Source of the DNA: an uncultured Methanosarcina sp.
Lineage (GTDB): Archaea > Halobacteriota > Methanosarcinia > Methanosarcinales > Methanosarcinaceae
Direction: 5' to 3'
Assembly: GCA_965601435.1 (NCBI GenBank)
Contig: CBFCWE010000009.1
Coordinates: 2,467-66,466, forward strand
Length of the DNA stretch: 64,000 bases
The notes below the pieces were generated by a model. That model made no database searches, was not told where the DNA came from, and was given only the letters and a program-made list of their open reading frames with translations. Below, piece after piece: positions 1 to 64,000 of the stretch; the stretch's first letter is position 1; the number at the start of each line of letters is the position of its first letter. Both the position numbers and the translations under genes were made by a program.

Positions 1-2132
1 GCGTCTTTGTCCCAACCCTGCTTACCATCCTGGGGGTGATCATGTACCTGCGGGAAGGCTGGGTTGTGGGAAATGCGGGGCTTCTAGGAGCCTGGATAAT
101 CATCCTGATTGCTTTTAGTATTACTGCCTTTACAGGGCTTTCTCTTGCTTCGGTTACAACCAATATCCGTATAGGAGCCGGAGGAGCTTTTTCCATAATT
201 TCCCAGTCCCTGGGACTTGAGGTTGGGGGAAGTATCGGAATTCCCCTCTACCTTTCCCAGGCCCTGGCAGTTGCCATGTACATATTCGGGTTCAGGACAG
301 GCTGGCTCTGGATATTTCCGGATCACTCTACCCTTTTAGTTGACCTGACTGCCTTTGCCCTGCTTTTCGTTATTGCCTATATCAGTGCCAGTCTCGCTTT
401 TCGGATCCAGTACATTATCCTTGCCGTGATTGCAGCATCCCTTATATCCGTGTTCTGGGCAGGGTTTGGCACCCCGTCGGAACCAATACAGTGGTGGGGC
501 AGTTTCCCTGGCTCGCCGGAAAATGGGTTTTCGGGGATCGGGTTCTGGGGAGTTTTCGCGGTATTTTTCCCTGCAGCCACCGGGATAATGGCAGGGGCTA
601 ATATGTCGGGAGAACTCAAAAATCCCAGGAAAAACATTCCCGTGGGCACTCTAGGGGCCATAGGTGTAAGCCTCTGCATCTACCTCCTCCTGGCTTACTG
701 GTTTGCCCGTTCAGCCAGTCCTGATGAACTTGTCAGCAACTATACCCTGATAATTGAAAAAGCGATCTCCGGCCCCCTTGTGCTGGCAGGGCTCCTTGGA
801 GCCACTTTCTCTTCGGCCCTCACCTCCATCGTGGGTGCGCCGAGAATTCTGCAGGCCCTCGGAGAGCATGGGATACTTCCGAAAAGTAAATGGTTCTCCA
901 GAAAAACCGACAGGGGAGAACCCAGAAATGCCATGGTTTTTACAGGTGTCATAGTCCTCGGAGCCCTGATGCTCCGGACCCTGAACACGGTGGCTCCCCT
1001 GATAGCTATGTTTTTCCTCATCAGCTATGCCATGATCAACCTGGTGGTCTTTATCGAACAGAGCCTGGGCCTGGTGAGTTTCCGGCCCCTTTTCAAAATA
1101 CCCAGGGCAGTATCCTTCCTGGGGGCTGCAGGCTGCCTTTTTACCATGTTCATCGTAAACCCCGGCATCAGCTTCCTTGCCGTGGTCCTGGTGCTTTTGA
1201 TCCACAGCTACCTTATCCGCAAGCACCTGAAAGCCCCCTTCGGAGACGTTCGAAGCGGGCTTTTCGTGGCCCTGGCCGAATGGGCGGCAAAAAAGGCAAA
1301 TTCTCTTGCCCCTCCCGGCGAAAGGGTCTGGAAAGCCAACCTCCTGGTGCCGGTAGAAGACCCCCGGGAACTTCGAGGGACTTTTGATTTCCTCAGGAAT
1401 GTTGCGTATCCCAAGGGTTCGATTAAACTTATGGGCTTGACAGGGAAAGTGGAAGAAGATGTTCTACTCTCCCGGCTTCCAGAAATGAGCCAGGGTTATC
1501 AGGAAGAAGGGATTTTCGCTTCCTGGACTCTTATAGAGAGTGCGGAATTCGGAAAGAACCTGATCGCAGGCATGGAAGCTCTAACAGGTTCGTTTTTCCG
1601 CCCGGGGATTCTTTTTTTAAGGCTTCCCGAATCCCGGGACCGGGATGGCGAAATCCGGGAGATCATAAGGAATGCAGCCCTGCACGGGATGGGGGTGCTC
1701 CTCCTCTCAAAACACCCGAAATCCGGGTTTGGAAGGAGGAATTCCATCAACCTCTGGGTCGAAGATAGAGGGCCTGCCTGGGAAATCGGCAAGGACCTGG
1801 GAAACCTGGACCTCGCCCTGCTTACCGCATACAAGCTTAAACGCAACTGGAAAGCTTCTCTGAGTTTCACAGCCCTGATAGACTCTCCCTCCCGGATCCG
1901 GGCAGCCAGAGATTTCATGTATTCCCTTGCAGACCTGGCCAGGATCCCGAACGTAGCTGTGCGGGTGCTGCACGAGGGCCTTGAAGAAAGATCCCGAATT
2001 CCCTCCGCTTCCCTGCACATCTTCTGCATGTCCCTGAACCCGGACCTTGACATTGCCCGGGATTTAACGGAAAAAACCGGATCTTCCTGCCTTTTTGCCC
2101 TGGATTCCGGAGAAGAAAACGCTCTTGCCTGA
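1..2132 (+). CDS. Cation:chloride cotransporter-like (SLC12/CCC-type) APC-superfamily permease; 5' end cut by the window edge
   Basis: The frame is open from nt 3 (VFVPTLLTILGVIMYLREGWVVGNAG...), so the N-terminus lies outside the window. A long polytopic hydrophobic part is followed by a ~250-aa soluble C-terminal domain, the layout of prokaryotic CCC homologues. Confidence 0.75.
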   Translation, partial: VFVPTLLTILGVIMYLREGWVVGNAGLLGAWIIILIAFSITAFTGLSLASVTTNIRIGAGGAFSIISQSLGLEVGGSIGIPLYLSQALAVAMYIFGFRTGWLWIFPDHSTLLVDLTAFALLFVIAYISASLAFRIQYIILAVIAASLISVFWAGFGTPSEPIQWWGSFPGSPENGFSGIGFWGVFAVFFPAATGIMAGANMSGELKNPRKNIPVGTLGAIGVSLCIYLLLAYWFARSASPDELVSNYTLIIEKAISGPLVLAGLLGATFSSALTSIVGAPRILQALGEHGILPKSKWFSRKTDRGEPRNAMVFTGVIVLGALMLRTLNTVAPLIAMFFLISYAMINLVVFIEQSLGLVSFRPLFKIPRAVSFLGAAGCLFTMFIVNPGISFLAVVLVLLIHSYLIRKHLKAPFGDVRSGLFVALAEWAAKKANSLAPPGERVWKANLLVPVEDPRELRGTFDFLRNVAYPKGSIKLMGLTGKVEEDVLLSRLPEMSQGYQEEGIFASWTLIESAEFGKNLIAGMEALTGSFFRPGILFLRLPESRDRDGEIREIIRNAALHGMGVLLLSKHPKSGFGRRNSINLWVEDRGPAWEIGKDLGNLDLALLTAYKLKRNWKASLSFTALIDSPSRIRAARDFMYSLADLARIPNVAVRVLHEGLEERSRIPSASLHIFCMSLNPDLDIARDLTEKTGSSCLFALDSGEENALA

Positions 2133-2252
2133 TTCACATAACTGCTTGTGTTTTGCTTCTGAACCTTCAATCACTACAAAAACACCCGGGGATACTTTTA
2201 TCACGTCCCTTGCAGACCAGCATGCCAGATCATTCTAACAAGGAGCAAAAAT

Positions 2253-2825
2253 ATGAAGTGCGCACTCTGTGATGAAAAAAAATGCTATAAAGGAAAGGAC
2301 TGCACGAGCATTAAGGATGAGATTGCCTACGAAGGCGAGGACCTTGATTCTATGCAGGTCTCGGCTGAGATCGAAGCCCGCTACTATATGGAAAAGACCC
2401 GGCTTGAAGAACTCATCCTTTACGCACAGAAGATGGGCTACAAAAAGCTCGGAATTGCTTTTTGCATCGGGCTTGAAAGGGAAGCAAAAACCATCCACAA
2501 AATTCTTGCGCGGGATTTCGAGGTCTTCTCGGTCTGCTGCAAGGTCTGCGGCCTTGACAAGGAAGCTTTCGGCCTCGAGAAATTGTACGGTGAAGGCTTT
2601 GAAGCGACTTGCAATCCCATAGGCCAGGCAAAAGTCCTGAATGAAAGTGAAACTGATTTGAATATCATAGTCGGGCTCTGCATCGGGCATGACATTCTCT
2701 TTACCCGGAACTCCGAAGCCCCGGTGACAACGCTCATAGTCAAGGACCGGGTGCTTGCCCACAACCCTGCGGGAGCTATTTATTCGGGGTATTACTTGAA
2801 AAAAAGGTTCGGAATCACGGAATGA
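2253..2825 (+). CDS. DUF1847-family putative metal-binding protein
   Basis: 190-aa ORF with AAGGAG a few nt upstream of the ATG. It has a Cys-rich N-terminus (MKCALCDEKKCYKGKDC) and GLCIGHD / VKDR motifs, as I remember them for DUF1847. Confidence 0.5.
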   Translation: MKCALCDEKKCYKGKDCTSIKDEIAYEGEDLDSMQVSAEIEARYYMEKTRLEELILYAQKMGYKKLGIAFCIGLEREAKTIHKILARDFEVFSVCCKVCGLDKEAFGLEKLYGEGFEATCNPIGQAKVLNESETDLNIIVGLCIGHDILFTRNSEAPVTTLIVKDRVLAHNPAGAIYSGYYLKKRFGITE

Positions 2826-3021
2826 ATGTAAAAGGAGTATTCTGAGCTTCAAATACCTTTGACAAAAAATTGTTTTTAAATGGGGGTAAAGGAGGCTTCG
2901 AGAAGCAGCTAATCTTTTGATCCCTCCCGCTAAGCTCCGGTACACCTTAAAGGTATGATGTACCGGAAGATGTATGGCAGCTGCCTGCCCTCCTGTTCAG
3001 CCTCCATTTATCTTATCGAGG

Positions 3022-4719
3022 TTATTTTTCCCGGTTTTTCTTCTTAAGCCCGACCATCCCCAGAAGAAGGAACGCCATCATCAACATTCCCAGGACAGGC
3101 TTTACACTGGCACGGGATGTAACAAGACCCCCGTTTCTAAGCACAGGAGTGCTTTGCATATTCAGGGTATAGCTTGGATCAATACCCAGGATGAAGAGGT
3201 CCGTCATCCTGTAAAGGCCGGTGCCTTCTACGGTATAGTTGATGTATGTCTCGTTTCCTGGCGTGCCCTCGGCTTCCAGAGGTCCGACATTCCACCAGTA
3301 GGCGTATCCCTCGATTGGAGAGCTTACTGCAGTACTCCCGTCTGGATCCGTCTCATTATACACAATAGAGAAATTCGTTGGAACAATATCATACACATAC
3401 ACCACCGGAGGCGTTTCAAGGTCGCCCAGGTTGTGCACCCAGAGGGTGATGTCATATTGATTATCCGTGTCGTTCTTGCTGATGCTTTTCTTTGCTTCGA
3501 CAAGATAGCCGTTGATGATGTATATTTTCTCAATAAGTTTGTATGTTCCGTTTGTAGTTGAGTAGCTTTCGGAAAGCTGGCTTCCTGAGAGGTCCGCAGA
3601 GAGGTCAACTTCAATCCAGCCCACGGGCACGGGGTCGGGGAAGTCATTTACTGTCAATTTGCTTCCTTCCCAGGGGTTGTCGGATGAAAAACCCGTCTTA
3701 GACCCATATAGCTTATTGTCAATAGCCGAATCTTTCTCCAGCACCGTGCTGTTGGTGACGTATACGGTCATGGCAGATATCGTGAAGGATATGTTCTCAG
3801 AATCGGTATTAGTTATGGTTGGGGTGAATTCCCAGTCATCCCCGCCGCTGCCTCCCTCGCTTTCACCCAGCTGATTTTTCTCAAGGCTGATTTCGAAGTT
3901 CAGGGTGGTCGCTGTCGGGTCCCCATTCACGGCGACTTCACTTCCGGATACATCCCCATTATTAATTGTGAACTGCAGGGTTGCATTTCCAAGGTAGTGC
4001 TGCATTGAACTCTGGAGCCCCCCACTGCTGTGGGCATTTTCATCATTATCCGCAGCGGTGAAGTTGAGAGTAGCAGTTGACCCGACGCCCAGAGATTCAA
4101 TATCCCAGGTAATCACATTTCCTCCGGTTATCGAAGGAGTCCCAGATGTAGCTGATTCACCTGAAAAGGTGAAATCTGCTGTTGAATCTGAATTATTATC
4201 TGCAGCAGTCTTGATAAGCTGGATGCTGGTGATAGCTGAACTTGCATTATTTTCCAGTGTCATGGAAACGTTAACACTTCCGCCTGCGAGGATCCTGCTG
4301 GTATTGTAGCTTTCACTGAAATTTACAGGTCTTGAACCTGTGCAGTCGTAAGTTATGATTGCCGACCCTGCCGCTTCAAGGGCATTGATGTGTACTGTGA
4401 CAGAGTCTTCGGTACTCGTCAGGTTGACACCGGAAGAACTTGTGGTCCACGAGGTGGTGGCCCCTTTGTCGAAATTCACGGAAATGTCATAAAGGGCAGT
4501 TTCCGACAGTGTATTCGTTATGTTGATTTCTCCACTTCCCGAGGAAAGACCCCGGGTAAGCGTAACCCCGTCATATTCGTCAGCCAGGGTTATGGCTTCA
4601 GAGATCGAGATGTTCAGTACGTCCGTTGCGGCAGAAGCCGGCAAACTGAAGAAGCTTATCAGTATGATTCCAGTAAAAATATGTCTAATGATATCCTTTA
4701 CAATATGTGCGCGCTCCAT
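3022..4719 (-). CDS. Secreted, membrane-anchored cell-surface (glyco)protein, function unknown
   Basis: Start placed at an internal ATG, giving the signal peptide MERAHIVKDIIRHIFTGIILISFFSLPASA. The body is Ser/Thr/Asn-rich with many N-x-S/T sequons. The C-terminus is a hydrophobic helix plus a basic tail (KKKNREK). Confidence 0.6.
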   Translation of the reverse strand: MERAHIVKDIIRHIFTGIILISFFSLPASAATDVLNISISEAITLADEYDGVTLTRGLSSGSGEINITNTLSETALYDISVNFDKGATTSWTTSSSGVNLTSTEDSVTVHINALEAAGSAIITYDCTGSRPVNFSESYNTSRILAGGSVNVSMTLENNASSAITSIQLIKTAADNNSDSTADFTFSGESATSGTPSITGGNVITWDIESLGVGSTATLNFTAADNDENAHSSGGLQSSMQHYLGNATLQFTINNGDVSGSEVAVNGDPTATTLNFEISLEKNQLGESEGGSGGDDWEFTPTITNTDSENISFTISAMTVYVTNSTVLEKDSAIDNKLYGSKTGFSSDNPWEGSKLTVNDFPDPVPVGWIEVDLSADLSGSQLSESYSTTNGTYKLIEKIYIINGYLVEAKKSISKNDTDNQYDITLWVHNLGDLETPPVVYVYDIVPTNFSIVYNETDPDGSTAVSSPIEGYAYWWNVGPLEAEGTPGNETYINYTVEGTGLYRMTDLFILGIDPSYTLNMQSTPVLRNGGLVTSRASVKPVLGMLMMAFLLLGMVGLKKKNREK

Positions 4720-5034
4720 ATAACGCCCCCCATTGCCAGTTAAACGGTTGTTTTTCCCTACAATACCTGACAATTAATGATATTTTGCACTGTGGTGTGG
4801 TAAAGGAATTTACGCAGTTATTGGATATAAACTTTTTTGGATTGTTTGCCGCGCACCAGGTAAGATGGACTTACGATCAATTGTCGCTTTTTTAACTCCG
4901 AAGACGGGAAGTCCCTTTCCTCGGAAGCCGTAGGCCGACAAAACTATATGTGGATTAACTATTGTGGTAGCTTTCAGCTCCTATTTAAGAACAATAAAAA
5001 CCATAACAAGTGAAAAATCCAGAGGAATTTTCAG

Positions 5035-6423
5035 GTGGACGAAAGGAGCCAGATGCTGGCAAACGAAAATATAGGCAAACTCCTTCTCAAACTCTCGGTG
5101 CCTGCAACCATCGGGATGATGGTGCAGGCATTTTATAACCTTGTGGACACGGTGTTTGTTGGCAGGGCCTATGGGATAGAAAGTGTCCAGGCCATAGGAG
5201 GAATTGCCGTTGCCTTCCCAATCCAGATGATCGGAATGGCCGTGAGCCTTGCCATAGGGATAGGAGGGGCGTCCATCATCTCCCGCCGCCTGGGAGAAAA
5301 GGAGCCGGAAAAAGCCAGCAGGACCTTTGCAAACCTGATATCCCTTTCCCTGATTTCAAGCTTCCTGATAACCTTAGTCGGACTCATATATATAGTGCCA
5401 ATCCTGAAAATTTTCGGGGCTACGGATACGATCCTTCCCTATTCCTTCGAATACCTGGAAATAATCCTTTACGGCACGGTCCTGTTCTCCCTTGCAATGG
5501 TTACAAACAGCGTGGTCCGCTCCGAAGGAAACGCGAAAGTAGCCATGAAATCCATGATGATCTCAGGCGGGCTTAATATCATACTTGACCCCATCTTCAT
5601 TTTCACCTTCGGGATGGGAATCCGGGGAGCTGCCATTGCAACAGTGCTTGCACAGGGGATCGGGGTACTTTACATTGCCCGATACTTCCTGAGCGGGAAA
5701 AGCACACTCAAGTTCCGCCTCAGAGAGCTCAGGCCGGACAGGAAAATCACCGAAGAAGTCCTGGCTATCGGGATGTCCCCCTTTGCCAGGAACGTTTCAA
5801 GCAGCTTCATGGTCATAATCCTGAACAACCTCCTTGCCTTCTACGGAGGGGACATAGCGATTGCCGTTTTCGGGATTGTCAACCGCCTCCTGATGTTCAC
5901 CTTTATGCCCATGTTCGGGATCATCCAGGGCCTGCAACCAATAGTCGGTTTCAACTACGGAGCCAGGAACTTTGAGAGAGTGAGGGAATCTGTAAAACTT
6001 GCCATCCTTATAACTACAGGCATGTCAGTTGCAGGTTTCCTAATACTCTACCTATTTCCGGAACAGCTTTTCGGGATTTTCAGCGGAGACCTCCAGCTGA
6101 TAGCAGAAGGAAAAAGTGCCGTAAGAATCATTGTGCTTGCAACCCCCCTTGTGGGGTTCCAGGTAGTGGGCGGAGCCCTTTATCAGGCTCTTGGAAAAGC
6201 AAGACCTTCCCTATTCCTTTCCATGTGCAGGCAAGTGCTTTTCCTTATCCCCCTGGTGCTGGTGCTCCCGAGGTATCTGGACCTTCCAGGGGTCTGGGCA
6301 GCCTTTCCACTTGCTGACCTCCTGGCCTTTGCAGTAACCCTGATAATGGTTATCCGGGAGTTCAGGCTGCTCGCAGAAGCACGGGACAGGACAATAATTA
6401 ATGAACAACCAACAGTTAATTGA
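5035..6423 (+). CDS. MATE-family multidrug/toxin efflux transporter
   Basis: 462 aa, hydrophobic throughout. The N-terminal LLKLSVPATIGMMVQAFYNLVDTVFVG is typical of MATE (NorM/DinF-like) proteins. GTG at 5035, or ATG at 5053. Confidence 0.8.
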   Translation: MDERSQMLANENIGKLLLKLSVPATIGMMVQAFYNLVDTVFVGRAYGIESVQAIGGIAVAFPIQMIGMAVSLAIGIGGASIISRRLGEKEPEKASRTFANLISLSLISSFLITLVGLIYIVPILKIFGATDTILPYSFEYLEIILYGTVLFSLAMVTNSVVRSEGNAKVAMKSMMISGGLNIILDPIFIFTFGMGIRGAAIATVLAQGIGVLYIARYFLSGKSTLKFRLRELRPDRKITEEVLAIGMSPFARNVSSSFMVIILNNLLAFYGGDIAIAVFGIVNRLLMFTFMPMFGIIQGLQPIVGFNYGARNFERVRESVKLAILITTGMSVAGFLILYLFPEQLFGIFSGDLQLIAEGKSAVRIIVLATPLVGFQVVGGALYQALGKARPSLFLSMCRQVLFLIPLVLVLPRYLDLPGVWAAFPLADLLAFAVTLIMVIREFRLLAEARDRTIINEQPTVN

Positions 6424-6495
6424 TCAAGCTAAGGTTAACTTGCCCTACCCTGTTCACCGGAGTAAAGGGGTTAACTGACCGATCACTGTTTTTTA

Positions 6496-6713
6496 TCAAG
6501 GGTACACTGTCTTCCCAGGTATTCCACCCCCACCCGCAGAGAGCATCAAGGACCGGGATAACATTTTTCCGAATTCAGTCAGAGAATAACCAACTTTTGG
6601 GAAATTTCCGGATAAACTTCCCTTAAGACCATCCCTTTTTCATCGAGGCTTCCAAAGGACAATGACATTGTTTATTTTTTCTTCCCACTTACCATAAGCC
6701 CCCATTGTATCAT
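6496..6713 (-). pseudogene. Decayed HxlR-type winged-helix regulator remnant (internal deletion plus frameshift)
   Basis: The minus strand reads ...SLSFGSLDEKGMVLREVYPEISQK, then in the adjacent frame KVGYSLTEFGKMLSRSLML...stop. This matches the C-terminal wing pattern DG-hV-REVYPE-P-KV-Y-LTE-G of HxlR regulators. The N-terminal HTH part is missing. Confidence 0.4.
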
Positions 6714-6872
6714 TTTTGTTAGTAACTACCCCGTCCGTATGTATGAGATATAAGTATAGTTGTTGCAGATTAGATAGCAACAAGCGTAGATTGCCCAATG
6801 CCAATCATATAAACGCCATATACGGACACCATATAAAAATGACATAAATATTGATAACGGGAGAGAATAGCA

Positions 6873-7430
6873 ATGAAAGTCATAGGAATCGTAGGAAGCC
6901 CGAGGAAGAACGGAAACACGAACACCCTTGTCCAGCAGGTGCTTGAAGGTGCCGCAGAAGCCGGAGCAGAGACAAAAACTTACATCCTCAACGAAATGGA
7001 CTACAGAGGCTGCCAGGGCTGCAACTACTGCAAAGCCCACGAGAAATGCAAGCTTGAAGACGACCTGGCAGAAGTATTTGAGGAGATCAAAGCAGCAGAA
7101 GGCATTGTGTTCGGGTCCCCGATTTACTTTGCCCAGTTTACAGGCCAGATGCGGCTCTTCCTGGACCGCTGCTACTCCCTGGTAAACCCTGACTATTCCT
7201 CAAGGGTCCCTGCAGGAAAGAAAGCTGTGATCGTGGGTGCCCAGGGCATGCCAGACCCCGCGGCCTATGCCGGAGTCATCGAGGAATTCGGAGGAGAACT
7301 CAACCGTTTCCTGGGCATGGAAGTAAAGGACACTCTTGTAGCAGCCGGATACGCAGCTCCCGGGGAAGTCAAGGAAAACGCTGAGCTGATGGAAAAAGCG
7401 AAGAACACGGGCCTGAAACTTTTCAAATAA
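6873..7430 (+). CDS. Iron-sulfur flavoprotein (ISF-family) / NADPH-dependent FMN reductase-like flavodoxin-fold protein
   Basis: N-terminus MKVIGIVGSPRKNGNT. Carries the compact cysteine motif CQGCNYCKAHEKC (C-x2-C-x2-C-x5-C) characteristic of Methanosarcina ISF proteins. Confidence 0.8.
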   Translation: MKVIGIVGSPRKNGNTNTLVQQVLEGAAEAGAETKTYILNEMDYRGCQGCNYCKAHEKCKLEDDLAEVFEEIKAAEGIVFGSPIYFAQFTGQMRLFLDRCYSLVNPDYSSRVPAGKKAVIVGAQGMPDPAAYAGVIEEFGGELNRFLGMEVKDTLVAAGYAAPGEVKENAELMEKAKNTGLKLFK

Positions 7431-7521
7431 CGTAAAACGCTGTCAGGAAGTCTCCCCCCGGACTACTTCCTGATTTCATTCAACTCGATTCATTCAATTC
7501 TTATTCTAAAAGGGAAGAGAT

Positions 7522-8052
7522 ATGTATATGGACACTCTCGAAGCAATCCACACCCGTCGAAGCATTAGAAAATACACCGACGAACCAGTTCCCTCGGAAA
7601 CTGTCAAAGAACTGCTTTCGGCTGCCATGAGCGCCCCTTCGGCAGTCAACGCCCAAACCTGGGTCTTTATCGTAGTAGACGACCGCAAACTGCTCGATGA
7701 GATCCCGACATTCAGCCCCTATGCCAGCATGTGCAGGGGAGCCCCCCTTGCAATCCTGGTCTGCGGGGATACGACCCAGGAAAAGGCCCCCGGTTACTGG
7801 GTGCAGGACTGCTCGGCAGCTATCCAGAACCTTCTGCTGGCGGCTCATGCCCTTGACCTCGGCGCGGTCTGGACCGGAATCTACCCGATGGAAGACAGGG
7901 TTGAGGGTTTCAGAAAAGCTTTCGGACTTCCGGAGCATGTAATTCCCCTGGGGCTGGTGCCCATTGGTTATCCTGCCCAGCAGCCCGGACCTCAGGACCG
8001 GTACAGGGAAGAAAAAGTATTCCACAACAGGTACGGTCAGAAAAAAGAATGA
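7522..8052 (+). CDS. Nitroreductase-family FMN oxidoreductase
   Basis: The EAIHTRRSIRKYTDEPVP N-terminal signature and ...NAQTWVFIVV... are typical of the nitroreductase fold. Confidence 0.8.
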   Translation: MYMDTLEAIHTRRSIRKYTDEPVPSETVKELLSAAMSAPSAVNAQTWVFIVVDDRKLLDEIPTFSPYASMCRGAPLAILVCGDTTQEKAPGYWVQDCSAAIQNLLLAAHALDLGAVWTGIYPMEDRVEGFRKAFGLPEHVIPLGLVPIGYPAQQPGPQDRYREEKVFHNRYGQKKE

Positions 8053-8084
8053 AGTTGTGAAAACTGAGTGTTATTAAAAAACCG

Positions 8085-8384
8085 GTGATTTTCTTGACGG
8101 TAAAAGTAGTTGCAAAAAATCGGGTCAAACCTGAGAAAATTGAAGAATTTACGGATCTGTGCAAAACCCTTGTTGAAGAATCGTTGAAAGAAGAAGGCTG
8201 CATAGAATATGGACTGTATCAGGAATTAGAAGAACCAGGACTCCTGACCATGATAGAGGAGTGGAAGGACGAAAAAAGCCTGGACGAACACTTTAACTCC
8301 GCGCATTTTAAGGAAATAGTTCCATTGATTTCAAAATATCTTGAAAAGGAAGCAGAAGTTAATGTGTACGAAAAAAAGCTGTGA
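8085..8384 (+). CDS. ABM-domain (antibiotic biosynthesis monooxygenase-like / putative quinol monooxygenase) protein
   Basis: 99 aa with a GTG start. The VKVVAKNRVKPEKIEEF...IEYGLYQE...MIEEWKDEKSLDEHFNSAHFKE pattern indicates a ferredoxin-like ABM fold. Confidence 0.7.
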   Translation: MIFLTVKVVAKNRVKPEKIEEFTDLCKTLVEESLKEEGCIEYGLYQELEEPGLLTMIEEWKDEKSLDEHFNSAHFKEIVPLISKYLEKEAEVNVYEKKL

Positions 8385-8471
8385 TTTTATTTTTTAATTC
8401 ACAAAAAAAAACCACAGGCATAGTCAAATTTGATATAAGACATGGGTCCATAAAATAGACAGGGAGGATAA

Positions 8472-8669
8472 ACAATACCAGAGAAAATCAAGATCAATAA
8501 CAATGTATTTGTCTATCCGATGCCCATAACCCTGCTGGGAGCAAACGTTGAAGGGAAAGTAAATTTCATGTCCCTGGGCTGGGTCACCCGGGTCAATGCA
8601 AACCCGCCCATGCTCGGAATCGGAGTTCACAAATCCCATTACACAACTAGAATGTCACAAAATGCTTAA
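8472..8669 (+). pseudogene. N-terminal fragment of a flavin reductase-like (FMN-binding split-barrel) gene
   Basis: An open stretch without a proper start reads ...KIKINNNVFVYPMPITLLGANVEGKVNFMSLGWVTRVNANPPMLGIGVHKSHYT and then stops. Only ~60 of the ~190 residues expected for this family are present. Confidence 0.45.
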
Positions 8670-8874
8670 AATCTCGAAACTGCGGACACATGTTTGGAGT
8701 TGCTCGGGGCACTGCGGGACAGGGGGTTTCCTGCCCCGAATGTGGCAGACAGTACAGAATATCGATGTCAATATCTGTGAAGGTAAAACTGAACGAAATT
8801 TGACATTATAAAACAAATTTTTAGATTTTGAAAGTACTCATTTATTCCAAAAAAGCGATTGGAGGAGAAATAAA

Positions 8875-9450
8875 ATGAAAGTCGTAGCATTCAACGGGAG
8901 CCCGCGAAAAGAGGGGAACACAGCAAAGCTCATAGGACACGTTTTTTCGGAACTTGAAAAAGAGGGCATTGAAACCGAAATGGTGCAGCTTGGAGGAAAA
9001 AGCATTCACGGCTGCATAGCCTGCATGAAATGCTTTGAAAATAAGGACAAAAAATGTGTCATTGATAAAGACATCGTCAACGACTGCATCGCAAAAATGG
9101 CTGAAGCCGACGGCATAATCCTGGCCACCCCAACCTATTTTGCAGACCTGACCCCTGAAATTAAAGCCCTGATCGACCGTGCGGGAATGGTCGCAATAGC
9201 AAATGACAACCTTTTCAAGCGGAAAGGGGGAGCAGCCGTCGTTGCCGTAAGAAGGGCCGGATCAATCCATGCCTTTGACTCCATAAATCATTTCTTCACC
9301 ATCTCCCAGATGATAATCCCTGGATCCAGCTACTGGAACATGGGAATCGGGTTTGGAGAAGGGGATGTTGAGAAAGATGAAGAAGGCATCAATACCATGG
9401 AAAATCTGGGACAGAACATGGCATGGCTGTTGAAGAAAATAAACGCATGA
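8875..9450 (+). CDS. Iron-sulfur flavoprotein (ISF-family) / NADPH-dependent FMN reductase-like protein, paralogue of 6873-7430
   Basis: N-terminus [16 protein letters not shown]. Compact cysteine motif [15 protein letters not shown] (C-x2-C-x2-C-x7-C). GGAGGAG Shine-Dalgarno upstream. Confidence 0.8.
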
Positions 9451-9553
9451 AAATTAAAGGAATGCATTATAAATAGAATTTAAGCCGAACCCGGAAGTTT
9501 TGAAGGTATTTCAGACTTCCCTACCCTGTTTTTTGATTTGTTTCCCCACATAA

Positions 9554-9597
9554 TCCGGGTTCCCACCCCGGTCGTGCTTGCACGACCGGCATTTCCC
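9554..9597 (-). repeat. Intergenic hairpin repeat, copy A (most diverged)
   Basis: The reverse complement reads GGGAAATGCCGGTCGTGCAAGCACGACCGGGGTGGGAACCCGGA, with a 9-bp perfect stem CCGGTCGTG/CACGACCGG. Confidence 0.6.
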
Positions 9598-9760
9598 TAA
9601 AAATGCAGGGAAAAAACAAAGAATATACGCAAAAACCCTGTTTTTACTTCAATTAACTTCAATTCAAGTCCAGCCCCTGATAAAAAATGGGAAAAAAGAT
9701 AAAAAGATAAGAAAAACACTGTTTACTGACTTGGACTTCATGCTTCAATAATTATTTTTG

Positions 9761-9812
9761 GGAAAAGCCGGCCGCCTTCGGCGCCCGGTGAGAGCCCCGG
9801 GACCCGAGGTCT
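9761..9812 (+). repeat. Intergenic hairpin repeat, copy B
   Basis: GGAAAAGCCGGCCGCCTTCGGCGCCCGGTGAGAGCCCCGGGACCCGAGGTCTAATCG. The stem is CCGGCCGCC/GGCGCCCGG (one mismatch) with a TTCG loop. Confidence 0.65.
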
Positions 9813-9861
9813 AATCGAAAAAAACCTGCCATGGATAAAAATTTAAGAAACCAACCCTTCA

Positions 9862-9978
9862 ATGGTTTTTCCTGCAATGGTTTTTCCTGCAATGGTTTTT
9901 CCTGCAATGGTTTATCCTGCAATAATCATTCCTGCAATACCCCCCTGCAATAATTATTTCTGCAATGTTTTTCCTGCA
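9862..9978. repeat. Tandem array of eight ~15-bp units with the conserved core CCTGCAAT
   Basis: Units are ATGGTTTTTCCTGCA x3, ATGGTTTATCCTGCA, ATAATCATTCCTGCA, ATACCCCCCTGCA, ATAATTATTTCTGCA and ATGTTTTTCCTGCA. The array ends 44 nt before the ATG at 10022, directly upstream of a TATA-like CTTTTATACC. Confidence 0.9.
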
Positions 9979-10021
9979 ATGCTCTTTTATACCCTCAGGA
10001 GAATTTGTATTGGGGGATATA

Positions 10022-10663
10022 ATGAAAATTCTTTACATTTATGCACAACAGGAACCAACTTCCTTTAATGCTTCCCTGAAAGACACTGCCCTTGCCGCTC
10101 TGAAGGAAAAGGGCTATGAAGTTGAGCTTTCGGACCTTTACGCAATGAACTTCAATCCCGTGCTTACCGGGGAAGACTTCACGAAACGGAAAAAGCCGGA
10201 CGTTTTCAAGCCTTTCCTCGAGGCAATAAACGCTGTTAAGACCGGGGCTTTTGCCCCCGACATCCTGACAGAAATGGAGAAGGTAAAATGGGCAGACCTC
10301 CTGATTTTCCAGTTCCCGATCTACTTTACGTCCATGCCTGCAATCATGAAAGGCTGGATCGACCGGGTCCTGGCTCCGGGTTTTGGCTTCAACCCGATTA
10401 CGAACAGTGCTTACGAAACGGGGCTCCTGAAAGGAAAATCAGCAATGATTGTCACCACATCCGGGGCTTCACAGGAATGGTACTCGGAAGGAGGAGAACA
10501 CGGGGACCTGAACAAACACCTGGAATCCGTCACCCACTGCGTCTTTGAGTACATGGGAATGCAGGTACTGCCGTCCCACATTATCTATGAGGTGAGCGGC
10601 TTTTCCAAAGAGAAAGGAGCCGAAGAGCTGGAAAAGTACAGGCAGAGGCTGCTTGAACTCTGA
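10022..10663 (+). CDS. Flavodoxin-like-fold NAD(P)H dehydrogenase (quinone), NQO1/MdaB-like
   Basis: Start moved to the ATG giving MKILYIYAQQEPTSFNASLKD, because the upstream part of the ORF is a translation of the repeat array. WADLLIFQFPIYFTSMPAIMKGWIDRV is typical of this family. Confidence 0.75.
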   Translation: MKILYIYAQQEPTSFNASLKDTALAALKEKGYEVELSDLYAMNFNPVLTGEDFTKRKKPDVFKPFLEAINAVKTGAFAPDILTEMEKVKWADLLIFQFPIYFTSMPAIMKGWIDRVLAPGFGFNPITNSAYETGLLKGKSAMIVTTSGASQEWYSEGGEHGDLNKHLESVTHCVFEYMGMQVLPSHIIYEVSGFSKEKGAEELEKYRQRLLEL

Positions 10664-11042
10664 AGAAACGGGATCCGAAATATCCAACCCTGAAGTATTC
10701 AACTGATATCATCGGCCTTATCAAAAATACGCAGGAAGGGTCCCTACAGGATTTTGAAGGAGATAGGGACCTGATGCCCTGCATCCGGCTAACGACTTCG
10801 CCCTCTTCAAGCCGTTTTCGCTCAGGAAAACGGTCTTGAAAACCAGTCTTGAAAACAAGCTCTTTTTTCCAAAAAACTTTAAAAATCACAATTTTCAAAA
10901 ATCTCAATTTTGTTGTTACTGTTGCGGCATCCAGAAGTTATTTTGATATTTTAATTAAAAAATAGCGTCGCTGCAAATTTTTATAAAAATTGAAAGAAAG
11001 ATTTTAGAATCTCGTGTTTTAATAAAAACCTTTATTAACCGT

Positions 11043-11060
11043 TATGTATGTTGAAACATA
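11043..11060. promoter_or_regulatory. Palindromic TATGT-N8-ACATA site upstream of modA
   Basis: TATGTatgttgaaACATA lies ~45 bp upstream of a TATA-like AAAATTTATACAC (about 11103-11115). The same motif recurs three times upstream of fmdE. Confidence 0.4.
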
Positions 11061-11133
11061 TCCCTTGAACTCTAAACTGAAAAAGCCCATAAAAATTACA
11101 ATCAAAATTTATACACTGAAATGAGGTTCCCGG

Positions 11134-11961
11134 ATGAAAAAAGTTTGTACATTTGTTTTAATTCTGGTTCTGGTTTTTGCAGCATCGGTATCCGGCTGCA
11201 GCGAGAAGAAAGCAGCAGGTGCAGAGGGTGCAGTTGCAAAAAACCCGGACATGCCGTTTGAAGGACAAAGCCTCACTGTCTGCTCAGGGGCCGGACTTAT
11301 CAAACCCATGAACGAACTGGTCAGGAACTTTGAAAACGAAACCGGAGCCGACATTCAGGTCCGGTACGGTGGAAGTGCCGAGATCTTCGGGATCCTGGCT
11401 GCGCAGGAATGCGACGTTTTCATTCCGGGGGCTTACTACTACACGGAACAGGCAATGGGCAAGCATTATGTCCTGAACGAAAGCGTCCAAAACGTAACCC
11501 TGCATGTCCCTGTGATTGCGGTTCCTTACGGGAACCCCGGAAACATAGGGAAACTTGAAGACTTTGCAAACCCGGGAGTGGAACTGGCTCTGGGAGACCC
11601 GAACGGGCCGGCCATTGGGAAGGTTTCGGAGAAAATATGTTCACAGACAGGTATTCTCCCTGAAGTGGAGAATAACACGATTGTCCGGACCACAACGGTA
11701 AACCAGCTCCTGATTTATGTTGTTACCGGGGAAGTCGACGCGACCATAATCTGGGAGGATATGGGAAGCTGGGGAGAAGCAAACGGGAAACTGGAACTGG
11801 TCCCGATCCCCGAAGAACAGAATTCCATAAAGACCATCCCCACGGCGGTTTCCGTTTATACGAAAGAACCCGAACTTGCAGAAGCGTTTAACAATTATAT
11901 AGCAGGAGAAGAAGCTGAAGGGACCTGGGAAAAATGGGGCTTTGAGCCATGCAGTCCGTAA
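11134..11961 (+). CDS. modA: Molybdate ABC transporter substrate-binding lipoprotein
   Basis: Signal peptide with lipobox (AASVSGC). The pattern LTVCSGAGLIKPMNEL...VRYGGSAEIFGILAAQECDVFIPGA is ModA-like PBP2. Confidence 0.75.
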   Translation: MKKVCTFVLILVLVFAASVSGCSEKKAAGAEGAVAKNPDMPFEGQSLTVCSGAGLIKPMNELVRNFENETGADIQVRYGGSAEIFGILAAQECDVFIPGAYYYTEQAMGKHYVLNESVQNVTLHVPVIAVPYGNPGNIGKLEDFANPGVELALGDPNGPAIGKVSEKICSQTGILPEVENNTIVRTTTVNQLLIYVVTGEVDATIIWEDMGSWGEANGKLELVPIPEEQNSIKTIPTAVSVYTKEPELAEAFNNYIAGEEAEGTWEKWGFEPCSP

Positions 11962-12770
11962 GAAAAACCTGCGTAAGAAAAACTTGCGTAAGGAATTCCT
12001 GGTTCAGGAATGCCACAATCGGCATCTCCTTTTTCTTCACATTTTTGCTTTTCCTGGCCGTGGGGACCCTGCTTCTCGTCCTGAAGCCTTCCGAACTCCT
12101 CTCGGCCCTAATGTCGGAAGAGATGCTTTATTCCATGGAGCTGTCGGTACTCACAGCCTCCATTTCGACATTTTCGGTTATGTGCTGCTCCATCCCTACA
12201 GCCTATGCCCTTTCTCGTTTTTCCTTTCCGGGAAAAAGCCTGGTAAAAACCATTCTCGGGCTTCCCATGGCATTTCCGGAACTCGTGCTCGGGCTTGCCC
12301 TGTTGCTCCTCTTCGGACAGGGCTTTCTGGGACCGTTCCTCGATACCCTGGGAATAAGGGTGCCTTTCAGCAAACTCGGGATAGTGGTTGCACAGTTTTT
12401 CATAGCTTTTCCCTATGCAGTCCGGGTAATCTACTCCACGTTCGAGGACATAAACCCCAGGTACGAGCAGGTTTCCAGGAGTTTCGGATACGGGGAATTC
12501 GAAACCTTCAGGAACGTAACCCTCCCAATGGCAAGGAGCGGGCTTTTTGCCTCGGCAGTGATAACCTTTGCCCGCTGCATAGGAGCTTTCGGAGCCGTGC
12601 TGATCCTTGCAGGGGGCTCGTACATGCACACCGAAGTCCTCCCCGTGACCCTTTACCTGAACATTTCCTACGGGAACCTGGAAATGGCAATCACAAGCGG
12701 AGTCCTGCTGATGTTGATCGCTTTCCTGGCAATCCTGAGTTTCGAACATTTTGAGGGAGGGAGCCTGTGA
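11949..12770 (+). CDS. modB: Molybdate ABC transporter permease
   Basis: Overlaps the modA stop. Polytopic membrane protein with a type-1 ABC permease core (...LGLPMAFPELVLGLALLLLFG..., ...SRSFGYGEFETFRNVTLPMARSGL...). The exact start is uncertain. Confidence 0.75.
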   Translation: MQSVRKTCVRKTCVRNSWFRNATIGISFFFTFLLFLAVGTLLLVLKPSELLSALMSEEMLYSMELSVLTASISTFSVMCCSIPTAYALSRFSFPGKSLVKTILGLPMAFPELVLGLALLLLFGQGFLGPFLDTLGIRVPFSKLGIVVAQFFIAFPYAVRVIYSTFEDINPRYEQVSRSFGYGEFETFRNVTLPMARSGLFASAVITFARCIGAFGAVLILAGGSYMHTEVLPVTLYLNISYGNLEMAITSGVLLMLIAFLAILSFEHFEGGSL

Positions 12771-13990
12771 GTTTCCTTGAAGTAAACAGCCTGCACCTCA
12801 ACGTGGGAGGCTTCGAACTGAGCGGCATAAGCTTGGAGGCAAAAAAAGGAGATTATGTGGCACTGACAGGCCCTTCGGGCAGCGGAAAATCCCTCCTGCT
12901 CGAAACCGTAATAGGCTTTTATGCCCCGAAGAAAGGCAGTATATTCCTGGAAGGCAGGGATATTACGGCGCTTCCCCCTGACAAAAGGCAGATCAGCATT
13001 GTCTACCAGGACCACATGCTCTTTCCCCACATGGACGTTTTTGAAAATATCGCATACGCTCTCCGGAAAAAGCTCAGGGACAAAAAACAGATAGAAACCG
13101 AAGTCCGGCAGATAGCCGGAATCCTGGGAATTGACGGCCTTCTCCACAGGAAACCCACCACCCTGAGCGGAGGGGAAAAACAAAGAGCAGCCCTTGCGAG
13201 AAGCCTGGTCGTCCGCCCGAAACTCCTCCTCCTGGACGAGCCCTTCAGTGCCCTCGACATGCGAAACAGAGAAAACATGAGGGAAGTCCTGAAAAAAGCC
13301 ATCCGCGAATACCGGACCACCGTGCTCCAGGTGACCCATGACTTTGACGATATCTGGAGCCTCGCAAACAGGGTGGTCATCATAAGAAACGGAGAAGTAA
13401 TGCAGGAAGGAGACCCCGAATCCGTATTCAGGCGCCCGTCTCCTGACTTTGTTGCGGATTTCCTGGGCACCAACGTGCTGAAGGGAAAAGTCAGGGCTCT
13501 CGAAGGAAAACTCACGGTGCTTGAAATCCAAAGCTCGAACGATATCAAGGGTACAAACCAGATCCAGATATTAGACCATAATCAAAACCAGAACAAGGCC
13601 CAGAAACAAAAACAGGTACAGAGCCAGGGCCATAGCTTTGAGATCTATTCCGCCGACTCTGCCGAGCCCGGAGAAGAAGTAAGCATTTCCATCCGCCCGG
13701 AGGAAATAATCCTTGCAAGGGGAGCCGTGGAAAGTTCTGCCCGAAACACAGTGAAGGGAATAGTTACTGGAATTTCCAAAAAGGAACACCTTGTCCTGGT
13801 CGAAATGGAAATCGGAAATTCGAGTTCAGGAAATTCGAGTTCAGGAAATTCGAGTTCAGGAAATTCTGGTTCAGGGACTTCGGAGCTAAAAGCCGTAGTA
13901 ACACCCACATCGTGCGAACTGCTGGACCTGGGGATCGGAAAGGAAATTTATGCCGTATTCAAAGCCGCAAATGCCAGAATAATACGCTAA
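12767..13990 (+). CDS. modC: Molybdate ABC transporter ATP-binding protein with C-terminal TOBE/Mop-type domain carrying low-complexity insertions
   Basis: GTGA overlap with the modB stop. Walker A GPSGSGKS, signature LSGGEKQR, Walker B LLLLDEP. The C-terminal SARNTVKGIVTGI...AVFKAANARII is TOBE-like. Confidence 0.85.
   Translation: MSFLEVNSLHLNVGGFELSGISLEAKKGDYVALTGPSGSGKSLLLETVIGFYAPKKGSIFLEGRDITALPPDKRQISIVYQDHMLFPHMDVFENIAYALRKKLRDKKQIETEVRQIAGILGIDGLLHRKPTTLSGGEKQRAALARSLVVRPKLLLLDEPFSALDMRNRENMREVLKKAIREYRTTVLQVTHDFDDIWSLANRVVIIRNGEVMQEGDPESVFRRPSPDFVADFLGTNVLKGKVRALEGKLTVLEIQSSNDIKGTNQIQILDHNQNQNKAQKQKQVQSQGHSFEIYSADSAEPGEEVSISIRPEEIILARGAVESSARNTVKGIVTGISKKEHLVLVEMEIGNSSSGNSSSGNSSSGNSGSGTSELKAVVTPTSCELLDLGIGKEIYAVFKAANARIIR
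13814..13873 (+). repeat. In-frame 15-bp tandem repeat (x4) inside modC, encoding (GNSSS)n
   Basis: GGAAATTCGAGTTCA x3 plus GGAAATTCTGGTTCA, translated as GNSSSGNSSSGNSSSGNSGS. Confidence 0.9.
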
Positions 13991-14119
13991 TCGGAATTAA
14001 AGAATACTCTAACCTAAATTCAAGATACGTCAATCGGAATCAAAGAACCAGAAATTCAGGAAATAGAATGTGATATAAGAATCAAAAGAACAGGGAGCAA
14101 AGGAAGCAGGAGCCAGACC

Positions 14120-14917
14120 ATGATCGATCTTTTTGAACTGTACTTTTTTGAGGACTGCCCCTATCAGGACGAAAGCGCAGAACTGCTAAAGCTTGAAGGA
14201 AAAGGAACTCTCAAAATCCGGACCAGGGAAGCCGGGGTCTGCGCCTGTGCGGAAGACCTGGCCGAATATTACGAAAAAAAGGGCCTGAAGGTCCTGAAAT
14301 ACCTCAGGGACGGGGAGAAATTCGAGCCCCATGACAGCATATTCGAAGCCGAAGGAGACCTTAAAACCCTTTTCAAATTCTGGAGGGTTTCCCAGACCTT
14401 CCTCACCGTCATGTGTGCCATAGCAAGCAAAACCTCAACTTTTGTAAACGCATCCAGAAAAGAAAACCCGGACGTAATAATCGCAGCAAGCAGGAAAACC
14501 CACCCCGGAGCCCGCAGGTTCGAGACCAAAGCCATAAGGGCAGGAGGAGGAGACGTCCACAGAAACTCCCTCAGCGATTCCATCCAGCTCAGCCAGAACC
14601 ACCTGGAAGTGGCAGGGGAACTGAAAAAACTCCGCGCCCTGAAAAAGATAGAAATCGAACCCAGGTCCAGGGAAGAAGCCTTCAAATTCGCCGAAATGTC
14701 CGACATCATGCTCCTTGACCACCTTTCCCCTGAAGAACTCCGGGAACTGGGACCCGAACTCAAGAAACTCAACCCGAAACTCGAACTCGCTGTTGGAGGC
14801 ATAAAGGCAGATAAGATTCCCGAATACGCGCCTTTCGTGGACATCATAGTTTCGAGTGCCCCGTATTATGCACAGCCCCTTGACTTTACGACGAAGATCG
14901 AGAGAATAGGGAACTAA
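14120..14917 (+). CDS. modD: ModD protein (quinolinate phosphoribosyltransferase-family, molybdenum-utilisation associated)
   Basis: N-terminal FEDCPYQDESAELL and ...SRKTHPGARRFETKAIRAGGGDVHR... match the QPRTase/ModD fold. Located directly after modABC. Confidence 0.7.
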   Translation: MIDLFELYFFEDCPYQDESAELLKLEGKGTLKIRTREAGVCACAEDLAEYYEKKGLKVLKYLRDGEKFEPHDSIFEAEGDLKTLFKFWRVSQTFLTVMCAIASKTSTFVNASRKENPDVIIAASRKTHPGARRFETKAIRAGGGDVHRNSLSDSIQLSQNHLEVAGELKKLRALKKIEIEPRSREEAFKFAEMSDIMLLDHLSPEELRELGPELKKLNPKLELAVGGIKADKIPEYAPFVDIIVSSAPYYAQPLDFTTKIERIGN

Positions 14918-14950
14918 AGTTGAAGGCAGCAGCAAAAGAAGAAAGCTAAA

Positions 14951-15029
14951 ATCAACAGCTAAGGCCAACAGTTAAAACCAATAGCTTAAGCCAATAGATA
15001 AAGGGAATGAACAAAGCCAACAGATAAAG
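14951..15029. repeat. Degenerate 13-14-bp tandem repeat in the modD/DUF364 junction
   Basis: ATCAACAGCTAAG, GCCAACAGTTAAAA, CCAATAGCTTAAG, CCAATAGATAAAG ... GCCAACAGATAAAG. Confidence 0.7.
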
Positions 15030-15037
15030 GTGACCAT

Positions 15038-15865
15038 ATGACAGGCAACGAAAAAAAGTATGAAACCGGAGCCGTACCTGCCCTTGTAAACGAACTCAGG
15101 GAGAACTTCGGGCCTGCCCTTGAAAAAATAAAAGCCGAAGACGTCCGCATAGGCCTTGCCTACACCGGAGTTATGCTCTCGGATGGCTACGGAGGCGTGG
15201 CCTGCACTCCACTTTACGATTTTTCCGGCTGCCCTGCCCTGGGTTTTGCAGGCAGGCTGAAAGGAAGTTCCGCAAACACCCTGCTCGAACTAGCCCTCTC
15301 GAAAAACCACCTTGAAGCAGCCGTAGGAATCGCAGCCGCAAACGCCCTTTCCCACATGCACCTGGACCGAAAGCCCGAAAACTTCCCGGCTTCGGGACCT
15401 GACACGGAACTTGACGTCCTTGACCTCATCAACCCCGGAGACAGGGTTGCAATGGTGGGCTATTTCGCCCCCATGATCCCCAGTATTTCGAAAAAAGCCG
15501 GGAGCCTGACCGTCCTTGAAAAGCGGGAAATCGAATCCCCAAAAGTAAAAACCCTGCCCTCGGAAAAGGCAGAAGAAGTCCTCCCCGCCTCCGACGTAAT
15601 AATTCTCAGTGCCAGCACCCTTGCCAACGGCACACTGGATGAGCTCCTGAACTTTGCAGCCTCCGGGGAGGCAAGAGAAGTTATACTGCTTGGGCCGAGT
15701 GCACCCCTCTACCCGAAGCCTTTCTTTGAACGTGGGGTTACGGCAGTAATGGGGACAAAAATTACCGATTCGAAGAATATGCATACAGTGCTTAGCGAGG
15801 CAGGGGGAACTAAGAAGTTACATAGGTGCTGTGGAGAGAAGGTGGCTTTCAGGAAAAAGCACTAA
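15038..15865 (+). CDS. DUF4213/DUF364-family protein (putative heavy-metal chelation, Rossmann-like)
   Basis: IGLAYTGVMLSDGYGGVACT (DUF4213-like N-domain) plus VAMVGYFAPMI...SDVIILSASTLANGTLDELL...ILLGPSAPL (DUF364-like). Confidence 0.6.
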   Translation: MTGNEKKYETGAVPALVNELRENFGPALEKIKAEDVRIGLAYTGVMLSDGYGGVACTPLYDFSGCPALGFAGRLKGSSANTLLELALSKNHLEAAVGIAAANALSHMHLDRKPENFPASGPDTELDVLDLINPGDRVAMVGYFAPMIPSISKKAGSLTVLEKREIESPKVKTLPSEKAEEVLPASDVIILSASTLANGTLDELLNFAASGEAREVILLGPSAPLYPKPFFERGVTAVMGTKITDSKNMHTVLSEAGGTKKLHRCCGEKVAFRKKH

Positions 15866-15951
15866 AAAGTCCGCTAACGTTCAGGAAAAGTAACATGTTA
15901 GCCGTTTTTACTCGAAATTTTAGTCCCCGGGAAAGTTAAATCGTATAGATT

Positions 15952-15998
15952 TCTGATCCCCACGCTCTCACCGGTCGTCGAAGACGACCGGCTTTTCC
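15952..15998 (-). repeat. Intergenic hairpin repeat, copy D (left flank of the ATPase-PIN cassette)
   Basis: The reverse complement reads GGAAAAGCCGGTCGTCTTCGACGACCGGTGAGAGCGTGGGGATCAGA, with a 9-bp perfect stem CCGGTCGTC/GACGACCGG. Confidence 0.7.
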
Positions 15999-16239
15999 AG
16001 AAGAAAATTGAAAAAAAAACCGCTGTCAAAAGCGATCCTTACATATGAAAAACAGAACTTAATGTCCCTGCCTGCTTTTAAGATTGGTACTGCTTTATCT
16101 TAACAAAGTCCTGAATTCTGAAAAACCAGCTTTATCCCCTAAATATAAATGCTTGAAGGAAGTAAATTTGATCCTTGAGAAAAAGCTTCGAGGTTCAAAG
16201 GTTCAAAAATGAGCCATTCATGGTATGAGGAAAAAGAGC

Positions 16240-17550
16240 ATGATCACTTCATTCTCTATTAAAAATTTTAAAAGCTACCGGACCGCTGAGATGCATTTCG
16301 CCCCCCTTACCCTGTTTATCGGCGCAAACGCTTCAGGAAAAAGCAATGCTCTGGAAGCAATTCGTCTTCTATCCTGGATGGCTGGAGGAGGACGTTTAGA
16401 TGATATTGAAAGGGGAATGAAAGAGGTAGATCCGTTTGTACGCGGACAGCCTTTAGACCTGTTCAGAAATACAAAAAAAGGATTTGAAATCGGCTGCCAG
16501 ATTGACGGCATTGAAGAAGATTGGGACAGGTTATCACTGGAAATCAGCCTGATTAAAGATCACCTGATTATTACCGGAGAATCGGTCTCAAAAGATTCTG
16601 AGTCACTTCCTCTATATACCGTAGACAGCAAACCCAATGCTCATACAGATGAAATCAGGGTCAAGTACAACAACTTCAGCAAAGGAAAAAATAAACCGCA
16701 TATTCCCTGTTCAAATAAACAGGCAATATTTTACCAGCTAGAAACCCCAGCACGTTTTGCTAAATCCCACGAGAAATCACAGAAAATCATCCCTTCTGTC
16801 GTCAAAGGAATTCGAGAAACTCTCAGAAATGTGGTATTTCTTGATCCCCGGCCCGCAGAGATGCGCGATTATTCTTATGCAAAAGATGACAAGATGAAGG
16901 AAGATGGATCAAATTTGTCCAGTGTTATTTATAAAATATGGAATGGAGATCCTGCGGATAAAGGCAAATTGCTTGAATTCGTCCGATCCCTTCCGGAACA
17001 GGACATTAAAGATATTAGCTTCATCGAAACGGGCCGCAACGATGTCATGGTCCGGCTGGTTGAATCTTTTGGCAATGCAGACAATGAAGTTGATGCCCCC
17101 ATGCTTTCAGATGGAACACTGCGAGTTCTGGCAGTGGGTGCAACGCTTCTAAGTGCACCCCGGGGGTCCCTGGTCATTATAGAAGAGATCGATAATGGAG
17201 TGCACCCAAGCCGTGCTGACAGCCTTATCCGACAAATTAGAAAAATATCAGAAGAAAGAGGACTGAGGGTACTGCTGACTTCTCATAATCCCGCCTTACT
17301 TGATGCCCTACCAGATGACTCACTGGGAGATGTCCTGTGCTGCTACCGGGACCCGGAAGAAGGAGACAGCCGGATTGTGCGCTTGAGTGATCTGGACCGT
17401 TATCCCGAACTTGTTGCTCAGGGCTCGCTGGGGCAACTGATGACAAAAAATGTGCTAGATCGTTATATAAAAGACAAAACCACTTCAGAAGAAAGAAAAA
17501 GTGAAGCACTCTCCTGGCTGAACGAATTGAAAAAAGAGGTGCCTGAATGA
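16240..17550 (+). CDS. ABC-type (AAA_21/AAA_15-like, RecF/SMC-related) ATPase, soluble
   Basis: Walker A GANASGKSN, signature-like LSDGTLRVL, Walker B LVIIEEID, H-loop LLTSHNP. The N-terminus MITSFSIKNFKSY is typical of this clade. The ORF could also start at 16225. Confidence 0.75.
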   Translation: MITSFSIKNFKSYRTAEMHFAPLTLFIGANASGKSNALEAIRLLSWMAGGGRLDDIERGMKEVDPFVRGQPLDLFRNTKKGFEIGCQIDGIEEDWDRLSLEISLIKDHLIITGESVSKDSESLPLYTVDSKPNAHTDEIRVKYNNFSKGKNKPHIPCSNKQAIFYQLETPARFAKSHEKSQKIIPSVVKGIRETLRNVVFLDPRPAEMRDYSYAKDDKMKEDGSNLSSVIYKIWNGDPADKGKLLEFVRSLPEQDIKDISFIETGRNDVMVRLVESFGNADNEVDAPMLSDGTLRVLAVGATLLSAPRGSLVIIEEIDNGVHPSRADSLIRQIRKISEERGLRVLLTSHNPALLDALPDDSLGDVLCCYRDPEEGDSRIVRLSDLDRYPELVAQGSLGQLMTKNVLDRYIKDKTTSEERKSEALSWLNELKKEVPE

Positions 17551-18008
17551 GTGCTATTTGCCTTGTTGATACCTCAATCCTAGTCGAAATTCTTAACGTA
17601 CCTAAGAAAGCTGGAAGACATGAAAAGATATTATCTGAACTTAAAACCAAAATTGAAAATGAAGAAACATTGTTTCTTCCGATGGCAACAATCCTTGAAA
17701 CAGGCAATCATATCGCTCAAAACGGGGATGGAAACCAGCGAAGGAGCTGTGCTCAAAGGTTTGTATCTCAGGTACAGAGGGCTCTCAACGGAGAATCGCC
17801 CTTTAAGCCGATCAGTTTTTTAACTGAAAACCAGTTGCAACAATGGCTAAACGAATTCCCGGAATCCGCTATGAGAGGCAGTGGTCTGGGAGATCTTTCG
17901 ATAATCCATGACTTCAATAGAATGTGTGAAAAGAACCAAAGGCGGCGAGTATATATCTGGTCACTTGACGAACATTTATCCTCCCGATGCCAGGAAGAAA
18001 GGATTTGA
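17547..18008 (+). CDS. PIN-like nuclease domain protein (153 aa)
   Basis: ATGA overlap with the ATPase stop. Four acidic residues sit in PIN-typical contexts: D8 (CLVDTSILV), E51 (TILETGNH), D116 (GLGDLSII), D141 (IWSLDEHL). Confidence 0.5.
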   Translation: MSAICLVDTSILVEILNVPKKAGRHEKILSELKTKIENEETLFLPMATILETGNHIAQNGDGNQRRSCAQRFVSQVQRALNGESPFKPISFLTENQLQQWLNEFPESAMRGSGLGDLSIIHDFNRMCEKNQRRRVYIWSLDEHLSSRCQEERI

Positions 18009-18073
18009 AAAAGAACAATTTCCGGACAAGTTCCATGAATATTCTGCTTATTTTCATTCATTTATATTTTTCA

Positions 18074-18122
18074 GGAAAAGCCGGTTGCTTGCGCAACCGG
18101 TGAGTTCCCGGGGTTCGATCTC
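18074..18122 (+). repeat. Intergenic hairpin repeat, copy C (right flank of the ATPase-PIN cassette)
   Basis: GGAAAAGCCGGTTGCTTGCGCAACCGGTGAGTTCCCGGGGTTCGATCTC, with an 8-bp stem CCGGTTGC/GCAACCGG. Confidence 0.7.
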
Positions 18123-18143
18123 TATAAAGACAACTGCTGCACT

Positions 18144-18310
18144 GGGAACTGAAAAGCCAGAAATATTGCATTACGGTACGGGAAATTGAAAAGCTAGAAA
18201 ATTGTATAATGGCGCTGGAAACTGAAAAAAAACAGAAAATCGAATCAAAGGAAAACTGAAAAATTAGAAAAAATTACATTTCCGGTAAAACTGAAAATCC
18301 AAAAAAAAAG
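18144..18310. repeat. Five degenerate A-rich repeats with a ~33-37-bp period
   Basis: The core GGAAAcTGAAAAgccAGAAAAT recurs starting at 18144, 18180, 18217, 18250 and 18284. Confidence 0.7.
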
Positions 18311-18334
18311 AAGTTGAGGGCTTTAATCACCCTC
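18297..18334 (-). terminator. Putative fmd operon terminator (hairpin plus oligo-T on the minus strand)
   Basis: The minus strand reads GAGGGTGATTAAAGCCCTC followed by AACTTCTTTTTTTTT, ~70 nt downstream of the fmdB stop. Confidence 0.5.
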
Positions 18335-18404
18335 ATTTCATAATTCCATCAGTTTATTTCCCACTATCCCCCTACCTGAAAATCCTCGGGAAACAAAAGC
18401 TATC

Positions 18405-19718
18405 TTACACCCTTTCCTTGATCTTGGCAAAGAGCTGCTTCAGGGTGTCTTCGTTGCTCTGCGTGAACTCGAAGGGGGAAGTTGTGAAGGGTTCGAAGTG
18501 CACGGCAACGTCGTCCAGCCTGTAGAAGGTCCCGTCGCATTCCATGGCGTCGATGACTCCGGGGAGTACTACGTCGGATGCTACTGTGGTCGGGCAGGGA
18601 GCGATGTCCAGGCAGACCAGGGGGATTTCGGCAAGGTAGGAGGCACAGTCGGCAGGGATGTGGCAGACAAGGTCGGCACACATAACGAGGGCTGCGTCCA
18701 CGTCCTTTTCCCTGAGGAGGTCTACGGTTGTGAATTCTCCGGGGTTGTAGCGGGGGTGGCCCCTCATGAAGTCAAGCCCGAAGGGGTAGCCGTAGAGGTA
18801 GGAGGCGATCTGGTTGAAACCTGCTACATTGCAGTGGCCGCGGAGAGCACCCAGGGTGAACTTGGTGTAGTTGTTCAGCTCCTTGACCAGGTTCATGGCA
18901 ATTTCGGCGTTCCTGTGCTTGCCTATAGAAGAGGACAGGCCAAGGCCTACGGAAATAGCCCCAAACTTGCAGTTCTTCATCATCTCGAGCATTTCTTTCA
19001 TGGTGGAGATGGGGACCCCGGTGATTTCTTCTACCGAGGGGTGGGGCTCTTTTCCGTGCAGGATTGTAAGAAGCGCGCTTCCCAGTTCGTAATCGGAATT
19101 GGGCTTGAGCTGGATGTGCAGGTCCGAAGCTTCTGCGGTGGGAGTCTTTCTCGGGTCGATGGTTATTATCGTCCGGTCAAAACGCCCGCGCTTTGTCCAG
19201 TAACCTCTGGGGAAAACCCCGTACCTGGACATCTGCCGCGGCATGGACTCAAGCGGGTTGGTCCCCCAGTATACCACAAGATCTGCCCTGTTTTTCTTCT
19301 GCCCTTCCGTTGCCCCGACTTTTCCTGCTTCCTGGATTCCCATGGCCGTTGGCCCGTGGCAGATAGTGGCATTGGAGTCGACAACTGCCCCCAGGTATTC
19401 CCCGATATGGAGCCCTACTTCGTGGGCTTCACAGGAGGTCTCGCTCCCCAGGAAAAGCAGGGGGCGCTTTGCGGAAACCAGGATGTCAGCAGCCTTTTCA
19501 AGGGCAGCGTCCCAGGCTGCGGACTGGGGTTTGCTGTCCCCTTCCTTTTTAATGAGGGGCTCCCTGAGCCTGTGGGAACTTACGACTTCCCTGAACTTGG
19601 CACTTCCCATCCTGCATGCGTTCTTTACTTCAATCGTTCCGTCCCCGAGCTCGACCTGGATATCATCACAGGCTGCCCCGCAGACAGGACATACTATGTT
19701 TTTGGAAACCATATTCAC
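18405..19718 (-). CDS. fmdB: Formylmethanofuran dehydrogenase subunit B (molybdopterin-binding, Cys type)
   Basis: The N-terminal CPVCGAACDD...KNACRMG cluster motif and ALRGHCNVAG active-site region. Last gene of the fmdEFACDB order. Confidence 0.9.
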   Translation of the reverse strand: MNMVSKNIVCPVCGAACDDIQVELGDGTIEVKNACRMGSAKFREVVSSHRLREPLIKKEGDSKPQSAAWDAALEKAADILVSAKRPLLFLGSETSCEAHEVGLHIGEYLGAVVDSNATICHGPTAMGIQEAGKVGATEGQKKNRADLVVYWGTNPLESMPRQMSRYGVFPRGYWTKRGRFDRTIITIDPRKTPTAEASDLHIQLKPNSDYELGSALLTILHGKEPHPSVEEITGVPISTMKEMLEMMKNCKFGAISVGLGLSSSIGKHRNAEIAMNLVKELNNYTKFTLGALRGHCNVAGFNQIASYLYGYPFGLDFMRGHPRYNPGEFTTVDLLREKDVDAALVMCADLVCHIPADCASYLAEIPLVCLDIAPCPTTVASDVVLPGVIDAMECDGTFYRLDDVAVHFEPFTTSPFEFTQSNEDTLKQLFAKIKERV

Positions 19719-20104
19719 AGCCCTCCGACATAAACTTTCAAAACAACGTCTTCGGCGCTCAGGACCTCGTCTTCCGTGAGCTCGATGCTTACGGGAGCAC
19801 CCTTGTACAGGGGAGAGCCCGTGGAAAGGGTATCAGGGTCAATGACCACGTTGGACCAGATGGCCCTTGGCATAAACACATGCCCTTCACGGACCGCATC
19901 CGTACATTTCGTGTTGACTGCAACCGTGTGTTTGCCGTTCCGGCTGGCCACTTTCACCTTTTCGGGAGAACCGAGCGCTTCAAAATCTTCAGGGGAAATC
20001 CAGCAGACCGCACATTCCGCCTGGTATTCAACGGTCAGCTTGTCTCCTCCCTTGGCAAGTTTGCCTTCCTCAATCGTACTTCCGGTAATGAGTAATACTT
20101 CCAT
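19715..20104 (-). CDS. fmdD: Formylmethanofuran dehydrogenase subunit D
   Basis: Start set at the ATG giving MEVLLITGSTIEEGKLAKGG, preceded by GGTGAGAGGA. 130 aa, molybdopterin dinucleotide-binding beta-barrel-like. ATGA-type overlap with fmdB. Confidence 0.85.
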   Translation of the reverse strand: MEVLLITGSTIEEGKLAKGGDKLTVEYQAECAVCWISPEDFEALGSPEKVKVASRNGKHTVAVNTKCTDAVREGHVFMPRAIWSNVVIDPDTLSTGSPLYKGAPVSIELTEDEVLSAEDVVLKVYVGGL

Positions 20105-20114
20105 TCCTCTCACC

Positions 20115-20936
20115 TCAGAGCCCCGGGTTTGCGTCCGCAGCCACATAGAGCACACCTTTTGCCCGCTTGCTGATCGCAAAGTCCCCTGCAAATTTCTTGA
20201 ACTCGCCCGCGTACTCGAAGTCTCCGAAAGCGGGGCTCGTTTCCGACCCGACGTATTCGAAGCCCGGAGAAAAGCGCTCGATCCGGCCTCCGATGAGCAG
20301 GGTGCCCCCACTCATTTCAACCCCGACAGTTCGAAGGGCGCCGCCGCGGACAGCAATAAGCCCTCCGGTCTGGCGAATCCCGCAGAAGCCTTCCACATTT
20401 CCTTCCACGAAGATTTCCCCGCCGTCTATGCCGCCACCGAGCTGGTGCCGCGCAGAGCCATCTATCACTATGCGCCCGCCTTTCATCCCGTGCCAGGAAC
20501 CCCGGTAAGCGCAGCCAACGTGGTCGCCGGCGTTGCCTTTGATGTGTAAAAGCCCGCCTTCCATTTCCATACCTGCCCAGGAATCCACGTCTCCCGAGAC
20601 CAGGATTTCACCTCCTTTCATCCCGGTACCCACATGCATGCCTGCGGAACCTTCGATCTTGATCCTGCCTGCGGTCATGCCTTCCCCGATCTTTTTGACC
20701 CGGGGCACGTCCCCTTTTATGCGGATCAGGGTATCTTCGGCAGTTTCCCCGGCAAAATCCTCTTCATTTCTTTCCACGTCGAAAAACTCGGCAAGGGGAT
20801 AGGTCTTTGGCCCCTGCCAGATTTCCAGCTTTCCGATTTCCTCGGCGCTCTTGCCGGCAAACGCTTCAGGGGTGATGAGCTCTGCCTCAAGTTTGATGTC
20901 AATTTCCTTTTTCGGTATAAGCACTACTTCTGCCAT
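20115..20936 (-). CDS. fmdC: Formylmethanofuran dehydrogenase subunit C
   Basis: 273 aa with repeated G-x-G-rich beta-helix segments (GSAGMHVGTGMKGGEILVSGDV..., GNAGDHVGCAYRG...). Confidence 0.9.
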   Translation of the reverse strand: MAEVVLIPKKEIDIKLEAELITPEAFAGKSAEEIGKLEIWQGPKTYPLAEFFDVERNEEDFAGETAEDTLIRIKGDVPRVKKIGEGMTAGRIKIEGSAGMHVGTGMKGGEILVSGDVDSWAGMEMEGGLLHIKGNAGDHVGCAYRGSWHGMKGGRIVIDGSARHQLGGGIDGGEIFVEGNVEGFCGIRQTGGLIAVRGGALRTVGVEMSGGTLLIGGRIERFSPGFEYVGSETSPAFGDFEYAGEFKKFAGDFAISKRAKGVLYVAADANPGL

Positions 20937-20940
20937 TGCC

Positions 20941-22695
20941 TCACCTCTCTTTGTTTATCTGTATCGGGGTCGGGTTTGCAAGGTACTTTTCAGGAGTCGG
21001 GTAGTTGGCAAAACCAAGGGTGTAGTACCTGAACCACTCCTTCACGTCAACCAGCATCTCTTTTTCCTTTTCATCTTCCACGTGCACCTCGGAATAGTAA
21101 GTCCGCTTTTCGGGCACGGATACGATTTCCCCGTTCTTTGCCACGATTTCTCCCGCCTTGACGGTGTATTCAGCCCGCCTGAAGGTCCGGATGAGTTCCT
21201 CGTAATTATTCGAATCGAGTTTCTGCGGGTTGATATTGTAGACCGTAACGTCCCCGTCCGCCCCGATGCCCAGGGACCCTTTCCTGTGCACCATACCGAT
21301 GGTTCGGGCAGGGTTGGCCCTGGTCAGGATTGCAATATCGTAGAGAGAAAGTTCCCGGTCCACGCCGCCAAGCTCGCTCCTGTCATTGGCCCATTTATGG
21401 CATTCGCCGAAGGTCTGTTTCCTGGAAGCCTCTGACATGAGCCAGGTCATGACTTCGGGATATTTCGTAAACGGCCCGCCGTTCGGACTGTCTGTGGTCA
21501 TGATGGTCTTCCAGGGGTCTTTGATCAGAAGAAGAGTCTCAAGCCCCATTGCCCACTGCAAACTGTGCACAGGGTTGGACTTAAGGTAGGTAAAAGGAAT
21601 AACCCCTGATCCGCATTCCAGCTCAATGTCAGCGTTCGACCATTTGTTGCCTGTAAGGGTGTAGAGGTCGTGGATTGCAGGCCCGTCCCCGGTCATGACA
21701 GTCGCTTCCCCGAAAGGTGTGCAGCCGCTGTCGATAACCACATGGTCTTTATTGTTAATGTAATCCGCAATGTCTTTCACACCGGACTCACAGTCCCCCC
21801 AGCTTGTGCCCGCAAAACTGTTGAACATCAGGTGAGTGAGGTAGACCGAACGGTCCCGGGAAGGGTCCATTTTTGTCTCAGCCCATTCCACATCCATTTT
21901 CTGTTTGGCCTTTACCCCGTCAGGGATTTTCAGGGAATCTTTTGTGATCTCGCAGCAGCCCGGATGCCCGAGGTTGTTGGCGTGCAGGTGCAGGGGCATG
22001 GGCATTCCCAGCATTTCGTTAACTTCTGTCAGGCCCCTGATCATTTCCCTGGGAGTCATTTCGAAATGGATGTTGGCCTGGTCCAGGTTGTTTACGTTTT
22101 CTCCCCAGCCCCAGTTCTCAACCCCCGCAGGGTTGACGCACTTGATCCCGTAGGTCTTGTGGGTTTTCATCATCCAGGCAACATAGGCTGCTGCTCTATC
22201 GATTTCTCCGTCCCTTAAGTAGCGCATCAAAAACCAGTTGTTCCCGAGCACCAGGTAGCTGCCCATGTCAAGCAGGGGAGTGGCACGCATTTCCTCATGG
22301 GTATGCCTGGCTTCAAGCGGGGGAACTGCGGCTTCAAAGACCGTGGTGTAACCCATTGCTGCGTAATCGTAGCCCTGTTTGTAGACCGAAGGGACAGTGT
22401 ATCCCGAACCCGAATGAGTTAGCCCGGTCTTATTAATGTTGGTTTTGTAGTGGTCCTCAGGACGCATCTGCCTTCCGGCATTGACTTTTGCCCCTGCTAC
22501 GTGAGAGTGGGAGTCAACCCCGCCCGCCATGACCGTCATGCCTGTGGCATCGATTACTTTTGCGTCCTGCATTTCGGCAGCGGAAAGTTCCTTTACGACT
22601 TTTCCGTCCCTGATAAAGATGTCCATGACGTCCCCGTTGATCTCGTTCAGGGGGTCTAAGACGTACCCGTTCTTGATGGCAATGGTTCCTGCCAT
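20941..22695 (-). CDS. fmdA: Formylmethanofuran dehydrogenase subunit A (amidohydrolase fold)
   Basis: 584 aa. MAGTIAIKNGYVLDP...GGVDSHSHVAG is typical of FwdA/FmdA. Confidence 0.9.
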   Translation of the reverse strand: MAGTIAIKNGYVLDPLNEINGDVMDIFIRDGKVVKELSAAEMQDAKVIDATGMTVMAGGVDSHSHVAGAKVNAGRQMRPEDHYKTNINKTGLTHSGSGYTVPSVYKQGYDYAAMGYTTVFEAAVPPLEARHTHEEMRATPLLDMGSYLVLGNNWFLMRYLRDGEIDRAAAYVAWMMKTHKTYGIKCVNPAGVENWGWGENVNNLDQANIHFEMTPREMIRGLTEVNEMLGMPMPLHLHANNLGHPGCCEITKDSLKIPDGVKAKQKMDVEWAETKMDPSRDRSVYLTHLMFNSFAGTSWGDCESGVKDIADYINNKDHVVIDSGCTPFGEATVMTGDGPAIHDLYTLTGNKWSNADIELECGSGVIPFTYLKSNPVHSLQWAMGLETLLLIKDPWKTIMTTDSPNGGPFTKYPEVMTWLMSEASRKQTFGECHKWANDRSELGGVDRELSLYDIAILTRANPARTIGMVHRKGSLGIGADGDVTVYNINPQKLDSNNYEELIRTFRRAEYTVKAGEIVAKNGEIVSVPEKRTYYSEVHVEDEKEKEMLVDVKEWFRYYTLGFANYPTPEKYLANPTPIQINKER

Positions 22696-22696
22696 A

Positions 22697-23734
22697 TCAT
22701 TCCACCTCCCTTTTCACAAGCCTGATCGCGTCCACGGGACAGATAAGAGCACATGTGCCGTCTCCTCCGCAGAGTTCCTGGTCCACGACTCCTACCTTTC
22801 CGTCTTTAACCTCAAGGATAGCTTTCTCATCCAGGTTATTCAGGTGCCCTGCAGCAAGTTCCCTGTCCCCAAAGGCATTTACGGGACAGACGATCACGCA
22901 GTTCCCGCAGCCCAGGCAGCTTGCATCGTCGGTTTCCAGACGGGTGCGGAGCAGGACTTCAGGGATCGGGGCCTCAAGCAGCTTTTTCTCAAGGGGACCT
23001 TTTTTCTCCAGTTCCGGCAGGATAGCGGTCTTTCGGACATCAATGGCGTCCACGGGACAGGACACGGCACAAGCCCCACAGTAGATGCAGGCATCAGGCC
23101 GGTGAGTAAGCTTTTCGACCCTTTCCCCGGCATTCCACTCTTTATTGAAAAGAGCATTTGCAGGGCAGACTTCCACACAGGTGTGGCAGGTCTGGCAGGT
23201 GTTCTCGTCCCATTCCCAGCGGCCTTCAAACGGCTTTTCCACGGAAATGGCATCCACAGGACAGACCGCCGCACACCAGCCGCAGTGCACGCAGCTTTCC
23301 GTATCAATGCTGGTCTTTCCAACAAGCTTCAGGCTTCCGTCTTCTGCAGGTTCTTTTGTAACCGTAATGCAGTCTTTCGGGCAGACTTCAGCACAGAGCC
23401 CGCAGTGAACACAGTTTTCGTTCACGGAAGTGGGTTTCAGGGCTCCTGAAAGGTAAGAAGCATCTTTCAGGGACTTTCCTTCCTGCCTCAGTTCCAGGGC
23501 ACCTGTGGGGCAGACCCTGGCGCAGATCCCGCAGACAAGGCAGTCTTCGCCTTTCATTTCAAGAAAATACGCATCCAGCAGACCTCTTGCCACGGCGCCC
23601 ACGGCCCCGATTGCAAGGCTCCCTTTCGGGCAGGCCTGCACACAGGTCCCGCAGCCTATGCATTTATCAGGCAGGTAGACCAGTTGCTTGTCTTTTTTTT
23701 CAGAAAAGACCGACAATTTTCTGTCATCTTGCAT
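22697..23734 (-). CDS. fmdF: Formylmethanofuran dehydrogenase polyferredoxin subunit F (eight [4Fe-4S]-type motifs)
   Basis: Start set at the ATG with GAGGT upstream (MQDDRKLSVF...). Seven C-x2-C-x2-C-x3-CP motifs plus one variant (CGGDGTCALICP). Confidence 0.85.
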   Translation of the reverse strand: MQDDRKLSVFSEKKDKQLVYLPDKCIGCGTCVQACPKGSLAIGAVGAVARGLLDAYFLEMKGEDCLVCGICARVCPTGALELRQEGKSLKDASYLSGALKPTSVNENCVHCGLCAEVCPKDCITVTKEPAEDGSLKLVGKTSIDTESCVHCGWCAAVCPVDAISVEKPFEGRWEWDENTCQTCHTCVEVCPANALFNKEWNAGERVEKLTHRPDACIYCGACAVSCPVDAIDVRKTAILPELEKKGPLEKKLLEAPIPEVLLRTRLETDDASCLGCGNCVIVCPVNAFGDRELAAGHLNNLDEKAILEVKDGKVGVVDQELCGGDGTCALICPVDAIRLVKREVE

Positions 23735-23753
23735 TTTATTTACCTCTAAACCG

Positions 23754-24323
23754 TTATTCTGTGCATTCGCCGCACAGCAGCTCATCATTATACCGAATGA
23801 ACATCTCGCCGCAGTTTTCACAGCGCTGTATCCGTTTTTTCCCCTTAACCGGGACTTCGAGGTCCACAAACTTCCAGGTGTACACCTTTTCCCCGGCAGC
23901 CAGCAAATCAGGCAGAACCTCGGTGTGAGGGAACTTTGCGGTGTTCAGGTACCAGGCGTGAAGGGTAGGGTACTCCTCAGTTTTTTCAGGGTCAAGAATG
24001 ATGCGGACCCCCCTAACAGCATCTACACCATCAGGAACTCGTTTGTTCACGGTTACTGCCATTTTCCCCAGGTCCTTGATTTTCAACCCGTTATTCCCGC
24101 TGGTTGCCCCACCCAGGATCTGGAAAGGGTCAGGTACGCAATTTCGGGTTTCACAGGTCACGTATATACGCTCCCCGTCCCTGACATCGAGCACTTTCCT
24201 TGCAATATTGAGCATCTGGAGGCCGATGAAAGCCCCGGAAGTCAGGTAGCCGTGAAAGGGGACGAGCTTCTCGATCTGGGAAAGCAGTTCAGGGTCCTTT
24301 ATTTGTTCTATAATCGTTTCCAT
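23754..24323 (-). CDS. fmdE: Formylmethanofuran dehydrogenase subunit E
   Basis: METIIEQIKDPELL...FHGYLTSGAFIGLQM, with a C-terminal zinc ribbon CENCGEMF...CGEC. An alternative GTG start lies at 24335. Confidence 0.85.
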   Translation of the reverse strand: METIIEQIKDPELLSQIEKLVPFHGYLTSGAFIGLQMLNIARKVLDVRDGERIYVTCETRNCVPDPFQILGGATSGNNGLKIKDLGKMAVTVNKRVPDGVDAVRGVRIILDPEKTEEYPTLHAWYLNTAKFPHTEVLPDLLAAGEKVYTWKFVDLEVPVKGKKRIQRCENCGEMFIRYNDELLCGECTE

Positions 24324-24415
24324 GGGACGCCTCACAGGATCTAAATCCGTAATTCAAATCTGATGTATTCTTTAGTGGGCACCCTGGCATGTCACACCCA
24401 TTATGCCACATTCAT

Positions 24416-24433
24416 TATGTTAATTCCAACATA
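24416..24433. promoter_or_regulatory. TATGT-N8-ACATA site 1 in the fmd upstream/leader region
   Basis: TATGTtaattccaACATA, part of the 21-nt direct repeat CATTATGTTAATTCCAACATA. Confidence 0.4.
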
Positions 24434-24533
24434 TCAGGAGTCCATGAGGGTGCCCGGTTCGATTGAACAATCACACAAACCTGCCGCCGGCAAAGGAAAG
24501 TCCGGAGCAAGAAATTATATTACAAACAACCAT

Positions 24534-24551
24534 TATGTTAATTTCGACATA
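24534..24551. promoter_or_regulatory. TATGT-N8-ACATA site 2, abutting a TATA-like element on the fmd strand
   Basis: TATGTtaatttcgACATA, the second copy of the 21-nt repeat. The minus-strand TTGTAATATAATTT (about 24511-24527) lies just downstream of it. Confidence 0.4.
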
Positions 24552-24716
24552 ACACAAAAAAATATGCTATGCCACATAGATAATTTTCTGCAATAAACGG
24601 AGTGAACTTTTGTTCACAGCACTAAAGGATTGGAGATCAGGCATTCTACCTGCAGGATTTGTCACAAAGCTTCCAGAAGGCCAGACAACCCCCGAACATC
24701 AAATAAGATGTACCTG

Positions 24717-24738
24717 GATATGTTTCAATAAACATATC
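24717..24738. promoter_or_regulatory. Perfect 9-bp-arm palindrome containing TATGT-N8-ACATA site 3
   Basis: GATATGTTTcaatAAACATATC, with the embedded site at 24719-24736. It lies in the divergent region between fmdE and the methyltransferase gene. Confidence 0.4.
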
Positions 24739-25032
24739 GGCAAAGGCGAAAATCTCCATTAAACTTTGAGAATAATATAAACGTATCAATTATAAAATTA
24801 TCGATAGAAAATTGATTCCGGATAAAAACAGAAAAATAAAACATTCAATTTTAAGTCTGGCCAATCAAACTGAAAATAGCCCAATTAAGTAAGAAAAAAA
24901 ATTGACATATGGGATATTTAATAAACTATATTGAGCATATACTTTGATAAAATGTTAATTAAATAAAATTAAATCACATTAGTTGTTACAAAATAGAAAA
25001 TTATTAATCAAAAGATCTGCATCTCATCTTTA

Positions 25033-25800
25033 ATGTCCATACAGGAAACACGAATCAAAGAAATTGTAGCCCACAGATGGGACCTTGCCTCCGAGACATT
25101 CGACACTCACGCCAGCCACGGGATTCAGAGTGAAAGGGAAAGGGATTCCTGGAAAAACACGCTCAAAAAAGTATTCCCTGAAGGCCGCCTGAAAATCCTG
25201 GATGTAGGGTGTGGTACCGGAGAGCTGAGCATACTCTTCGCTGAGATGGGGCATGAGGTGACAGGTATCGATCTTTCGGAGAAAATGCTTGAAAAGGCAA
25301 AATCAAAAGCCCATGCCCGTAGAATGGACCTGGTTTTTGAAAAAGGAGATGCCGAATCTCCTGCCTATAAACCTGCTTCTTTTGATGTGGTGATAAACCG
25401 CCACCTTCTATGGACGCTTCCTAACCCCCAGCTTGCCGTAACTAACTGGAAAAATGTTCTCCGAGAAGGAGGCATGACCATCATTATTGACGGGATATGG
25501 GACGACGGGACGCTCGGTACAAAGCTCCGCAGAGCGACAAGCTGTATTGGGACTCTGATCATGGAAAGGAAAAACCCGCAAAAAGGACACTGCGGGTATT
25601 CGGAGGAACTGAAATCCATGCTCCCGGATGTAAGGGGACCTCCTCCCGAAAAAGTGGAAGGGTACCTGGAAAATGCAGGTTTTAGCAGCATAGAAAACCT
25701 GCCTCTCACAGAGATTCTGGAAATCCAGAAACAGCACATGCCTTTCCGGGAGAGGATTTCCTTCAATTTCCAGTACTACCTGGTCCACGGCAGGAAATGA
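25033..25800 (+). CDS. Class I SAM-dependent methyltransferase (copy 1)
   Basis: Motif I ILDVGCGTGELSILFAEMGHEVTGIDLSEKML and post-I/II motifs. Roughly half identical, judged by eye, to 31123-31884. Confidence 0.8.
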   Translation: MSIQETRIKEIVAHRWDLASETFDTHASHGIQSERERDSWKNTLKKVFPEGRLKILDVGCGTGELSILFAEMGHEVTGIDLSEKMLEKAKSKAHARRMDLVFEKGDAESPAYKPASFDVVINRHLLWTLPNPQLAVTNWKNVLREGGMTIIIDGIWDDGTLGTKLRRATSCIGTLIMERKNPQKGHCGYSEELKSMLPDVRGPPPEKVEGYLENAGFSSIENLPLTEILEIQKQHMPFRERISFNFQYYLVHGRK

Positions 25801-25818
25801 GACTCAGTGTTGTAAAAA

Positions 25819-25889
25819 GGAGATTCCGAAAAAAAGATTCCGAAAAAAAAGATTCTGAAAAAGGAGATTCCAAAGAAGGAGATTCCAAG
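25819..25889. repeat. Five ~15-bp direct repeats (GAGATTCCGAAAAAA-like) immediately before the binding-protein start
   Basis: ggAGATTCCGAAAAAAA AGATTCCGAAAAAAAA GATTCTGAAAAAGG AGATTCCAAAGAAGG AGATTCCAAG, followed by ATG. Confidence 0.8.
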
Positions 25890-27476
25890 ATGAAGGAAAA
25901 AAACACTCCCCTGTGTATACTTATTATAAACTTACTGGTCTGCGCCTCACTGCTTACCTCCGGATGCACCGGCACGAAAGGAAGCGAGGTAACGGAAGAA
26001 AACCCAGGTTCGAATACGCTGGTGCTCGGAGAGATGTGGGAAATCGAATCAATCAACACGGTTGACGGGGACGGAGGCACCCTGATCTGTGAAAAAGCCG
26101 CCGTAACCGAGACCCTTGTTGGTGCCAACCAGGATTTTTCCCTGAAACCGGGGCTTGCAACGTCCTGGGAACAAGTCGAAGAAAACACCTGGGAATTCAA
26201 GATCAGAAATGACGTATTTTTCCATGATGGAAGTAAAATGACTGCGGAAGAAGTCAAATCCTCCCTGGGAAACGTCATTGCCAAAAACCTAAGGGTAGCT
26301 TCCATGCTCAAAATAGCGTCCATGGAAGTTGTCGACGATTACACCCTCAAAATAGAAACCTCAGAACTAAACCCCATCCTTCCCGGAGTTCTCCACTATC
26401 CGGACACTGCCGTAATAAGCCCCTCTTCCTTTGACGAAGCCGGAGAATTCGTCAAACCTGTTGGGACAGGTCCGTACAAATTCGAATCCTTCAATGAACA
26501 AACCCGGGTTCTCACCGTCGTGAAGAACGAAAACTGGTGGGGAGGAGAGGTAGGCCTTGACAGGATGGTCCTGAAAGGAATGCCTGACCCGAACACCAGG
26601 GCAATGGCAATCGAAAACGGGGAACTTGACTTTACCGTGGACGTGCCCTACAGTGAAACTGACCGGATAAACGAGCTTGAGGGCATCAACGTGGAGAAAT
26701 ACAAGACCCCAAGAGTGTACAAAATAGACGTAAACCTGGGGCATGAACCGCTGGGAGATGTAAGGGTCAGGCAGGCAATGTCCTGTGCCATTGACAGATA
26801 TGAAATTGCAGAACACGTCCTCTACAACGTGGGAGAACCTGCCGCAGGTCCTTTCCTCCCCACAATGGTCTGGGCAAACAAGGACCTTCAGCCCTATACA
26901 AGGAACCTGGAAAAAGCCGATGAACTCCTCACGGAAGCAGGCTGGGTGGACACGGACGGGGACGGGATAAGGGATAAGGACGGAAAAACCCTCAGGCTTA
27001 ACCTCATGACCTATTCTGCAAGGCCGGGGCTGCCCCCCATTGCCGAAACCATGGCTGCCCAGCTAAAAGAGGTGGGCATTGATGTGGAAGCTGAAGTCCT
27101 CGAGTTTGGGGCCATATACGACAGGAGAGAGAAAGGCAACTGGGACCTTTACCTTGCAGCCTACAACATAGCAATGGTCCCTGACCCCGAATATGTTCTG
27201 AGCAACTGGTACATGACCGGAGGGCCTGACAACGACCCGGGATATTCCAATCCCGAAGTCGACTCCCTTATATTAGAAGCAAGGAAACTCACCAACCTTG
27301 AAGAGCGCTATCAGAAGTTCAACGAGGTAGAAGCAATCGTGTACGAAGAACAGCCGATGATCCTTGTTGCTTACTACGGCTGTGCCATCGTGAAGAAGGA
27401 CTATGTGAAGGGCTACGTCTTTGACCCGACAGCCCACGACTATCGCATAAATGCGGACATGTACATTGAAAAGTAA
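25890..27476 (+). CDS. ABC transporter substrate-binding lipoprotein, family 5 (NikA/OppA/DppA-type), copy 1
   Basis: Start at the ATG giving MKEKNTPLCILIINLLVCASLLTSGCTG (lipobox). Family-5 SBP features are present (...VVKNENWWGG..., ...GWVDTDGDGIRDKDGK...). Confidence 0.8.
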   Translation: MKEKNTPLCILIINLLVCASLLTSGCTGTKGSEVTEENPGSNTLVLGEMWEIESINTVDGDGGTLICEKAAVTETLVGANQDFSLKPGLATSWEQVEENTWEFKIRNDVFFHDGSKMTAEEVKSSLGNVIAKNLRVASMLKIASMEVVDDYTLKIETSELNPILPGVLHYPDTAVISPSSFDEAGEFVKPVGTGPYKFESFNEQTRVLTVVKNENWWGGEVGLDRMVLKGMPDPNTRAMAIENGELDFTVDVPYSETDRINELEGINVEKYKTPRVYKIDVNLGHEPLGDVRVRQAMSCAIDRYEIAEHVLYNVGEPAAGPFLPTMVWANKDLQPYTRNLEKADELLTEAGWVDTDGDGIRDKDGKTLRLNLMTYSARPGLPPIAETMAAQLKEVGIDVEAEVLEFGAIYDRREKGNWDLYLAAYNIAMVPDPEYVLSNWYMTGGPDNDPGYSNPEVDSLILEARKLTNLEERYQKFNEVEAIVYEEQPMILVAYYGCAIVKKDYVKGYVFDPTAHDYRINADMYIEK

Positions 27477-27648
27477 AATTCGAAATGTAGAACTCGAAAA
27501 GCAAAGCCAGAGGAGAGGAAAGAAATTGCGGGCACGAGGGTTCATGCCTGCCTCTTTTTTCAGTCCCCCTCCCCGGCCCAGAACTCCAAACAGAACTATG
27601 CGGGCAGGCAGGGGCACTGGTGCAACCTGTCGGCTTTGAGGAGGAAGC

Positions 27649-28590
27649 ATGAGATATTTCCTGAAAAGGCTCGGATTCATGGCGCTTACGGTTTTTGCGG
27701 TCTGTGCCCTGACCTTTTTCCTTATGAACGCAATTCCCGGGGGCACTGCCGAACTTATCCTGAAGCACACCTTTGTGGGCCTGGAGGAAAGCGTAACCGA
27801 AGAACAGCTCAACCAGATTTCAAGCCGCTACAATTTAAACGACCCCCTTTACCTGCAGTTTTTCAGGTGGGTAGAAAATGCCGCTGTAAGCGGGGACATC
27901 GGGACTTCCTACGTCTTTAGAAAACCGGTCCTTTACCTTCTAGCCCTGCGCCTGCCGGCAACCATCCAGCTTGCAGGGGCAAGTATGGCAATAGCAGTGC
28001 TGGCGGGAGTAAGCCTCGGGATATATTCAGCCCTTCGGGAAAACAGGATTTCCGACCACATTCTCAGGGTTGCGACCCTCTTTGGGGTTTCCATGCCCTG
28101 TTTCTGGGTAGCCCTGCTTTTAATCCTGGTATTTTCCCTGAAACTGAAACTTGTCCCTGTGGCAGGGTACGGAAGCCTGGAAAACCTGTTCCTGCCGGCA
28201 GCAGCCCTTTCCCTCCATTCCATGGCAGCGGTCATGAGGGTCACCAGGACAAGCATGCTCGAGACCCTTGGACAGGAATACATCAGGTTTGCAAAAGCAA
28301 AGGGGCTCCCCCTGAGGAAGATCATAAGCAGGCATGCACTGAAAAACGCCATGCTTCCCGTGGTCACAGTGATCGGGTTCCAGATGGGAAACCTGCTCGG
28401 GGGAACCATTGTGATCGAGAAGATATTCGCCTGGCCAGGGATAGGGAGCCTCCTTGTGGACTCGATCTCAGCCAGGGACCTGCCTGTTGTCCAGGGCTGT
28501 GTGCTTGCCATCGTAAGCATGTTCCTCCTTGTAAACTTCCTTGTGGATATGCTCTATACGCATCTCGACCCGCGGATAAGGTACGGCTGA
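27649..28590 (+). CDS. ABC transporter permease (NikB/DppB/OppB-type)
   Basis: 313 aa. The N-terminal MRYFLKRLGFMALTVF and the conserved ...YIRFAKAKGLPLRKIISRHALKNAMLPVVTV... loop. Confidence 0.85.
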   Translation: MRYFLKRLGFMALTVFAVCALTFFLMNAIPGGTAELILKHTFVGLEESVTEEQLNQISSRYNLNDPLYLQFFRWVENAAVSGDIGTSYVFRKPVLYLLALRLPATIQLAGASMAIAVLAGVSLGIYSALRENRISDHILRVATLFGVSMPCFWVALLLILVFSLKLKLVPVAGYGSLENLFLPAAALSLHSMAAVMRVTRTSMLETLGQEYIRFAKAKGLPLRKIISRHALKNAMLPVVTVIGFQMGNLLGGTIVIEKIFAWPGIGSLLVDSISARDLPVVQGCVLAIVSMFLLVNFLVDMLYTHLDPRIRYG

Positions 28591-28594
28591 TATC

Positions 28595-29500
28595 ATGGAT
28601 AACGTATTTGCTGACAGATTCAGAAGAGAAGGCATTTTGCCGAAGTTTGGGGAATACGGTGGCGAGTTTGCAAAAAGGGTCTTCCAGAGGAAGGACATGC
28701 TTTTTGCCCTGGCCGCGCTTGTGCTTTTTGGAGGAGTTGCCCTTTTTGCCCCCCTGCTCTCTCCTTACGACCCAAACGCAATCGACCTTAAGAACAAGAA
28801 CCTCGGCCCTTCCGAAGGCCACCTGCTCGGCACGGATTACCTGGGAAGGGACCTCCTGAGCAGGATACTCATAGGGGCCCGGATTTCCCTCTCCATCGCT
28901 TTTGGGGTGGTCCTCATTTCCCTGTTAGTGGGAATTGCCGCGGGCTGTGCTGCAGGCTACTACGGAGGGTTTGTGGACGAAAGCATCTCCAGTGTCATAG
29001 ATATCTTCCTCTCTTTCCCGGGAGTGATCTTTGCCCTGACCATCATGGGGGTGCTCGGAAGCGGGGTTTTTAACCTGATGCTTGCCCTCTCGGTTGTCCA
29101 GTGGGCAAGGTACGCACGGCTGATGCGGGGGCAGGCCCTCTCCCTCAAAAAACAGGAATTTGTCCTTTCCGCCGTGACAAGCGGGGCAGGGGACTTTCAC
29201 ATCATCATCAGGCATATAGTGCCCAATGCCATAGCCCCTCTCCTCGTGCTTGCCACAATCGACCTGGGGCACGTCATCCTTTCCATCGCCACCTTAAGTT
29301 TCCTGGGGATTGGGCTGCCTGCCGATGTCCCGGAGTGGGGGGCAATGCTTTCCGCAGGAAAGGAGTTCATGAGGACGGCTCCTCACCAGACCATCTTCCC
29401 GGGACTTGCCATCACCTTCGTTGTTGTAATATTCAGCATCCTGGGAGACGGCATCCGGGACATCCTGGATCCGCATCATGAAGGAGGGGAGATGTATTGA
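28595..29500 (+). CDS. ABC transporter permease (NikC/DppC/OppC-type)
   Basis: 301 aa. ...HLLGTDYLGRDLLSRILIGARISL... is typical of the second permease of Opp/Dpp/Nik systems. Confidence 0.85.
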   Translation: MDNVFADRFRREGILPKFGEYGGEFAKRVFQRKDMLFALAALVLFGGVALFAPLLSPYDPNAIDLKNKNLGPSEGHLLGTDYLGRDLLSRILIGARISLSIAFGVVLISLLVGIAAGCAAGYYGGFVDESISSVIDIFLSFPGVIFALTIMGVLGSGVFNLMLALSVVQWARYARLMRGQALSLKKQEFVLSAVTSGAGDFHIIIRHIVPNAIAPLLVLATIDLGHVILSIATLSFLGIGLPADVPEWGAMLSAGKEFMRTAPHQTIFPGLAITFVVVIFSILGDGIRDILDPHHEGGEMY

Positions 29501-30438
29501 GCCTGCTTGAAATAAGGGAACTCTCCGTGGAATTCCCCGCAGGGGAAGGCAGCGTAAAAGCAGTCTCAAACGTATCTTTTGACTTAAGGGAAGGGGAAAC
29601 CTTCGGGATAATCGGGGAGAGTGGGTCAGGGAAATCCGTTGTGGGGCTTGCCCTGCTCAGGCTCCTCCCGGCAAATGCCAGGGTTTCCGGAAACGTTTGC
29701 TTTGCCAGAAAGGACCTCTTTTCCCTGGAGCCCTCTGAACTCCGGAAAATCAGGGGAAAAAGAATCTCCCTGATGCCCCAGAACCCCGCAGGAGCCCTGA
29801 ACCCGGCTCTTAAAAACGGGCTTCAGATAGGAGAAGTGTTTGAGAGGAGAGGGATTGAGAAAAAAGAGGGAATGAAAAAAGCCCTTGGGCTCATGAAAAA
29901 ACTCTTTTTGCAGGACCCGGAAAAGCTCTGCGGCCTTTACCCCCACCAGCTTTCGGGAGGGATGAGGCAGCGGCTGATTGCGGCCATGTCCCTTTCCTTC
30001 GAGCCCGAACTTTTGATCGCGGACGAGCCTACAAAAGGGTTGGACCCGGAAGCCAGGGCAGGAGCCGTGGAACTGTTCACGAAAATAAAAAACGAATACG
30101 GCAAGACCATGCTCCTGATCACCCACGACCTTGACCTGGCCCATGAGGTCTGCGACAGGGTGGCTGTAATGTATGCAGGGGAGGTCGTGGAGCTGGACGA
30201 AGCTTCAAAAGTCCTGCATTCTCCGGGGCACCCCTACACAAAAGGGCTTATCCGGGCCCATCCCCGAAACGGGCTTGTCCCCCTGAGCGGGCAGAGCCCT
30301 AGCAGGATAAAGCTTCCGGAGGGCTGTTTATTCCATGAGCGGTGCAGGTACGCAGCCGTTGAGTGTTCCAGGAGGCATCCGGAAATGCAAAACCATAAAG
30401 GGGGAGGGATCAGGTGCCATCTCCGGTCCTTGCAGTAA
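29497..30438 (+). CDS. ABC transporter ATP-binding protein (NikD/DppD/OppD-type)
   Basis: Walker A GESGSGKS, signature LSGGMRQR, Walker B LLIADEPTKGLD. The C-terminal Cys-containing oligopeptide-type extension (CLFHERCRYA...C) is present. Confidence 0.85.
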   Translation: MSLLEIRELSVEFPAGEGSVKAVSNVSFDLREGETFGIIGESGSGKSVVGLALLRLLPANARVSGNVCFARKDLFSLEPSELRKIRGKRISLMPQNPAGALNPALKNGLQIGEVFERRGIEKKEGMKKALGLMKKLFLQDPEKLCGLYPHQLSGGMRQRLIAAMSLSFEPELLIADEPTKGLDPEARAGAVELFTKIKNEYGKTMLLITHDLDLAHEVCDRVAVMYAGEVVELDEASKVLHSPGHPYTKGLIRAHPRNGLVPLSGQSPSRIKLPEGCLFHERCRYAAVECSRRHPEMQNHKGGGIRCHLRSLQ

Positions 30439-31142
30439 ACGGACTGAAAATGAGTTTTGGGGCTGCCGAGGTGTTCAAAAACGTCAGTTTCTCGGTAGCT
30501 CCCGGAGAAAACCTGGGGTTATTCGGGAAAAGCGGGTCCGGGAAGACCACCATCGGCAGATGTATAGTCGGACTTGAGAAACCCACGGAAGGGGAAATCC
30601 TTGTCCATGGGGAAAATATCCTGGGCATGGGCAAAAAAGAGTTCAGGGGCCTGCGCCCGAAAATCCAGATGATTTTCCAGCACCCGGAAACGTCCCTTGA
30701 CCCCAGGATGAAAGCCTTTGACAGCCTGGTAGAACCTCTCCGGGTCCATACAGGGCTCAAAAAAGCCGAACTCCTGGAAAAGGGCGAGGAGCTGGCAGAG
30801 CTGACCGGACTTCGCCCGGAACACCTGGCTCGCTACCCGAACCAGCTCAGCGGGGGAGAGATCCAGAGGGTGGTGCTTGCCAGGATTATGTCCTTATCTC
30901 CGGATTTTGTGGTTGCGGACGAACCCACGTCCATGCTCGACGTCTCGGTCCAGGCCCAGATCCTGCGCCTTATGCAAAAAGTCCAGAGGGAAACGGGAGT
31001 CTCCTACCTGCTGATCTCCCACGACCTCGAGGTCCTGAGAAAAGTCTGCCACAGGATCGCCTACCTGGAAAACGGAAACATAGCTTTGATTGAAGATGTC
31101 AGGAAAAAAGAGGTATCAAAACATGCCCGTTCAAGAAAATAA
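30414..31142 (+). CDS. ABC transporter ATP-binding protein (NikE/DppF/OppF-type)
   Basis: GTG start. Walker A GKSGSGKT, signature LSGGEIQR, Walker B FVVADEPTSMLD. Confidence 0.85.
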   Translation: MPSPVLAVNGLKMSFGAAEVFKNVSFSVAPGENLGLFGKSGSGKTTIGRCIVGLEKPTEGEILVHGENILGMGKKEFRGLRPKIQMIFQHPETSLDPRMKAFDSLVEPLRVHTGLKKAELLEKGEELAELTGLRPEHLARYPNQLSGGEIQRVVLARIMSLSPDFVVADEPTSMLDVSVQAQILRLMQKVQRETGVSYLLISHDLEVLRKVCHRIAYLENGNIALIEDVRKKEVSKHARSRK

Positions 31143-31884
31143 GATCAAAAAGAACATTGCCCGGATCTGGGACATTTCATCCGAAACCTACGACAGCCAT
31201 GAAGGACATGGGATCCAGACCGAAACAGAAAAAGAAGCCTGGAAACAGCTTTTCAAAAGCCTCCTCCCCCCAGGCAGGCTGGAGGTACTCGACGTGGGCT
31301 GCGGGACCTGTGAAATAGGGTTCCTGTTTGCTGAAATGGGCCACCGCGTAACAGGGCTTGACCTTTCGGATAAAATGCTTGAAAAAGCGAGGGTAAAGGC
31401 AGCCAGTAAAGGGTTTGACACCACCTTCAGGAAAGGAGATGCCGAAATTCCCCCTTTTGAGGCGCAAACATTCGACGTCGTTGTCAACCGCCACCTCCTC
31501 TGGACCCTTCCTCACCCGGATGTTGCGGTCCGGAACTGGAAACGGGTGCTAAAGGAGGAGGGAGTGCTTCTGGTAGTCGATGGCCTCTGGAACGACGGCT
31601 CGCTCGAAACCAAAATGAGGAGGCTTATAAGCGACCTCTGTACCCTGCTGGTCGAGAAGAGAAATCCCCGGAAAGGGTACTACTCAAGGGAGATCAACAG
31701 CGAACTTCCCAACCCTCACAGGGCTCCCCCGGAAAAAACGCTTGATTACTTCAGAGCGGTCAGCTTCAAAAATGTCGGGGACCTGGACCTGAAAGAGCTT
31801 ATCGATCTCCAGAAAAGGACGATGCCGTTTAGGAAGCGGATAGCCTTCAATTACAAATATCATCTGATCTACGGGGAAAAATAA
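31123..31884 (+). CDS. Class I SAM-dependent methyltransferase (copy 2)
   Basis: MPVQENKIKKNIARIWD..., motif I VLDVGCGTCEIGFLFAEMGHRVTGLDLSDKML. Overlaps the end of the preceding ATPase gene. Confidence 0.8.
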   Translation: MPVQENKIKKNIARIWDISSETYDSHEGHGIQTETEKEAWKQLFKSLLPPGRLEVLDVGCGTCEIGFLFAEMGHRVTGLDLSDKMLEKARVKAASKGFDTTFRKGDAEIPPFEAQTFDVVVNRHLLWTLPHPDVAVRNWKRVLKEEGVLLVVDGLWNDGSLETKMRRLISDLCTLLVEKRNPRKGYYSREINSELPNPHRAPPEKTLDYFRAVSFKNVGDLDLKELIDLQKRTMPFRKRIAFNYKYHLIYGEK

Positions 31885-31886
31885 TC

Positions 31887-31929
31887 CCGGAAGAACTTGA
31901 GTGAAAAAAGAATTCCGGAAGAACTTGAG
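31887..31929. repeat. Exact 15-nt direct repeat CCGGAAGAACTTGAG (x2, 28-bp period) before the second binding-protein gene
   Basis: Copies at 31887-31901 and 31915-31929. Confidence 0.85.
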
Positions 31930-31957
31930 GAGAAAAAGAACCAGAAAGGATGATTCC

Positions 31958-33598
31958 ATGAAAATAGCGAAAACAGTGAAAACAGGTCCTTCGAAAAAAG
32001 GGACTTCAATTTTTACGCTTATGCTTGTCCTCTTCATCCTGACCGCATCTCTATGCAGTTCGGGCTGTACGGGTTCGGCCGGGGAGGGGGAAGGCGGGGC
32101 AGGAGAATCAAAATCCTCCCCTTCACCCGAAGCTGACGGAGAAAAAACCCTTACAATGGGGGTAATGTGGGCAGTCCAGAGCATTGACCCCCTCGTCTGC
32201 GAAGAGACAAACGAACTTGTTACCGAGTACCTGGTAAAGTGCAATAACGACTTCTCCTTAAAACCCTACCTTGCCACTTCCTGGGAAGCGGTTGACAGCA
32301 ATACCTGGGAATTCGAATTGAGGGAAGACGTGCTCTTCAGCAACGGAGACCCCTTTACCGCCGAAGAAGTGAAGTTTTCCCTGGAATGGGACATCGAGCA
32401 CAATAACAAACTCGCCCAGCTGACAAAGATCGAAAGCATTGACGTGCCGGACGAACATACCCTGCAAATACGCACAACAGAGCCAAATCCCGTTCTGCCC
32501 GAAACCCTGCACTATTCAAAAGCCGCAATTTTCAGCCCGAAATCCATAGGTGAAAACGGGGAAATGGGAGTGCCGATCGGGACAGGGCCTTTTAAAATCG
32601 AGTCCTATGACAATAGGGTCTATACCCTCGTGTTTGTGAAGAACGAAAACTGGTGGGGAGGGGAACCCGGGCTGGACAGGGTCATTTTCAGGACAGTAGA
32701 AGACCCGAATACCCGGGCAATGGCAATCGAAAGCGGGGAAATCGACTACACCCTTGATGTCCCCTACAACGAAGTGGACCGCCTGGACACCCTTCCCGGG
32801 ATCACGGTTGAGAGGTTCAACACGGCAAACGAGTACATCCTGGAGATGAATGCAAAGCAAGAAGCTCTTTCCGAAAAAAGGGTCAGGCAGGCGCTCTCTT
32901 ACGGGATTGACAGGAAAGAAATGGCTGAAAACGTGCTCTTTGAGGTAGGGAGACCTGCCACAGGAATATTCCTCCCGGAGATGCACTGGGCAAACCGGGA
33001 CCTTGAACCCTATCCCTACGACCCCGAAAAAGCGAAAGAGCTGCTTTCCGAAGCCGGATGGACCGATTCCGACGGGGACGGGATAAGAGACAAAACCGGG
33101 AAGAGCCTTAAGCTCAGCCTTCTGACCTACCCCAACAGGCCCGGACTCCCGCCCATTGGAGAAGCCATGGCAGCCCAGTACAGGGAACTTGGAATTGGTG
33201 TAAGGTACGAAGTGATGGAATGGGGAGGGATCTCGGACCGGCTGAAAGAAGGCGACTGGGACCTCCTGCTCTCGACCATGGGAGTCTCAAATGTCGCAGA
33301 CCCGAGCTACGTCTTCAACGACATGTACATGACAGGTGGAGACGGGAACCGGGGAGGGTACTCAAACCCCGAACTTGATGGCATGATCACAGAGGCAAAC
33401 GGAATCGTAGACCCCGAAATGCGCTATTCGAAATTCGATGAGGTCCAGGCATATATCCACGAAGAGCAGCCCATCATCCCCGTCTGCTACTACGGCTGTG
33501 CGGCAGCCAGGAAAGACTCGATCAAGGGCCTGGTCTTCGATACCACGGTGCACGGATACTTCCTGAACCCTGAAATGTACATCGAAAGCCAGAGTTAA
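31958..33598 (+). CDS. ABC transporter substrate-binding lipoprotein, family 5 (NikA/OppA/DppA-type), copy 2
   Basis: MKIAKTVKTGPSKKGTSIFTLMLVLFILTASLCSSGCTG (lipobox). Collinear similarity to 25890-27476 throughout (VKNENWWGGEPGLDRV, GWTDSDGDGIRDKTGK). Confidence 0.8.
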   Translation: MKIAKTVKTGPSKKGTSIFTLMLVLFILTASLCSSGCTGSAGEGEGGAGESKSSPSPEADGEKTLTMGVMWAVQSIDPLVCEETNELVTEYLVKCNNDFSLKPYLATSWEAVDSNTWEFELREDVLFSNGDPFTAEEVKFSLEWDIEHNNKLAQLTKIESIDVPDEHTLQIRTTEPNPVLPETLHYSKAAIFSPKSIGENGEMGVPIGTGPFKIESYDNRVYTLVFVKNENWWGGEPGLDRVIFRTVEDPNTRAMAIESGEIDYTLDVPYNEVDRLDTLPGITVERFNTANEYILEMNAKQEALSEKRVRQALSYGIDRKEMAENVLFEVGRPATGIFLPEMHWANRDLEPYPYDPEKAKELLSEAGWTDSDGDGIRDKTGKSLKLSLLTYPNRPGLPPIGEAMAAQYRELGIGVRYEVMEWGGISDRLKEGDWDLLLSTMGVSNVADPSYVFNDMYMTGGDGNRGGYSNPELDGMITEANGIVDPEMRYSKFDEVQAYIHEEQPIIPVCYYGCAAARKDSIKGLVFDTTVHGYFLNPEMYIESQS

Positions 33599-33750
33599 AG
33601 GAACCCTGAGCCAGAGAAAAACTTGAAAAACAGAAAAACGAAACAGTGAAAAAAAACAGAAAAACAAAACTAAATATGAACACATTTTAAGACGGAGCTC
33701 CAGCTCAACAAGATACCAGGAAAGGAGCTCTGATCTTTTTTCTTTACAAC

Positions 33751-34443
33751 TCAGTTATTCACGGCTTCCACAACAGCCGTTCTTCCCGCAAGAAGATTCC
33801 GGCCCTGGACATCAATTATAGAAACTCTTATTTCAGACCCAACCTTGAAACCGTAGTTATCCTTTGTGTCCTTGGTTTCACCCACACTTACTTTAACACT
33901 GGAGTCCGGAGTACCAATGGCACTGTCCTTTCCGCAAAGTACCAACCTCTCTCCAACTCCCCAGTATCCGTCTTTCAGGGTTGCTTCGTTCCGGTCCTCA
34001 TAGTCGGGGTTTTTCTTTTCAGAACTCAGGTCGTGATAGAAGACAAGAACATCTCCTTTCGGATGCTTAGCAGTACCTTCAGAAACGCTGCCAGTGAAGG
34101 AATTTCCATAGCCCTGGATTTTAATAGAGGTGCTCTTCAGAGGCAATGAACTTCCCCCTTCATGCACAAGTACAATCACATTTTCTGGAAACTTTGCCCT
34201 ATCATCCGTAGGCCCCCAGTTGGTAAATCCCCCCTCACATGATTTAATTTCAATATTTACCACGGGAGGCTGGAAATTCATGTAACCCCCTGAGCTACTT
34301 AAAAAGCTGGCAAAAGCTGCGCCCGTAAGGACGAATAAAATCAGCAGAAGAAGAAGCGAACCTATTAAAGGAACTGAAGCTTTTGATGCGGATTTTGAAA
34401 TAAACAATGACTTAAAGTGAATTTTTCCCCATGCCCTCATCAA
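33751..34443 (-). CDS. Hypothetical secreted protein with archaeal type IV pilin-like (class III signal peptide / DUF1628-like) N-terminus
   Basis: ...SKASVPLIGSLLLLLILFVLTGAAFASF resembles the (A/S)VSPVIGVILM... pilin-type N-terminal helix. The rest has no motif I recognise. Confidence 0.35.
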   Translation of the reverse strand: MMRAWGKIHFKSLFISKSASKASVPLIGSLLLLLILFVLTGAAFASFLSSSGGYMNFQPPVVNIEIKSCEGGFTNWGPTDDRAKFPENVIVLVHEGGSSLPLKSTSIKIQGYGNSFTGSVSEGTAKHPKGDVLVFYHDLSSEKKNPDYEDRNEATLKDGYWGVGERLVLCGKDSAIGTPDSSVKVSVGETKDTKDNYGFKVGSEIRVSIIDVQGRNLLAGRTAVVEAVNN

Positions 34444-34523
34444 AAAGAAATTATTGACGAACTGGCATAAATAAGTAAGGATTTGCCGAAAAATAAATAA
34501 ATAGTTATGAAAAATGAAAAGGG

Positions 34524-35396
34524 TTATTTTCTTTTGCGCTTTCCTTTTTCCTCGTATTCCTTTTCAAGTTCAAAAATATCCCTGACCTTCAGGAGTTCCT
34601 TCTTGCTTCTTGAATAGTGCACGAAAACCATCAAGACCCCGAAAAGAAGGGCAACGATTGCCGCAAAGAAGTACAGAGGAGAAGACTCACGGTAATACTT
34701 CACCTGAATAGTCTGCTCCCTTTCATTCATTTCCGAGGCAATCCAGAGGAAGGTCTGCCTGCCCAGCTTATCCTCTTCCGCGGCATAAGGCTCGGGCCTG
34801 GGTATCCCGAAAACACGGTTGCCCGTGGCATAACCTTTCGGGATGACCACACGGATGAACTCCGAATCAGGCCTCATGATAGCGAGATTCTGGGTTCCCG
34901 GCATTTTAAGGGTATAAGCAATAAAACCCGTTACATTTTCCTCGAAATCCAGGTTTATGACCTTCATATTGCGGCGGTTTTCCCTGGTAAGAGTATAATT
35001 AAGGTCCGAAACTTCACTCCTTTCAGAAAGTTCCTGAAAGGTATCCAGGTCTGCCTCCGTTGCATTCGAAGACTCTACAAGCAGGACGAGGTTTTCGATT
35101 GGCACTTCATCAGGACTTCCTCCAAAGGATTCGGTGGGGAAAATCTCCAGCTTGCCGGTCTCTATGACCATATTAACAACCCGGACATCCGTAGTGTTTC
35201 CAAGAGGATAGTACGTGGTGGTATTTGCAGGAATTCCGGTCCCACCTTCATCCACAAAAACTTCAAATTCATAGGAAGAAGCATTCCCCGGCTCATCAAG
35301 GACAATTTCTTCCGTTTCTTCGATACAGCCCGATACGAAGACCACCAGAAGGGCCAGGAGCACAAACAAAGCCTTAGTTCTCATTTTCACGGACAA
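34524..35396 (-). CDS. Hypothetical lipoprotein with C-terminal transmembrane helix and Lys/Glu-rich tail
   Basis: Signal peptide plus lipobox (LLVVFVSGC). C-terminal helix LYFFAAIVALLFGVLMVFV, then ...EKEYEEKGKRKRK. Confidence 0.55.
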   Translation of the reverse strand: MSVKMRTKALFVLLALLVVFVSGCIEETEEIVLDEPGNASSYEFEVFVDEGGTGIPANTTTYYPLGNTTDVRVVNMVIETGKLEIFPTESFGGSPDEVPIENLVLLVESSNATEADLDTFQELSERSEVSDLNYTLTRENRRNMKVINLDFEENVTGFIAYTLKMPGTQNLAIMRPDSEFIRVVIPKGYATGNRVFGIPRPEPYAAEEDKLGRQTFLWIASEMNEREQTIQVKYYRESSPLYFFAAIVALLFGVLMVFVHYSRSKKELLKVRDIFELEKEYEEKGKRKRK

Positions 35397-35626
35397 CTTC
35401 TCCCATTCAGTTTAGGATATGTATAATTTCAACCTGCGGCAATCTCCTGTTCCCCTGGAAAAGAGGACTTTGCAGGGCCAGGGTAAATGTCAGCTTTTAT
35501 CCTATGCGTCCCCATCTTAATAAACAAAACGGATACCCGGCCTGAATGCGGCAGCCTGAAATGAAAGACCAGACAAACTATCCGAACCCTCCGAAGCAGA
35601 AAAGATTACGGAAAACCCCGGAAAAC

Positions 35627-35884
35627 TCAGACCCCGGCATCTCCATCGGAATCCAGATATCGTTCCACCATAGGCCAGTCTATCTTTTTAATATATTTGG
35701 CCTGAAGCTTTGAGACATACAGGACGTTGCCTCCGAGAAGAATTTTCAGGTCAGAAGGCTTCGCAGAAACAGATCCAAGCGGCACCAACACAGGCCCTTC
35801 AGGAGAAGTCGAGAGCCTGAAGTCCTGTCCGCTTTTCCGGACATACGCCCTGACTTTTTCATCAATTGCAAATCCCGGTATCAT
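35627..35884 (-). CDS. Hypothetical small protein (85 aa)
   Basis: An ORF with coding-like composition only; no family recognised. Confidence 0.35.
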   Translation of the reverse strand: MIPGFAIDEKVRAYVRKSGQDFRLSTSPEGPVLVPLGSVSAKPSDLKILLGGNVLYVSKLQAKYIKKIDWPMVERYLDSDGDAGV

Positions 35885-35955
35885 TTAAAACACCAGAGCA
35901 GAGATTGTCTGAAAAATATAAATAACTAAAGGTTATGGAATTCCCGAAGAACCGG

Positions 35956-36015
35956 TTGAATTTATCCCATGCACAGGACCCGGAAGGATTGGCTGAATTA
36001 ATTCCATGCACAGGA
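35956..36015. repeat. Direct repeat TGAATT-AT-CCATGCACAGGA (x2, 37-bp period) in the divergent region before SRP19
   Basis: TTGAATTTATCCCATGCACAGGA (35956-35978) and CTGAATTAATTCCATGCACAGGA (35993-36015). A weaker third copy lies near 36029. Confidence 0.7.
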
Positions 36016-36128
36016 TTAAGAAGGCTCACTTGAATTCACACTTTCCAGGGCGGCGGGTCCGCCTGCTCTCAGGGACTTTTCGGGGCAGTTTTAAATTTCA
36101 TGAAAACAATCTAGAAAATAGATAGCAT

Positions 36129-36422
36129 ATGATGATGAAAGACAAGGGAAAACTTGTAATCTGGCCCGCATATATAGACCAGACCAGGTCCAGAAGCAAC
36201 GGAAGAATCATCTCCCGGAAAAGTTCGGTAAAAGAGCCTCAGCTCAATGAGATAAAAAAAGCAGCCCTTGAACTGGGCCTCAACCCTGAAGTTGAACCTG
36301 AAAAAGCATACCCCAAGGCCTGGTGGGAAGTGAGCGGCAGGGTGCTCGTAGACAACAAGGGCCCTAAATCCGTGATTGCAAAACAAATATCTGCAGGCAT
36401 AAAAAAGACTCGAACCAGATAA
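36129..36422 (+). CDS. srp19: Signal recognition particle protein SRP19
   Basis: KLVIWPAYIDQTRSRSNGRIISRK...ELGLNPE...AYPKAWWE..GRVLV matches archaeal SRP19. Confidence 0.9.
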   Translation: MMMKDKGKLVIWPAYIDQTRSRSNGRIISRKSSVKEPQLNEIKKAALELGLNPEVEPEKAYPKAWWEVSGRVLVDNKGPKSVIAKQISAGIKKTRTR

Positions 36423-36564
36423 AACTCAAAAGTTTAGAGGTCCCGGCCCTTCCTCCGTTCTAAACTTATTATCTTTCAAAAAACTGCCAGACCCGAAATG
36501 ACCTTACAAAGTTTCCGGAAGGAAAAACAATGTTTATATCAGTTAGGAGTGAAAAAAAACACTT

Positions 36565-36858
36565 ATGTCCGAAATCAATAAAAAAATACTGCCTGTAATA
36601 AATCCAACATCCGGTTCAAACCAGCCCTCTTCGCCCAGAAAAACATCCTCAAACCCTAACCATGAAATTCAGCTAGGGTGTGGATGTTGCGCTACGCCCT
36701 GTGAGGGTTGCGGCGGAGCCCTGGGAATAAAGATAGGGTCCGAAAAAGACGTCGTATACCGAAATGTTGCCATCTACCTCTCAATTGCAGTTGTGATAAT
36801 TCTTGGGACTTTTGTGGCGCAGAGAATTTTGACTGTGCTTTCAGCAGGGTTAACATAA
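36565..36858 (+). CDS. Hypothetical small Cys-rich membrane protein
   Basis: A GCGCCATPCEGCGG cluster followed by one hydrophobic helix (VAIYLSIAVVIILGTFVAQ). Confidence 0.35.
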   Translation: MSEINKKILPVINPTSGSNQPSSPRKTSSNPNHEIQLGCGCCATPCEGCGGALGIKIGSEKDVVYRNVAIYLSIAVVIILGTFVAQRILTVLSAGLT

Positions 36859-36882
36859 CCTTTCCCGGCGCCTTCCCTCAGG

Positions 36883-37251
36883 TCACACTTTCTCCCTGTC
36901 CTTACTGCTATTGCCTTTTTTCCGGGAAGGTTTCAACCCTTTATAGGGATAGCGCATTTCCATTCCGCAGCGCTCGCAGGAGATCACAGTATACCCGCCT
37001 TTCAGCCGGTAGCGAGCGTTTACTCCGGGAACCAGGAAAGCATAGCAGTGTTTGCAGATGCGCCGTTTTATTTCCCGCGGAACCCTCATCCGGTTTCGCA
37101 TTGAGATGTTCCGGATAAGCTGGACGTAGCGTTCGCTTCGTTCGGGATGTTCCTCGAACTCCTTTCCCGCAAGCTCAAAGAGCCGCCACATACGCTGGGT
37201 TGCAACGCTTCGGAGCATATTTTTCTGTTTTTTCCTGGGAATTCGCGACAT
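36883..37251 (-). CDS. rnp4: Ribonuclease P protein component 4 (Rpp21 homologue)
   Basis: ...RYVQLIRNISMRNRMRVPREIKRRICKHCYAFLVPGVNARYRL...ISCERCG is the Rpp21 zinc-ribbon pattern. Confidence 0.9.
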   Translation of the reverse strand: MSRIPRKKQKNMLRSVATQRMWRLFELAGKEFEEHPERSERYVQLIRNISMRNRMRVPREIKRRICKHCYAFLVPGVNARYRLKGGYTVISCERCGMEMRYPYKGLKPSRKKGNSSKDREKV

Positions 37252-37346
37252 GGTGGGATAGATTCTGCAATTTATCTTATAACCCTTCTCTTTTGCCCTG
37301 AGCCTCCCTTTAAGGTCCTGGGGCCTGTTGCAAGAAAAAGGAGAAC

Positions 37347-38009
37347 TCAGGGATCGAAAATAATTACTTCGACATCGGGATTCTTGCCTTTAACAAGGGC
37401 TTTAAACTTTTCCGGGTTTCCGGCCGTCCCTTCAAACTTCCCGTAGTGCATGGGGATTGCAACTTTCGGGGAGATGACCTCAACTGCCCTGGCAGCTTCC
37501 TCTTCATCCATGGTATAAGTTCCCCCTATAGGCAGCAAGACAACGTCAGCCTTGAGATCCTTCATCTCCGGGAAAAAGTCACAGTCCCCAGCATGATAGA
37601 TGCGCAGCCCTTCAAGTTCGACAATGTACCCTACCCCAAGTCCCCGCGGATGGTAAGGTTTGTCAGGATTGTAAGCAGGCACGACTTCGATCCTTGTCCC
37701 CTTGATCTCAAGCCCCTCAGCCAGGACGTCCCCTTCGGCAATCCTCCTGGCATCCCCTTTGAAGTTCAGAGAACAGGCTTCAGGGACAAGGGTTGTGGAA
37801 TCGGACCTCCTGACCTTCCGGATATCATCAGGGCTGCAGTGGTCGAAATGTTCATGGGTGATCAGGAGAATGTCAGCCTTTTCGTCGAACTCGGGCTCTT
37901 CCGCAAGCTCAAATGGATCGATGTAAATCCTTTTGCCTTCCCCTTCCAGCAAAAAGCTGGCATGTCCAAGCCAGCTTATCTTCACCCCTCCGATTGTTGC
38001 GCTTTTCAT
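37347..38009 (-). CDS. Metallo-beta-lactamase-fold metal-dependent hydrolase (UPF0173-like)
   Basis: ISWLGHASFLLEGEGKRIYIDPF...ADILLITHEHFDH... Confidence 0.8.
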   Translation of the reverse strand: MKSATIGGVKISWLGHASFLLEGEGKRIYIDPFELAEEPEFDEKADILLITHEHFDHCSPDDIRKVRRSDSTTLVPEACSLNFKGDARRIAEGDVLAEGLEIKGTRIEVVPAYNPDKPYHPRGLGVGYIVELEGLRIYHAGDCDFFPEMKDLKADVVLLPIGGTYTMDEEEAARAVEVISPKVAIPMHYGKFEGTAGNPEKFKALVKGKNPDVEVIIFDP

Positions 38010-38246
38010 TTAATAAAACCTCCGAGGATCCTTTGTGTAATAGAAAAGTTTGGAAAAAATCCTGCAAAACTGCCAGGACTGATAAAAGTGGAATCTAATT
38101 AAGATCGGAATCCAATATATAAATTAGGGACAGATAAACAACAGATCAGAATTATTGGCACACATTCAAATAAAAATGGACAAATAGAGAAGACACCATA
38201 TAATATTTAGAACAGTTTAGAATGAAAGAAAAATTCTGCAGCCACC

Positions 38247-38369
38247 TATGCAATAATCATATGCATCAATCATACGCAGTAATCATACGCAGTAATCATA
38301 CGCAGTAATCATACGCAGTAATCATATGCAATAATCATATGCAGTAATCATATGCAATAATCATATGCA
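38247..38369. repeat. Tandem array of nine 13-bp units (RTAATCATAYGCA)
   Basis: Units start at 38253, 38266, 38279, 38292, 38305, 38318, 38331, 38344 and 38357, plus a partial unit at 38247. The array lies 16 nt after the TrmB stop and ~240 nt upstream of the MBL-hydrolase start. Confidence 0.9.
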
Positions 38370-38384
38370 GCATCCCTGCAGCGC

Positions 38385-39158
38385 TTATTGAGGAGCATCT
38401 ATTATGAAACTACCTTCTACAAGCCAGTTATAAATCAACTTCTGCAGGTGGAAGACCACAGGCAACCTGATTACCACCGCCTCCCTATTGTTTCCGGCCG
38501 TATGGACGGCTATGGACTCCTTTCCATCCGCAATCATGAAGCAGTCTTCAGTGTACTGAACTCCGTCAATGAACATGTTCCGGACAAAGTCCCCAAAATC
38601 TTTACCTGTTTCCATGAAGTCAAAGGACATTCCTCTGAACTTTTTAAGATCATCTACAATGAGAATTAGCCGGCAGTTTTTTTCCAACTTTTTCAGGTCT
38701 GATTCAAACTCGCCCAAAAATTCCGGGTTGGTAGAGAAAACGATCAGTTCATCCCTGACATTATTAAGGAGCTCACGGACCCTTTTTCGGATACCCCATT
38801 CACTCTGGATGCACCAGACAGGAGAAGACCTGGGAATTTCGTAACTCAACTCGTTAAGCTGGTCCAGAGCCTCGATGGCACAGGTGAAAAACTCGTCCTT
38901 GATCCTGCCAATTACATGTTTCGGATCGACCGCCCTGAAATAAACCGGAGAACCCTGCCGAACTTCCACAAAACCTTTTCTCGACAGCGTTTTAAGGATA
39001 TCATAAACCTTAGCCCTGGGCACTCCTGTCAGTTCATGGACTTCCCTTGCGGTGGCTTCTTTCAAACTTACCAGCCCGGCATAGGTCTTACCCTCATTTT
39101 CGGTAAGCCCCAGCTTCTCAAGATTGCGGACAAGCCCCGGATTTATCTCAGGATACAT
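38385..39158 (-). CDS. TrmB-family transcriptional regulator
   Basis: N-terminal wHTH LEKLGLTENEGKTYAGLVSLKEATAREVHELTGVPRAKVYDILKTLSRKGFVE plus a TrmB-type C-terminal domain. Confidence 0.85.
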   Translation of the reverse strand: MYPEINPGLVRNLEKLGLTENEGKTYAGLVSLKEATAREVHELTGVPRAKVYDILKTLSRKGFVEVRQGSPVYFRAVDPKHVIGRIKDEFFTCAIEALDQLNELSYEIPRSSPVWCIQSEWGIRKRVRELLNNVRDELIVFSTNPEFLGEFESDLKKLEKNCRLILIVDDLKKFRGMSFDFMETGKDFGDFVRNMFIDGVQYTEDCFMIADGKESIAVHTAGNNREAVVIRLPVVFHLQKLIYNWLVEGSFIIDAPQ

Positions 39159-39516
39159 TTGTTACCCCTAAAGTAACAATAGATTTAAATCTTTTCTTTC
39201 AATATACCCTCAATGTAGGAGAACAGTATCAAGTAATTATATAAATGAATAGAAAATATATCAAGTACTTATATAAATGAATAGAAAATAAATTATCAAC
39301 TACAAATGTTTACAGATTTAAGTTTAAAAACATGGGTTTACATTACTGACCCCTGAGCCTCAAAAAGCGAGACCCAGATTCAAAACCTGTTTATGCTCGA
39401 GACAATCGAAATGAGGGGAATTCGCCATTAAGAACATTTTTGAAAAACTAGGATTTTTTATCCAGAATAACCGCCTTACCATACTCCTGGTCTTTTTCCT
39501 TTTCGTAATCATAGCA

Positions 39517-41778
39517 ATGCAGGGCGCACAGAAAATAGAAATGGCGGCAGGCACCGAAACCTTTGTCGGGAAAGACTCGCGAATGTATCAGGATTTCGAC
39601 CATCTTTTCCTGAACATTTTCCAGACAGAGTCCATTGTGGTTATGGTGGAGGGAAATGAGGTAAAAACGTCGGAACTTATGAAGGCTGTGGACCGACTCG
39701 AACACCAGCTCCAGTCCACAGAAGGCGTTATAGAGACCACGAGCCCTGCATCGATTATCAAAGGCATAAATTACCAGATGACCGGCAGATACGTGGTCCC
39801 GGACACAGATGAAGAAATTGAGGCCATAATCGACAGCAACCCGGACACTTTTGAGGCGCTAACCCCTGACGATACGCACATGTTCGTCTCGGTGGTAATG
39901 GCGGGTTCAACCACGGAAGCAAAACAGAAGGAGATCCTGTACGCAACCGAGGAAGCAATCACATTTTCGGATTTTCCCCCCTCATACAGTATCATAGTAA
40001 CAGGTGACCCGGCATTCCAGATCTCAATGAACGATGAAATGAATTCAAGTATGGGACCTCTTCTCGGGCTTTCCGCTTTTTTTATGCTCATTGTTCTAAA
40101 CCTTGTTTTCCGGCACGTCCGCTGGAGACTCCTGCCCTTACCTATTGTCCTGATTGGAATAATATTCACTTTTGGAGCTATGGGATACATTGGAATTCCC
40201 CTCTCCATGGTTTCCATGGCCGCTTTCCCGGTGTTGATAGGGCTTGGCATCGATTATGCTATCCAGTTCCATAACAGGATAGAAGAAGAACTGCAGGAAA
40301 ACAGCAACAAAACCCACGCAATTGTGTCCACCGTAAAAAATACAGGCCCTGCTGTCCTTGTCGCCCTCGGGATGACAGCTCTCGGTTTTGCATCCCTGTT
40401 CACCTCTTCAGTCCCCATGATAAGGGATTTTGGAAAACTTCTCATGATAGGGATAATCATGTGTTATCTTGCGGCCATATTTGTGGGCGTCATCATGGTA
40501 TCCCTCTTTGACGGAGTCTCGGGAAATAGTCTGTTTGGGAAAATGAAGAGCAAAATAAAACCTGGCCGAACAAAAACCGGGGAAACCCCGGATGGGCACG
40601 CGAAAACCCAGAAAATTGAACACTTCCTGACGAAGCTTACCGACTTTACAATAAAATACGACGTGATAGTGCTCGGGATTGCAGCACTTCTCTGTATCGG
40701 AGGCATTTATGCCGACCAGTCCGTGGGCATCCAGACTGACGTCACAACCTTTGTTCCCCAGGACATGCCCGCCCTTGTAGACCTGGAACACATGGGCGAT
40801 ATAATGGGCGGGGACGACCAGCTGAACATCATCATAAAGGTAAAAGATACTGCCGACCCCGAGATCCTGAAGTGGATCGATGAGTTCAGCGAACATGAGG
40901 TGAGCGGAAGAGGACATATATACAGTTCATCAAGCATCGTACCCCTCGTAAAAGAGCAAAACGGCGGTACAATACCGGAAAGTTCCCAGGAAATAGAGGC
41001 AATCTACGAAGAAATCCCGGACTACCAGAAAACCCGCTACATGCACGGGAAAAACATGCTTCTCCTGAACTTTAACATCGGAAACGCCGTTTCTGACATA
41101 AAAGTAACAGGGATCAAAGAGCTGACCAACATCGTAAGAGAGGATATCCAGTGGATGCAGGCCCCCCCCGGCACATCTATCACGATTACGGGAAACAACG
41201 TGGTCTTCATAGAAGTCATAACCGCGCTTACCAGCGGCAGGGTGCAGATGACTTTCCTCGGGCTTATCCTGGTCCTTGCCGGGCTTTTCATAGTCTACAG
41301 GGACTGGCTAAAAGCTCTGACTCCGGTCATTCCCATGTTTATCGTGATCGGATGGTCCGGCGGGGTTATGGACTACCTGAACCTTGACTACAACCCCATG
41401 ACCGCAACCCTCGGAGCCCTGATCCTGGGGGTCGGGTCTGAGTACGCAATTCTCATGATGGAACGCTACTTTGAAGAAAAAGAGGCAGGTGCAAGCCCAA
41501 TGGAAGCTATCCATAAAGCAAGCACAAAAATAGGGACTGCAATCGTTGCCTCCGGAGCCACAACAGTATTTGGGTTCTCAGCCCTTATCGCCTCCCCGTT
41601 TGGCATGATAAGTGACTTCGGGATCGTGACGGTCATCGATGTCCTGCTTGCCCTGATTGCTACATTTGTAGTATTCCCACCCCTGATAGTTGTCCTTGAC
41701 ACCTGGCGGGATAAAAGAAGAGGGGCACAAACAATACAAAACCAACCCAACAAAAAAGTTCAAGGGGCTGATCTCTAA
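39517..41778 (+). CDS. RND-superfamily (MMPL/HAE3-type) exporter; annotated from the first in-frame ATG, but the true N-terminus (TM1) lies upstream (see finding)
   Basis: Two blocks of ~6 hydrophobic helices separated by soluble loops (...AFPVLIGLGIDYAIQFHNR..., ...LILGVGSEYAILMMERY...). The same frame is open back to 39415 and there encodes FEKLGFFIQNNRLTILLVFFLFVIIA. Confidence 0.8.
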   Translation: MQGAQKIEMAAGTETFVGKDSRMYQDFDHLFLNIFQTESIVVMVEGNEVKTSELMKAVDRLEHQLQSTEGVIETTSPASIIKGINYQMTGRYVVPDTDEEIEAIIDSNPDTFEALTPDDTHMFVSVVMAGSTTEAKQKEILYATEEAITFSDFPPSYSIIVTGDPAFQISMNDEMNSSMGPLLGLSAFFMLIVLNLVFRHVRWRLLPLPIVLIGIIFTFGAMGYIGIPLSMVSMAAFPVLIGLGIDYAIQFHNRIEEELQENSNKTHAIVSTVKNTGPAVLVALGMTALGFASLFTSSVPMIRDFGKLLMIGIIMCYLAAIFVGVIMVSLFDGVSGNSLFGKMKSKIKPGRTKTGETPDGHAKTQKIEHFLTKLTDFTIKYDVIVLGIAALLCIGGIYADQSVGIQTDVTTFVPQDMPALVDLEHMGDIMGGDDQLNIIIKVKDTADPEILKWIDEFSEHEVSGRGHIYSSSSIVPLVKEQNGGTIPESSQEIEAIYEEIPDYQKTRYMHGKNMLLLNFNIGNAVSDIKVTGIKELTNIVREDIQWMQAPPGTSITITGNNVVFIEVITALTSGRVQMTFLGLILVLAGLFIVYRDWLKALTPVIPMFIVIGWSGGVMDYLNLDYNPMTATLGALILGVGSEYAILMMERYFEEKEAGASPMEAIHKASTKIGTAIVASGATTVFGFSALIASPFGMISDFGIVTVIDVLLALIATFVVFPPLIVVLDTWRDKRRGAQTIQNQPNKKVQGADL

Positions 41779-42920
41779 TGAAAGAGCCCAGAAATCAAGC
41801 TACACAGAAGATAATAAAAACATTCGCTATAATCGCAGTACTCTTTGCAGTTACCTCAATAACCGCATCTCCAGCCCTTGGAAACGATAATGATGATGAA
41901 GTGAACTTCATTATTCCGGAGCACGGGTACACCGTGGACTACTACCGGAGCTACGGGGAACCGATCATACAGGCATCTATTGTCGGAGACCCCGAATTCA
42001 AGAGGGGAGAGATTGCAGGCCTTCAGGTAAAAATAGTGAACAAGGGATATATAGAAGGTTTCAAAAAGCTGAATGGAGACCAGGGAGGAGCCAACTCCAC
42101 TGAGGAACTGCTGGCACTGGCAGAACTGGAAGAAGAAGAGGAATGCACAACTACAAAAGACCTCAAAGCAACCCTTGTCTCGGAAACGGAGTATATAGAA
42201 GTCGACGCCGTAACCAGCGTCCAGGATGTGGAAGAGATTGAAACCGGGCACATGCAAACCCTCCGGTTCACTATAAAAATCGATGGAGACACACCTGCAG
42301 GAAACTACGAACTCCTCCTGCCCGTAAGCTACGAGTACCAGGCAAATGTCAGGACAGTGACCCCTGAAGTAATTAACCTTGGCCTGACAAATACGGAATT
42401 CACACGGGAATATACAACAAAAAATACAGTTCTCAGCTTGCCCGTCTCTATTGAGAGCAAGCCGAAATTCGAGGTGACGGAAGTTTCCGGGAATCTTAAA
42501 CAGGGAGAATCAAATGTCGTTGAGGTAACCTACACAAACACCAGGGAAATCATAGCAGAAGATGCTATGGCCCGTATCATAGTCATGAGCCCCCTGAGTA
42601 CGGGGAAGTCCATAGTCAGGCTCGGGGACATCGGGCCTGGAGAAAGCAAGACCGCCCTGTTTGAAATTTCAGCAGACAAAGATGCAGTTGTGAAAAAATA
42701 CGGGATTGACAGTGAAATAAAGTACATTGACGAAGAAGGAGAAACCTCCTTTTCAGAAAACCTGAAAGTAAATGTGCCCCTTGAAGCATCCGAGAAAAAA
42801 ATCAGCATAACGGGCATAGCAATCGTACTGATAATCCTTATCGCTCTATACCAGATCATAAACATGCACCGGAAAAGGAATCAAAATAATGAGAATTCAT
42901 CAGGTGATGACAATGAATAA
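41778..42920 (+). CDS. COG1361-type S-layer-domain-like surface protein with C-terminal anchor (copy 1)
   Basis: Signal peptide, repeated beta-rich modules (...PAGNYELLLPVSYEYQ..., ...VTEVSGNLKQGESNVVEVTYTN...LGDIGPGESKTALFEI...) and a C-terminal TM helix. 1-nt TAATG junction with the exporter gene. Confidence 0.6.
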   Translation: MKEPRNQATQKIIKTFAIIAVLFAVTSITASPALGNDNDDEVNFIIPEHGYTVDYYRSYGEPIIQASIVGDPEFKRGEIAGLQVKIVNKGYIEGFKKLNGDQGGANSTEELLALAELEEEEECTTTKDLKATLVSETEYIEVDAVTSVQDVEEIETGHMQTLRFTIKIDGDTPAGNYELLLPVSYEYQANVRTVTPEVINLGLTNTEFTREYTTKNTVLSLPVSIESKPKFEVTEVSGNLKQGESNVVEVTYTNTREIIAEDAMARIIVMSPLSTGKSIVRLGDIGPGESKTALFEISADKDAVVKKYGIDSEIKYIDEEGETSFSENLKVNVPLEASEKKISITGIAIVLIILIALYQIINMHRKRNQNNENSSGDDNE

Positions 42921-43971
42921 AAAAGGAATTTTTGCTGCAGCCACTGTCCTTCTGATCCTGGGCCTTGCAGCCCTGCCCGCACAAGCAGCCTTGCCCGAAA
43001 ATTTTGATATCAGTAACAATTACTACACCGTCTACGGAGGTCCGGACCTCAGCGCCACCCTGCTCGGAGATAACGAATATTCAAGGGGAGACACGGTGAC
43101 CCTCAGCATCGAGATGATGAACAAGGGTGCAATTTCCGGCTTCAAATCTGAAGACGAAGCAGACATAGGGGACTACGAAGACCAAGTCCTCCAGCAGACG
43201 GAGATGCAGTACGAAGCTCAGGCCGTGACCGCGATTGGAATCCTTGCAACCCTCAAGTCCGACGACCCGAACATCAAGGTAAAATCCGGGTCCCAGGAAG
43301 CAGGCACCCTGAAACAGGGAAAGGACAGCTCAAGCCCCACAAAGTTCACCATCGAAATCAGTAAGAATGCACCTGCCGGAACGTATCCATTAACACTCGA
43401 CCTTTCATACAGATACCAGAATAATGTGCAGGTAGGCGGGGACGACTACGACAAGGAGACAAAGCTGGTAACAAACCACGAGGTTGGAATCTGGTATGAA
43501 AACACTACCCAGACCGAGACCCTGGAAGTAAAGGTCAAAAAAGAGCCCTACTTCGAAGTAACGGAAGTGAAAGGGGACCTCTACCCCGACGAGGGAGGTA
43601 TGCTCTACGTCACCTATAAAAACACAGGAGAAGAACCTGCAAAGGATGCCACCGTAAGAGTCAGCGCAGGTGACCCTTTCAGTACCACGGACGACCAGGC
43701 CTACCTGGGCACCCTGAACCCGGGAGAAAGCTCAGTTGCCGTCTTTGACATGGACGTGGACGAAGGCGCAAACCCCAAGCCTTACTCTCTTAATAGCGAG
43801 ATCCTTTACGAAGATACCGACGGGCATGATCAGATCTCGGACAGTGTAAAGATCAACACCGAAGTCCTGCCTGCAGAAAAAAGCCTTCCAGGATACCAGA
43901 TTGGTACAGGAATTGTTTTCATGGCCCTTGCAGCCTGTTTAATCCTGTTCAGGAAAAGACAGCAGGAATAA
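42913..43971 (+). CDS. COG1361-type S-layer-domain-like surface protein with C-terminal anchor (copy 2)
   Basis: MNKKGIFAAATVLLILGLAALPAQA signal peptide. Module pattern parallels the previous gene (PAGTYPLTLDLSYRYQ, VTEVKGDLYPDEGGMLYVTYKN, LGTLNPGESSVAVFDM). C-terminal TM helix. Confidence 0.6.
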   Translation: MNKKGIFAAATVLLILGLAALPAQAALPENFDISNNYYTVYGGPDLSATLLGDNEYSRGDTVTLSIEMMNKGAISGFKSEDEADIGDYEDQVLQQTEMQYEAQAVTAIGILATLKSDDPNIKVKSGSQEAGTLKQGKDSSSPTKFTIEISKNAPAGTYPLTLDLSYRYQNNVQVGGDDYDKETKLVTNHEVGIWYENTTQTETLEVKVKKEPYFEVTEVKGDLYPDEGGMLYVTYKNTGEEPAKDATVRVSAGDPFSTTDDQAYLGTLNPGESSVAVFDMDVDEGANPKPYSLNSEILYEDTDGHDQISDSVKINTEVLPAEKSLPGYQIGTGIVFMALAACLILFRKRQQE

Positions 43972-44053
43972 AGTTAAGACCTGATGAAGGTAAGACCTGA
44001 AACAGAAAGGACTCAAAAGGAAGGCTCAAAAAGCCAGATCTAAAAAACCCGAC

Positions 44054-44106
44054 GTAACCATACCGCTTGAGGATTAAACTCAACCAGAAATGGTTACCCT
44101 TTTTTT
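44054..44106 (+). terminator. Hairpin flanked by T-runs between convergent genes (possibly a bidirectional terminator)
   Basis: GTAACCAT...TTGAGG..CTCAA...ATGGTTAC followed by CCTTTTTTTG. The opposite strand also has a T-run after the stem. Confidence 0.45.
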
Positions 44107-44268
44107 GTAACATATCTTCTTCTGCTTCACCCGGATCTAATTGATTTATCATGGGTAAAACAATTGATCGATCTGATTGAATGGACAGATTGAAGAATAT
44201 AAGGGATATGCAGGAGAAGAAAAGGGGTAAAACTGTTTATTTACCAGATTGAAAAAAGGATTATTTTC

Positions 44269-44907
44269 TTAATTCTTTTTTTCAGGCTTCTTTTCTTTCG
44301 ATTTGTTAACTTTCAATTTATTTTCGTCAGATTTACTTTTTTCAGGTTTATTTTCTTCAGGACCTTCGGGCTCCGGCCTCTTTGCAACCATTACTTCCGT
44401 GGACTTAATGACCGCATATATCCGGTCTCCGGGCTTTATGTCGAGTTGTTCCACAGCCTCTTCGGTGACAACGGAGGTCAGGATTGAGGGTTCCATTACA
44501 ATCGTGATCTTCGAGACCAGACCCCCTTTCTCGACATCGAGGACCTTTCCCGGAAGCCGGTTCCGGGCTGAGATTTTAAAGCCAACGTTTTCCCAGGCGG
44601 TTTCGTCCCCCACAGCCTCTTTGATAAGTTGCCTACTGGTTTCATATTCAGCCAGCATTTTTCGACCCACTTCCGTAAGGAAGGTACCCTGGTTTTTCCC
44701 TCCGCGCACTGTGAGCACTGCGGGATCTTCGAGCCTTTCGTTCATTTTTTTCAACATGAGCCAGGCATGTTTATAGGAAATTCCCAGTTTTTCGCAGGCT
44801 TTCCGGAGGGACCTTTCCTCGTCAATAGCTTTGAGCAAACTGGCTTTTCCGGCCCCCATTACTGGCTTTCCGTCTTCCGTAAACCAGAGCTTTGTTTTCG
44901 CTTTCAC
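44269..44907 (-). CDS. modE: ModE-like molybdenum-responsive regulator (ModE-type HTH plus a single Mop/TOBE domain) with Lys/Glu-rich tail
   Basis: GTG start with GGTGGA upstream. GAGKASLLKAIDEERSLRKACEKLGISYKHAWLMLKKMNERL (ModE N-domain pattern). SARNRLPGKVLDVEKGGLVSKITI...GDRIYAVIKSTEVMV (Mop/TOBE). Confidence 0.7.
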   Translation of the reverse strand: MKAKTKLWFTEDGKPVMGAGKASLLKAIDEERSLRKACEKLGISYKHAWLMLKKMNERLEDPAVLTVRGGKNQGTFLTEVGRKMLAEYETSRQLIKEAVGDETAWENVGFKISARNRLPGKVLDVEKGGLVSKITIVMEPSILTSVVTEEAVEQLDIKPGDRIYAVIKSTEVMVAKRPEPEGPEENKPEKSKSDENKLKVNKSKEKKPEKKN

Positions 44908-44918
44908 AAATTTCCACC

Positions 44919-45965
44919 TTATCGGAGCACATGGATAGAAGAAGCTTTGAACTGGGCATACACAGGCACCCCGGGAGCTAGCCCCATTTCTTCGGCAGAC
45001 TGCCGGGTTACCAGCGCATTCAGGAGGAGCCCGCAATCCATCCGAACCCGGACAAGTGCGCCCAGGCTCTGAACCTCTATCACCGTGCCTTTTAATGAGT
45101 TCCTGATGCTGGATTGTGTGAAGGTCTTACTTAAAACTATGTTTTCCGGCCTCAGGCCGACATGTACCATGTTCCCGACCTCCACCTCCCCGGCAGCTTC
45201 AAGCACCGTTCCTTCGGCTTCGATCCTAAGAAGGCCCTTTTCACGGGAAAGCACCCTGCCTTTCAGGACATTCTCGAAACCTACGAAATCAGCGATCATG
45301 TCGTTTGCAGGTTTTTCAAAAACTTCTTCCGGCGTACCCACCTGTACGAGCTTCCCATCCATCACCACTGCGATCTTATCTGCCATGATCCGGGCTTCGG
45401 TCTGGTCGTGGGTAATGTGGAGTACTGTCAACTTACCCTTCCGGTGCACATTCAGAAGCATCTCCCGGGCACTGTCCTGCGTCCTCGGGTCAAGAGCACT
45501 CAGAGGTTCGTCCAGCATGAGAATTTCAGGGTCTGTCACAAGGGCCCTGGCAAGGGATACCCGCTGCTGTTCCCCACCAGAAAGGTTTAGAGGATGCCGT
45601 TCCAGCAGGTGGGAAATATTGAGGTATTCCGAAATTTCCATTAACTTTTCGGGAGCTTTGAGTTTTTTCATCTTCAGCCCGAATTCGATGTTCTTTTTAA
45701 CAGTCATATGCGGGAACAGGGAATAGTCCTGGTACACAAAAGCCAGATTGCGTTTTTCCGGCGATAAGTCCGTGACGTCCTTTCCGTTGATCAGGATTTT
45801 TCCCGAATCTGGACGGTGGAAACCTGCTAGAAGTTCAAGGAGCAGGGTTTTTCCGGAACCTGTGGGCCCGAGGATAACGAAATACTCTCCATCCCGGATA
45901 GTCAGGTCCAGGGAATCCAGGGCAAAAGACTTCCATTTTCGGGAGAGGGCCTTAATCTCTATCAT
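44919..45965 (-). CDS. wtpC: Molybdate/tungstate ABC transporter ATP-binding protein with C-terminal TOBE domain
   Basis: Walker A GPTGSGKT, signature LSGGEQQR, Walker B ILMLDEPLSALD. The C-terminal ...SIRNSLKGTVIEVQSLGALVRV...VYAQFKASSIHV is TOBE-like. Confidence 0.8.
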   Translation of the reverse strand: MIEIKALSRKWKSFALDSLDLTIRDGEYFVILGPTGSGKTLLLELLAGFHRPDSGKILINGKDVTDLSPEKRNLAFVYQDYSLFPHMTVKKNIEFGLKMKKLKAPEKLMEISEYLNISHLLERHPLNLSGGEQQRVSLARALVTDPEILMLDEPLSALDPRTQDSAREMLLNVHRKGKLTVLHITHDQTEARIMADKIAVVMDGKLVQVGTPEEVFEKPANDMIADFVGFENVLKGRVLSREKGLLRIEAEGTVLEAAGEVEVGNMVHVGLRPENIVLSKTFTQSSIRNSLKGTVIEVQSLGALVRVRMDCGLLLNALVTRQSAEEMGLAPGVPVYAQFKASSIHVLR

Positions 45966-46776
45966 ATATACTCCAGCCTGCGGAAAGAATTCTAATTACT
46001 ATAAAGATGGTAAGGGTTATAAGGATCAGAAGGACTGCAACGGGCCTTGATGCCGAAAGCCCATATGATATGTAGCGCTCGTAGATCAGGGTTGGCCCTA
46101 TCATCGGATAGTAGGCGATGATTACAACAGCCCCGAACTCACTGATAGCCCTGGCCCAGGTCATGATAGCTCCCACAAGAAGGTGCCTGGCCGAGAGGGG
46201 AAGAGTTACAAGGAAAAAGGCTTTCCAGAGAGGAGCACCCAGGGAACGGGCCGCTTTTTCAAGCCTCGGGTTAACACTTTTGAAGCCTTCCCTTGCGGAA
46301 TTGGCAAGGTAGGGCACGGACACGAAAAGCATTGCAACCACTATGCCGGGAAGAGCATCCCTGAACTGGACATAGGGTTCGAGCGGCCCCCCTATAAGCC
46401 CACGGGACCCGAAAACCGTCAGCAGAGCAATTCCTGCAACCGTATGGGGGACCACAACCGGCACATCGATGATACTCTCGACCAGCCTCTTTCCCGGGAA
46501 ATCAAACCTTGCCAGGATGTAACCCGTGGGAGCCCCGAGAAAGAGGGCTATAAGAGTAGCAAGAAAGCCTGCATAAAGAGAGAGAAAAATTGAGCTCATA
46601 ACCGAACTGTTTTTTGCAGTTCTGACCAGGCCAGGAAAATCGTTCAGCAACTGCCCAATGATCATGTTTGCAAGGGTAACGGAAATAAAAAGGAAAAGAA
46701 CAAGCAGTAAAAAGGAAAAAACAGAAATCAAAGGCTCGAGTTTTTTAGACTTCCGGGCTATGGGTTTCATATTCAT
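45952..46776 (-). CDS. wtpB: Molybdate/tungstate ABC transporter permease
   Basis: Type-1 ABC permease core (...NSAREGFKSVNPRLEKAARSLGAPLWKAFFLVTLPLSARHLL...). Overlaps wtpC by 14 nt. Confidence 0.8.
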   Translation of the reverse strand: MNMKPIARKSKKLEPLISVFSFLLLVLFLFISVTLANMIIGQLLNDFPGLVRTAKNSSVMSSIFLSLYAGFLATLIALFLGAPTGYILARFDFPGKRLVESIIDVPVVVPHTVAGIALLTVFGSRGLIGGPLEPYVQFRDALPGIVVAMLFVSVPYLANSAREGFKSVNPRLEKAARSLGAPLWKAFFLVTLPLSARHLLVGAIMTWARAISEFGAVVIIAYYPMIGPTLIYERYISYGLSASRPVAVLLILITLTIFIVIRILSAGWSIYDRD

Positions 46777-46901
46777 CCTTTTTACTGTTGTTTTGGTTGT
46801 TATGGGTTTCCCCGTTTTTCACGTTTTTAAATGAATTGCATTATTATACGCATTCACACAAACATGCATACACAAACATGCATTCACACAACAATTCGCC
46901 T

Positions 46902-48251
<1,350 letters not shown>

Positions 48252-48413
48252 TTACATAGAAAGTTTTATAAAGATAATATTAAAGTGTATATACCACAGT
48301 CTATAAAAAAGTGTACTATGGATTTTCATATAAGCACACAAGCACATAGCAACTATACACGTAACTATACACAATAACCATATACATTAGTTATTTCTCA
48401 TGAAGGTTTCATT

Positions 48414-50336
48414 ATGGACGGTTATCAGATCTTCTTGGCACTGCTCACGGTCTATTTAGCAGGACTTGTGAGCATTGGCTGGTACTTCAATAAAAAACAG
48501 AAATCCATTACCGACTTCTGGCTTGCAGGGCGCCGAATAGGGCCTATAGGAGTCGGGTTTTCAGCAGCGGCATCCTGGATCACTGCAGGTGGGATTCTTG
48601 CAGTCATCGGGTTTTACATGCTCCTGGGCATGGGCTCCATATGGGGTTTTGTGGCCCCGAATATAATTGCCCTCCTGCTCATTGCGGTATTTGTGGGTAA
48701 GATAAAAAATCTTCCCGCAATCACCCAGCCCGAACTCCTCGAACAGCGTTACGGAAGTTCAATCAGGCTGCCAATCGCCCTGGTCATTGCAGTTGTTATG
48801 ATCCTTTTTGCCGTTGCTGATGTCCAGGGACTTGCCATGGTCCTACAGATATTCTACGGGCTTGACAAAATATATGCAGTGGCTTTAATCGCTGTTGTGG
48901 TTTCGATTTATGTCACCCTGGGAGGGCTTTCGGCCGTTGTCTGGACTGATGTCATCCAGTTTACCATCCTTGCGATATTTACCATAGCAATGGCTTTTGC
49001 CGCCGTGGGTACGGTGGCCGACGGAGGTCTGGGAACCACAGCTATAAGCAGCTCAGACCTGTTCGGAAACGTGCCTGACGGCTGGTGGAACCCCCTATCA
49101 ATCGGGCTTCCGATGGTCATAATCTTCATCCTGGCTATCATTCCAGGCTGGATTTCCGAGCAGGACCCCTGGCAAAAGGTATGGGCTGCGAGGGATGAAA
49201 AATCCGCACGTAAGGGAATGATCTTAGGAGCTTTCATGATCCTGGTGGTCTTCGGGTCCTGTGCAGTGATAGCAATCGCACTCAATGCCATATACCCCGA
49301 AATTGCAGCTATGGGTTTTCCTGCAGGAATGGCTCTTGCCGAACCCGCCCTTCTAACCTTTATTAACGACCGCTTTGCCGCATCCCCCCTCCTGATCACC
49401 CTCAGCGCGATCGGACTTACCGCTGCTGCCATGTCCAATGCCGACACTTTCGCAACCTCCGGAGGGTCCAACCTTTCGCGGGACATCTACCAGAGGTACA
49501 TAAAACCGGATGCCACCATGAAGGAAATGCTGGTCATAAACCGTATTAGCGTACTCATAATCGTGCTTGGGGCATGTGTGGGCACTTTCTACATACAGGG
49601 CATCATCGAAGCAATTCACATCGCAACCTTCATTGCCAGCGCTTCTTACTTCTTCCCCCTCATGGGAGGGCTTTACTGGAAAAGAGCAACCAGGGAAGGC
49701 GCTCTGGTATCCATGGTGGTCGGAGGGGTGTCTCAGATAGGGCTTGTACTCCTTGACTACACAATGGAAGCCCCGCCCATGGCAGCCACCTATCTTGAAG
49801 GCGTCCACCCGGCCCTCATGAGTCACGGAGTCATTTTAGGGATGTCATTGAGTGCTGTCGCTTTCTTCGGAGTTTCTTTGATGACAAAGCCCTCAAGCAG
49901 AGTCAACCTCGCCCCCTTCTTCGAAGAAGAAGCCCAGGCTCTTGCCCACTACGAAGCCAGGGAAATCAACGAGATGGACCCTGCTTACAGCTCCTTCCTC
50001 GGGAACGTCGAAGAAAAAGTCACAGGTGAACGCTCCCACCTTCAGTTGAACCTCCGGGTCTCTGACACCCTCAGCTGGCACGAACTCGTTGAAAAGCTGA
50101 AATCCGTTTCCCCTGCCTGGGTCACTCCTACGGGACAGGACTCGGTATACAGGCTGACCCACGGGGATATGCTCTCCTGTGTTGCAGTAACAAGGGGCAG
50201 CGGCGACAGGGACATCTGGCTCAAAGCCGAACCCAGACTTGAGACCGTGGGCAGGCAGAAAAAAGAGCTGTTTACGGCTTATGAAGAATTGAAAAACGTT
50301 ATGGGCCAGAAAGGGGTTTCCCTGGACTTTTATTAA
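48414..50336 (+). CDS. Sodium:solute symporter (SSS) family transporter with ~150-aa soluble C-terminal extension
   Basis: ...ITDFWLAGRRIGPIGVGFSAAASWITAGGILAV... and polytopic to about residue 490, followed by a hydrophilic tail. Confidence 0.8.
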   Translation: MDGYQIFLALLTVYLAGLVSIGWYFNKKQKSITDFWLAGRRIGPIGVGFSAAASWITAGGILAVIGFYMLLGMGSIWGFVAPNIIALLLIAVFVGKIKNLPAITQPELLEQRYGSSIRLPIALVIAVVMILFAVADVQGLAMVLQIFYGLDKIYAVALIAVVVSIYVTLGGLSAVVWTDVIQFTILAIFTIAMAFAAVGTVADGGLGTTAISSSDLFGNVPDGWWNPLSIGLPMVIIFILAIIPGWISEQDPWQKVWAARDEKSARKGMILGAFMILVVFGSCAVIAIALNAIYPEIAAMGFPAGMALAEPALLTFINDRFAASPLLITLSAIGLTAAAMSNADTFATSGGSNLSRDIYQRYIKPDATMKEMLVINRISVLIIVLGACVGTFYIQGIIEAIHIATFIASASYFFPLMGGLYWKRATREGALVSMVVGGVSQIGLVLLDYTMEAPPMAATYLEGVHPALMSHGVILGMSLSAVAFFGVSLMTKPSSRVNLAPFFEEEAQALAHYEAREINEMDPAYSSFLGNVEEKVTGERSHLQLNLRVSDTLSWHELVEKLKSVSPAWVTPTGQDSVYRLTHGDMLSCVAVTRGSGDRDIWLKAEPRLETVGRQKKELFTAYEELKNVMGQKGVSLDFY

Positions 50337-50525
50337 GGCACCTGAAAAAAGGGCCTTAATCGGCTCTTAATTTATTTAATTCTTTTTTTGAAATGGACTT
50401 TTTTAAATTAATTTTTTTGAAATGAGCAGACCTGTTATACCGGTGTAAAAACCGAAAGGAATGAAGCAGGAAACAGAATCCAGAGAGAAATTTGCCAGGG
50501 TTTCCCACATCATAGAACAGGCTAT

Positions 50526-51470
50526 TCAGAAGCCCAGGGCATTTTCCAGAGTATTTTTCCCCAGGAGAACGTCTTCCATTGAAAAAACTTCAAGGTTGTA
50601 GACACCCCTGTACCCGGAAAGCAGGTTCAACGCCGAGAAATCGATACAGCCTTTTCCCGGAGCCATGTGCTCGTCCCCGTCATATATTTCCGTCCACTGG
50701 CCCCCATTGTCATGCACGTGGAGGTGAACGATATGCTCTTTCAGGGTTTCCACAAAACACCGGAGTTTTTCAGGGTCTCCCCCGCAGGTGAGGTTTGCGT
50801 GCCCTATATCGAAAGTCGCTTTCAGGGACCCGGAATTTACGGCTTCGACAGCGCGGACAAGTTCTTCGGCTTTGCAGCAGAGGTTGTAAGGGTCAGTACC
50901 TTCCTTATTTTCCAGGCCCAGTATAACCCCCTGGTCCTCGGCAGTGGAGGATAGCACCTTGAGGTTTTCGACCATTGAAGAAAAAGCCATTTCCCGGTCC
51001 AGTCCTATCCTCCCGGGATGCAGTACAACAACCCCGGCTCCGATCCGGTTTGCAAGAGCTATTGACTCATCCATGAGGGAAAACTCCTGTTTTCCCATGC
51101 AGGCGGTATCTACCTGGAGGGAACCGGGATAGTTAGGGTCCGGCGCAAAATAAGGAGCATGAATGGTGCTTGCAAATTCGTATACGGATAGCTCGTCAAG
51201 TATCCGGTCCAGCGTTTCATTTTCCAGCGTCCTGCCGGAATAAACCCCGAGCTTAGGGATATACAGTTCTATTGAATCCACATTCCCCTTTAACTCACCG
51301 GGGGTACCTGCAAAAGATGAGGCTCCAAAAATCACAGCACAAAGAAGGAAAATAAAATATAATAATATTTTTGCCCGGCCCTGACCCGGACATTTTGGGG
51401 TGAAGACTCCTGAGGAGTTACAATCAGAGATAAAAAAATTGCAAAATGCCGTGCGATTCCACCCAGGCAA
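50526..51470 (-). CDS. Xylose isomerase-like TIM-barrel protein (sugar phosphate isomerase/epimerase family) with hydrophobic N-terminal segment
   Basis: ...VVVLHPG...GLENKEG...FDIGHANL...HLHVHDN...H..PGKG metal-ligand pattern. The start codon is uncertain: the ORF-track start gives a signal-anchor-like ILLYFIFLLCAVIFGASSFA. Confidence 0.65.
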   Translation of the reverse strand: MPGWNRTAFCNFFISDCNSSGVFTPKCPGQGRAKILLYFIFLLCAVIFGASSFAGTPGELKGNVDSIELYIPKLGVYSGRTLENETLDRILDELSVYEFASTIHAPYFAPDPNYPGSLQVDTACMGKQEFSLMDESIALANRIGAGVVVLHPGRIGLDREMAFSSMVENLKVLSSTAEDQGVILGLENKEGTDPYNLCCKAEELVRAVEAVNSGSLKATFDIGHANLTCGGDPEKLRCFVETLKEHIVHLHVHDNGGQWTEIYDGDEHMAPGKGCIDFSALNLLSGYRGVYNLEVFSMEDVLLGKNTLENALGF

Positions 51471-52186
51471 CAGGGGCAGACTATAGAAAAGTCACAGAAA
51501 AACCATAATAAACACAAAAAAACCATACAAAAAGGTCTACTTGTAAAAATTCACCACTGGCAACATATTTATATATAATAAAGTGTTACCCCGCAAACAG
51601 AACAAAATAATTTATAAATATATTTAAAAAAAGTATATATATTTAAAGGAGAAATCACGATAAATATACATAAACAGTTTGAGATATATTAGATAGATTA
51701 ACTTGTGGTAAATACATTTGATCTGGACTCACGGTAAGCATAAAAGTCTAAGAAAAAACATAAAGTTGGAAATAATTATAAGGAATGAATATATAAAAAA
51801 TAAAAGCTCGGAAGAAACTGTTTTAAATAAAAATGAGAATTATATAACTTGGATTAAAAAAATAAATATGCCCATACAAATATCGCAATCTTTATATGAT
51901 ATTGACAGGAGTATAATATGTTTTTTTATATATATTTAGCATTTAGTGCACTTTTCCTGCTACATATATCATATAAAAATGATTGTATATTATATAATCT
52001 TATAATAATATTTTAAATGCCTACATATTTCGAAAGGTTTATGAATGATTCTCTCTAATCCCAAAAATAACGCTAGTCATCATCATTTTTCTTTGCAATG
52101 ATATGGCCAACGATTCCAAGAAAAAGTACAGCGTTTTTTTGAATCCAACTTATTAACATGTTAATAAAAGTAAAGGAGGAAAATGA

Positions 52187-53104
52187 ATGGAACCACTCAT
52201 AGGCATGGGAGTACTGGCACTTATGGGCGTAGCTGCAACAATTGCAGGTGCCTCAGAAGACCTCGAATCCGATGTCGGGTCTCAGAGTAACCCGAACTCG
52301 CAGGTCCAGCTAGCTCCCCAAATGATGTTTCCGCATCGAATTTATAACAAAGCTGTTTCTGGTGAACCACCATCAAACGCATTAATGTGTGCAATTGGTG
52401 CAACCGGCGCGGCAGTATTAATGGGTGAATTCAATCTGTCTCCGCTCTTTGCACTGGTTATCGGTGCCCTCATTGCAGCATGTGTCCACGGCACTTACGC
52501 CATGACCTCTACAATGGGCAGGGCTGCCAGTCAGAGCCGTTTCAAACAACCAGTATACCTGGACATGATCCGGAGCCACACACCGGTAATCATGGCATAT
52601 GCCTTCATAACGACGTTCTGCGTTCTGATCATATCGTACATGATGAACGTTGTCCTCGGACACCCCTTCCCTCTGCCCCTACTGGCCTTTATCTGGGGAA
52701 TCACGATAGGTGCAATAGGGTCGTCCACCGGTGACGTCCACTACGGCGCAGAGCGTGAATTCCAGCAGTTCGAATTCGGTTCAGGTCTGAACGCTTCGAA
52801 CTCCGGTAACATTGTAAGGTTTGCAGAATCCGGGCTCAGAAACGGGTACGACAACTCATGGTTCTGTGCAAAGTTCGGTGGACCTGTAACAGGTATCGCT
52901 TTTGGTATGACCGTTTTCCTGGGCAGCTGGGTAACAACTGTTTTTGATCCCGCAGTAAGCATCGCACAGGGATGGCTCTCTGCTGTTGCAGGGATTATCA
53001 TTGTCTTTATCTTAATTATCTGGAACAGGAAAATTGAAGTTGCTGCCCGCAACAACTACGGACCATACAAGGAAGACAAGCCTGAAGAGGAGGCAGCAGC
53101 ATGA
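52187..53104 (+). CDS. mtrE: Tetrahydromethanopterin S-methyltransferase subunit E
   Basis: AAGGAGG Shine-Dalgarno. MEPLIGMGVLALMGVAATIAGASEDLESDVGSQSNPNSQVQLAPQM. First gene of the mtrEDCBAFGH order. Confidence 0.95.
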   Translation: MEPLIGMGVLALMGVAATIAGASEDLESDVGSQSNPNSQVQLAPQMMFPHRIYNKAVSGEPPSNALMCAIGATGAAVLMGEFNLSPLFALVIGALIAACVHGTYAMTSTMGRAASQSRFKQPVYLDMIRSHTPVIMAYAFITTFCVLIISYMMNVVLGHPFPLPLLAFIWGITIGAIGSSTGDVHYGAEREFQQFEFGSGLNASNSGNIVRFAESGLRNGYDNSWFCAKFGGPVTGIAFGMTVFLGSWVTTVFDPAVSIAQGWLSAVAGIIIVFILIIWNRKIEVAARNNYGPYKEDKPEEEAAA

Positions 53105-53823
53105 TTGACCTCGCAGCAAACTTCTTATGGATGTTCCTGGTCGTTATCGGCGGTGTGCTGATTTCCTGGAGTGTCCACTTTGTGCCTGTAGGCGGTGCGC
53201 CTGCAGCTATGGCCCAGGCAACAGGTATCGGAACCGGCACAGTTCAGCTGGCAGCCGGGGCAGGACTTACCGGGCTTATCAGTGCCGGGTACATGATGCA
53301 AGTAGTCGACAACCTTCCCCTGATTCTCGCCTCTGGCACAGTAGGTGCCATGATCATGATCTCAGTTACCATGATCGTAGGGACCTGGGTTTATGTATAC
53401 GGTGTAGGCTGTGTGCCTTCTTCCGCAAAGGTCAAAGTAGACCCCATAACCCATGACCGCCAGGACCTTTATGTGTCCCAGGGAACTGAAGGACACGGAC
53501 TCCCAACAGTCTCTTTTGTTAGTGGAGTTATCGGTGGGGCTCTTGGTGGCTTTGGTGGATCCCTCGTCTACTACGCCCTTCTGAAGGTCGGCATGGGAGT
53601 CGCCGAAGTCGATGCAAACATGATCGGACTTGTGGCAATTTTCGCAGTAGGTATCTTCTTCGTGAATGCTGTAATCCCCTCATACAACATTGGAGGTACC
53701 ATCGAAGGGTTCCACGACCCGAAGTGGAAGAAGTGGCCGAAAGCGGTGATTTCATCCTTTGTCGCAACGATTTTCTGCGCACTCGTGGCAGTAATCGCAA
53801 TTTCACAGCTTGGAGGTCTCTAA
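53101..53823 (+). CDS. mtrD: Tetrahydromethanopterin S-methyltransferase subunit D
   Basis: ATGA overlap with mtrE. Polytopic membrane protein, ...GGAPAAMAQATGIGTGTVQLAAGAGLTG... Confidence 0.9.
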   Translation: MIDLAANFLWMFLVVIGGVLISWSVHFVPVGGAPAAMAQATGIGTGTVQLAAGAGLTGLISAGYMMQVVDNLPLILASGTVGAMIMISVTMIVGTWVYVYGVGCVPSSAKVKVDPITHDRQDLYVSQGTEGHGLPTVSFVSGVIGGALGGFGGSLVYYALLKVGMGVAEVDANMIGLVAIFAVGIFFVNAVIPSYNIGGTIEGFHDPKWKKWPKAVISSFVATIFCALVAVIAISQLGGL

Positions 53824-53824
53824 A

Positions 53825-54628
53825 ATGTCTGCAGGTGGAGACGGAGGAGAAGCCAAAGGCGGCTTAGCTCCAAACACAATAATAGGAATCGGTGCCGCAG
53901 GCGGACTCATAGGAATTTACCTGGCGCACTTCCTGCCCGCAACATTCTCCTTCTTTGGAGGCATCGCAGCAATCTGTGCCATCGTCTGGGGAGCTGACGC
54001 GGTTCGCCGTGTTGCAAGCTACGGACTTGGTACAGGGGTTCCATCCATCGGTATGATCTCCCTTGGTATGGGTATTGTCACTGCCCTCTTCGGACTTTCG
54101 ATAGGCGGCGTTGCAGGCCCAATCGTATCCTTTATCTCAGCAGCAGTCATCGGTGCTATAATCGGTGTGCTTGCTAACAAGGTAATAGGAATGGGAATCC
54201 CGATTATGGAACGGGCAATGGTTGAAATTGCAGGCGCAGGAACCCTGGCAATCATCGGGCTTAGCACCGTCATTGCCGGAACCTTCGAATACGGAGCAGT
54301 ACTTGATACTGTAGTCTCAACCGGGTTTATCGCAATGATCTTCATCATTGGCGGAATGGGAATCCTTCACCCCTTCAACGCAAACCTCGGACCCGACGAG
54401 AAGCAGGACAGGACACTTATACTTGGTGTTGAGAAGGGAGCCCTTGCAATGGTCATTGCAGGTCTCGCATCCTCAATCAACGAAGGTCTTGGACCTGCCT
54501 TTGTCACAATTCTTGTGGGGCTCACTATCTGGTACCTGGCATTCAACAAGTACTTCGGATTCGTCAAGAGAGACGCATACGCAGTGGTTGGAACCGGCCT
54601 TCTGCCCAGTGAGGAGGAACTACAATGA
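53825..54628 (+). CDS. mtrC: Tetrahydromethanopterin S-methyltransferase subunit C
   Basis: Start at the ATG right after the mtrD stop ([13 protein letters not shown]...). Polytopic membrane protein. Confidence 0.9.
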
Positions 54629-54951
54629 GCATGATTCGTATAGCCCCCGAAGTACACCTGGTTCTGGACCCCGAAACCGCCCTTGTGGCAGAAGAAAGGT
54701 CAGACTCAATTATGTATTCCATGGAGCCGGTTTTCGAGAGGCTGGACAAACTGGAAGCAGTTTCAGGGGACCTTGTGAACTCCCTATCTCCCAGCATGCC
54801 GCTCCTGAACACCTGGCCCGGACGTGAGAACACCTCTTACCTGGCCGGAATCTACGGGAACTCCTTCTATGGACTTATCGTGGGCCTGGCTTTTAGCGGA
54901 CTGCTGGCATTGATCATATATATATACAGCCTGATGGGAGGGGTGATCTAA
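54625..54951 (+). CDS. mtrB: Tetrahydromethanopterin S-methyltransferase subunit B
   Basis: ATGA overlap. 108 aa, [17 protein letters not shown]..., single C-terminal TM helix. Confidence 0.9.
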
Positions 54952-54952
54952 A

Positions 54953-55675
54953 ATGGTAGATAAAAGAGATCCAGCCCCGGGATGGCCAATCCTGAAAGGT
55001 GAATACGAAGTCGGCGACGTACAGGGCTGTGTTGCTGTAATCACCTGCGCATCACACCTTGCAGGTAAGCCGGTACTCGATGCCGGAGCAGCAATTACAG
55101 GATCCTGTAAAACCGAGAATCTCGGCATAGAAAAGGTCGTTGCCCACGTAATTTCAAACCCTAACATCAGATACCTGGTCGTAACAGGAGCAGAAGTTAA
55201 AGGGCATATTACGGGACAGGCAGCGATCAGCCTGCACGCAAACGGTGTGAAGGACAACAGGATCGTAGGCGCAATCGGAGCCATTCCGTACGTCGAAAAC
55301 CTGAATCCCGAAGCAGTTGAACGCTTCCAGGCACAGGTCGAGACCGTCGAACTGCTGAACACCGAAGATATGGGTGTCATCACTGCCAAGGTAAAAGAAC
55401 TCGTTTCAAAGGACCCAGGAGCCTTCGATGCCGAACCCCTGGTCGTTGAGATCAGCGAGGAAGGCGAAGGCGAAGAAGATGTTGGCGTCGTTAGACCGGT
55501 CTCGGGAGAAATCGCAACAATCCGCAGCCGGTTGAAGGGTATTGAAGCCCGGATGCTTGACATCGGAAACCTGAACAAGTTCCACTCAGGGATTCACGCC
55601 GGCAAGGTTGAAGGTGCCATGATCGGACTGACTGTAACCATATCCCTGCTTGGGTTATTACTTCTCGGGAGGTAA
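54953..55675 (+). CDS. mtrA: Tetrahydromethanopterin S-methyltransferase subunit A (corrinoid-binding)
   Basis: ...[26 protein letters not shown]...[20 protein letters not shown]..., C-terminal TM helix. Confidence 0.95.
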
Positions 55676-55899
55676 TGAAAATGGCAGAAGAAGGACAAGG
55701 CGTCCCAATGGTGCTTAACCCCCAGATGGGTGCAATCGATGCTACTGTTGAGAGCATCCGGTACAGAGCGCAGTTGATTGCGAGGAACCAGAAGCTAGAC
55801 TCCGGGGTTATGTCCACCGGGCTTATCGGCTTCGCACTGGGTTTCCTCTTTTCACTGGTGATGGTAATCATACTCCCATTAATCATCTGGGGTCTTTAA
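55675..55899 (+). CDS. mtrF: Tetrahydromethanopterin S-methyltransferase subunit F
   Basis: 74 aa, a single TM helix at the C-terminus, position between mtrA and mtrG. An alternative ATG lies at 55681. Confidence 0.85.
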
Positions 55900-55912
55900 A
55901 GAGGTGAATAAT

Positions 55913-56131
55913 ATGGATGGAAAAGCACCAGCCGCATTTGTAGATCCAGATGAGTTTAGTGAAGTATTGAAGAGGCTTGACCTGATCGATGAAAAGGTCG
56001 AGTTCGTCAACAGTGAAGTTGCGCAGAGAGTCGGAAAGAAGGTAGGAAGAGACATTGGAATCCTTTACGGCGCAGTGATCGGACTGCTTCTCTTCCTGAT
56101 CTATGTCTCGGTATCATCAATGTTCATATAA
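55913..56131 (+). CDS. mtrG: Tetrahydromethanopterin S-methyltransferase subunit G
   Basis: GAGGTGA Shine-Dalgarno 5 nt before the ATG. MDGKAPAAFVDPDEFSEVLKRLDLIDEKVEFVNSEVAQRVGKKVGRDIG plus a TM helix. Confidence 0.9.
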   Translation: MDGKAPAAFVDPDEFSEVLKRLDLIDEKVEFVNSEVAQRVGKKVGRDIGILYGAVIGLLLFLIYVSVSSMFI

Positions 56132-56144
56132 GTGAGGGATCAAA

Positions 56145-57092
56145 ATGTTCAAGTTTGATAAGAAACAGGAAGTTTTTGAAATTGGTGGAGTCAAGTTCGG
56201 CGGGCAGCCGGGTGAGTACCCGACCGTGTTAGTTAGTACCATGTTCTACGCAAGGCACAAGATCGTGACCGACGAGGACAAGGGGCTTTTCGACAAAGCA
56301 GCTGCAGAAACCCTGTGGAACACACAGGTTGAACTGAGTGACGCAACCGGAAACCCCTACGTAAACCAGATTGTAGGAGAAACCCCCGAAGCCATCAGGA
56401 ATTACATTGACTGGTTCCTCGGAATCGATGACAAGACCCCCTTCCTGATCGACTCTTCCGCCGGAGAAGTGCGCGCAGCCGCTGCCCAGTACTGTACCGA
56501 AATCGGTGTCGCTAACAGGGCAATTCACAACTCCATCAACGCAAGTATCGAACAGGACGAAATTGACGTCCTCACCGAGAGCGATGTGGAAGCAGCCATC
56601 GTGCTGGCCTTCAACGCAACCGACCCAACCGTCAAAGGTAAACTCGACATCCTTGAAGTCGGTGGTTCCGGACAGGACAAGGGTATGCTCCAGATAGCCA
56701 AGGAATGTGGGATCACGATCCCCCTTATCGACGTGGCAGCAATGCCCCTCGGTGCAGGCTCAGGCGCAACCATCCGCTCAGTCCCGACCATCAAAGGCAA
56801 GCTCGGCCTGCCTGTAGGCGGTGGATACCACAACATGGCATCCGCATGGGACTGGTTAAGGAAGTTCAAGAAGACTCAGCCCGACCCGAAGTCAATCTAC
56901 ATGCCTTCTGACATCGGGACCAACCTGGTAGCCCAGATCGCAGGTTCTGACTTCCTCCTCTACGGCCCAATCGAAAATGTCGAAAAGGTCTTCCCGGCTG
57001 TCGCAATGGTCGACATCATGCTCGGAGAAACCGCAAAAGAACTCGACATCGAGATCGCTGTGGAGAACCACCCGGTCAACCAGCTGACATAA
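56145..57092 (+). CDS. mtrH: Tetrahydromethanopterin S-methyltransferase subunit H
   Basis: MFKFDKKQEVFEIGGVKFGGQPGEYPTVLVSTMFY..., a soluble 315-aa pterin-binding-like protein. Last gene of the operon. Confidence 0.95.
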   Translation: MFKFDKKQEVFEIGGVKFGGQPGEYPTVLVSTMFYARHKIVTDEDKGLFDKAAAETLWNTQVELSDATGNPYVNQIVGETPEAIRNYIDWFLGIDDKTPFLIDSSAGEVRAAAAQYCTEIGVANRAIHNSINASIEQDEIDVLTESDVEAAIVLAFNATDPTVKGKLDILEVGGSGQDKGMLQIAKECGITIPLIDVAAMPLGAGSGATIRSVPTIKGKLGLPVGGGYHNMASAWDWLRKFKKTQPDPKSIYMPSDIGTNLVAQIAGSDFLLYGPIENVEKVFPAVAMVDIMLGETAKELDIEIAVENHPVNQLT

Positions 57093-57134
57093 GTTCAAAA
57101 AAGTTATATCTTAAAACCGGATGGAAACACCCGG

Positions 57135-57178
57135 AAAGCAAAGTGGAATGTTTTCCCTTTGCTTTTTCTTTTGTTTTT
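57135..57178 (+). terminator. Putative mtr operon terminator
   Basis: A 9-bp stem AAAGCAAAG/CTTTGCTTT with a 13-nt loop, followed by TTCTTTTGTTTTT, ~45 nt after the mtrH stop. Confidence 0.55.
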
Positions 57179-57189
57179 AACTTCTTTTA

Positions 57190-57289
57190 CAGGGCATTTT
57201 ATATTTCTGTTACTATGTTGTGTAGCATTTTGTGTAGTTTTCAGGGTATTTTATATTTCTGTTACTATGCTGTGTAGCATTTTGTGTAG
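57190..57289 (+). repeat. Two 48-nt direct repeats (52-bp period), each containing a TATA-like TTTTATATTT
   Basis: CAGGGCATTTTATATTTCTGTTACTATGTTGTGTAGCATTTTGTGTAG (57190-57237) and a near-identical copy (57242-57289, 2 mismatches). The sub-repeat TAGCATTTGTGTAGACTTCTTG continues to about 57351. Confidence 0.85.
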
Positions 57290-58306
57290 ACTTCTTGAGA
57301 TAGCATTTGTGTAGACTTCTTGCATGAACATGTTATGTTAGCATTTGTGAATTTCCCGTTTTTGAATGTCAATATCTTCTTTTCTCACAAATTTTGAGAC
57401 AAACATGTAGAAAGCATTAGAAATTGGTTGATAAGAGAATATAATAAAAGTGTAGATGTTTTAAAAAAATATGAAAATTCAAAAAAGATTAGAAAGAAGA
57501 AAAAAAGGTAATGTGTAACCTGACCGAGTGCTGATCGAAAAATCGTCAGCATTCGACCAGGAATTGTGCGAATCCACTCCCAAACCCGCTGTTTACGTAG
57601 AGGGCCAAGTGCCATTGTCCAAGAACTTATTCTACGAACAACAAAGAATTGAGGCAAACTTAGAGAGGGGAAGAAACCTATACCCCTTCTGCAAAGGTAT
57701 GCAAACGTATGTTCACATCCTTAAAACCTCATTCATTATTCAGACCCCACGTCCATTTCATTCAACAGGAATGCGAACCCCAATCCACATTCCAATTTTG
57801 CCGTTATTTACAAAAGATAGACTATCATAACAAATATAAATAGTAAATTGTGAATTTGGTGCCAAATATTTTTTAAAGTGTCACTGATAGTATTTTCAAA
57901 GATTTTGGTAGTACAGAAGTCACAAGAGTTAATATTCCGGTTTACAACAAAGTGAAAGGAAGAGAAGGAGATTTGGTCTTTACAGTAAAAACGCAGGCTA
58001 TATTGGGACCTATTTTATCAATAGTGCCTTTTGATAAAAGTTCTCAAAAAATAGCACTAAATAGAAAGATTTAATATCCAATAATACTTCACCAATATTA
58101 TAGAGGATATGCAAAAGATCTTTAGGAGTTGATAAATATATTTTAGAACAGTTGGATCTTAAAATCCAGTGTTCTGACCCGAATTTATTAAAATCTAACG
58201 CAGATTCGTTCAGAACATTATTTGTGGACCGCCACATACGGGATCAAAATACAATATATTGATTTATAGAGGAACAAAAGCTGCATTACTTGTGTTGGGT
58301 GGTAAA

Positions 58307-59404
58307 ATGCTGATTCGAAAAAATATATCCCTTGATGACAAATATCTTAAAAAATTACAGCCGCTTCTGGACGCCAATGACGGGAACCTGAGTGCTGCAA
58401 TCAGGGATACTATTGCAGTTGCCGATACTGCGCTTACCTATCATAACAGTATTGACGAGGCAATCAAATTTTTAAAAGAAGCTCCGTCTGGAGAAGGTAT
58501 AAATGACACAATCCAGAGCGGAGAAAATATCCTTATAAATAAGACAATGCTCGAATGGCTCTTCAGGTACACCAAAGGCAGGCTTACAGAAGAAGAACTG
58601 GTAAATGAGCTGATAAATCCTTATGAAGTTCAGGATATGAGAGAACTTGAAGAGTACCTCAACAGGGCTGCCCGGAGCTACCAGTGGCCCATCCATACTT
58701 CAATCAAATGTGAAGACATCAATAACCCTGATTCCGCCCTTGTCATTTTTTCAAACTCCACAGTAAACAACCGGGATTTTTTTGCCCAACTTGTGGCCCA
58801 TTTCCTGGCGAAATGGATGCAGCTCGATGTAGAACACATTTTCCGAAGAGCAAATTCTACTCAGATCTCTTTCAAAAAGAACCTCTCGATTTCCCCGAGT
58901 GAAACCATGCCCGGTATAAGGAAACACTTCGGGTACTTTGATATCGTGTGCAAAGAGCTCGACGACAACACAGAGTTCTGGACGCAGCTCATGTACACCT
59001 ACAACGTGGAACGATATAACCTCGTAACCCTGCACAGGAACCAGTTTGAAACCTTTGCCGCAGGGAATGCTCCAAACCCCACTAAAATTCTGGAACGCCT
59101 GTGCAAACAGTCCTTAAACGAAATGACCCTCCCCGACCTGCTGATTGCATTCAAAAGAATGTACCTGGCAACCCAGCTTGTAAAGAACATAGAAGTCTAC
59201 CTGGAACCCGGGAAGGAATCCGTGACGATCTTCCACGACTTTAAAAATGAAAAGGTAATTTCCAACCTTGTGGAATATTTCTCCAACATATTCAAAGAAA
59301 AAGGCATTCCTTTTGAACCTGCAGCTTATGCCAGCATGATAGTGTTCAGGTTCAACGACGAATCCGGACCTATCAATGGTTCCAACTCCCAAAAATTATC
59401 TTAA
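58307..59404 (+). CDS. Hypothetical protein with N-terminal ribbon-helix-helix (CopG-like) motif and ~320-aa uncharacterised C-terminal part
   Basis: MLIRKNISLDDKYLKKLQPLLDANDGNLSAAIRDTI resembles an RHH beta-strand plus helix-helix. The ORF track starts at 58259 with a non-ATG codon. Confidence 0.5.
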   Translation: MLIRKNISLDDKYLKKLQPLLDANDGNLSAAIRDTIAVADTALTYHNSIDEAIKFLKEAPSGEGINDTIQSGENILINKTMLEWLFRYTKGRLTEEELVNELINPYEVQDMRELEEYLNRAARSYQWPIHTSIKCEDINNPDSALVIFSNSTVNNRDFFAQLVAHFLAKWMQLDVEHIFRRANSTQISFKKNLSISPSETMPGIRKHFGYFDIVCKELDDNTEFWTQLMYTYNVERYNLVTLHRNQFETFAAGNAPNPTKILERLCKQSLNEMTLPDLLIAFKRMYLATQLVKNIEVYLEPGKESVTIFHDFKNEKVISNLVEYFSNIFKEKGIPFEPAAYASMIVFRFNDESGPINGSNSQKLS

Positions 59405-59526
59405 ACCCAAAAAATGTTCCCAAAAAAGGGAAACTTCACCAGAAGCAGGAAGTTTCCCCAAAACCCTATCTTACAAAACCACCTTTAAAACCAGACCAGT
59501 CCAAAGGATTCCTGCATAGGAAGGGA

Positions 59527-61074
59527 TTAACCTTTTGCAACACCGAGGGGCAGGACACGTGCAACCTTCCGGGCAATCCCGAGTTCATGCACCACATTTA
59601 CCACCTCACTGCTCGACTTGTAAACTTCGGGGGCTTCTTCTGCAATAACAGACGGGTGTGTGGCCCTTACCGTAATCCCCATGGCTTCAAGTTTCTCCTT
59701 TATGCTCTCTCCCCTGAATTCCTTCTTGGCGTGCGCCCGGCTCATGACCCTGCCAGCCCCGTGACAGGCGCTTCCGAAAGAGATATCCATTGCCTCTTTC
59801 GTACCGCAGAGAATATAGGAAGCAGTCCCCATACTACCAGGGATCAAAACAGGCTGTCCGACATCCCTAAACGCTGCCGGGACCTCCGAGTGGCCAGGGG
59901 GAAAGGCTCGGGTAGCTCCTTTCCTGTGCACGTACACTTCCTTTTTCTTGCCTTCGATGAGATGTTCCTCGAGTTTTGCCACGTTATGGGCAACATCGTA
60001 GAGCAGGTCCATTCCAAGCTCATCGGAGTCCCTGCCAAAAACCTGTTCAAAAGTTTCCCTTGTCCAGTGAGTGATAACCTGCCGGTTCGCCCAGGCATAA
60101 TTTGCAGCGCAGAGCATTGCCTTAAAATAGGACTGAGCTTCCTTTGACTGCGCCGGAGCGCAGGCAAGCTGCTTATCAGGGATCTGGATGCCGTACTTCT
60201 TCACGGCCTGGGCCAGGGTCTGAAGGTGATCCGTGCAGATCTGGTGCCCGGCACCTCTGGACCCGCAGTGGACCATAACCGTGACCTGCCCTTCCTCAAG
60301 CCCGAAAGCCGAAGCCACTTCCCTATCATAAATCTCGTCCACATACTGGACTTCCAGGAAATGGTTCCCACTTCCCAGAGTACCGAACTGGGGTTTCCCT
60401 CGCTTTCGGGCTTTATCGCTAACATATGCGGGATCTGCCCCTTCAAGGAACCCGTACCCTTCACAGTGCTCAGTGTCGGCTTCCACCCCGTAACCGGATT
60501 CCACGGCCCACTTTGCCCCATGCAGGAAAGCATCGTCCAGCTCTTTATCAGAAGCCCTTATTCGGCTTTTTGAGCCGACTCCGGAGGGGACATTTTTGAA
60601 AAGGCCTTCCGTAAGCTCCTTAATATGAGGGACCACCTCCTCCTTTTGCAGGTTCGTCTTTATCAAACGGACTCCGCAGTTGATGTCAAAACCCACTCCA
60701 CCGGGACTGATAATCCCCTCTTCACTATCAAAGGCCGCGACCCCGCCGATGGCAAAGCCGTACCCCAGATGAGCATCCGGCATAGCCATAGAATATTTCT
60801 GAATTCCAGGAAGGGTTGACACATTTGCAATCTGGTCAATTGTGCCCGGATCGATGCTCGCAAGCAGTTTTTCGGACACAAAAAGGCGCCCTGGGACCTG
60901 CATTCCAGGAGTGTGACCAACAGGGATTTCCCAGCTGTTATCGGAAAGCTTTCGAACCATACCCCTCACACTCGTAAGCATACTTTCCGGCCCTTCACTT
61001 TCTGTCCCTTCACTTTGCGAACCCGCGCTCCCTAATCCTCCACATTCCGATCCTGTCTCCTCATTTGCATTCAT
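59527..61074 (-). CDS. rtcB: RNA-splicing ligase RtcB (3'-phosphate/5'-hydroxy nucleic acid ligase)
   Basis: ...[21 protein letters not shown]...GVGFDINCG...[10 protein letters not shown]...[10 protein letters not shown]...HNVA...HRKGATRAF... GAGGTGGA Shine-Dalgarno before the ATG at 61074. Confidence 0.95.
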
Positions 61075-61511
61075 ATTTATAATCCACCTCTCCTCTGGGT
61101 TTTATAATTATGCTTCCCTGGACTTGCGTCCCTGAACTTAACCCTGAAATTCTTCTACCCATACCCGAAATGCCTGAAACCATCTTCCAGGACAGATTTT
61201 CCGAAAGGGGGCTGCAAACTCAGGTTCCGTAGTCCAATAATTCATGATACAATGATTTTGTAGTACAGTCATTCATACGGGCATTTTCCGCACAATAATT
61301 TTCAGGTCAATGGTTCGTTCCTTAATACAATGATTCTAAAACGTGATGATAATGATTCACATAAGGAAAATATGAATATGGTACTGTATGAAAGAAACCT
61401 GAACAAAAAAGTGGACAGAAAAGTGGACAATCCAGGATTACCAGGAGCTTCATTTATCCATGAACCTGAGAAAGTATTTTCCAAGCCACCGGAACCTTAA
61501 AAAGCCGCCAA

Positions 61512-61952
61512 TTAAAGGTCCACAACCACCTGAGCCACCCAACCCTCAGGCGTCTTTTCAAGTTCAAGCTGGTTGTAGGTAACCGCCTTGATCTCGGTTT
61601 CGAAGGAATGAATTTCAAGGTTCCATTTATCCCCCAATGCCCGGGCTGTCAAAGAGTATTCGCCTTCCTCTTCCCTGATCTCTTCTACCCTGAATTCTCC
61701 GAAGATGGTTTCCTCCACTTCAAAGAGAAAAAGAAGTTCAGAAAGCCAGTCAATAAGCAAGGTATCCAGGCCCGGGGATTTAAGGGAAATTTCCAGCGAG
61801 GTATCTACAAGGACTTTTTTAGTGTCAATCATCACGTTGAACATGGCAAGAGCTGCATTTTCAAAAACTTCTTCCAGGGTTTTACCATAAGCCCGGAACT
61901 TCGCATCTGCCGTATGTTCAAGGTATTCGTACTGCTCAGGTTGAGGCGGCAT
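61512..61952 (-). CDS. Archease (RtcB activator family)
   Basis: ...YEYLEHTADAKFRAYGKTLEEVFENAALAMFNVM...IKAVTYNQLELEKT..GW.A.VVVDL. Confidence 0.9.
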   Translation of the reverse strand: MPPQPEQYEYLEHTADAKFRAYGKTLEEVFENAALAMFNVMIDTKKVLVDTSLEISLKSPGLDTLLIDWLSELLFLFEVEETIFGEFRVEEIREEEGEYSLTARALGDKWNLEIHSFETEIKAVTYNQLELEKTPEGWVAQVVVDL

Positions 61953-62071
61953 AGTCCTGTATTGGGTTTTGTGTTACATTAAGTTTATCCGCCACAAGAG
62001 CCTGTTTTTATCCAGGGAGGGAGTATTCACTCCCGGAAAAGTTTCCGGAAAAACTGAGAGGAGACCTTAGT

Positions 62072-62680
62072 TTACAGCCGGTTCCAGATGTAATGTATCC
62101 TCTGAAAAGCCGTTATGTGACTGGTCAATGCAATCAGGGTGACGGCCCAGCCCAGGATAGAAAAGCCAGCGATGGTAGCCGGATAGGCAAAATTTACGAA
62201 GGCAGAGAGAATGATAACCACCAGACGGTCAGCCCTGCCCATGATCCCTCCGTAGTACCTTCCAAGAGAAAGGGCCTGAGCCTGGGTCCCCAGGTAGCTT
62301 GTCAGCAGCACACCCACGATTGCCGCGACCCCTATCTGCCAGGGCACGTAGCCTGCAAAGAAGATGCTGCAGATAATAAAGACGTCAGAATAGCGGTCGA
62401 TAACATGGTCCAGGAAATCTCCCCTGGCAGTGGCCTTGTTTGACTTCCGGGCAACCGCCCCGTCCAGAGCGTCCAGGACAGAATTCAGCACAACGAAGAT
62501 ACCCGCCAGGAGGACGAGGCCCCGGGCTACCGGGGAGTAGTAAAAGCAGAGCCCGGCAATAAAGGCACAGATAAGGGAAGCTATGGAAACCACATCAGGA
62601 GAGATACCCTTCCGGATGAAAAGGTCTGCCAGCGGTTCAATAACTTTTGAGGCGAAGGGTCTCAGGGCATCGAACGTCAT
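62072..62680 (-). CDS. CDP-alcohol phosphatidyltransferase family protein (archaetidyl-lipid head-group synthase type)
   Basis: Motif DALDGAVARKSNKATARGDFLDHVIDRYSD (D-x2-DG-x2-AR...G-x3-D-x3-D). Polytopic. Confidence 0.8.
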   Translation of the reverse strand: MTFDALRPFASKVIEPLADLFIRKGISPDVVSIASLICAFIAGLCFYYSPVARGLVLLAGIFVVLNSVLDALDGAVARKSNKATARGDFLDHVIDRYSDVFIICSIFFAGYVPWQIGVAAIVGVLLTSYLGTQAQALSLGRYYGGIMGRADRLVVIILSAFVNFAYPATIAGFSILGWAVTLIALTSHITAFQRIHYIWNRL

Positions 62681-62924
62681 GGTACTCGGAAATCTTTTTT
62701 ATTTTTAATATCCGTGATGGAAAACTGCCACATGAAAAAGACGCAAGTTTTCTCCTTTCGTATGCCTATCAGGAGATACTTGACATATGATGTTCTGTCT
62801 TTACCTATCTTGTTATATTTATACTTACGTCTACACCCGGGGGAATGCACACTTTATATAGACAGCATAGACAAACATAATATAGACAATTATAAACAAT
62901 TATAAACAATTATACTTTTTTATT

Positions 62925-63530
62925 TTATCCCCTGTAATTTCCGGCCCCTTTTGCGGCAAGTTCATAGAGATACTTAACTCTGCACGAATGCTCAAGCTGT
63001 GTGGTCGCGACATAAGCCTCACTGAGGACTCTTCCCACGGCGAAAGTCCCATGGCTATAGACCACAAGCCCCCGGTGCTTTGAAAGCTCTTCCGCAGTAT
63101 TTTCCGCAAGCTCCCTGCTCCCGATACCCCCCTTAACCACAGGGATTTCACCCAAAAAGTACTGCCCCTCGCTGTCTACAGGCTCTATTGCCCCGCCTGC
63201 TCCCGCCAGCAGGGACTCCACCACCGCATAAGGGCAGTGGGCGTGAATAATTGCAAGGGCAGAAGTCCTCCGATAAATCTCCCGGTGCACCACCGTCTCC
63301 GAGGACGCAATCAGGTCCATGGAAGAGGTCTCCTCGATCCCAACCTCTACAACACTGTCTTCCGTAATCTCATCAAGGGCAGACCCACTCCTGGTAATAA
63401 TCATCCGGTCTCCCGCCCTGACACTGATGTTCCCGAAATGGGACTCTACAAGCCCGTGTTCCACCAACTTGCGCCCGTATTTTGCAATTTCCTGCCACAT
63501 CTTAGGCAAAGTATAGTGGAAGAGTGCCAT
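62925..63530 (-). CDS. Class II aldolase/adducin-domain protein
   Basis: ...HFGNISVRAGDRMIITRSG...SSETVVHREIYRRTSALAIIHAHCPYAV... Confidence 0.8.
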   Translation of the reverse strand: MALFHYTLPKMWQEIAKYGRKLVEHGLVESHFGNISVRAGDRMIITRSGSALDEITEDSVVEVGIEETSSMDLIASSETVVHREIYRRTSALAIIHAHCPYAVVESLLAGAGGAIEPVDSEGQYFLGEIPVVKGGIGSRELAENTAEELSKHRGLVVYSHGTFAVGRVLSEAYVATTQLEHSCRVKYLYELAAKGAGNYRG

Positions 63531-63789
63531 AAGTTTTATGCGCCGTACCCAACCCTATGAGATAGAAATCTGAAAAGAAACAGGGAAAATAAAAAAAAGG
63601 CAGGAAAAATAAAAGAAAAAAAGGCAGGAAAAGGAAAAGAAGCGGGGAAAACAAAGAAAACACGAAACATGGAAGAGCCAAAAGCAGAAAATACTGAGGA
63701 CGGAGTACTGAGGACAGAGCAGCGAAAATCTGCCATAAGATTTATCTGTGAGTATTGTATTTAGATAAGTCTGCAAGCGCTTTCATCTT

Positions 63790-63863
63790 GCCTCGTTGGC
63801 TCAGCCCGGTAGAGCGAGTGACTTGTAATCACTAGGTCGCGAGTTCGAATCTCGCACGGGGCT
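63790..63863 (+). tRNA. tRNA-Thr (anticodon UGU), no encoded CCA
   Basis: Hand-folded cloverleaf. Acceptor GCCTCGT/ACGGGGC (one G-U pair). D arm GCTC-AGCCCGGTA-GAGC. Anticodon arm AGTGA-CTTGTAA-TCACT. Variable loop AGGTC. T arm GCGAG-TTCGAAT-CTCGC. Discriminator T. Confidence 0.9.
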
Positions 63864-64000
63864 TGCATTTGCTTTTTGTTTGAAGCCTTCCGGCTTCTTT
63901 CATTCTTATTTAATTCTTATAAGACATGCTTATTTTAATTCCAGATAGTTTACCTGTCAACCTCTTTAATTTTCAATTTTTTTCAATCCTTGTTTTTCTG

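Follow-up and report, generated by a model that had tools for sequence, protein, structure and literature searches.

PARIS is a two-gene module that senses anti-restriction proteins and then frees a tRNA-cleaving effector, PrrC is a back-up that fires once restriction is inhibited, and the PtuAB proteins of retrons have been reported to target tRNA. In HEC-03, an ABC ATPase is combined with a VapC-like PIN protein, and both genes are required for the protection of E. coli (bioRxiv 10.1101/2024.01.29.577857). HEC-01, an ABC ATPase with a DUF4276/TOPRIM-like effector, was not protective in the original screen (bioRxiv 10.1101/2024.01.29.577857) and is protective against at least one phage (PMC12881386). 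PDC-M07 is a phage-defence candidate of PADLOC-DB v2 (CAS_00050, FAM_00005>>FAM_01367; Payne et al., bioRxiv 10.1101/2024.01.29.577857), found by "guilt-by-embedding", and belongs to the PDCs that the source study terms "untested" (bioRxiv 10.1101/2024.01.29.577857). Other PADLOC candidates, PDC-M63 and PDC-S04, failed once tested (PMC12409345), and the archaeal hits in defence catalogues are mostly untested candidates (PMC12988326).

The cassette analysed here consists of two genes, A and B, within 64,000 nucleotides of DNA from an uncultured Methanosarcina sp. (the window; Table 1). A first-pass annotation had presented the pair as novel and uncharacterised, and recognised no named system with a PIN effector. 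Judged by its profile matches, the pair is a member of the catalogued candidate family PDC-M07 and not a new type of system. The claim of novelty fails because both proteins are full-length members of that family, and HEC-03 is a named and validated system of ABC ATPase and PIN protein; the pair thus maps in part, through PDC-M07 and HEC-03, to what has already been named, an outcome that the annotation itself had listed as counting against it. The description as uncharacterised stands, as no experimental test of PDC-M07 was found in the published literature; a search of the literature under the name "PDC-M07" yielded no papers, and the supplements of an archaeal survey do not contain the name. 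We consider it probable, with moderate confidence, that the pair, including the mechanism proposed below, is a stand-alone PDC-M07 copy that constitutes a mobile two-component defence module of ABC ATPase and nuclease effector.

Table 1. Features of the cassette and its insertion site (positions within the window)
Feature	Position	Strand	Basis or remark
Hairpin element (CTCACCGG-stem-CCGGCTTTTCC), 3' of the DUF364 gene, outside the module	15945..15998	+	Alignment
Indel segment carrying the cassette	16032..18037		BLAST; absent from relative L091
Possible archaeal TATA box of the cassette, TAAATATAAA	16140..16149	+	Read from sequence; within the inserted segment
Gene A, soluble ABC-type ATPase, PDC-M07A	16240..17550	+	436 aa; ORF and profile matches
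ATGA stop/start overlap of genes A and B (translational coupling)	17547..17550	+	Read from sequence
Gene B, VapC-like PIN-domain protein, PDC-M07B, predicted nuclease effector	17547..18008	+	153 aa
Hairpin element, inverted copy, 3' of the fmd operon, outside the module	18074..18127	-	Alignment

An ABC-type ATPase and a PIN-domain protein

The two ORFs and their ATGA overlap are present in the sequence as first described, with a GAGGTG Shine-Dalgarno-like motif at 17536-17541, before the start of gene B. The longest ORF for gene A (16225..17550, + strand) encodes the 441 aa originally given, but the second ATG, M6, is the more probable start of translation, as judged from the sequence. The profile and homologue alignments open at residue 6, a 436-aa protein from a Methanosarcinaceae MAG (P0121) is 100 % identical, and GAGG is positioned 9 nt upstream of 16240 with nothing comparable before 16225. 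Assignment of the ATPase to the AAA_21/AAA_15 type is borne out by Pfam, with both matches above the cut-offs (AAA_21, E 1.2e-29, 104.8 bits; AAA_15, E 1.8e-22, 80.9 bits). The ABC motifs noted earlier are at the residues named, a Walker A sequence G33ANASGKS (K39), a signature LSDGTLRVL, a Walker B LVIIEEID and an H-loop LLTSHNP, and all four, including the catalytic Glu of Walker B, are invariant in an alignment of 25 sequences, in which residue numbers are 5 lower than in the 441-aa ORF. The C-terminal helix of gene A is conserved too, with W426 and L427 (numbered on the 436-aa protein) invariant, and is a candidate site of contact with B. The AF2 model of gene A has a pLDDT of 79.5, and the nearest solved folds are PtuA proteins, from Septu and from retrons (E about 1e-13), with SMC/RecF-type heads also among the solved structures that resemble it. 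NCBIfam returned only MAD3, RecF and PtuA matches for gene A, all far under their cut-offs.

The sequence of gene B is less readily named. Pfam PIN scores below the gathering threshold (20.5 versus 23.6 bits), an NCBIfam search gave no match, and a search of PDB sequences with the gene B profile gave nothing meaningful, and the fold was therefore searched directly. The AF2 model (pLDDT 93.7) retrieved PIN-domain proteins, mostly VapC and FitB, as all of the best 25 Foldseek matches in the PDB (probability 0.9-1.0), led by VapC, FitB, PAE0151, AF1683 and the SMG6 PIN with probability 1.0 and TM 0.55-0.72. We are confident from this model that gene B has a VapC-like PIN fold; the first-pass annotation had proposed a PIN nuclease from four acidic residues. 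These residues, D8, E51, D116 and D141, are present and invariant in 26 homologues, as are T9, N54, H55, D122 and H143.

Both proteins match the PADLOC profiles of PDC-M07 over essentially their full length, gene A with E 8.8e-209 and 691.9 bits (residues 6-438 aligned to positions 1-432 of 435 in PDC-M07A) and gene B with E 3e-61 and 204.2 bits (residues 1-149 aligned to positions 1-157 of 161 in PDC-M07B). The family's gene order, A>>B, adjacent and on the same strand, is that of the window, here with the 4-nt overlap, and there is no difference at the level of the family. The contexts that define PDC-M07, BREX and type I R-M, are recovered in relatives of the window pair, whereas the window copy itself is archaeal (Methanosarcinaceae) and stands alone amid housekeeping genes rather than being embedded.

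HEC-03 is the closest validated counterpart in architecture, with two overlapping genes in the order ATPase then PIN, a small VapC-like PIN effector of ~155 aa and discovery embedded within another defence system. As the PIN proteins have no detectable sequence relation, this precedent is architectural only: when the gene B profile is compared with HEC-03B by hhalign, the probability is 2.7 %, and the HEC-03B model is absent from the PADLOC matches of gene B at E <= 1. Nothing beyond generic ABC motifs is common to the two ATPases (BLASTP, 29 % over 114 aa), which align only around Walker A and across the signature and Walker B, and HEC-03A is annotated as DUF3696 whereas gene A has no DUF3696 match in Pfam. 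Identification of the window pair as HEC-03 was therefore rejected, PADLOC assigning it to PDC-M07 and neither protein being recognisably homologous to its HEC-03 counterpart beyond those motifs. The next-best PADLOC match for gene A is HEC-01A (E 1e-39), the effector of HEC-01 being TOPRIM-like whereas that of the window is a PIN protein. The HEC-01 ATPase is placed in the same protein family as PDC-M07A, FAM_00005 (bioRxiv 10.1101/2024.01.29.577857) which, together with the HEC-01A match, suggests one ATPase family with exchangeable effectors.

The combination of an ABC ATPase oligomer with a small nuclease is common to the proposed module and to the PtuAB proteins of Septu and of retrons (Ec78, Ec83, Eco7), but the similarity of gene A to PtuA is limited to the ABC head domain, with a TM of only 0.4-0.5, and the score with NCBIfam NF041760 is 35.1 bits versus a cut-off of 500. 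Septu PtuB is an HNH nuclease whereas gene B has the PIN fold, and there is no retron reverse transcriptase or ncRNA at the window locus. PARIS has an AAA_15/21-type ATPase, AriA, and gene A matches generic AriA models at E 7e-29, but the AriB effector is a DUF4435/TOPRIM protein and gene B has no AriB match in the PADLOC library, in which a true AriB, from Microcystis, scores 9.6e-60 with the same models. With only generic matches at the level of the ATPase, Septu, PARIS, AbiL and MADS were each rejected as identities for the pair.

The resemblance to PtuA and to SMC/RecF-type heads could nevertheless reflect a Septu-like complex directed at DNA, in which the ATPase would recognise foreign DNA by its ends, structures or missing modification, the PIN protein would be a DNase or flap nuclease that breaks down the invader directly, and the host would survive. 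The PIN-like superfamily does include DNA nucleases of the FEN/EXO1 type, and a DNA-level partner would fit the embedding of relatives in BREX and R-M loci. We regard this as unlikely. FEN/EXO1-type nucleases are only weak Foldseek matches to gene B (ranks 42-48, probability 0.2-0.3), whereas the best 25 are RNase PINs of the VapC/FitB/SMG6 type. Gene B is, moreover, a minimal 153-aa PIN whose predicted secondary structure has no helical arch or H3TH, the modules with which flap nucleases bind DNA, and tRNA is the target reported even for PtuAB of retrons.

The insertion site in Methanosarcinaceae

The neighbours described earlier, molybdenum transport genes on the upstream side and the fmd operon on the downstream side, are confirmed by gene annotation, which gives modA/B/C, a QRPTase-like gene and a DUF364 gene before the pair. 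With mod/DUF364 genes to one side and fmd genes to the other, the cassette is on its own and not part of a defence island. That the cassette is AT-richer than its surroundings was also correct (GC 0.439 and GC3 0.39-0.42, versus GC 0.505-0.575 and GC3 0.54-0.70 in neighbouring genes), but the values of 30-32 % GC first quoted are local minima and not the average. A metagenome scan located a relative without the cassette, L091, which is 90-93 % identical and aligns to positions 10959-16031 and 18038-23797 of the window with ~100 nt between. Fine alignment places the indel junctions near 16098 and 18018, which makes the indel about 1.9-2.0 kb long, and the segment shows no sign of a target-site duplication, of terminal repeats or of an integrase. 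An exact-sequence look-up of the neighbouring DUF364 gene gave no match. Copies of the cassette that are identical or 98-99.5 % identical are present in several independent assemblies. In a further relative, L086, the site has a third allele with a DUF2254 gene, which has no PADLOC match, in addition to A-B. Among close Methanosarcinaceae, the site therefore exists in three states, empty, A-B, and DUF2254 plus A-B. From these comparisons of sequence, the cassette is a horizontally acquired foreign insertion. Confidence in its possible TATA box is low, as this sequence is not conserved in L086, in which window positions 16003-16198 are swapped for another gene.

The inverted hairpins noted earlier at both flanks are real but do not bound the cassette. 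Both are present also in the cassette-free L091 and so cannot be the ends of the cassette, and a further copy lies at 9761-9815 of the window. On these grounds, a role as terminal repeats of a mobile element was rejected. Compensatory stem changes are evident in an alignment of the three window copies and the L086 orthologue, and the hairpins look, by sequence and position, like 3'-end or terminator-type elements of convergent host operons.

Homologous loci in Archaea and Bacteria

The order A then B is maintained in all 78 of the species loci that could be evaluated, in taxa as distant as Methanothrix, Pseudomonas and Microcystis, so that synteny of the pair is strict. Stop and start codons overlap in 44 of 46 scorable loci, 30 of these 44 with a 4-nt NTGA overlap, and the divergences of A and B are correlated (r = 0.87). 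Proteins from Archaea and Bacteria are 60-70 % identical and the taxonomic distribution is patchy. No viral homologues were found in 50,697 phage genomes or in IMG/VR contigs, and a BFVD structure search gave no convincing viral relative. Towards its N-terminus, gene A does weakly resemble the heads of RecF, Rad50 and SMC proteins, such as might be expected if the pair were a housekeeping complex for RNA processing or DNA repair, a Rad50/RecF-like ATPase with a processing nuclease. This is highly improbable given the patchy distribution at such high identity between the two domains, NCBIfam scores for gene A far below the cut-offs, the foreign base composition and the absence of the cassette from so close a relative as L091.

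An association with defence, as first proposed, is seen in relatives, whose pairs are found inside BREX, inside type I R-M and beside PARIS. About one third of the loci with full flanks, archaeal ones included, are within BREX, between BrxC and PglX, and of the 70 genes that directly flank the pair in 35 full-flank loci, 11 are BrxC and 10 are PglX. Kushneria has the pair in a BREX locus, and the Methanothrix locus, an archaeal BREX, is arranged BrxC-[A-B]-...-PglX. A Vibrio plasmid has the order hsdM-hsdS-[A-B]-hsdR, with the pair thus inside a type I R-M operon that adjoins AbiE, and in Microcystis the pair is directly beside PARIS (AriB E 9.6e-60). The Vibrio arrangement is reminiscent of PrrC/EcoprrI, an ABC-ATPase-linked RNase also inside a type I R-M operon, but PrrC is one polypeptide with a C-terminal HEPN-like anticodon nuclease, whereas the PIN protein is separate, and the PrrC model is absent from the 25 best PADLOC matches listed for gene A and from those listed for gene B.

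The fixed BrxC-[A-B]-PglX position and the copy between hsdS and hsdR could indicate that the pair serves BREX or R-M as an accessory subunit, for instance as a guard dependent on those systems, in which case the window copy would be non-functional or a decaying remnant. This is improbable, as about two thirds of the loci with full flanks are outside BREX, the pair is present alone on plasmids of 9-11 kb, and the window copy has intact ORFs with invariant catalytic residues. Intact ORFs and the near-identical copies in independent assemblies argue for a maintained function.

The pair is cargo of mobilisable plasmids of 9 and 11 kb, and in Acinetobacter p10FS3-1-10 it adjoins a RelE/ParE module. 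Such locations would suit a toxin-antitoxin or addiction module with no dedicated antiviral role, in which the PIN protein would be a toxin of the VapC type, with the ATPase as its antitoxin, albeit one of unusual size, and the pair persisting, for example by stabilising plasmids or genomic islands, as its loss kills the cell. In its PIN fold and its four acidic residues, gene B is closest to the VapC and FitB toxins, genes of toxin-antitoxin pairs are typically coupled as tightly in translation, and the window copy is a stand-alone insertion amid housekeeping genes. There is, however, no VapB-type DNA-binding antitoxin, the upstream partner being instead a 436-aa enzyme, and the Pfam PIN score of gene B is under the gathering threshold. 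That all ABC catalytic motifs of this enzyme are invariant points to regulated ATP-dependent switching rather than simple neutralisation. Repeated embedding in BREX and type I R-M and adjacency to PARIS are not expected for a pure addiction module, and the existence of cassette-free relatives indicates that loss of the cassette is tolerated. An addiction role is thus a plausible but doubtful explanation, and one that is not mutually exclusive with defence.

Proposed function and significance

For the defence module that we favour, we envisage that ATPase A assembles into an ATP-dependent oligomer that holds the PIN nuclease B in an inactive state. A virus- or plasmid-derived cue, candidates being an anti-restriction protein, a foreign nucleic-acid structure or a drop in ATP, would drive conformational cycling of A and so free or activate B. 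As a VapC-like, Mg-dependent RNase, B would then cut an essential, universally conserved RNA (tRNA or rRNA), halting translation and aborting the infection. We infer the defence phenotype, the A-B complex and the RNA substrate, and likewise, by analogy with PARIS, Septu/retron PtuAB, PrrC and HEC-03, the sensing and restraint that A would exert over B.

A more specific and tentative possibility, to which we give only limited credence, is that PDC-M07 serves restriction-type immunity as a portable "guard", with an ATPase that senses a broadly conserved counter-defence cue and frees the PIN RNase. The cue could be, for example, DNA mimics with anti-BREX or anti-restriction activity, or a drop in ATP, and the PIN protein would cut a universally conserved site in tRNA or rRNA. 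Such a role would explain both the presence of a 60-70 % identical cassette in Archaea and Bacteria and its fixed position within BREX in both domains.

As architecture and family alike have been described before, no new principle is revealed, and the window pair is well suited to experiment but does not represent a new kind of system. Little of archaeal immunity has been characterised, and the three-state site in close Methanosarcinaceae provides a clean natural experiment. PDC-M07 spans both domains, with high conservation between members as far apart as methanogens, Pseudomonas and Microcystis, and is repeatedly nested in BREX and type I R-M; a test of the family would show whether such modules back up restriction-type systems. 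If defence is active, a catalogued candidate would be validated and, with it, a second ATPase-PIN lineage, unrelated in sequence to HEC-03. If the guard role is correct, PDC-M07 would be among the very few abortive-infection modules shown to work unchanged in both Archaea and Bacteria, with the stand-alone copy from Methanosarcinaceae as a tractable archaeal test case.

Gene structure and predicted products

Two overlapping genes were described in the first-pass annotation, and both ORFs and the overlap are present in the sequence. The stop codon of the ATPase gene (A) and the start codon of the gene for its small partner (B) share an ATGA (17547-17550), and a Shine-Dalgarno-like GAGGTG (17536-17541) is positioned 5 bases ahead of the gene B start. 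The 441-aa reading of gene A requires correction. Translation almost certainly begins at M6 (16240), giving a protein of 436 aa, as profile and homologue alignments start at residue 6, a 100 % identical 436-aa protein is on record from a Methanosarcinaceae MAG, and there is a GAGG 9 nt upstream of 16240.

Coordinates of the cassette ORFs and nearby repeats in the window
Feature	Position	Strand	Remark
Gene A, longest ORF	16225..17550	+	441 aa
Gene B, ORF	17547..18008	+	153 aa
~55-nt hairpin element, copy 1	15945-15998	+	flanks cassette
~55-nt hairpin element, copy 2	18074-18127	-	flanks cassette
~55-nt hairpin element, copy 3	9761-9815	-	elsewhere in window
A-rich repeat starts	18141, 18178, 18218, 18252, 18287		between downstream hairpin and fmd operon 3' end

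The gene A product matches Pfam AAA_21 (E 1.2e-29) and AAA_15 (E 1.8e-22), both above threshold, and the ATPase motifs initially read from the sequence (Walker A GANASGKS, LSDGTLRVL, IIEEID and SHNP) are at the residues assigned to them and invariant in an alignment of 25 sequences. Its AlphaFold model has a pLDDT of 79.5. Among solved structures, the protein comes closest to PtuA, from Septu and from the retron Ec78/Ec83/Eco7 complexes (E ~1e-13), and then to the SMC head, with TM-scores of just 0.4-0.5, so that the likeness is to the ABC head and not to the whole protein.

Gene B scores 20.5 bits against Pfam PIN, below the 23.6-bit threshold, and a sequence search found no relative in the PDB. 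The predicted model is very confident (pLDDT 93.7), and every one of the best 25 Foldseek matches is a PIN domain (VapC, FitB, PAE0151, VapC20, AF1683, SMG6; probability 0.9-1.0, TM <=0.72), and the earlier PIN assignment is therefore confirmed by predicted fold. D8, E51, D116 and D141, the acidic residues first singled out, never vary in 26 aligned sequences, nor do T9, N54, H55, D122 and H143. As the VapC-like fold suggests RNA as the substrate of B, we consider a DNA-targeting Septu-like complex, to which the PtuA match is relevant, rather unlikely.

The insertion site and its flanking repeats

As originally noted, the cassette has molybdenum transport genes upstream and the fmd operon downstream. 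The upstream neighbours are modA/B/C, a gene resembling QRPTase and one with DUF4213/DUF364; the fmd operon is convergent and encodes a molybdopterin subunit, an Amidohydro_3 subunit and a polyferredoxin. The AT-richness inferred from hand counts is also real, with a GC of 0.439 and GC3 of 0.39-0.42 in the cassette versus 0.505-0.575 and 0.54-0.70 in the flanking genes of this Methanosarcinaceae archaeon. The metagenome contig L091 is 90-93 % identical to 10959-16031 and 18038-23797 of the window and has just ~100 nt at the cassette site. Fine alignment with L091 places the cassette junctions near 16098 and 18018; neither a target-site duplication nor terminal repeats were seen, nor was a gene for a recombinase. 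Loci L087-L090, from other assemblies, have the cassette in a 98-99.5 % identical form, and L086, from a close relative (GCA_049177285.1), has the cassette plus a 2.46-kb DUF2254-protein segment that replaces 16003-16198. With empty, A-B and DUF2254 plus A-B states, at least three alleles exist of the intergenic space between the convergent host units, which is thus a small hotspot of variation. A housekeeping role for a pair with this distribution is very improbable. The DUF2254 gene (L086:942-3403), immediately upstream of the pair, encodes a predicted membrane protein of 730 aa with no PADLOC match.

The inverted hairpin repeats reported to enclose the cassette exist, as copies of a ~55-nt dispersed element with the layout TAGAnnTCnGnnCCC...CTCACCGG-stem-loop-CCGGCTTTTCC, which is present three times in the window with compensatory changes between the stems (TCGTC/GACGA, TTGC/GCAA, GCGCC/GGCGG). 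They are not the ends of the cassette, which is ruled out as both are kept in the empty site. The 11-mer CCGGCTTTTCC occurs 11 times versus 2.4 expected, with one mismatch allowed, and the element matches no Rfam family. These hairpins are probably lineage-specific host 3'-end or terminator-type elements. The sole Rfam match above gathering score in the 64-kb window is a single tRNA gene (63790-63863, +). Five A-rich repeats with (A/G)AACTGAAAA, spaced 34-40 nt apart, occupy 18141-18308, inside the stretch that aligns to L091, and would be host sequence if the copies themselves are conserved there.

Distribution and defence surroundings of the pair

Relatives of gene B number 1,277 among 90 %-identity clusters and 946 among 50 %-identity clusters (E <= 1e-3), and at least 549 GTDB species representatives encode one, in taxa that include Methanothrix, Desulfovibrio, Halomonas, Pseudomonas, Microcystis, Myxococcus and Pirellula. 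Nearly all of the best 150 representatives are stand-alone proteins of ~150 aa, and the matches to the longest two, of 260 and 268 aa, are only partial. Bacterial homologues are still 60-70 % identical to the window protein, a level of sequence identity that indicates recent inter-domain transfer. A gene A homologue is immediately upstream of B, on the same strand, in 78/78 loci with upstream DNA, and the stop codon of A overlaps the start codon of B in 44 of the 46 loci that could be scored. Across loci, identity to the window protein rises and falls together for A and B (r = 0.87, n = 72). The two genes thus evolve and move as one unit.

Homologous pairs recur inside restriction-type immunity loci or next to them. 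In a PADLOC scan of 70 neighbours at 35 full-flank loci, the immediate neighbour is BrxC 11 times and PglX 10 times. The layout is explicit in Kushneria (BrxB-BrxC-[A-B]-PglX-...-PglZ-BrxL) and equally clear on archaeal Methanothrix contigs (BrxC 1,605 bits, PglX E 1.7e-294). In a copy from a Vibrio campbellii plasmid, hsdS and hsdR are found on either side of the pair, with AbiE alongside, and in Microcystis the pair adjoins a PARIS system. It is also cargo of mobilisable plasmids of 9 kb (Acinetobacter) and 11 kb (Lactococcus), and was absent from the phage genomes, IMG/VR contigs and viral structure models searched. An obligate BREX or R-M accessory, inert in this genome, is improbable. A pure toxin-antitoxin or addiction role is unlikely, and would be compatible with the abortive mechanism proposed below.

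Several of these loci hold further genes. The Kushneria pakistanensis BREX has a GmrSD_N/GmrSD_C (BrxU-like) gene between PglX and PglZ (L081:14030-15715), and so contains two different nested modules in one operon. On a Methanothrix metagenome contig (L098), BrxB and BrxC are separated by two DUF1670 genes (1748-3192), and the pair and PglX by a gene for a 631-aa SLFN_AlbA_2/HATPase_c_4 protein (8491-10386); these could be additional embedded or accessory genes. The Microcystis PARIS (GCA_007096775.1, L083:5630-8088; AriA-like ATPase and AriB, E 9.6e-60) is divergent from the pair, the two systems making up a mini-island that separates the rbcLXS operon from ycf4.

Relation to named systems and proposed mode of action

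Both proteins are full-length matches to PADLOC-DB v2 models, PDC-M07A (E 8.8e-209) and PDC-M07B (E 3e-61), so the system does not, as first supposed, lack a name. The cassette adds a new stand-alone member, an archaeal one, to this catalogued candidate family, which falls within the well-known class of ABC-ATPase-plus-nuclease defences. PDC-M07 originates from a search for cassettes nested in BREX, DISARM and type I R-M loci, and is one of its 145 curated, untested "phage defence candidates" (Payne et al., bioRxiv 10.1101/2024.01.29.577857); a literature search found no experimental test of it. The same preprint describes HEC-03, an experimentally validated ABC ATPase plus VapC-like PIN system in which protection requires both genes, so a named system with an ATPase and a PIN effector, not recognised at first, exists. 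The architecture is the same as that of HEC-03, but in a comparison with the HEC-03 sequences from the preprint supplement the PIN proteins are unrelated in sequence (hhalign probability 2.7 %) and the ATPases have generic ABC motifs alone in common, and on these comparisons PDC-M07 is a second, sequence-distinct ATPase-PIN lineage. The HEC-01 ATPase belongs to the same protein family as that of PDC-M07 (FAM_00005) with a TOPRIM-like partner in place of PIN, which points to one ATPase chassis with exchanged effectors.

Both components, the ABC ATPase and the predicted VapC-like PIN nuclease, are intact, co-translated, co-inherited and horizontally mobile. Given the HEC-03 precedent, in architecture and in the need for both genes, a scheme in which A restrains B until infection, and B then aborts it, seems on balance probable. 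The mechanisms of PARIS, Septu/retron PtuAB and PrrC serve as models. By analogy, ATP-dependent oligomers of A would keep B inactive until an infection cue switches A; B, freed or activated, would then cleave tRNA or rRNA and the infection would abort. The initial observation and its general interpretation as a defence or abortive-infection module are therefore sound; the novelty is not, given the catalogued family and the HEC-03 precedent. As PDC-M07 is still a candidate family, spans both domains and has a clean presence/absence allele series at this locus, an experiment is worthwhile.
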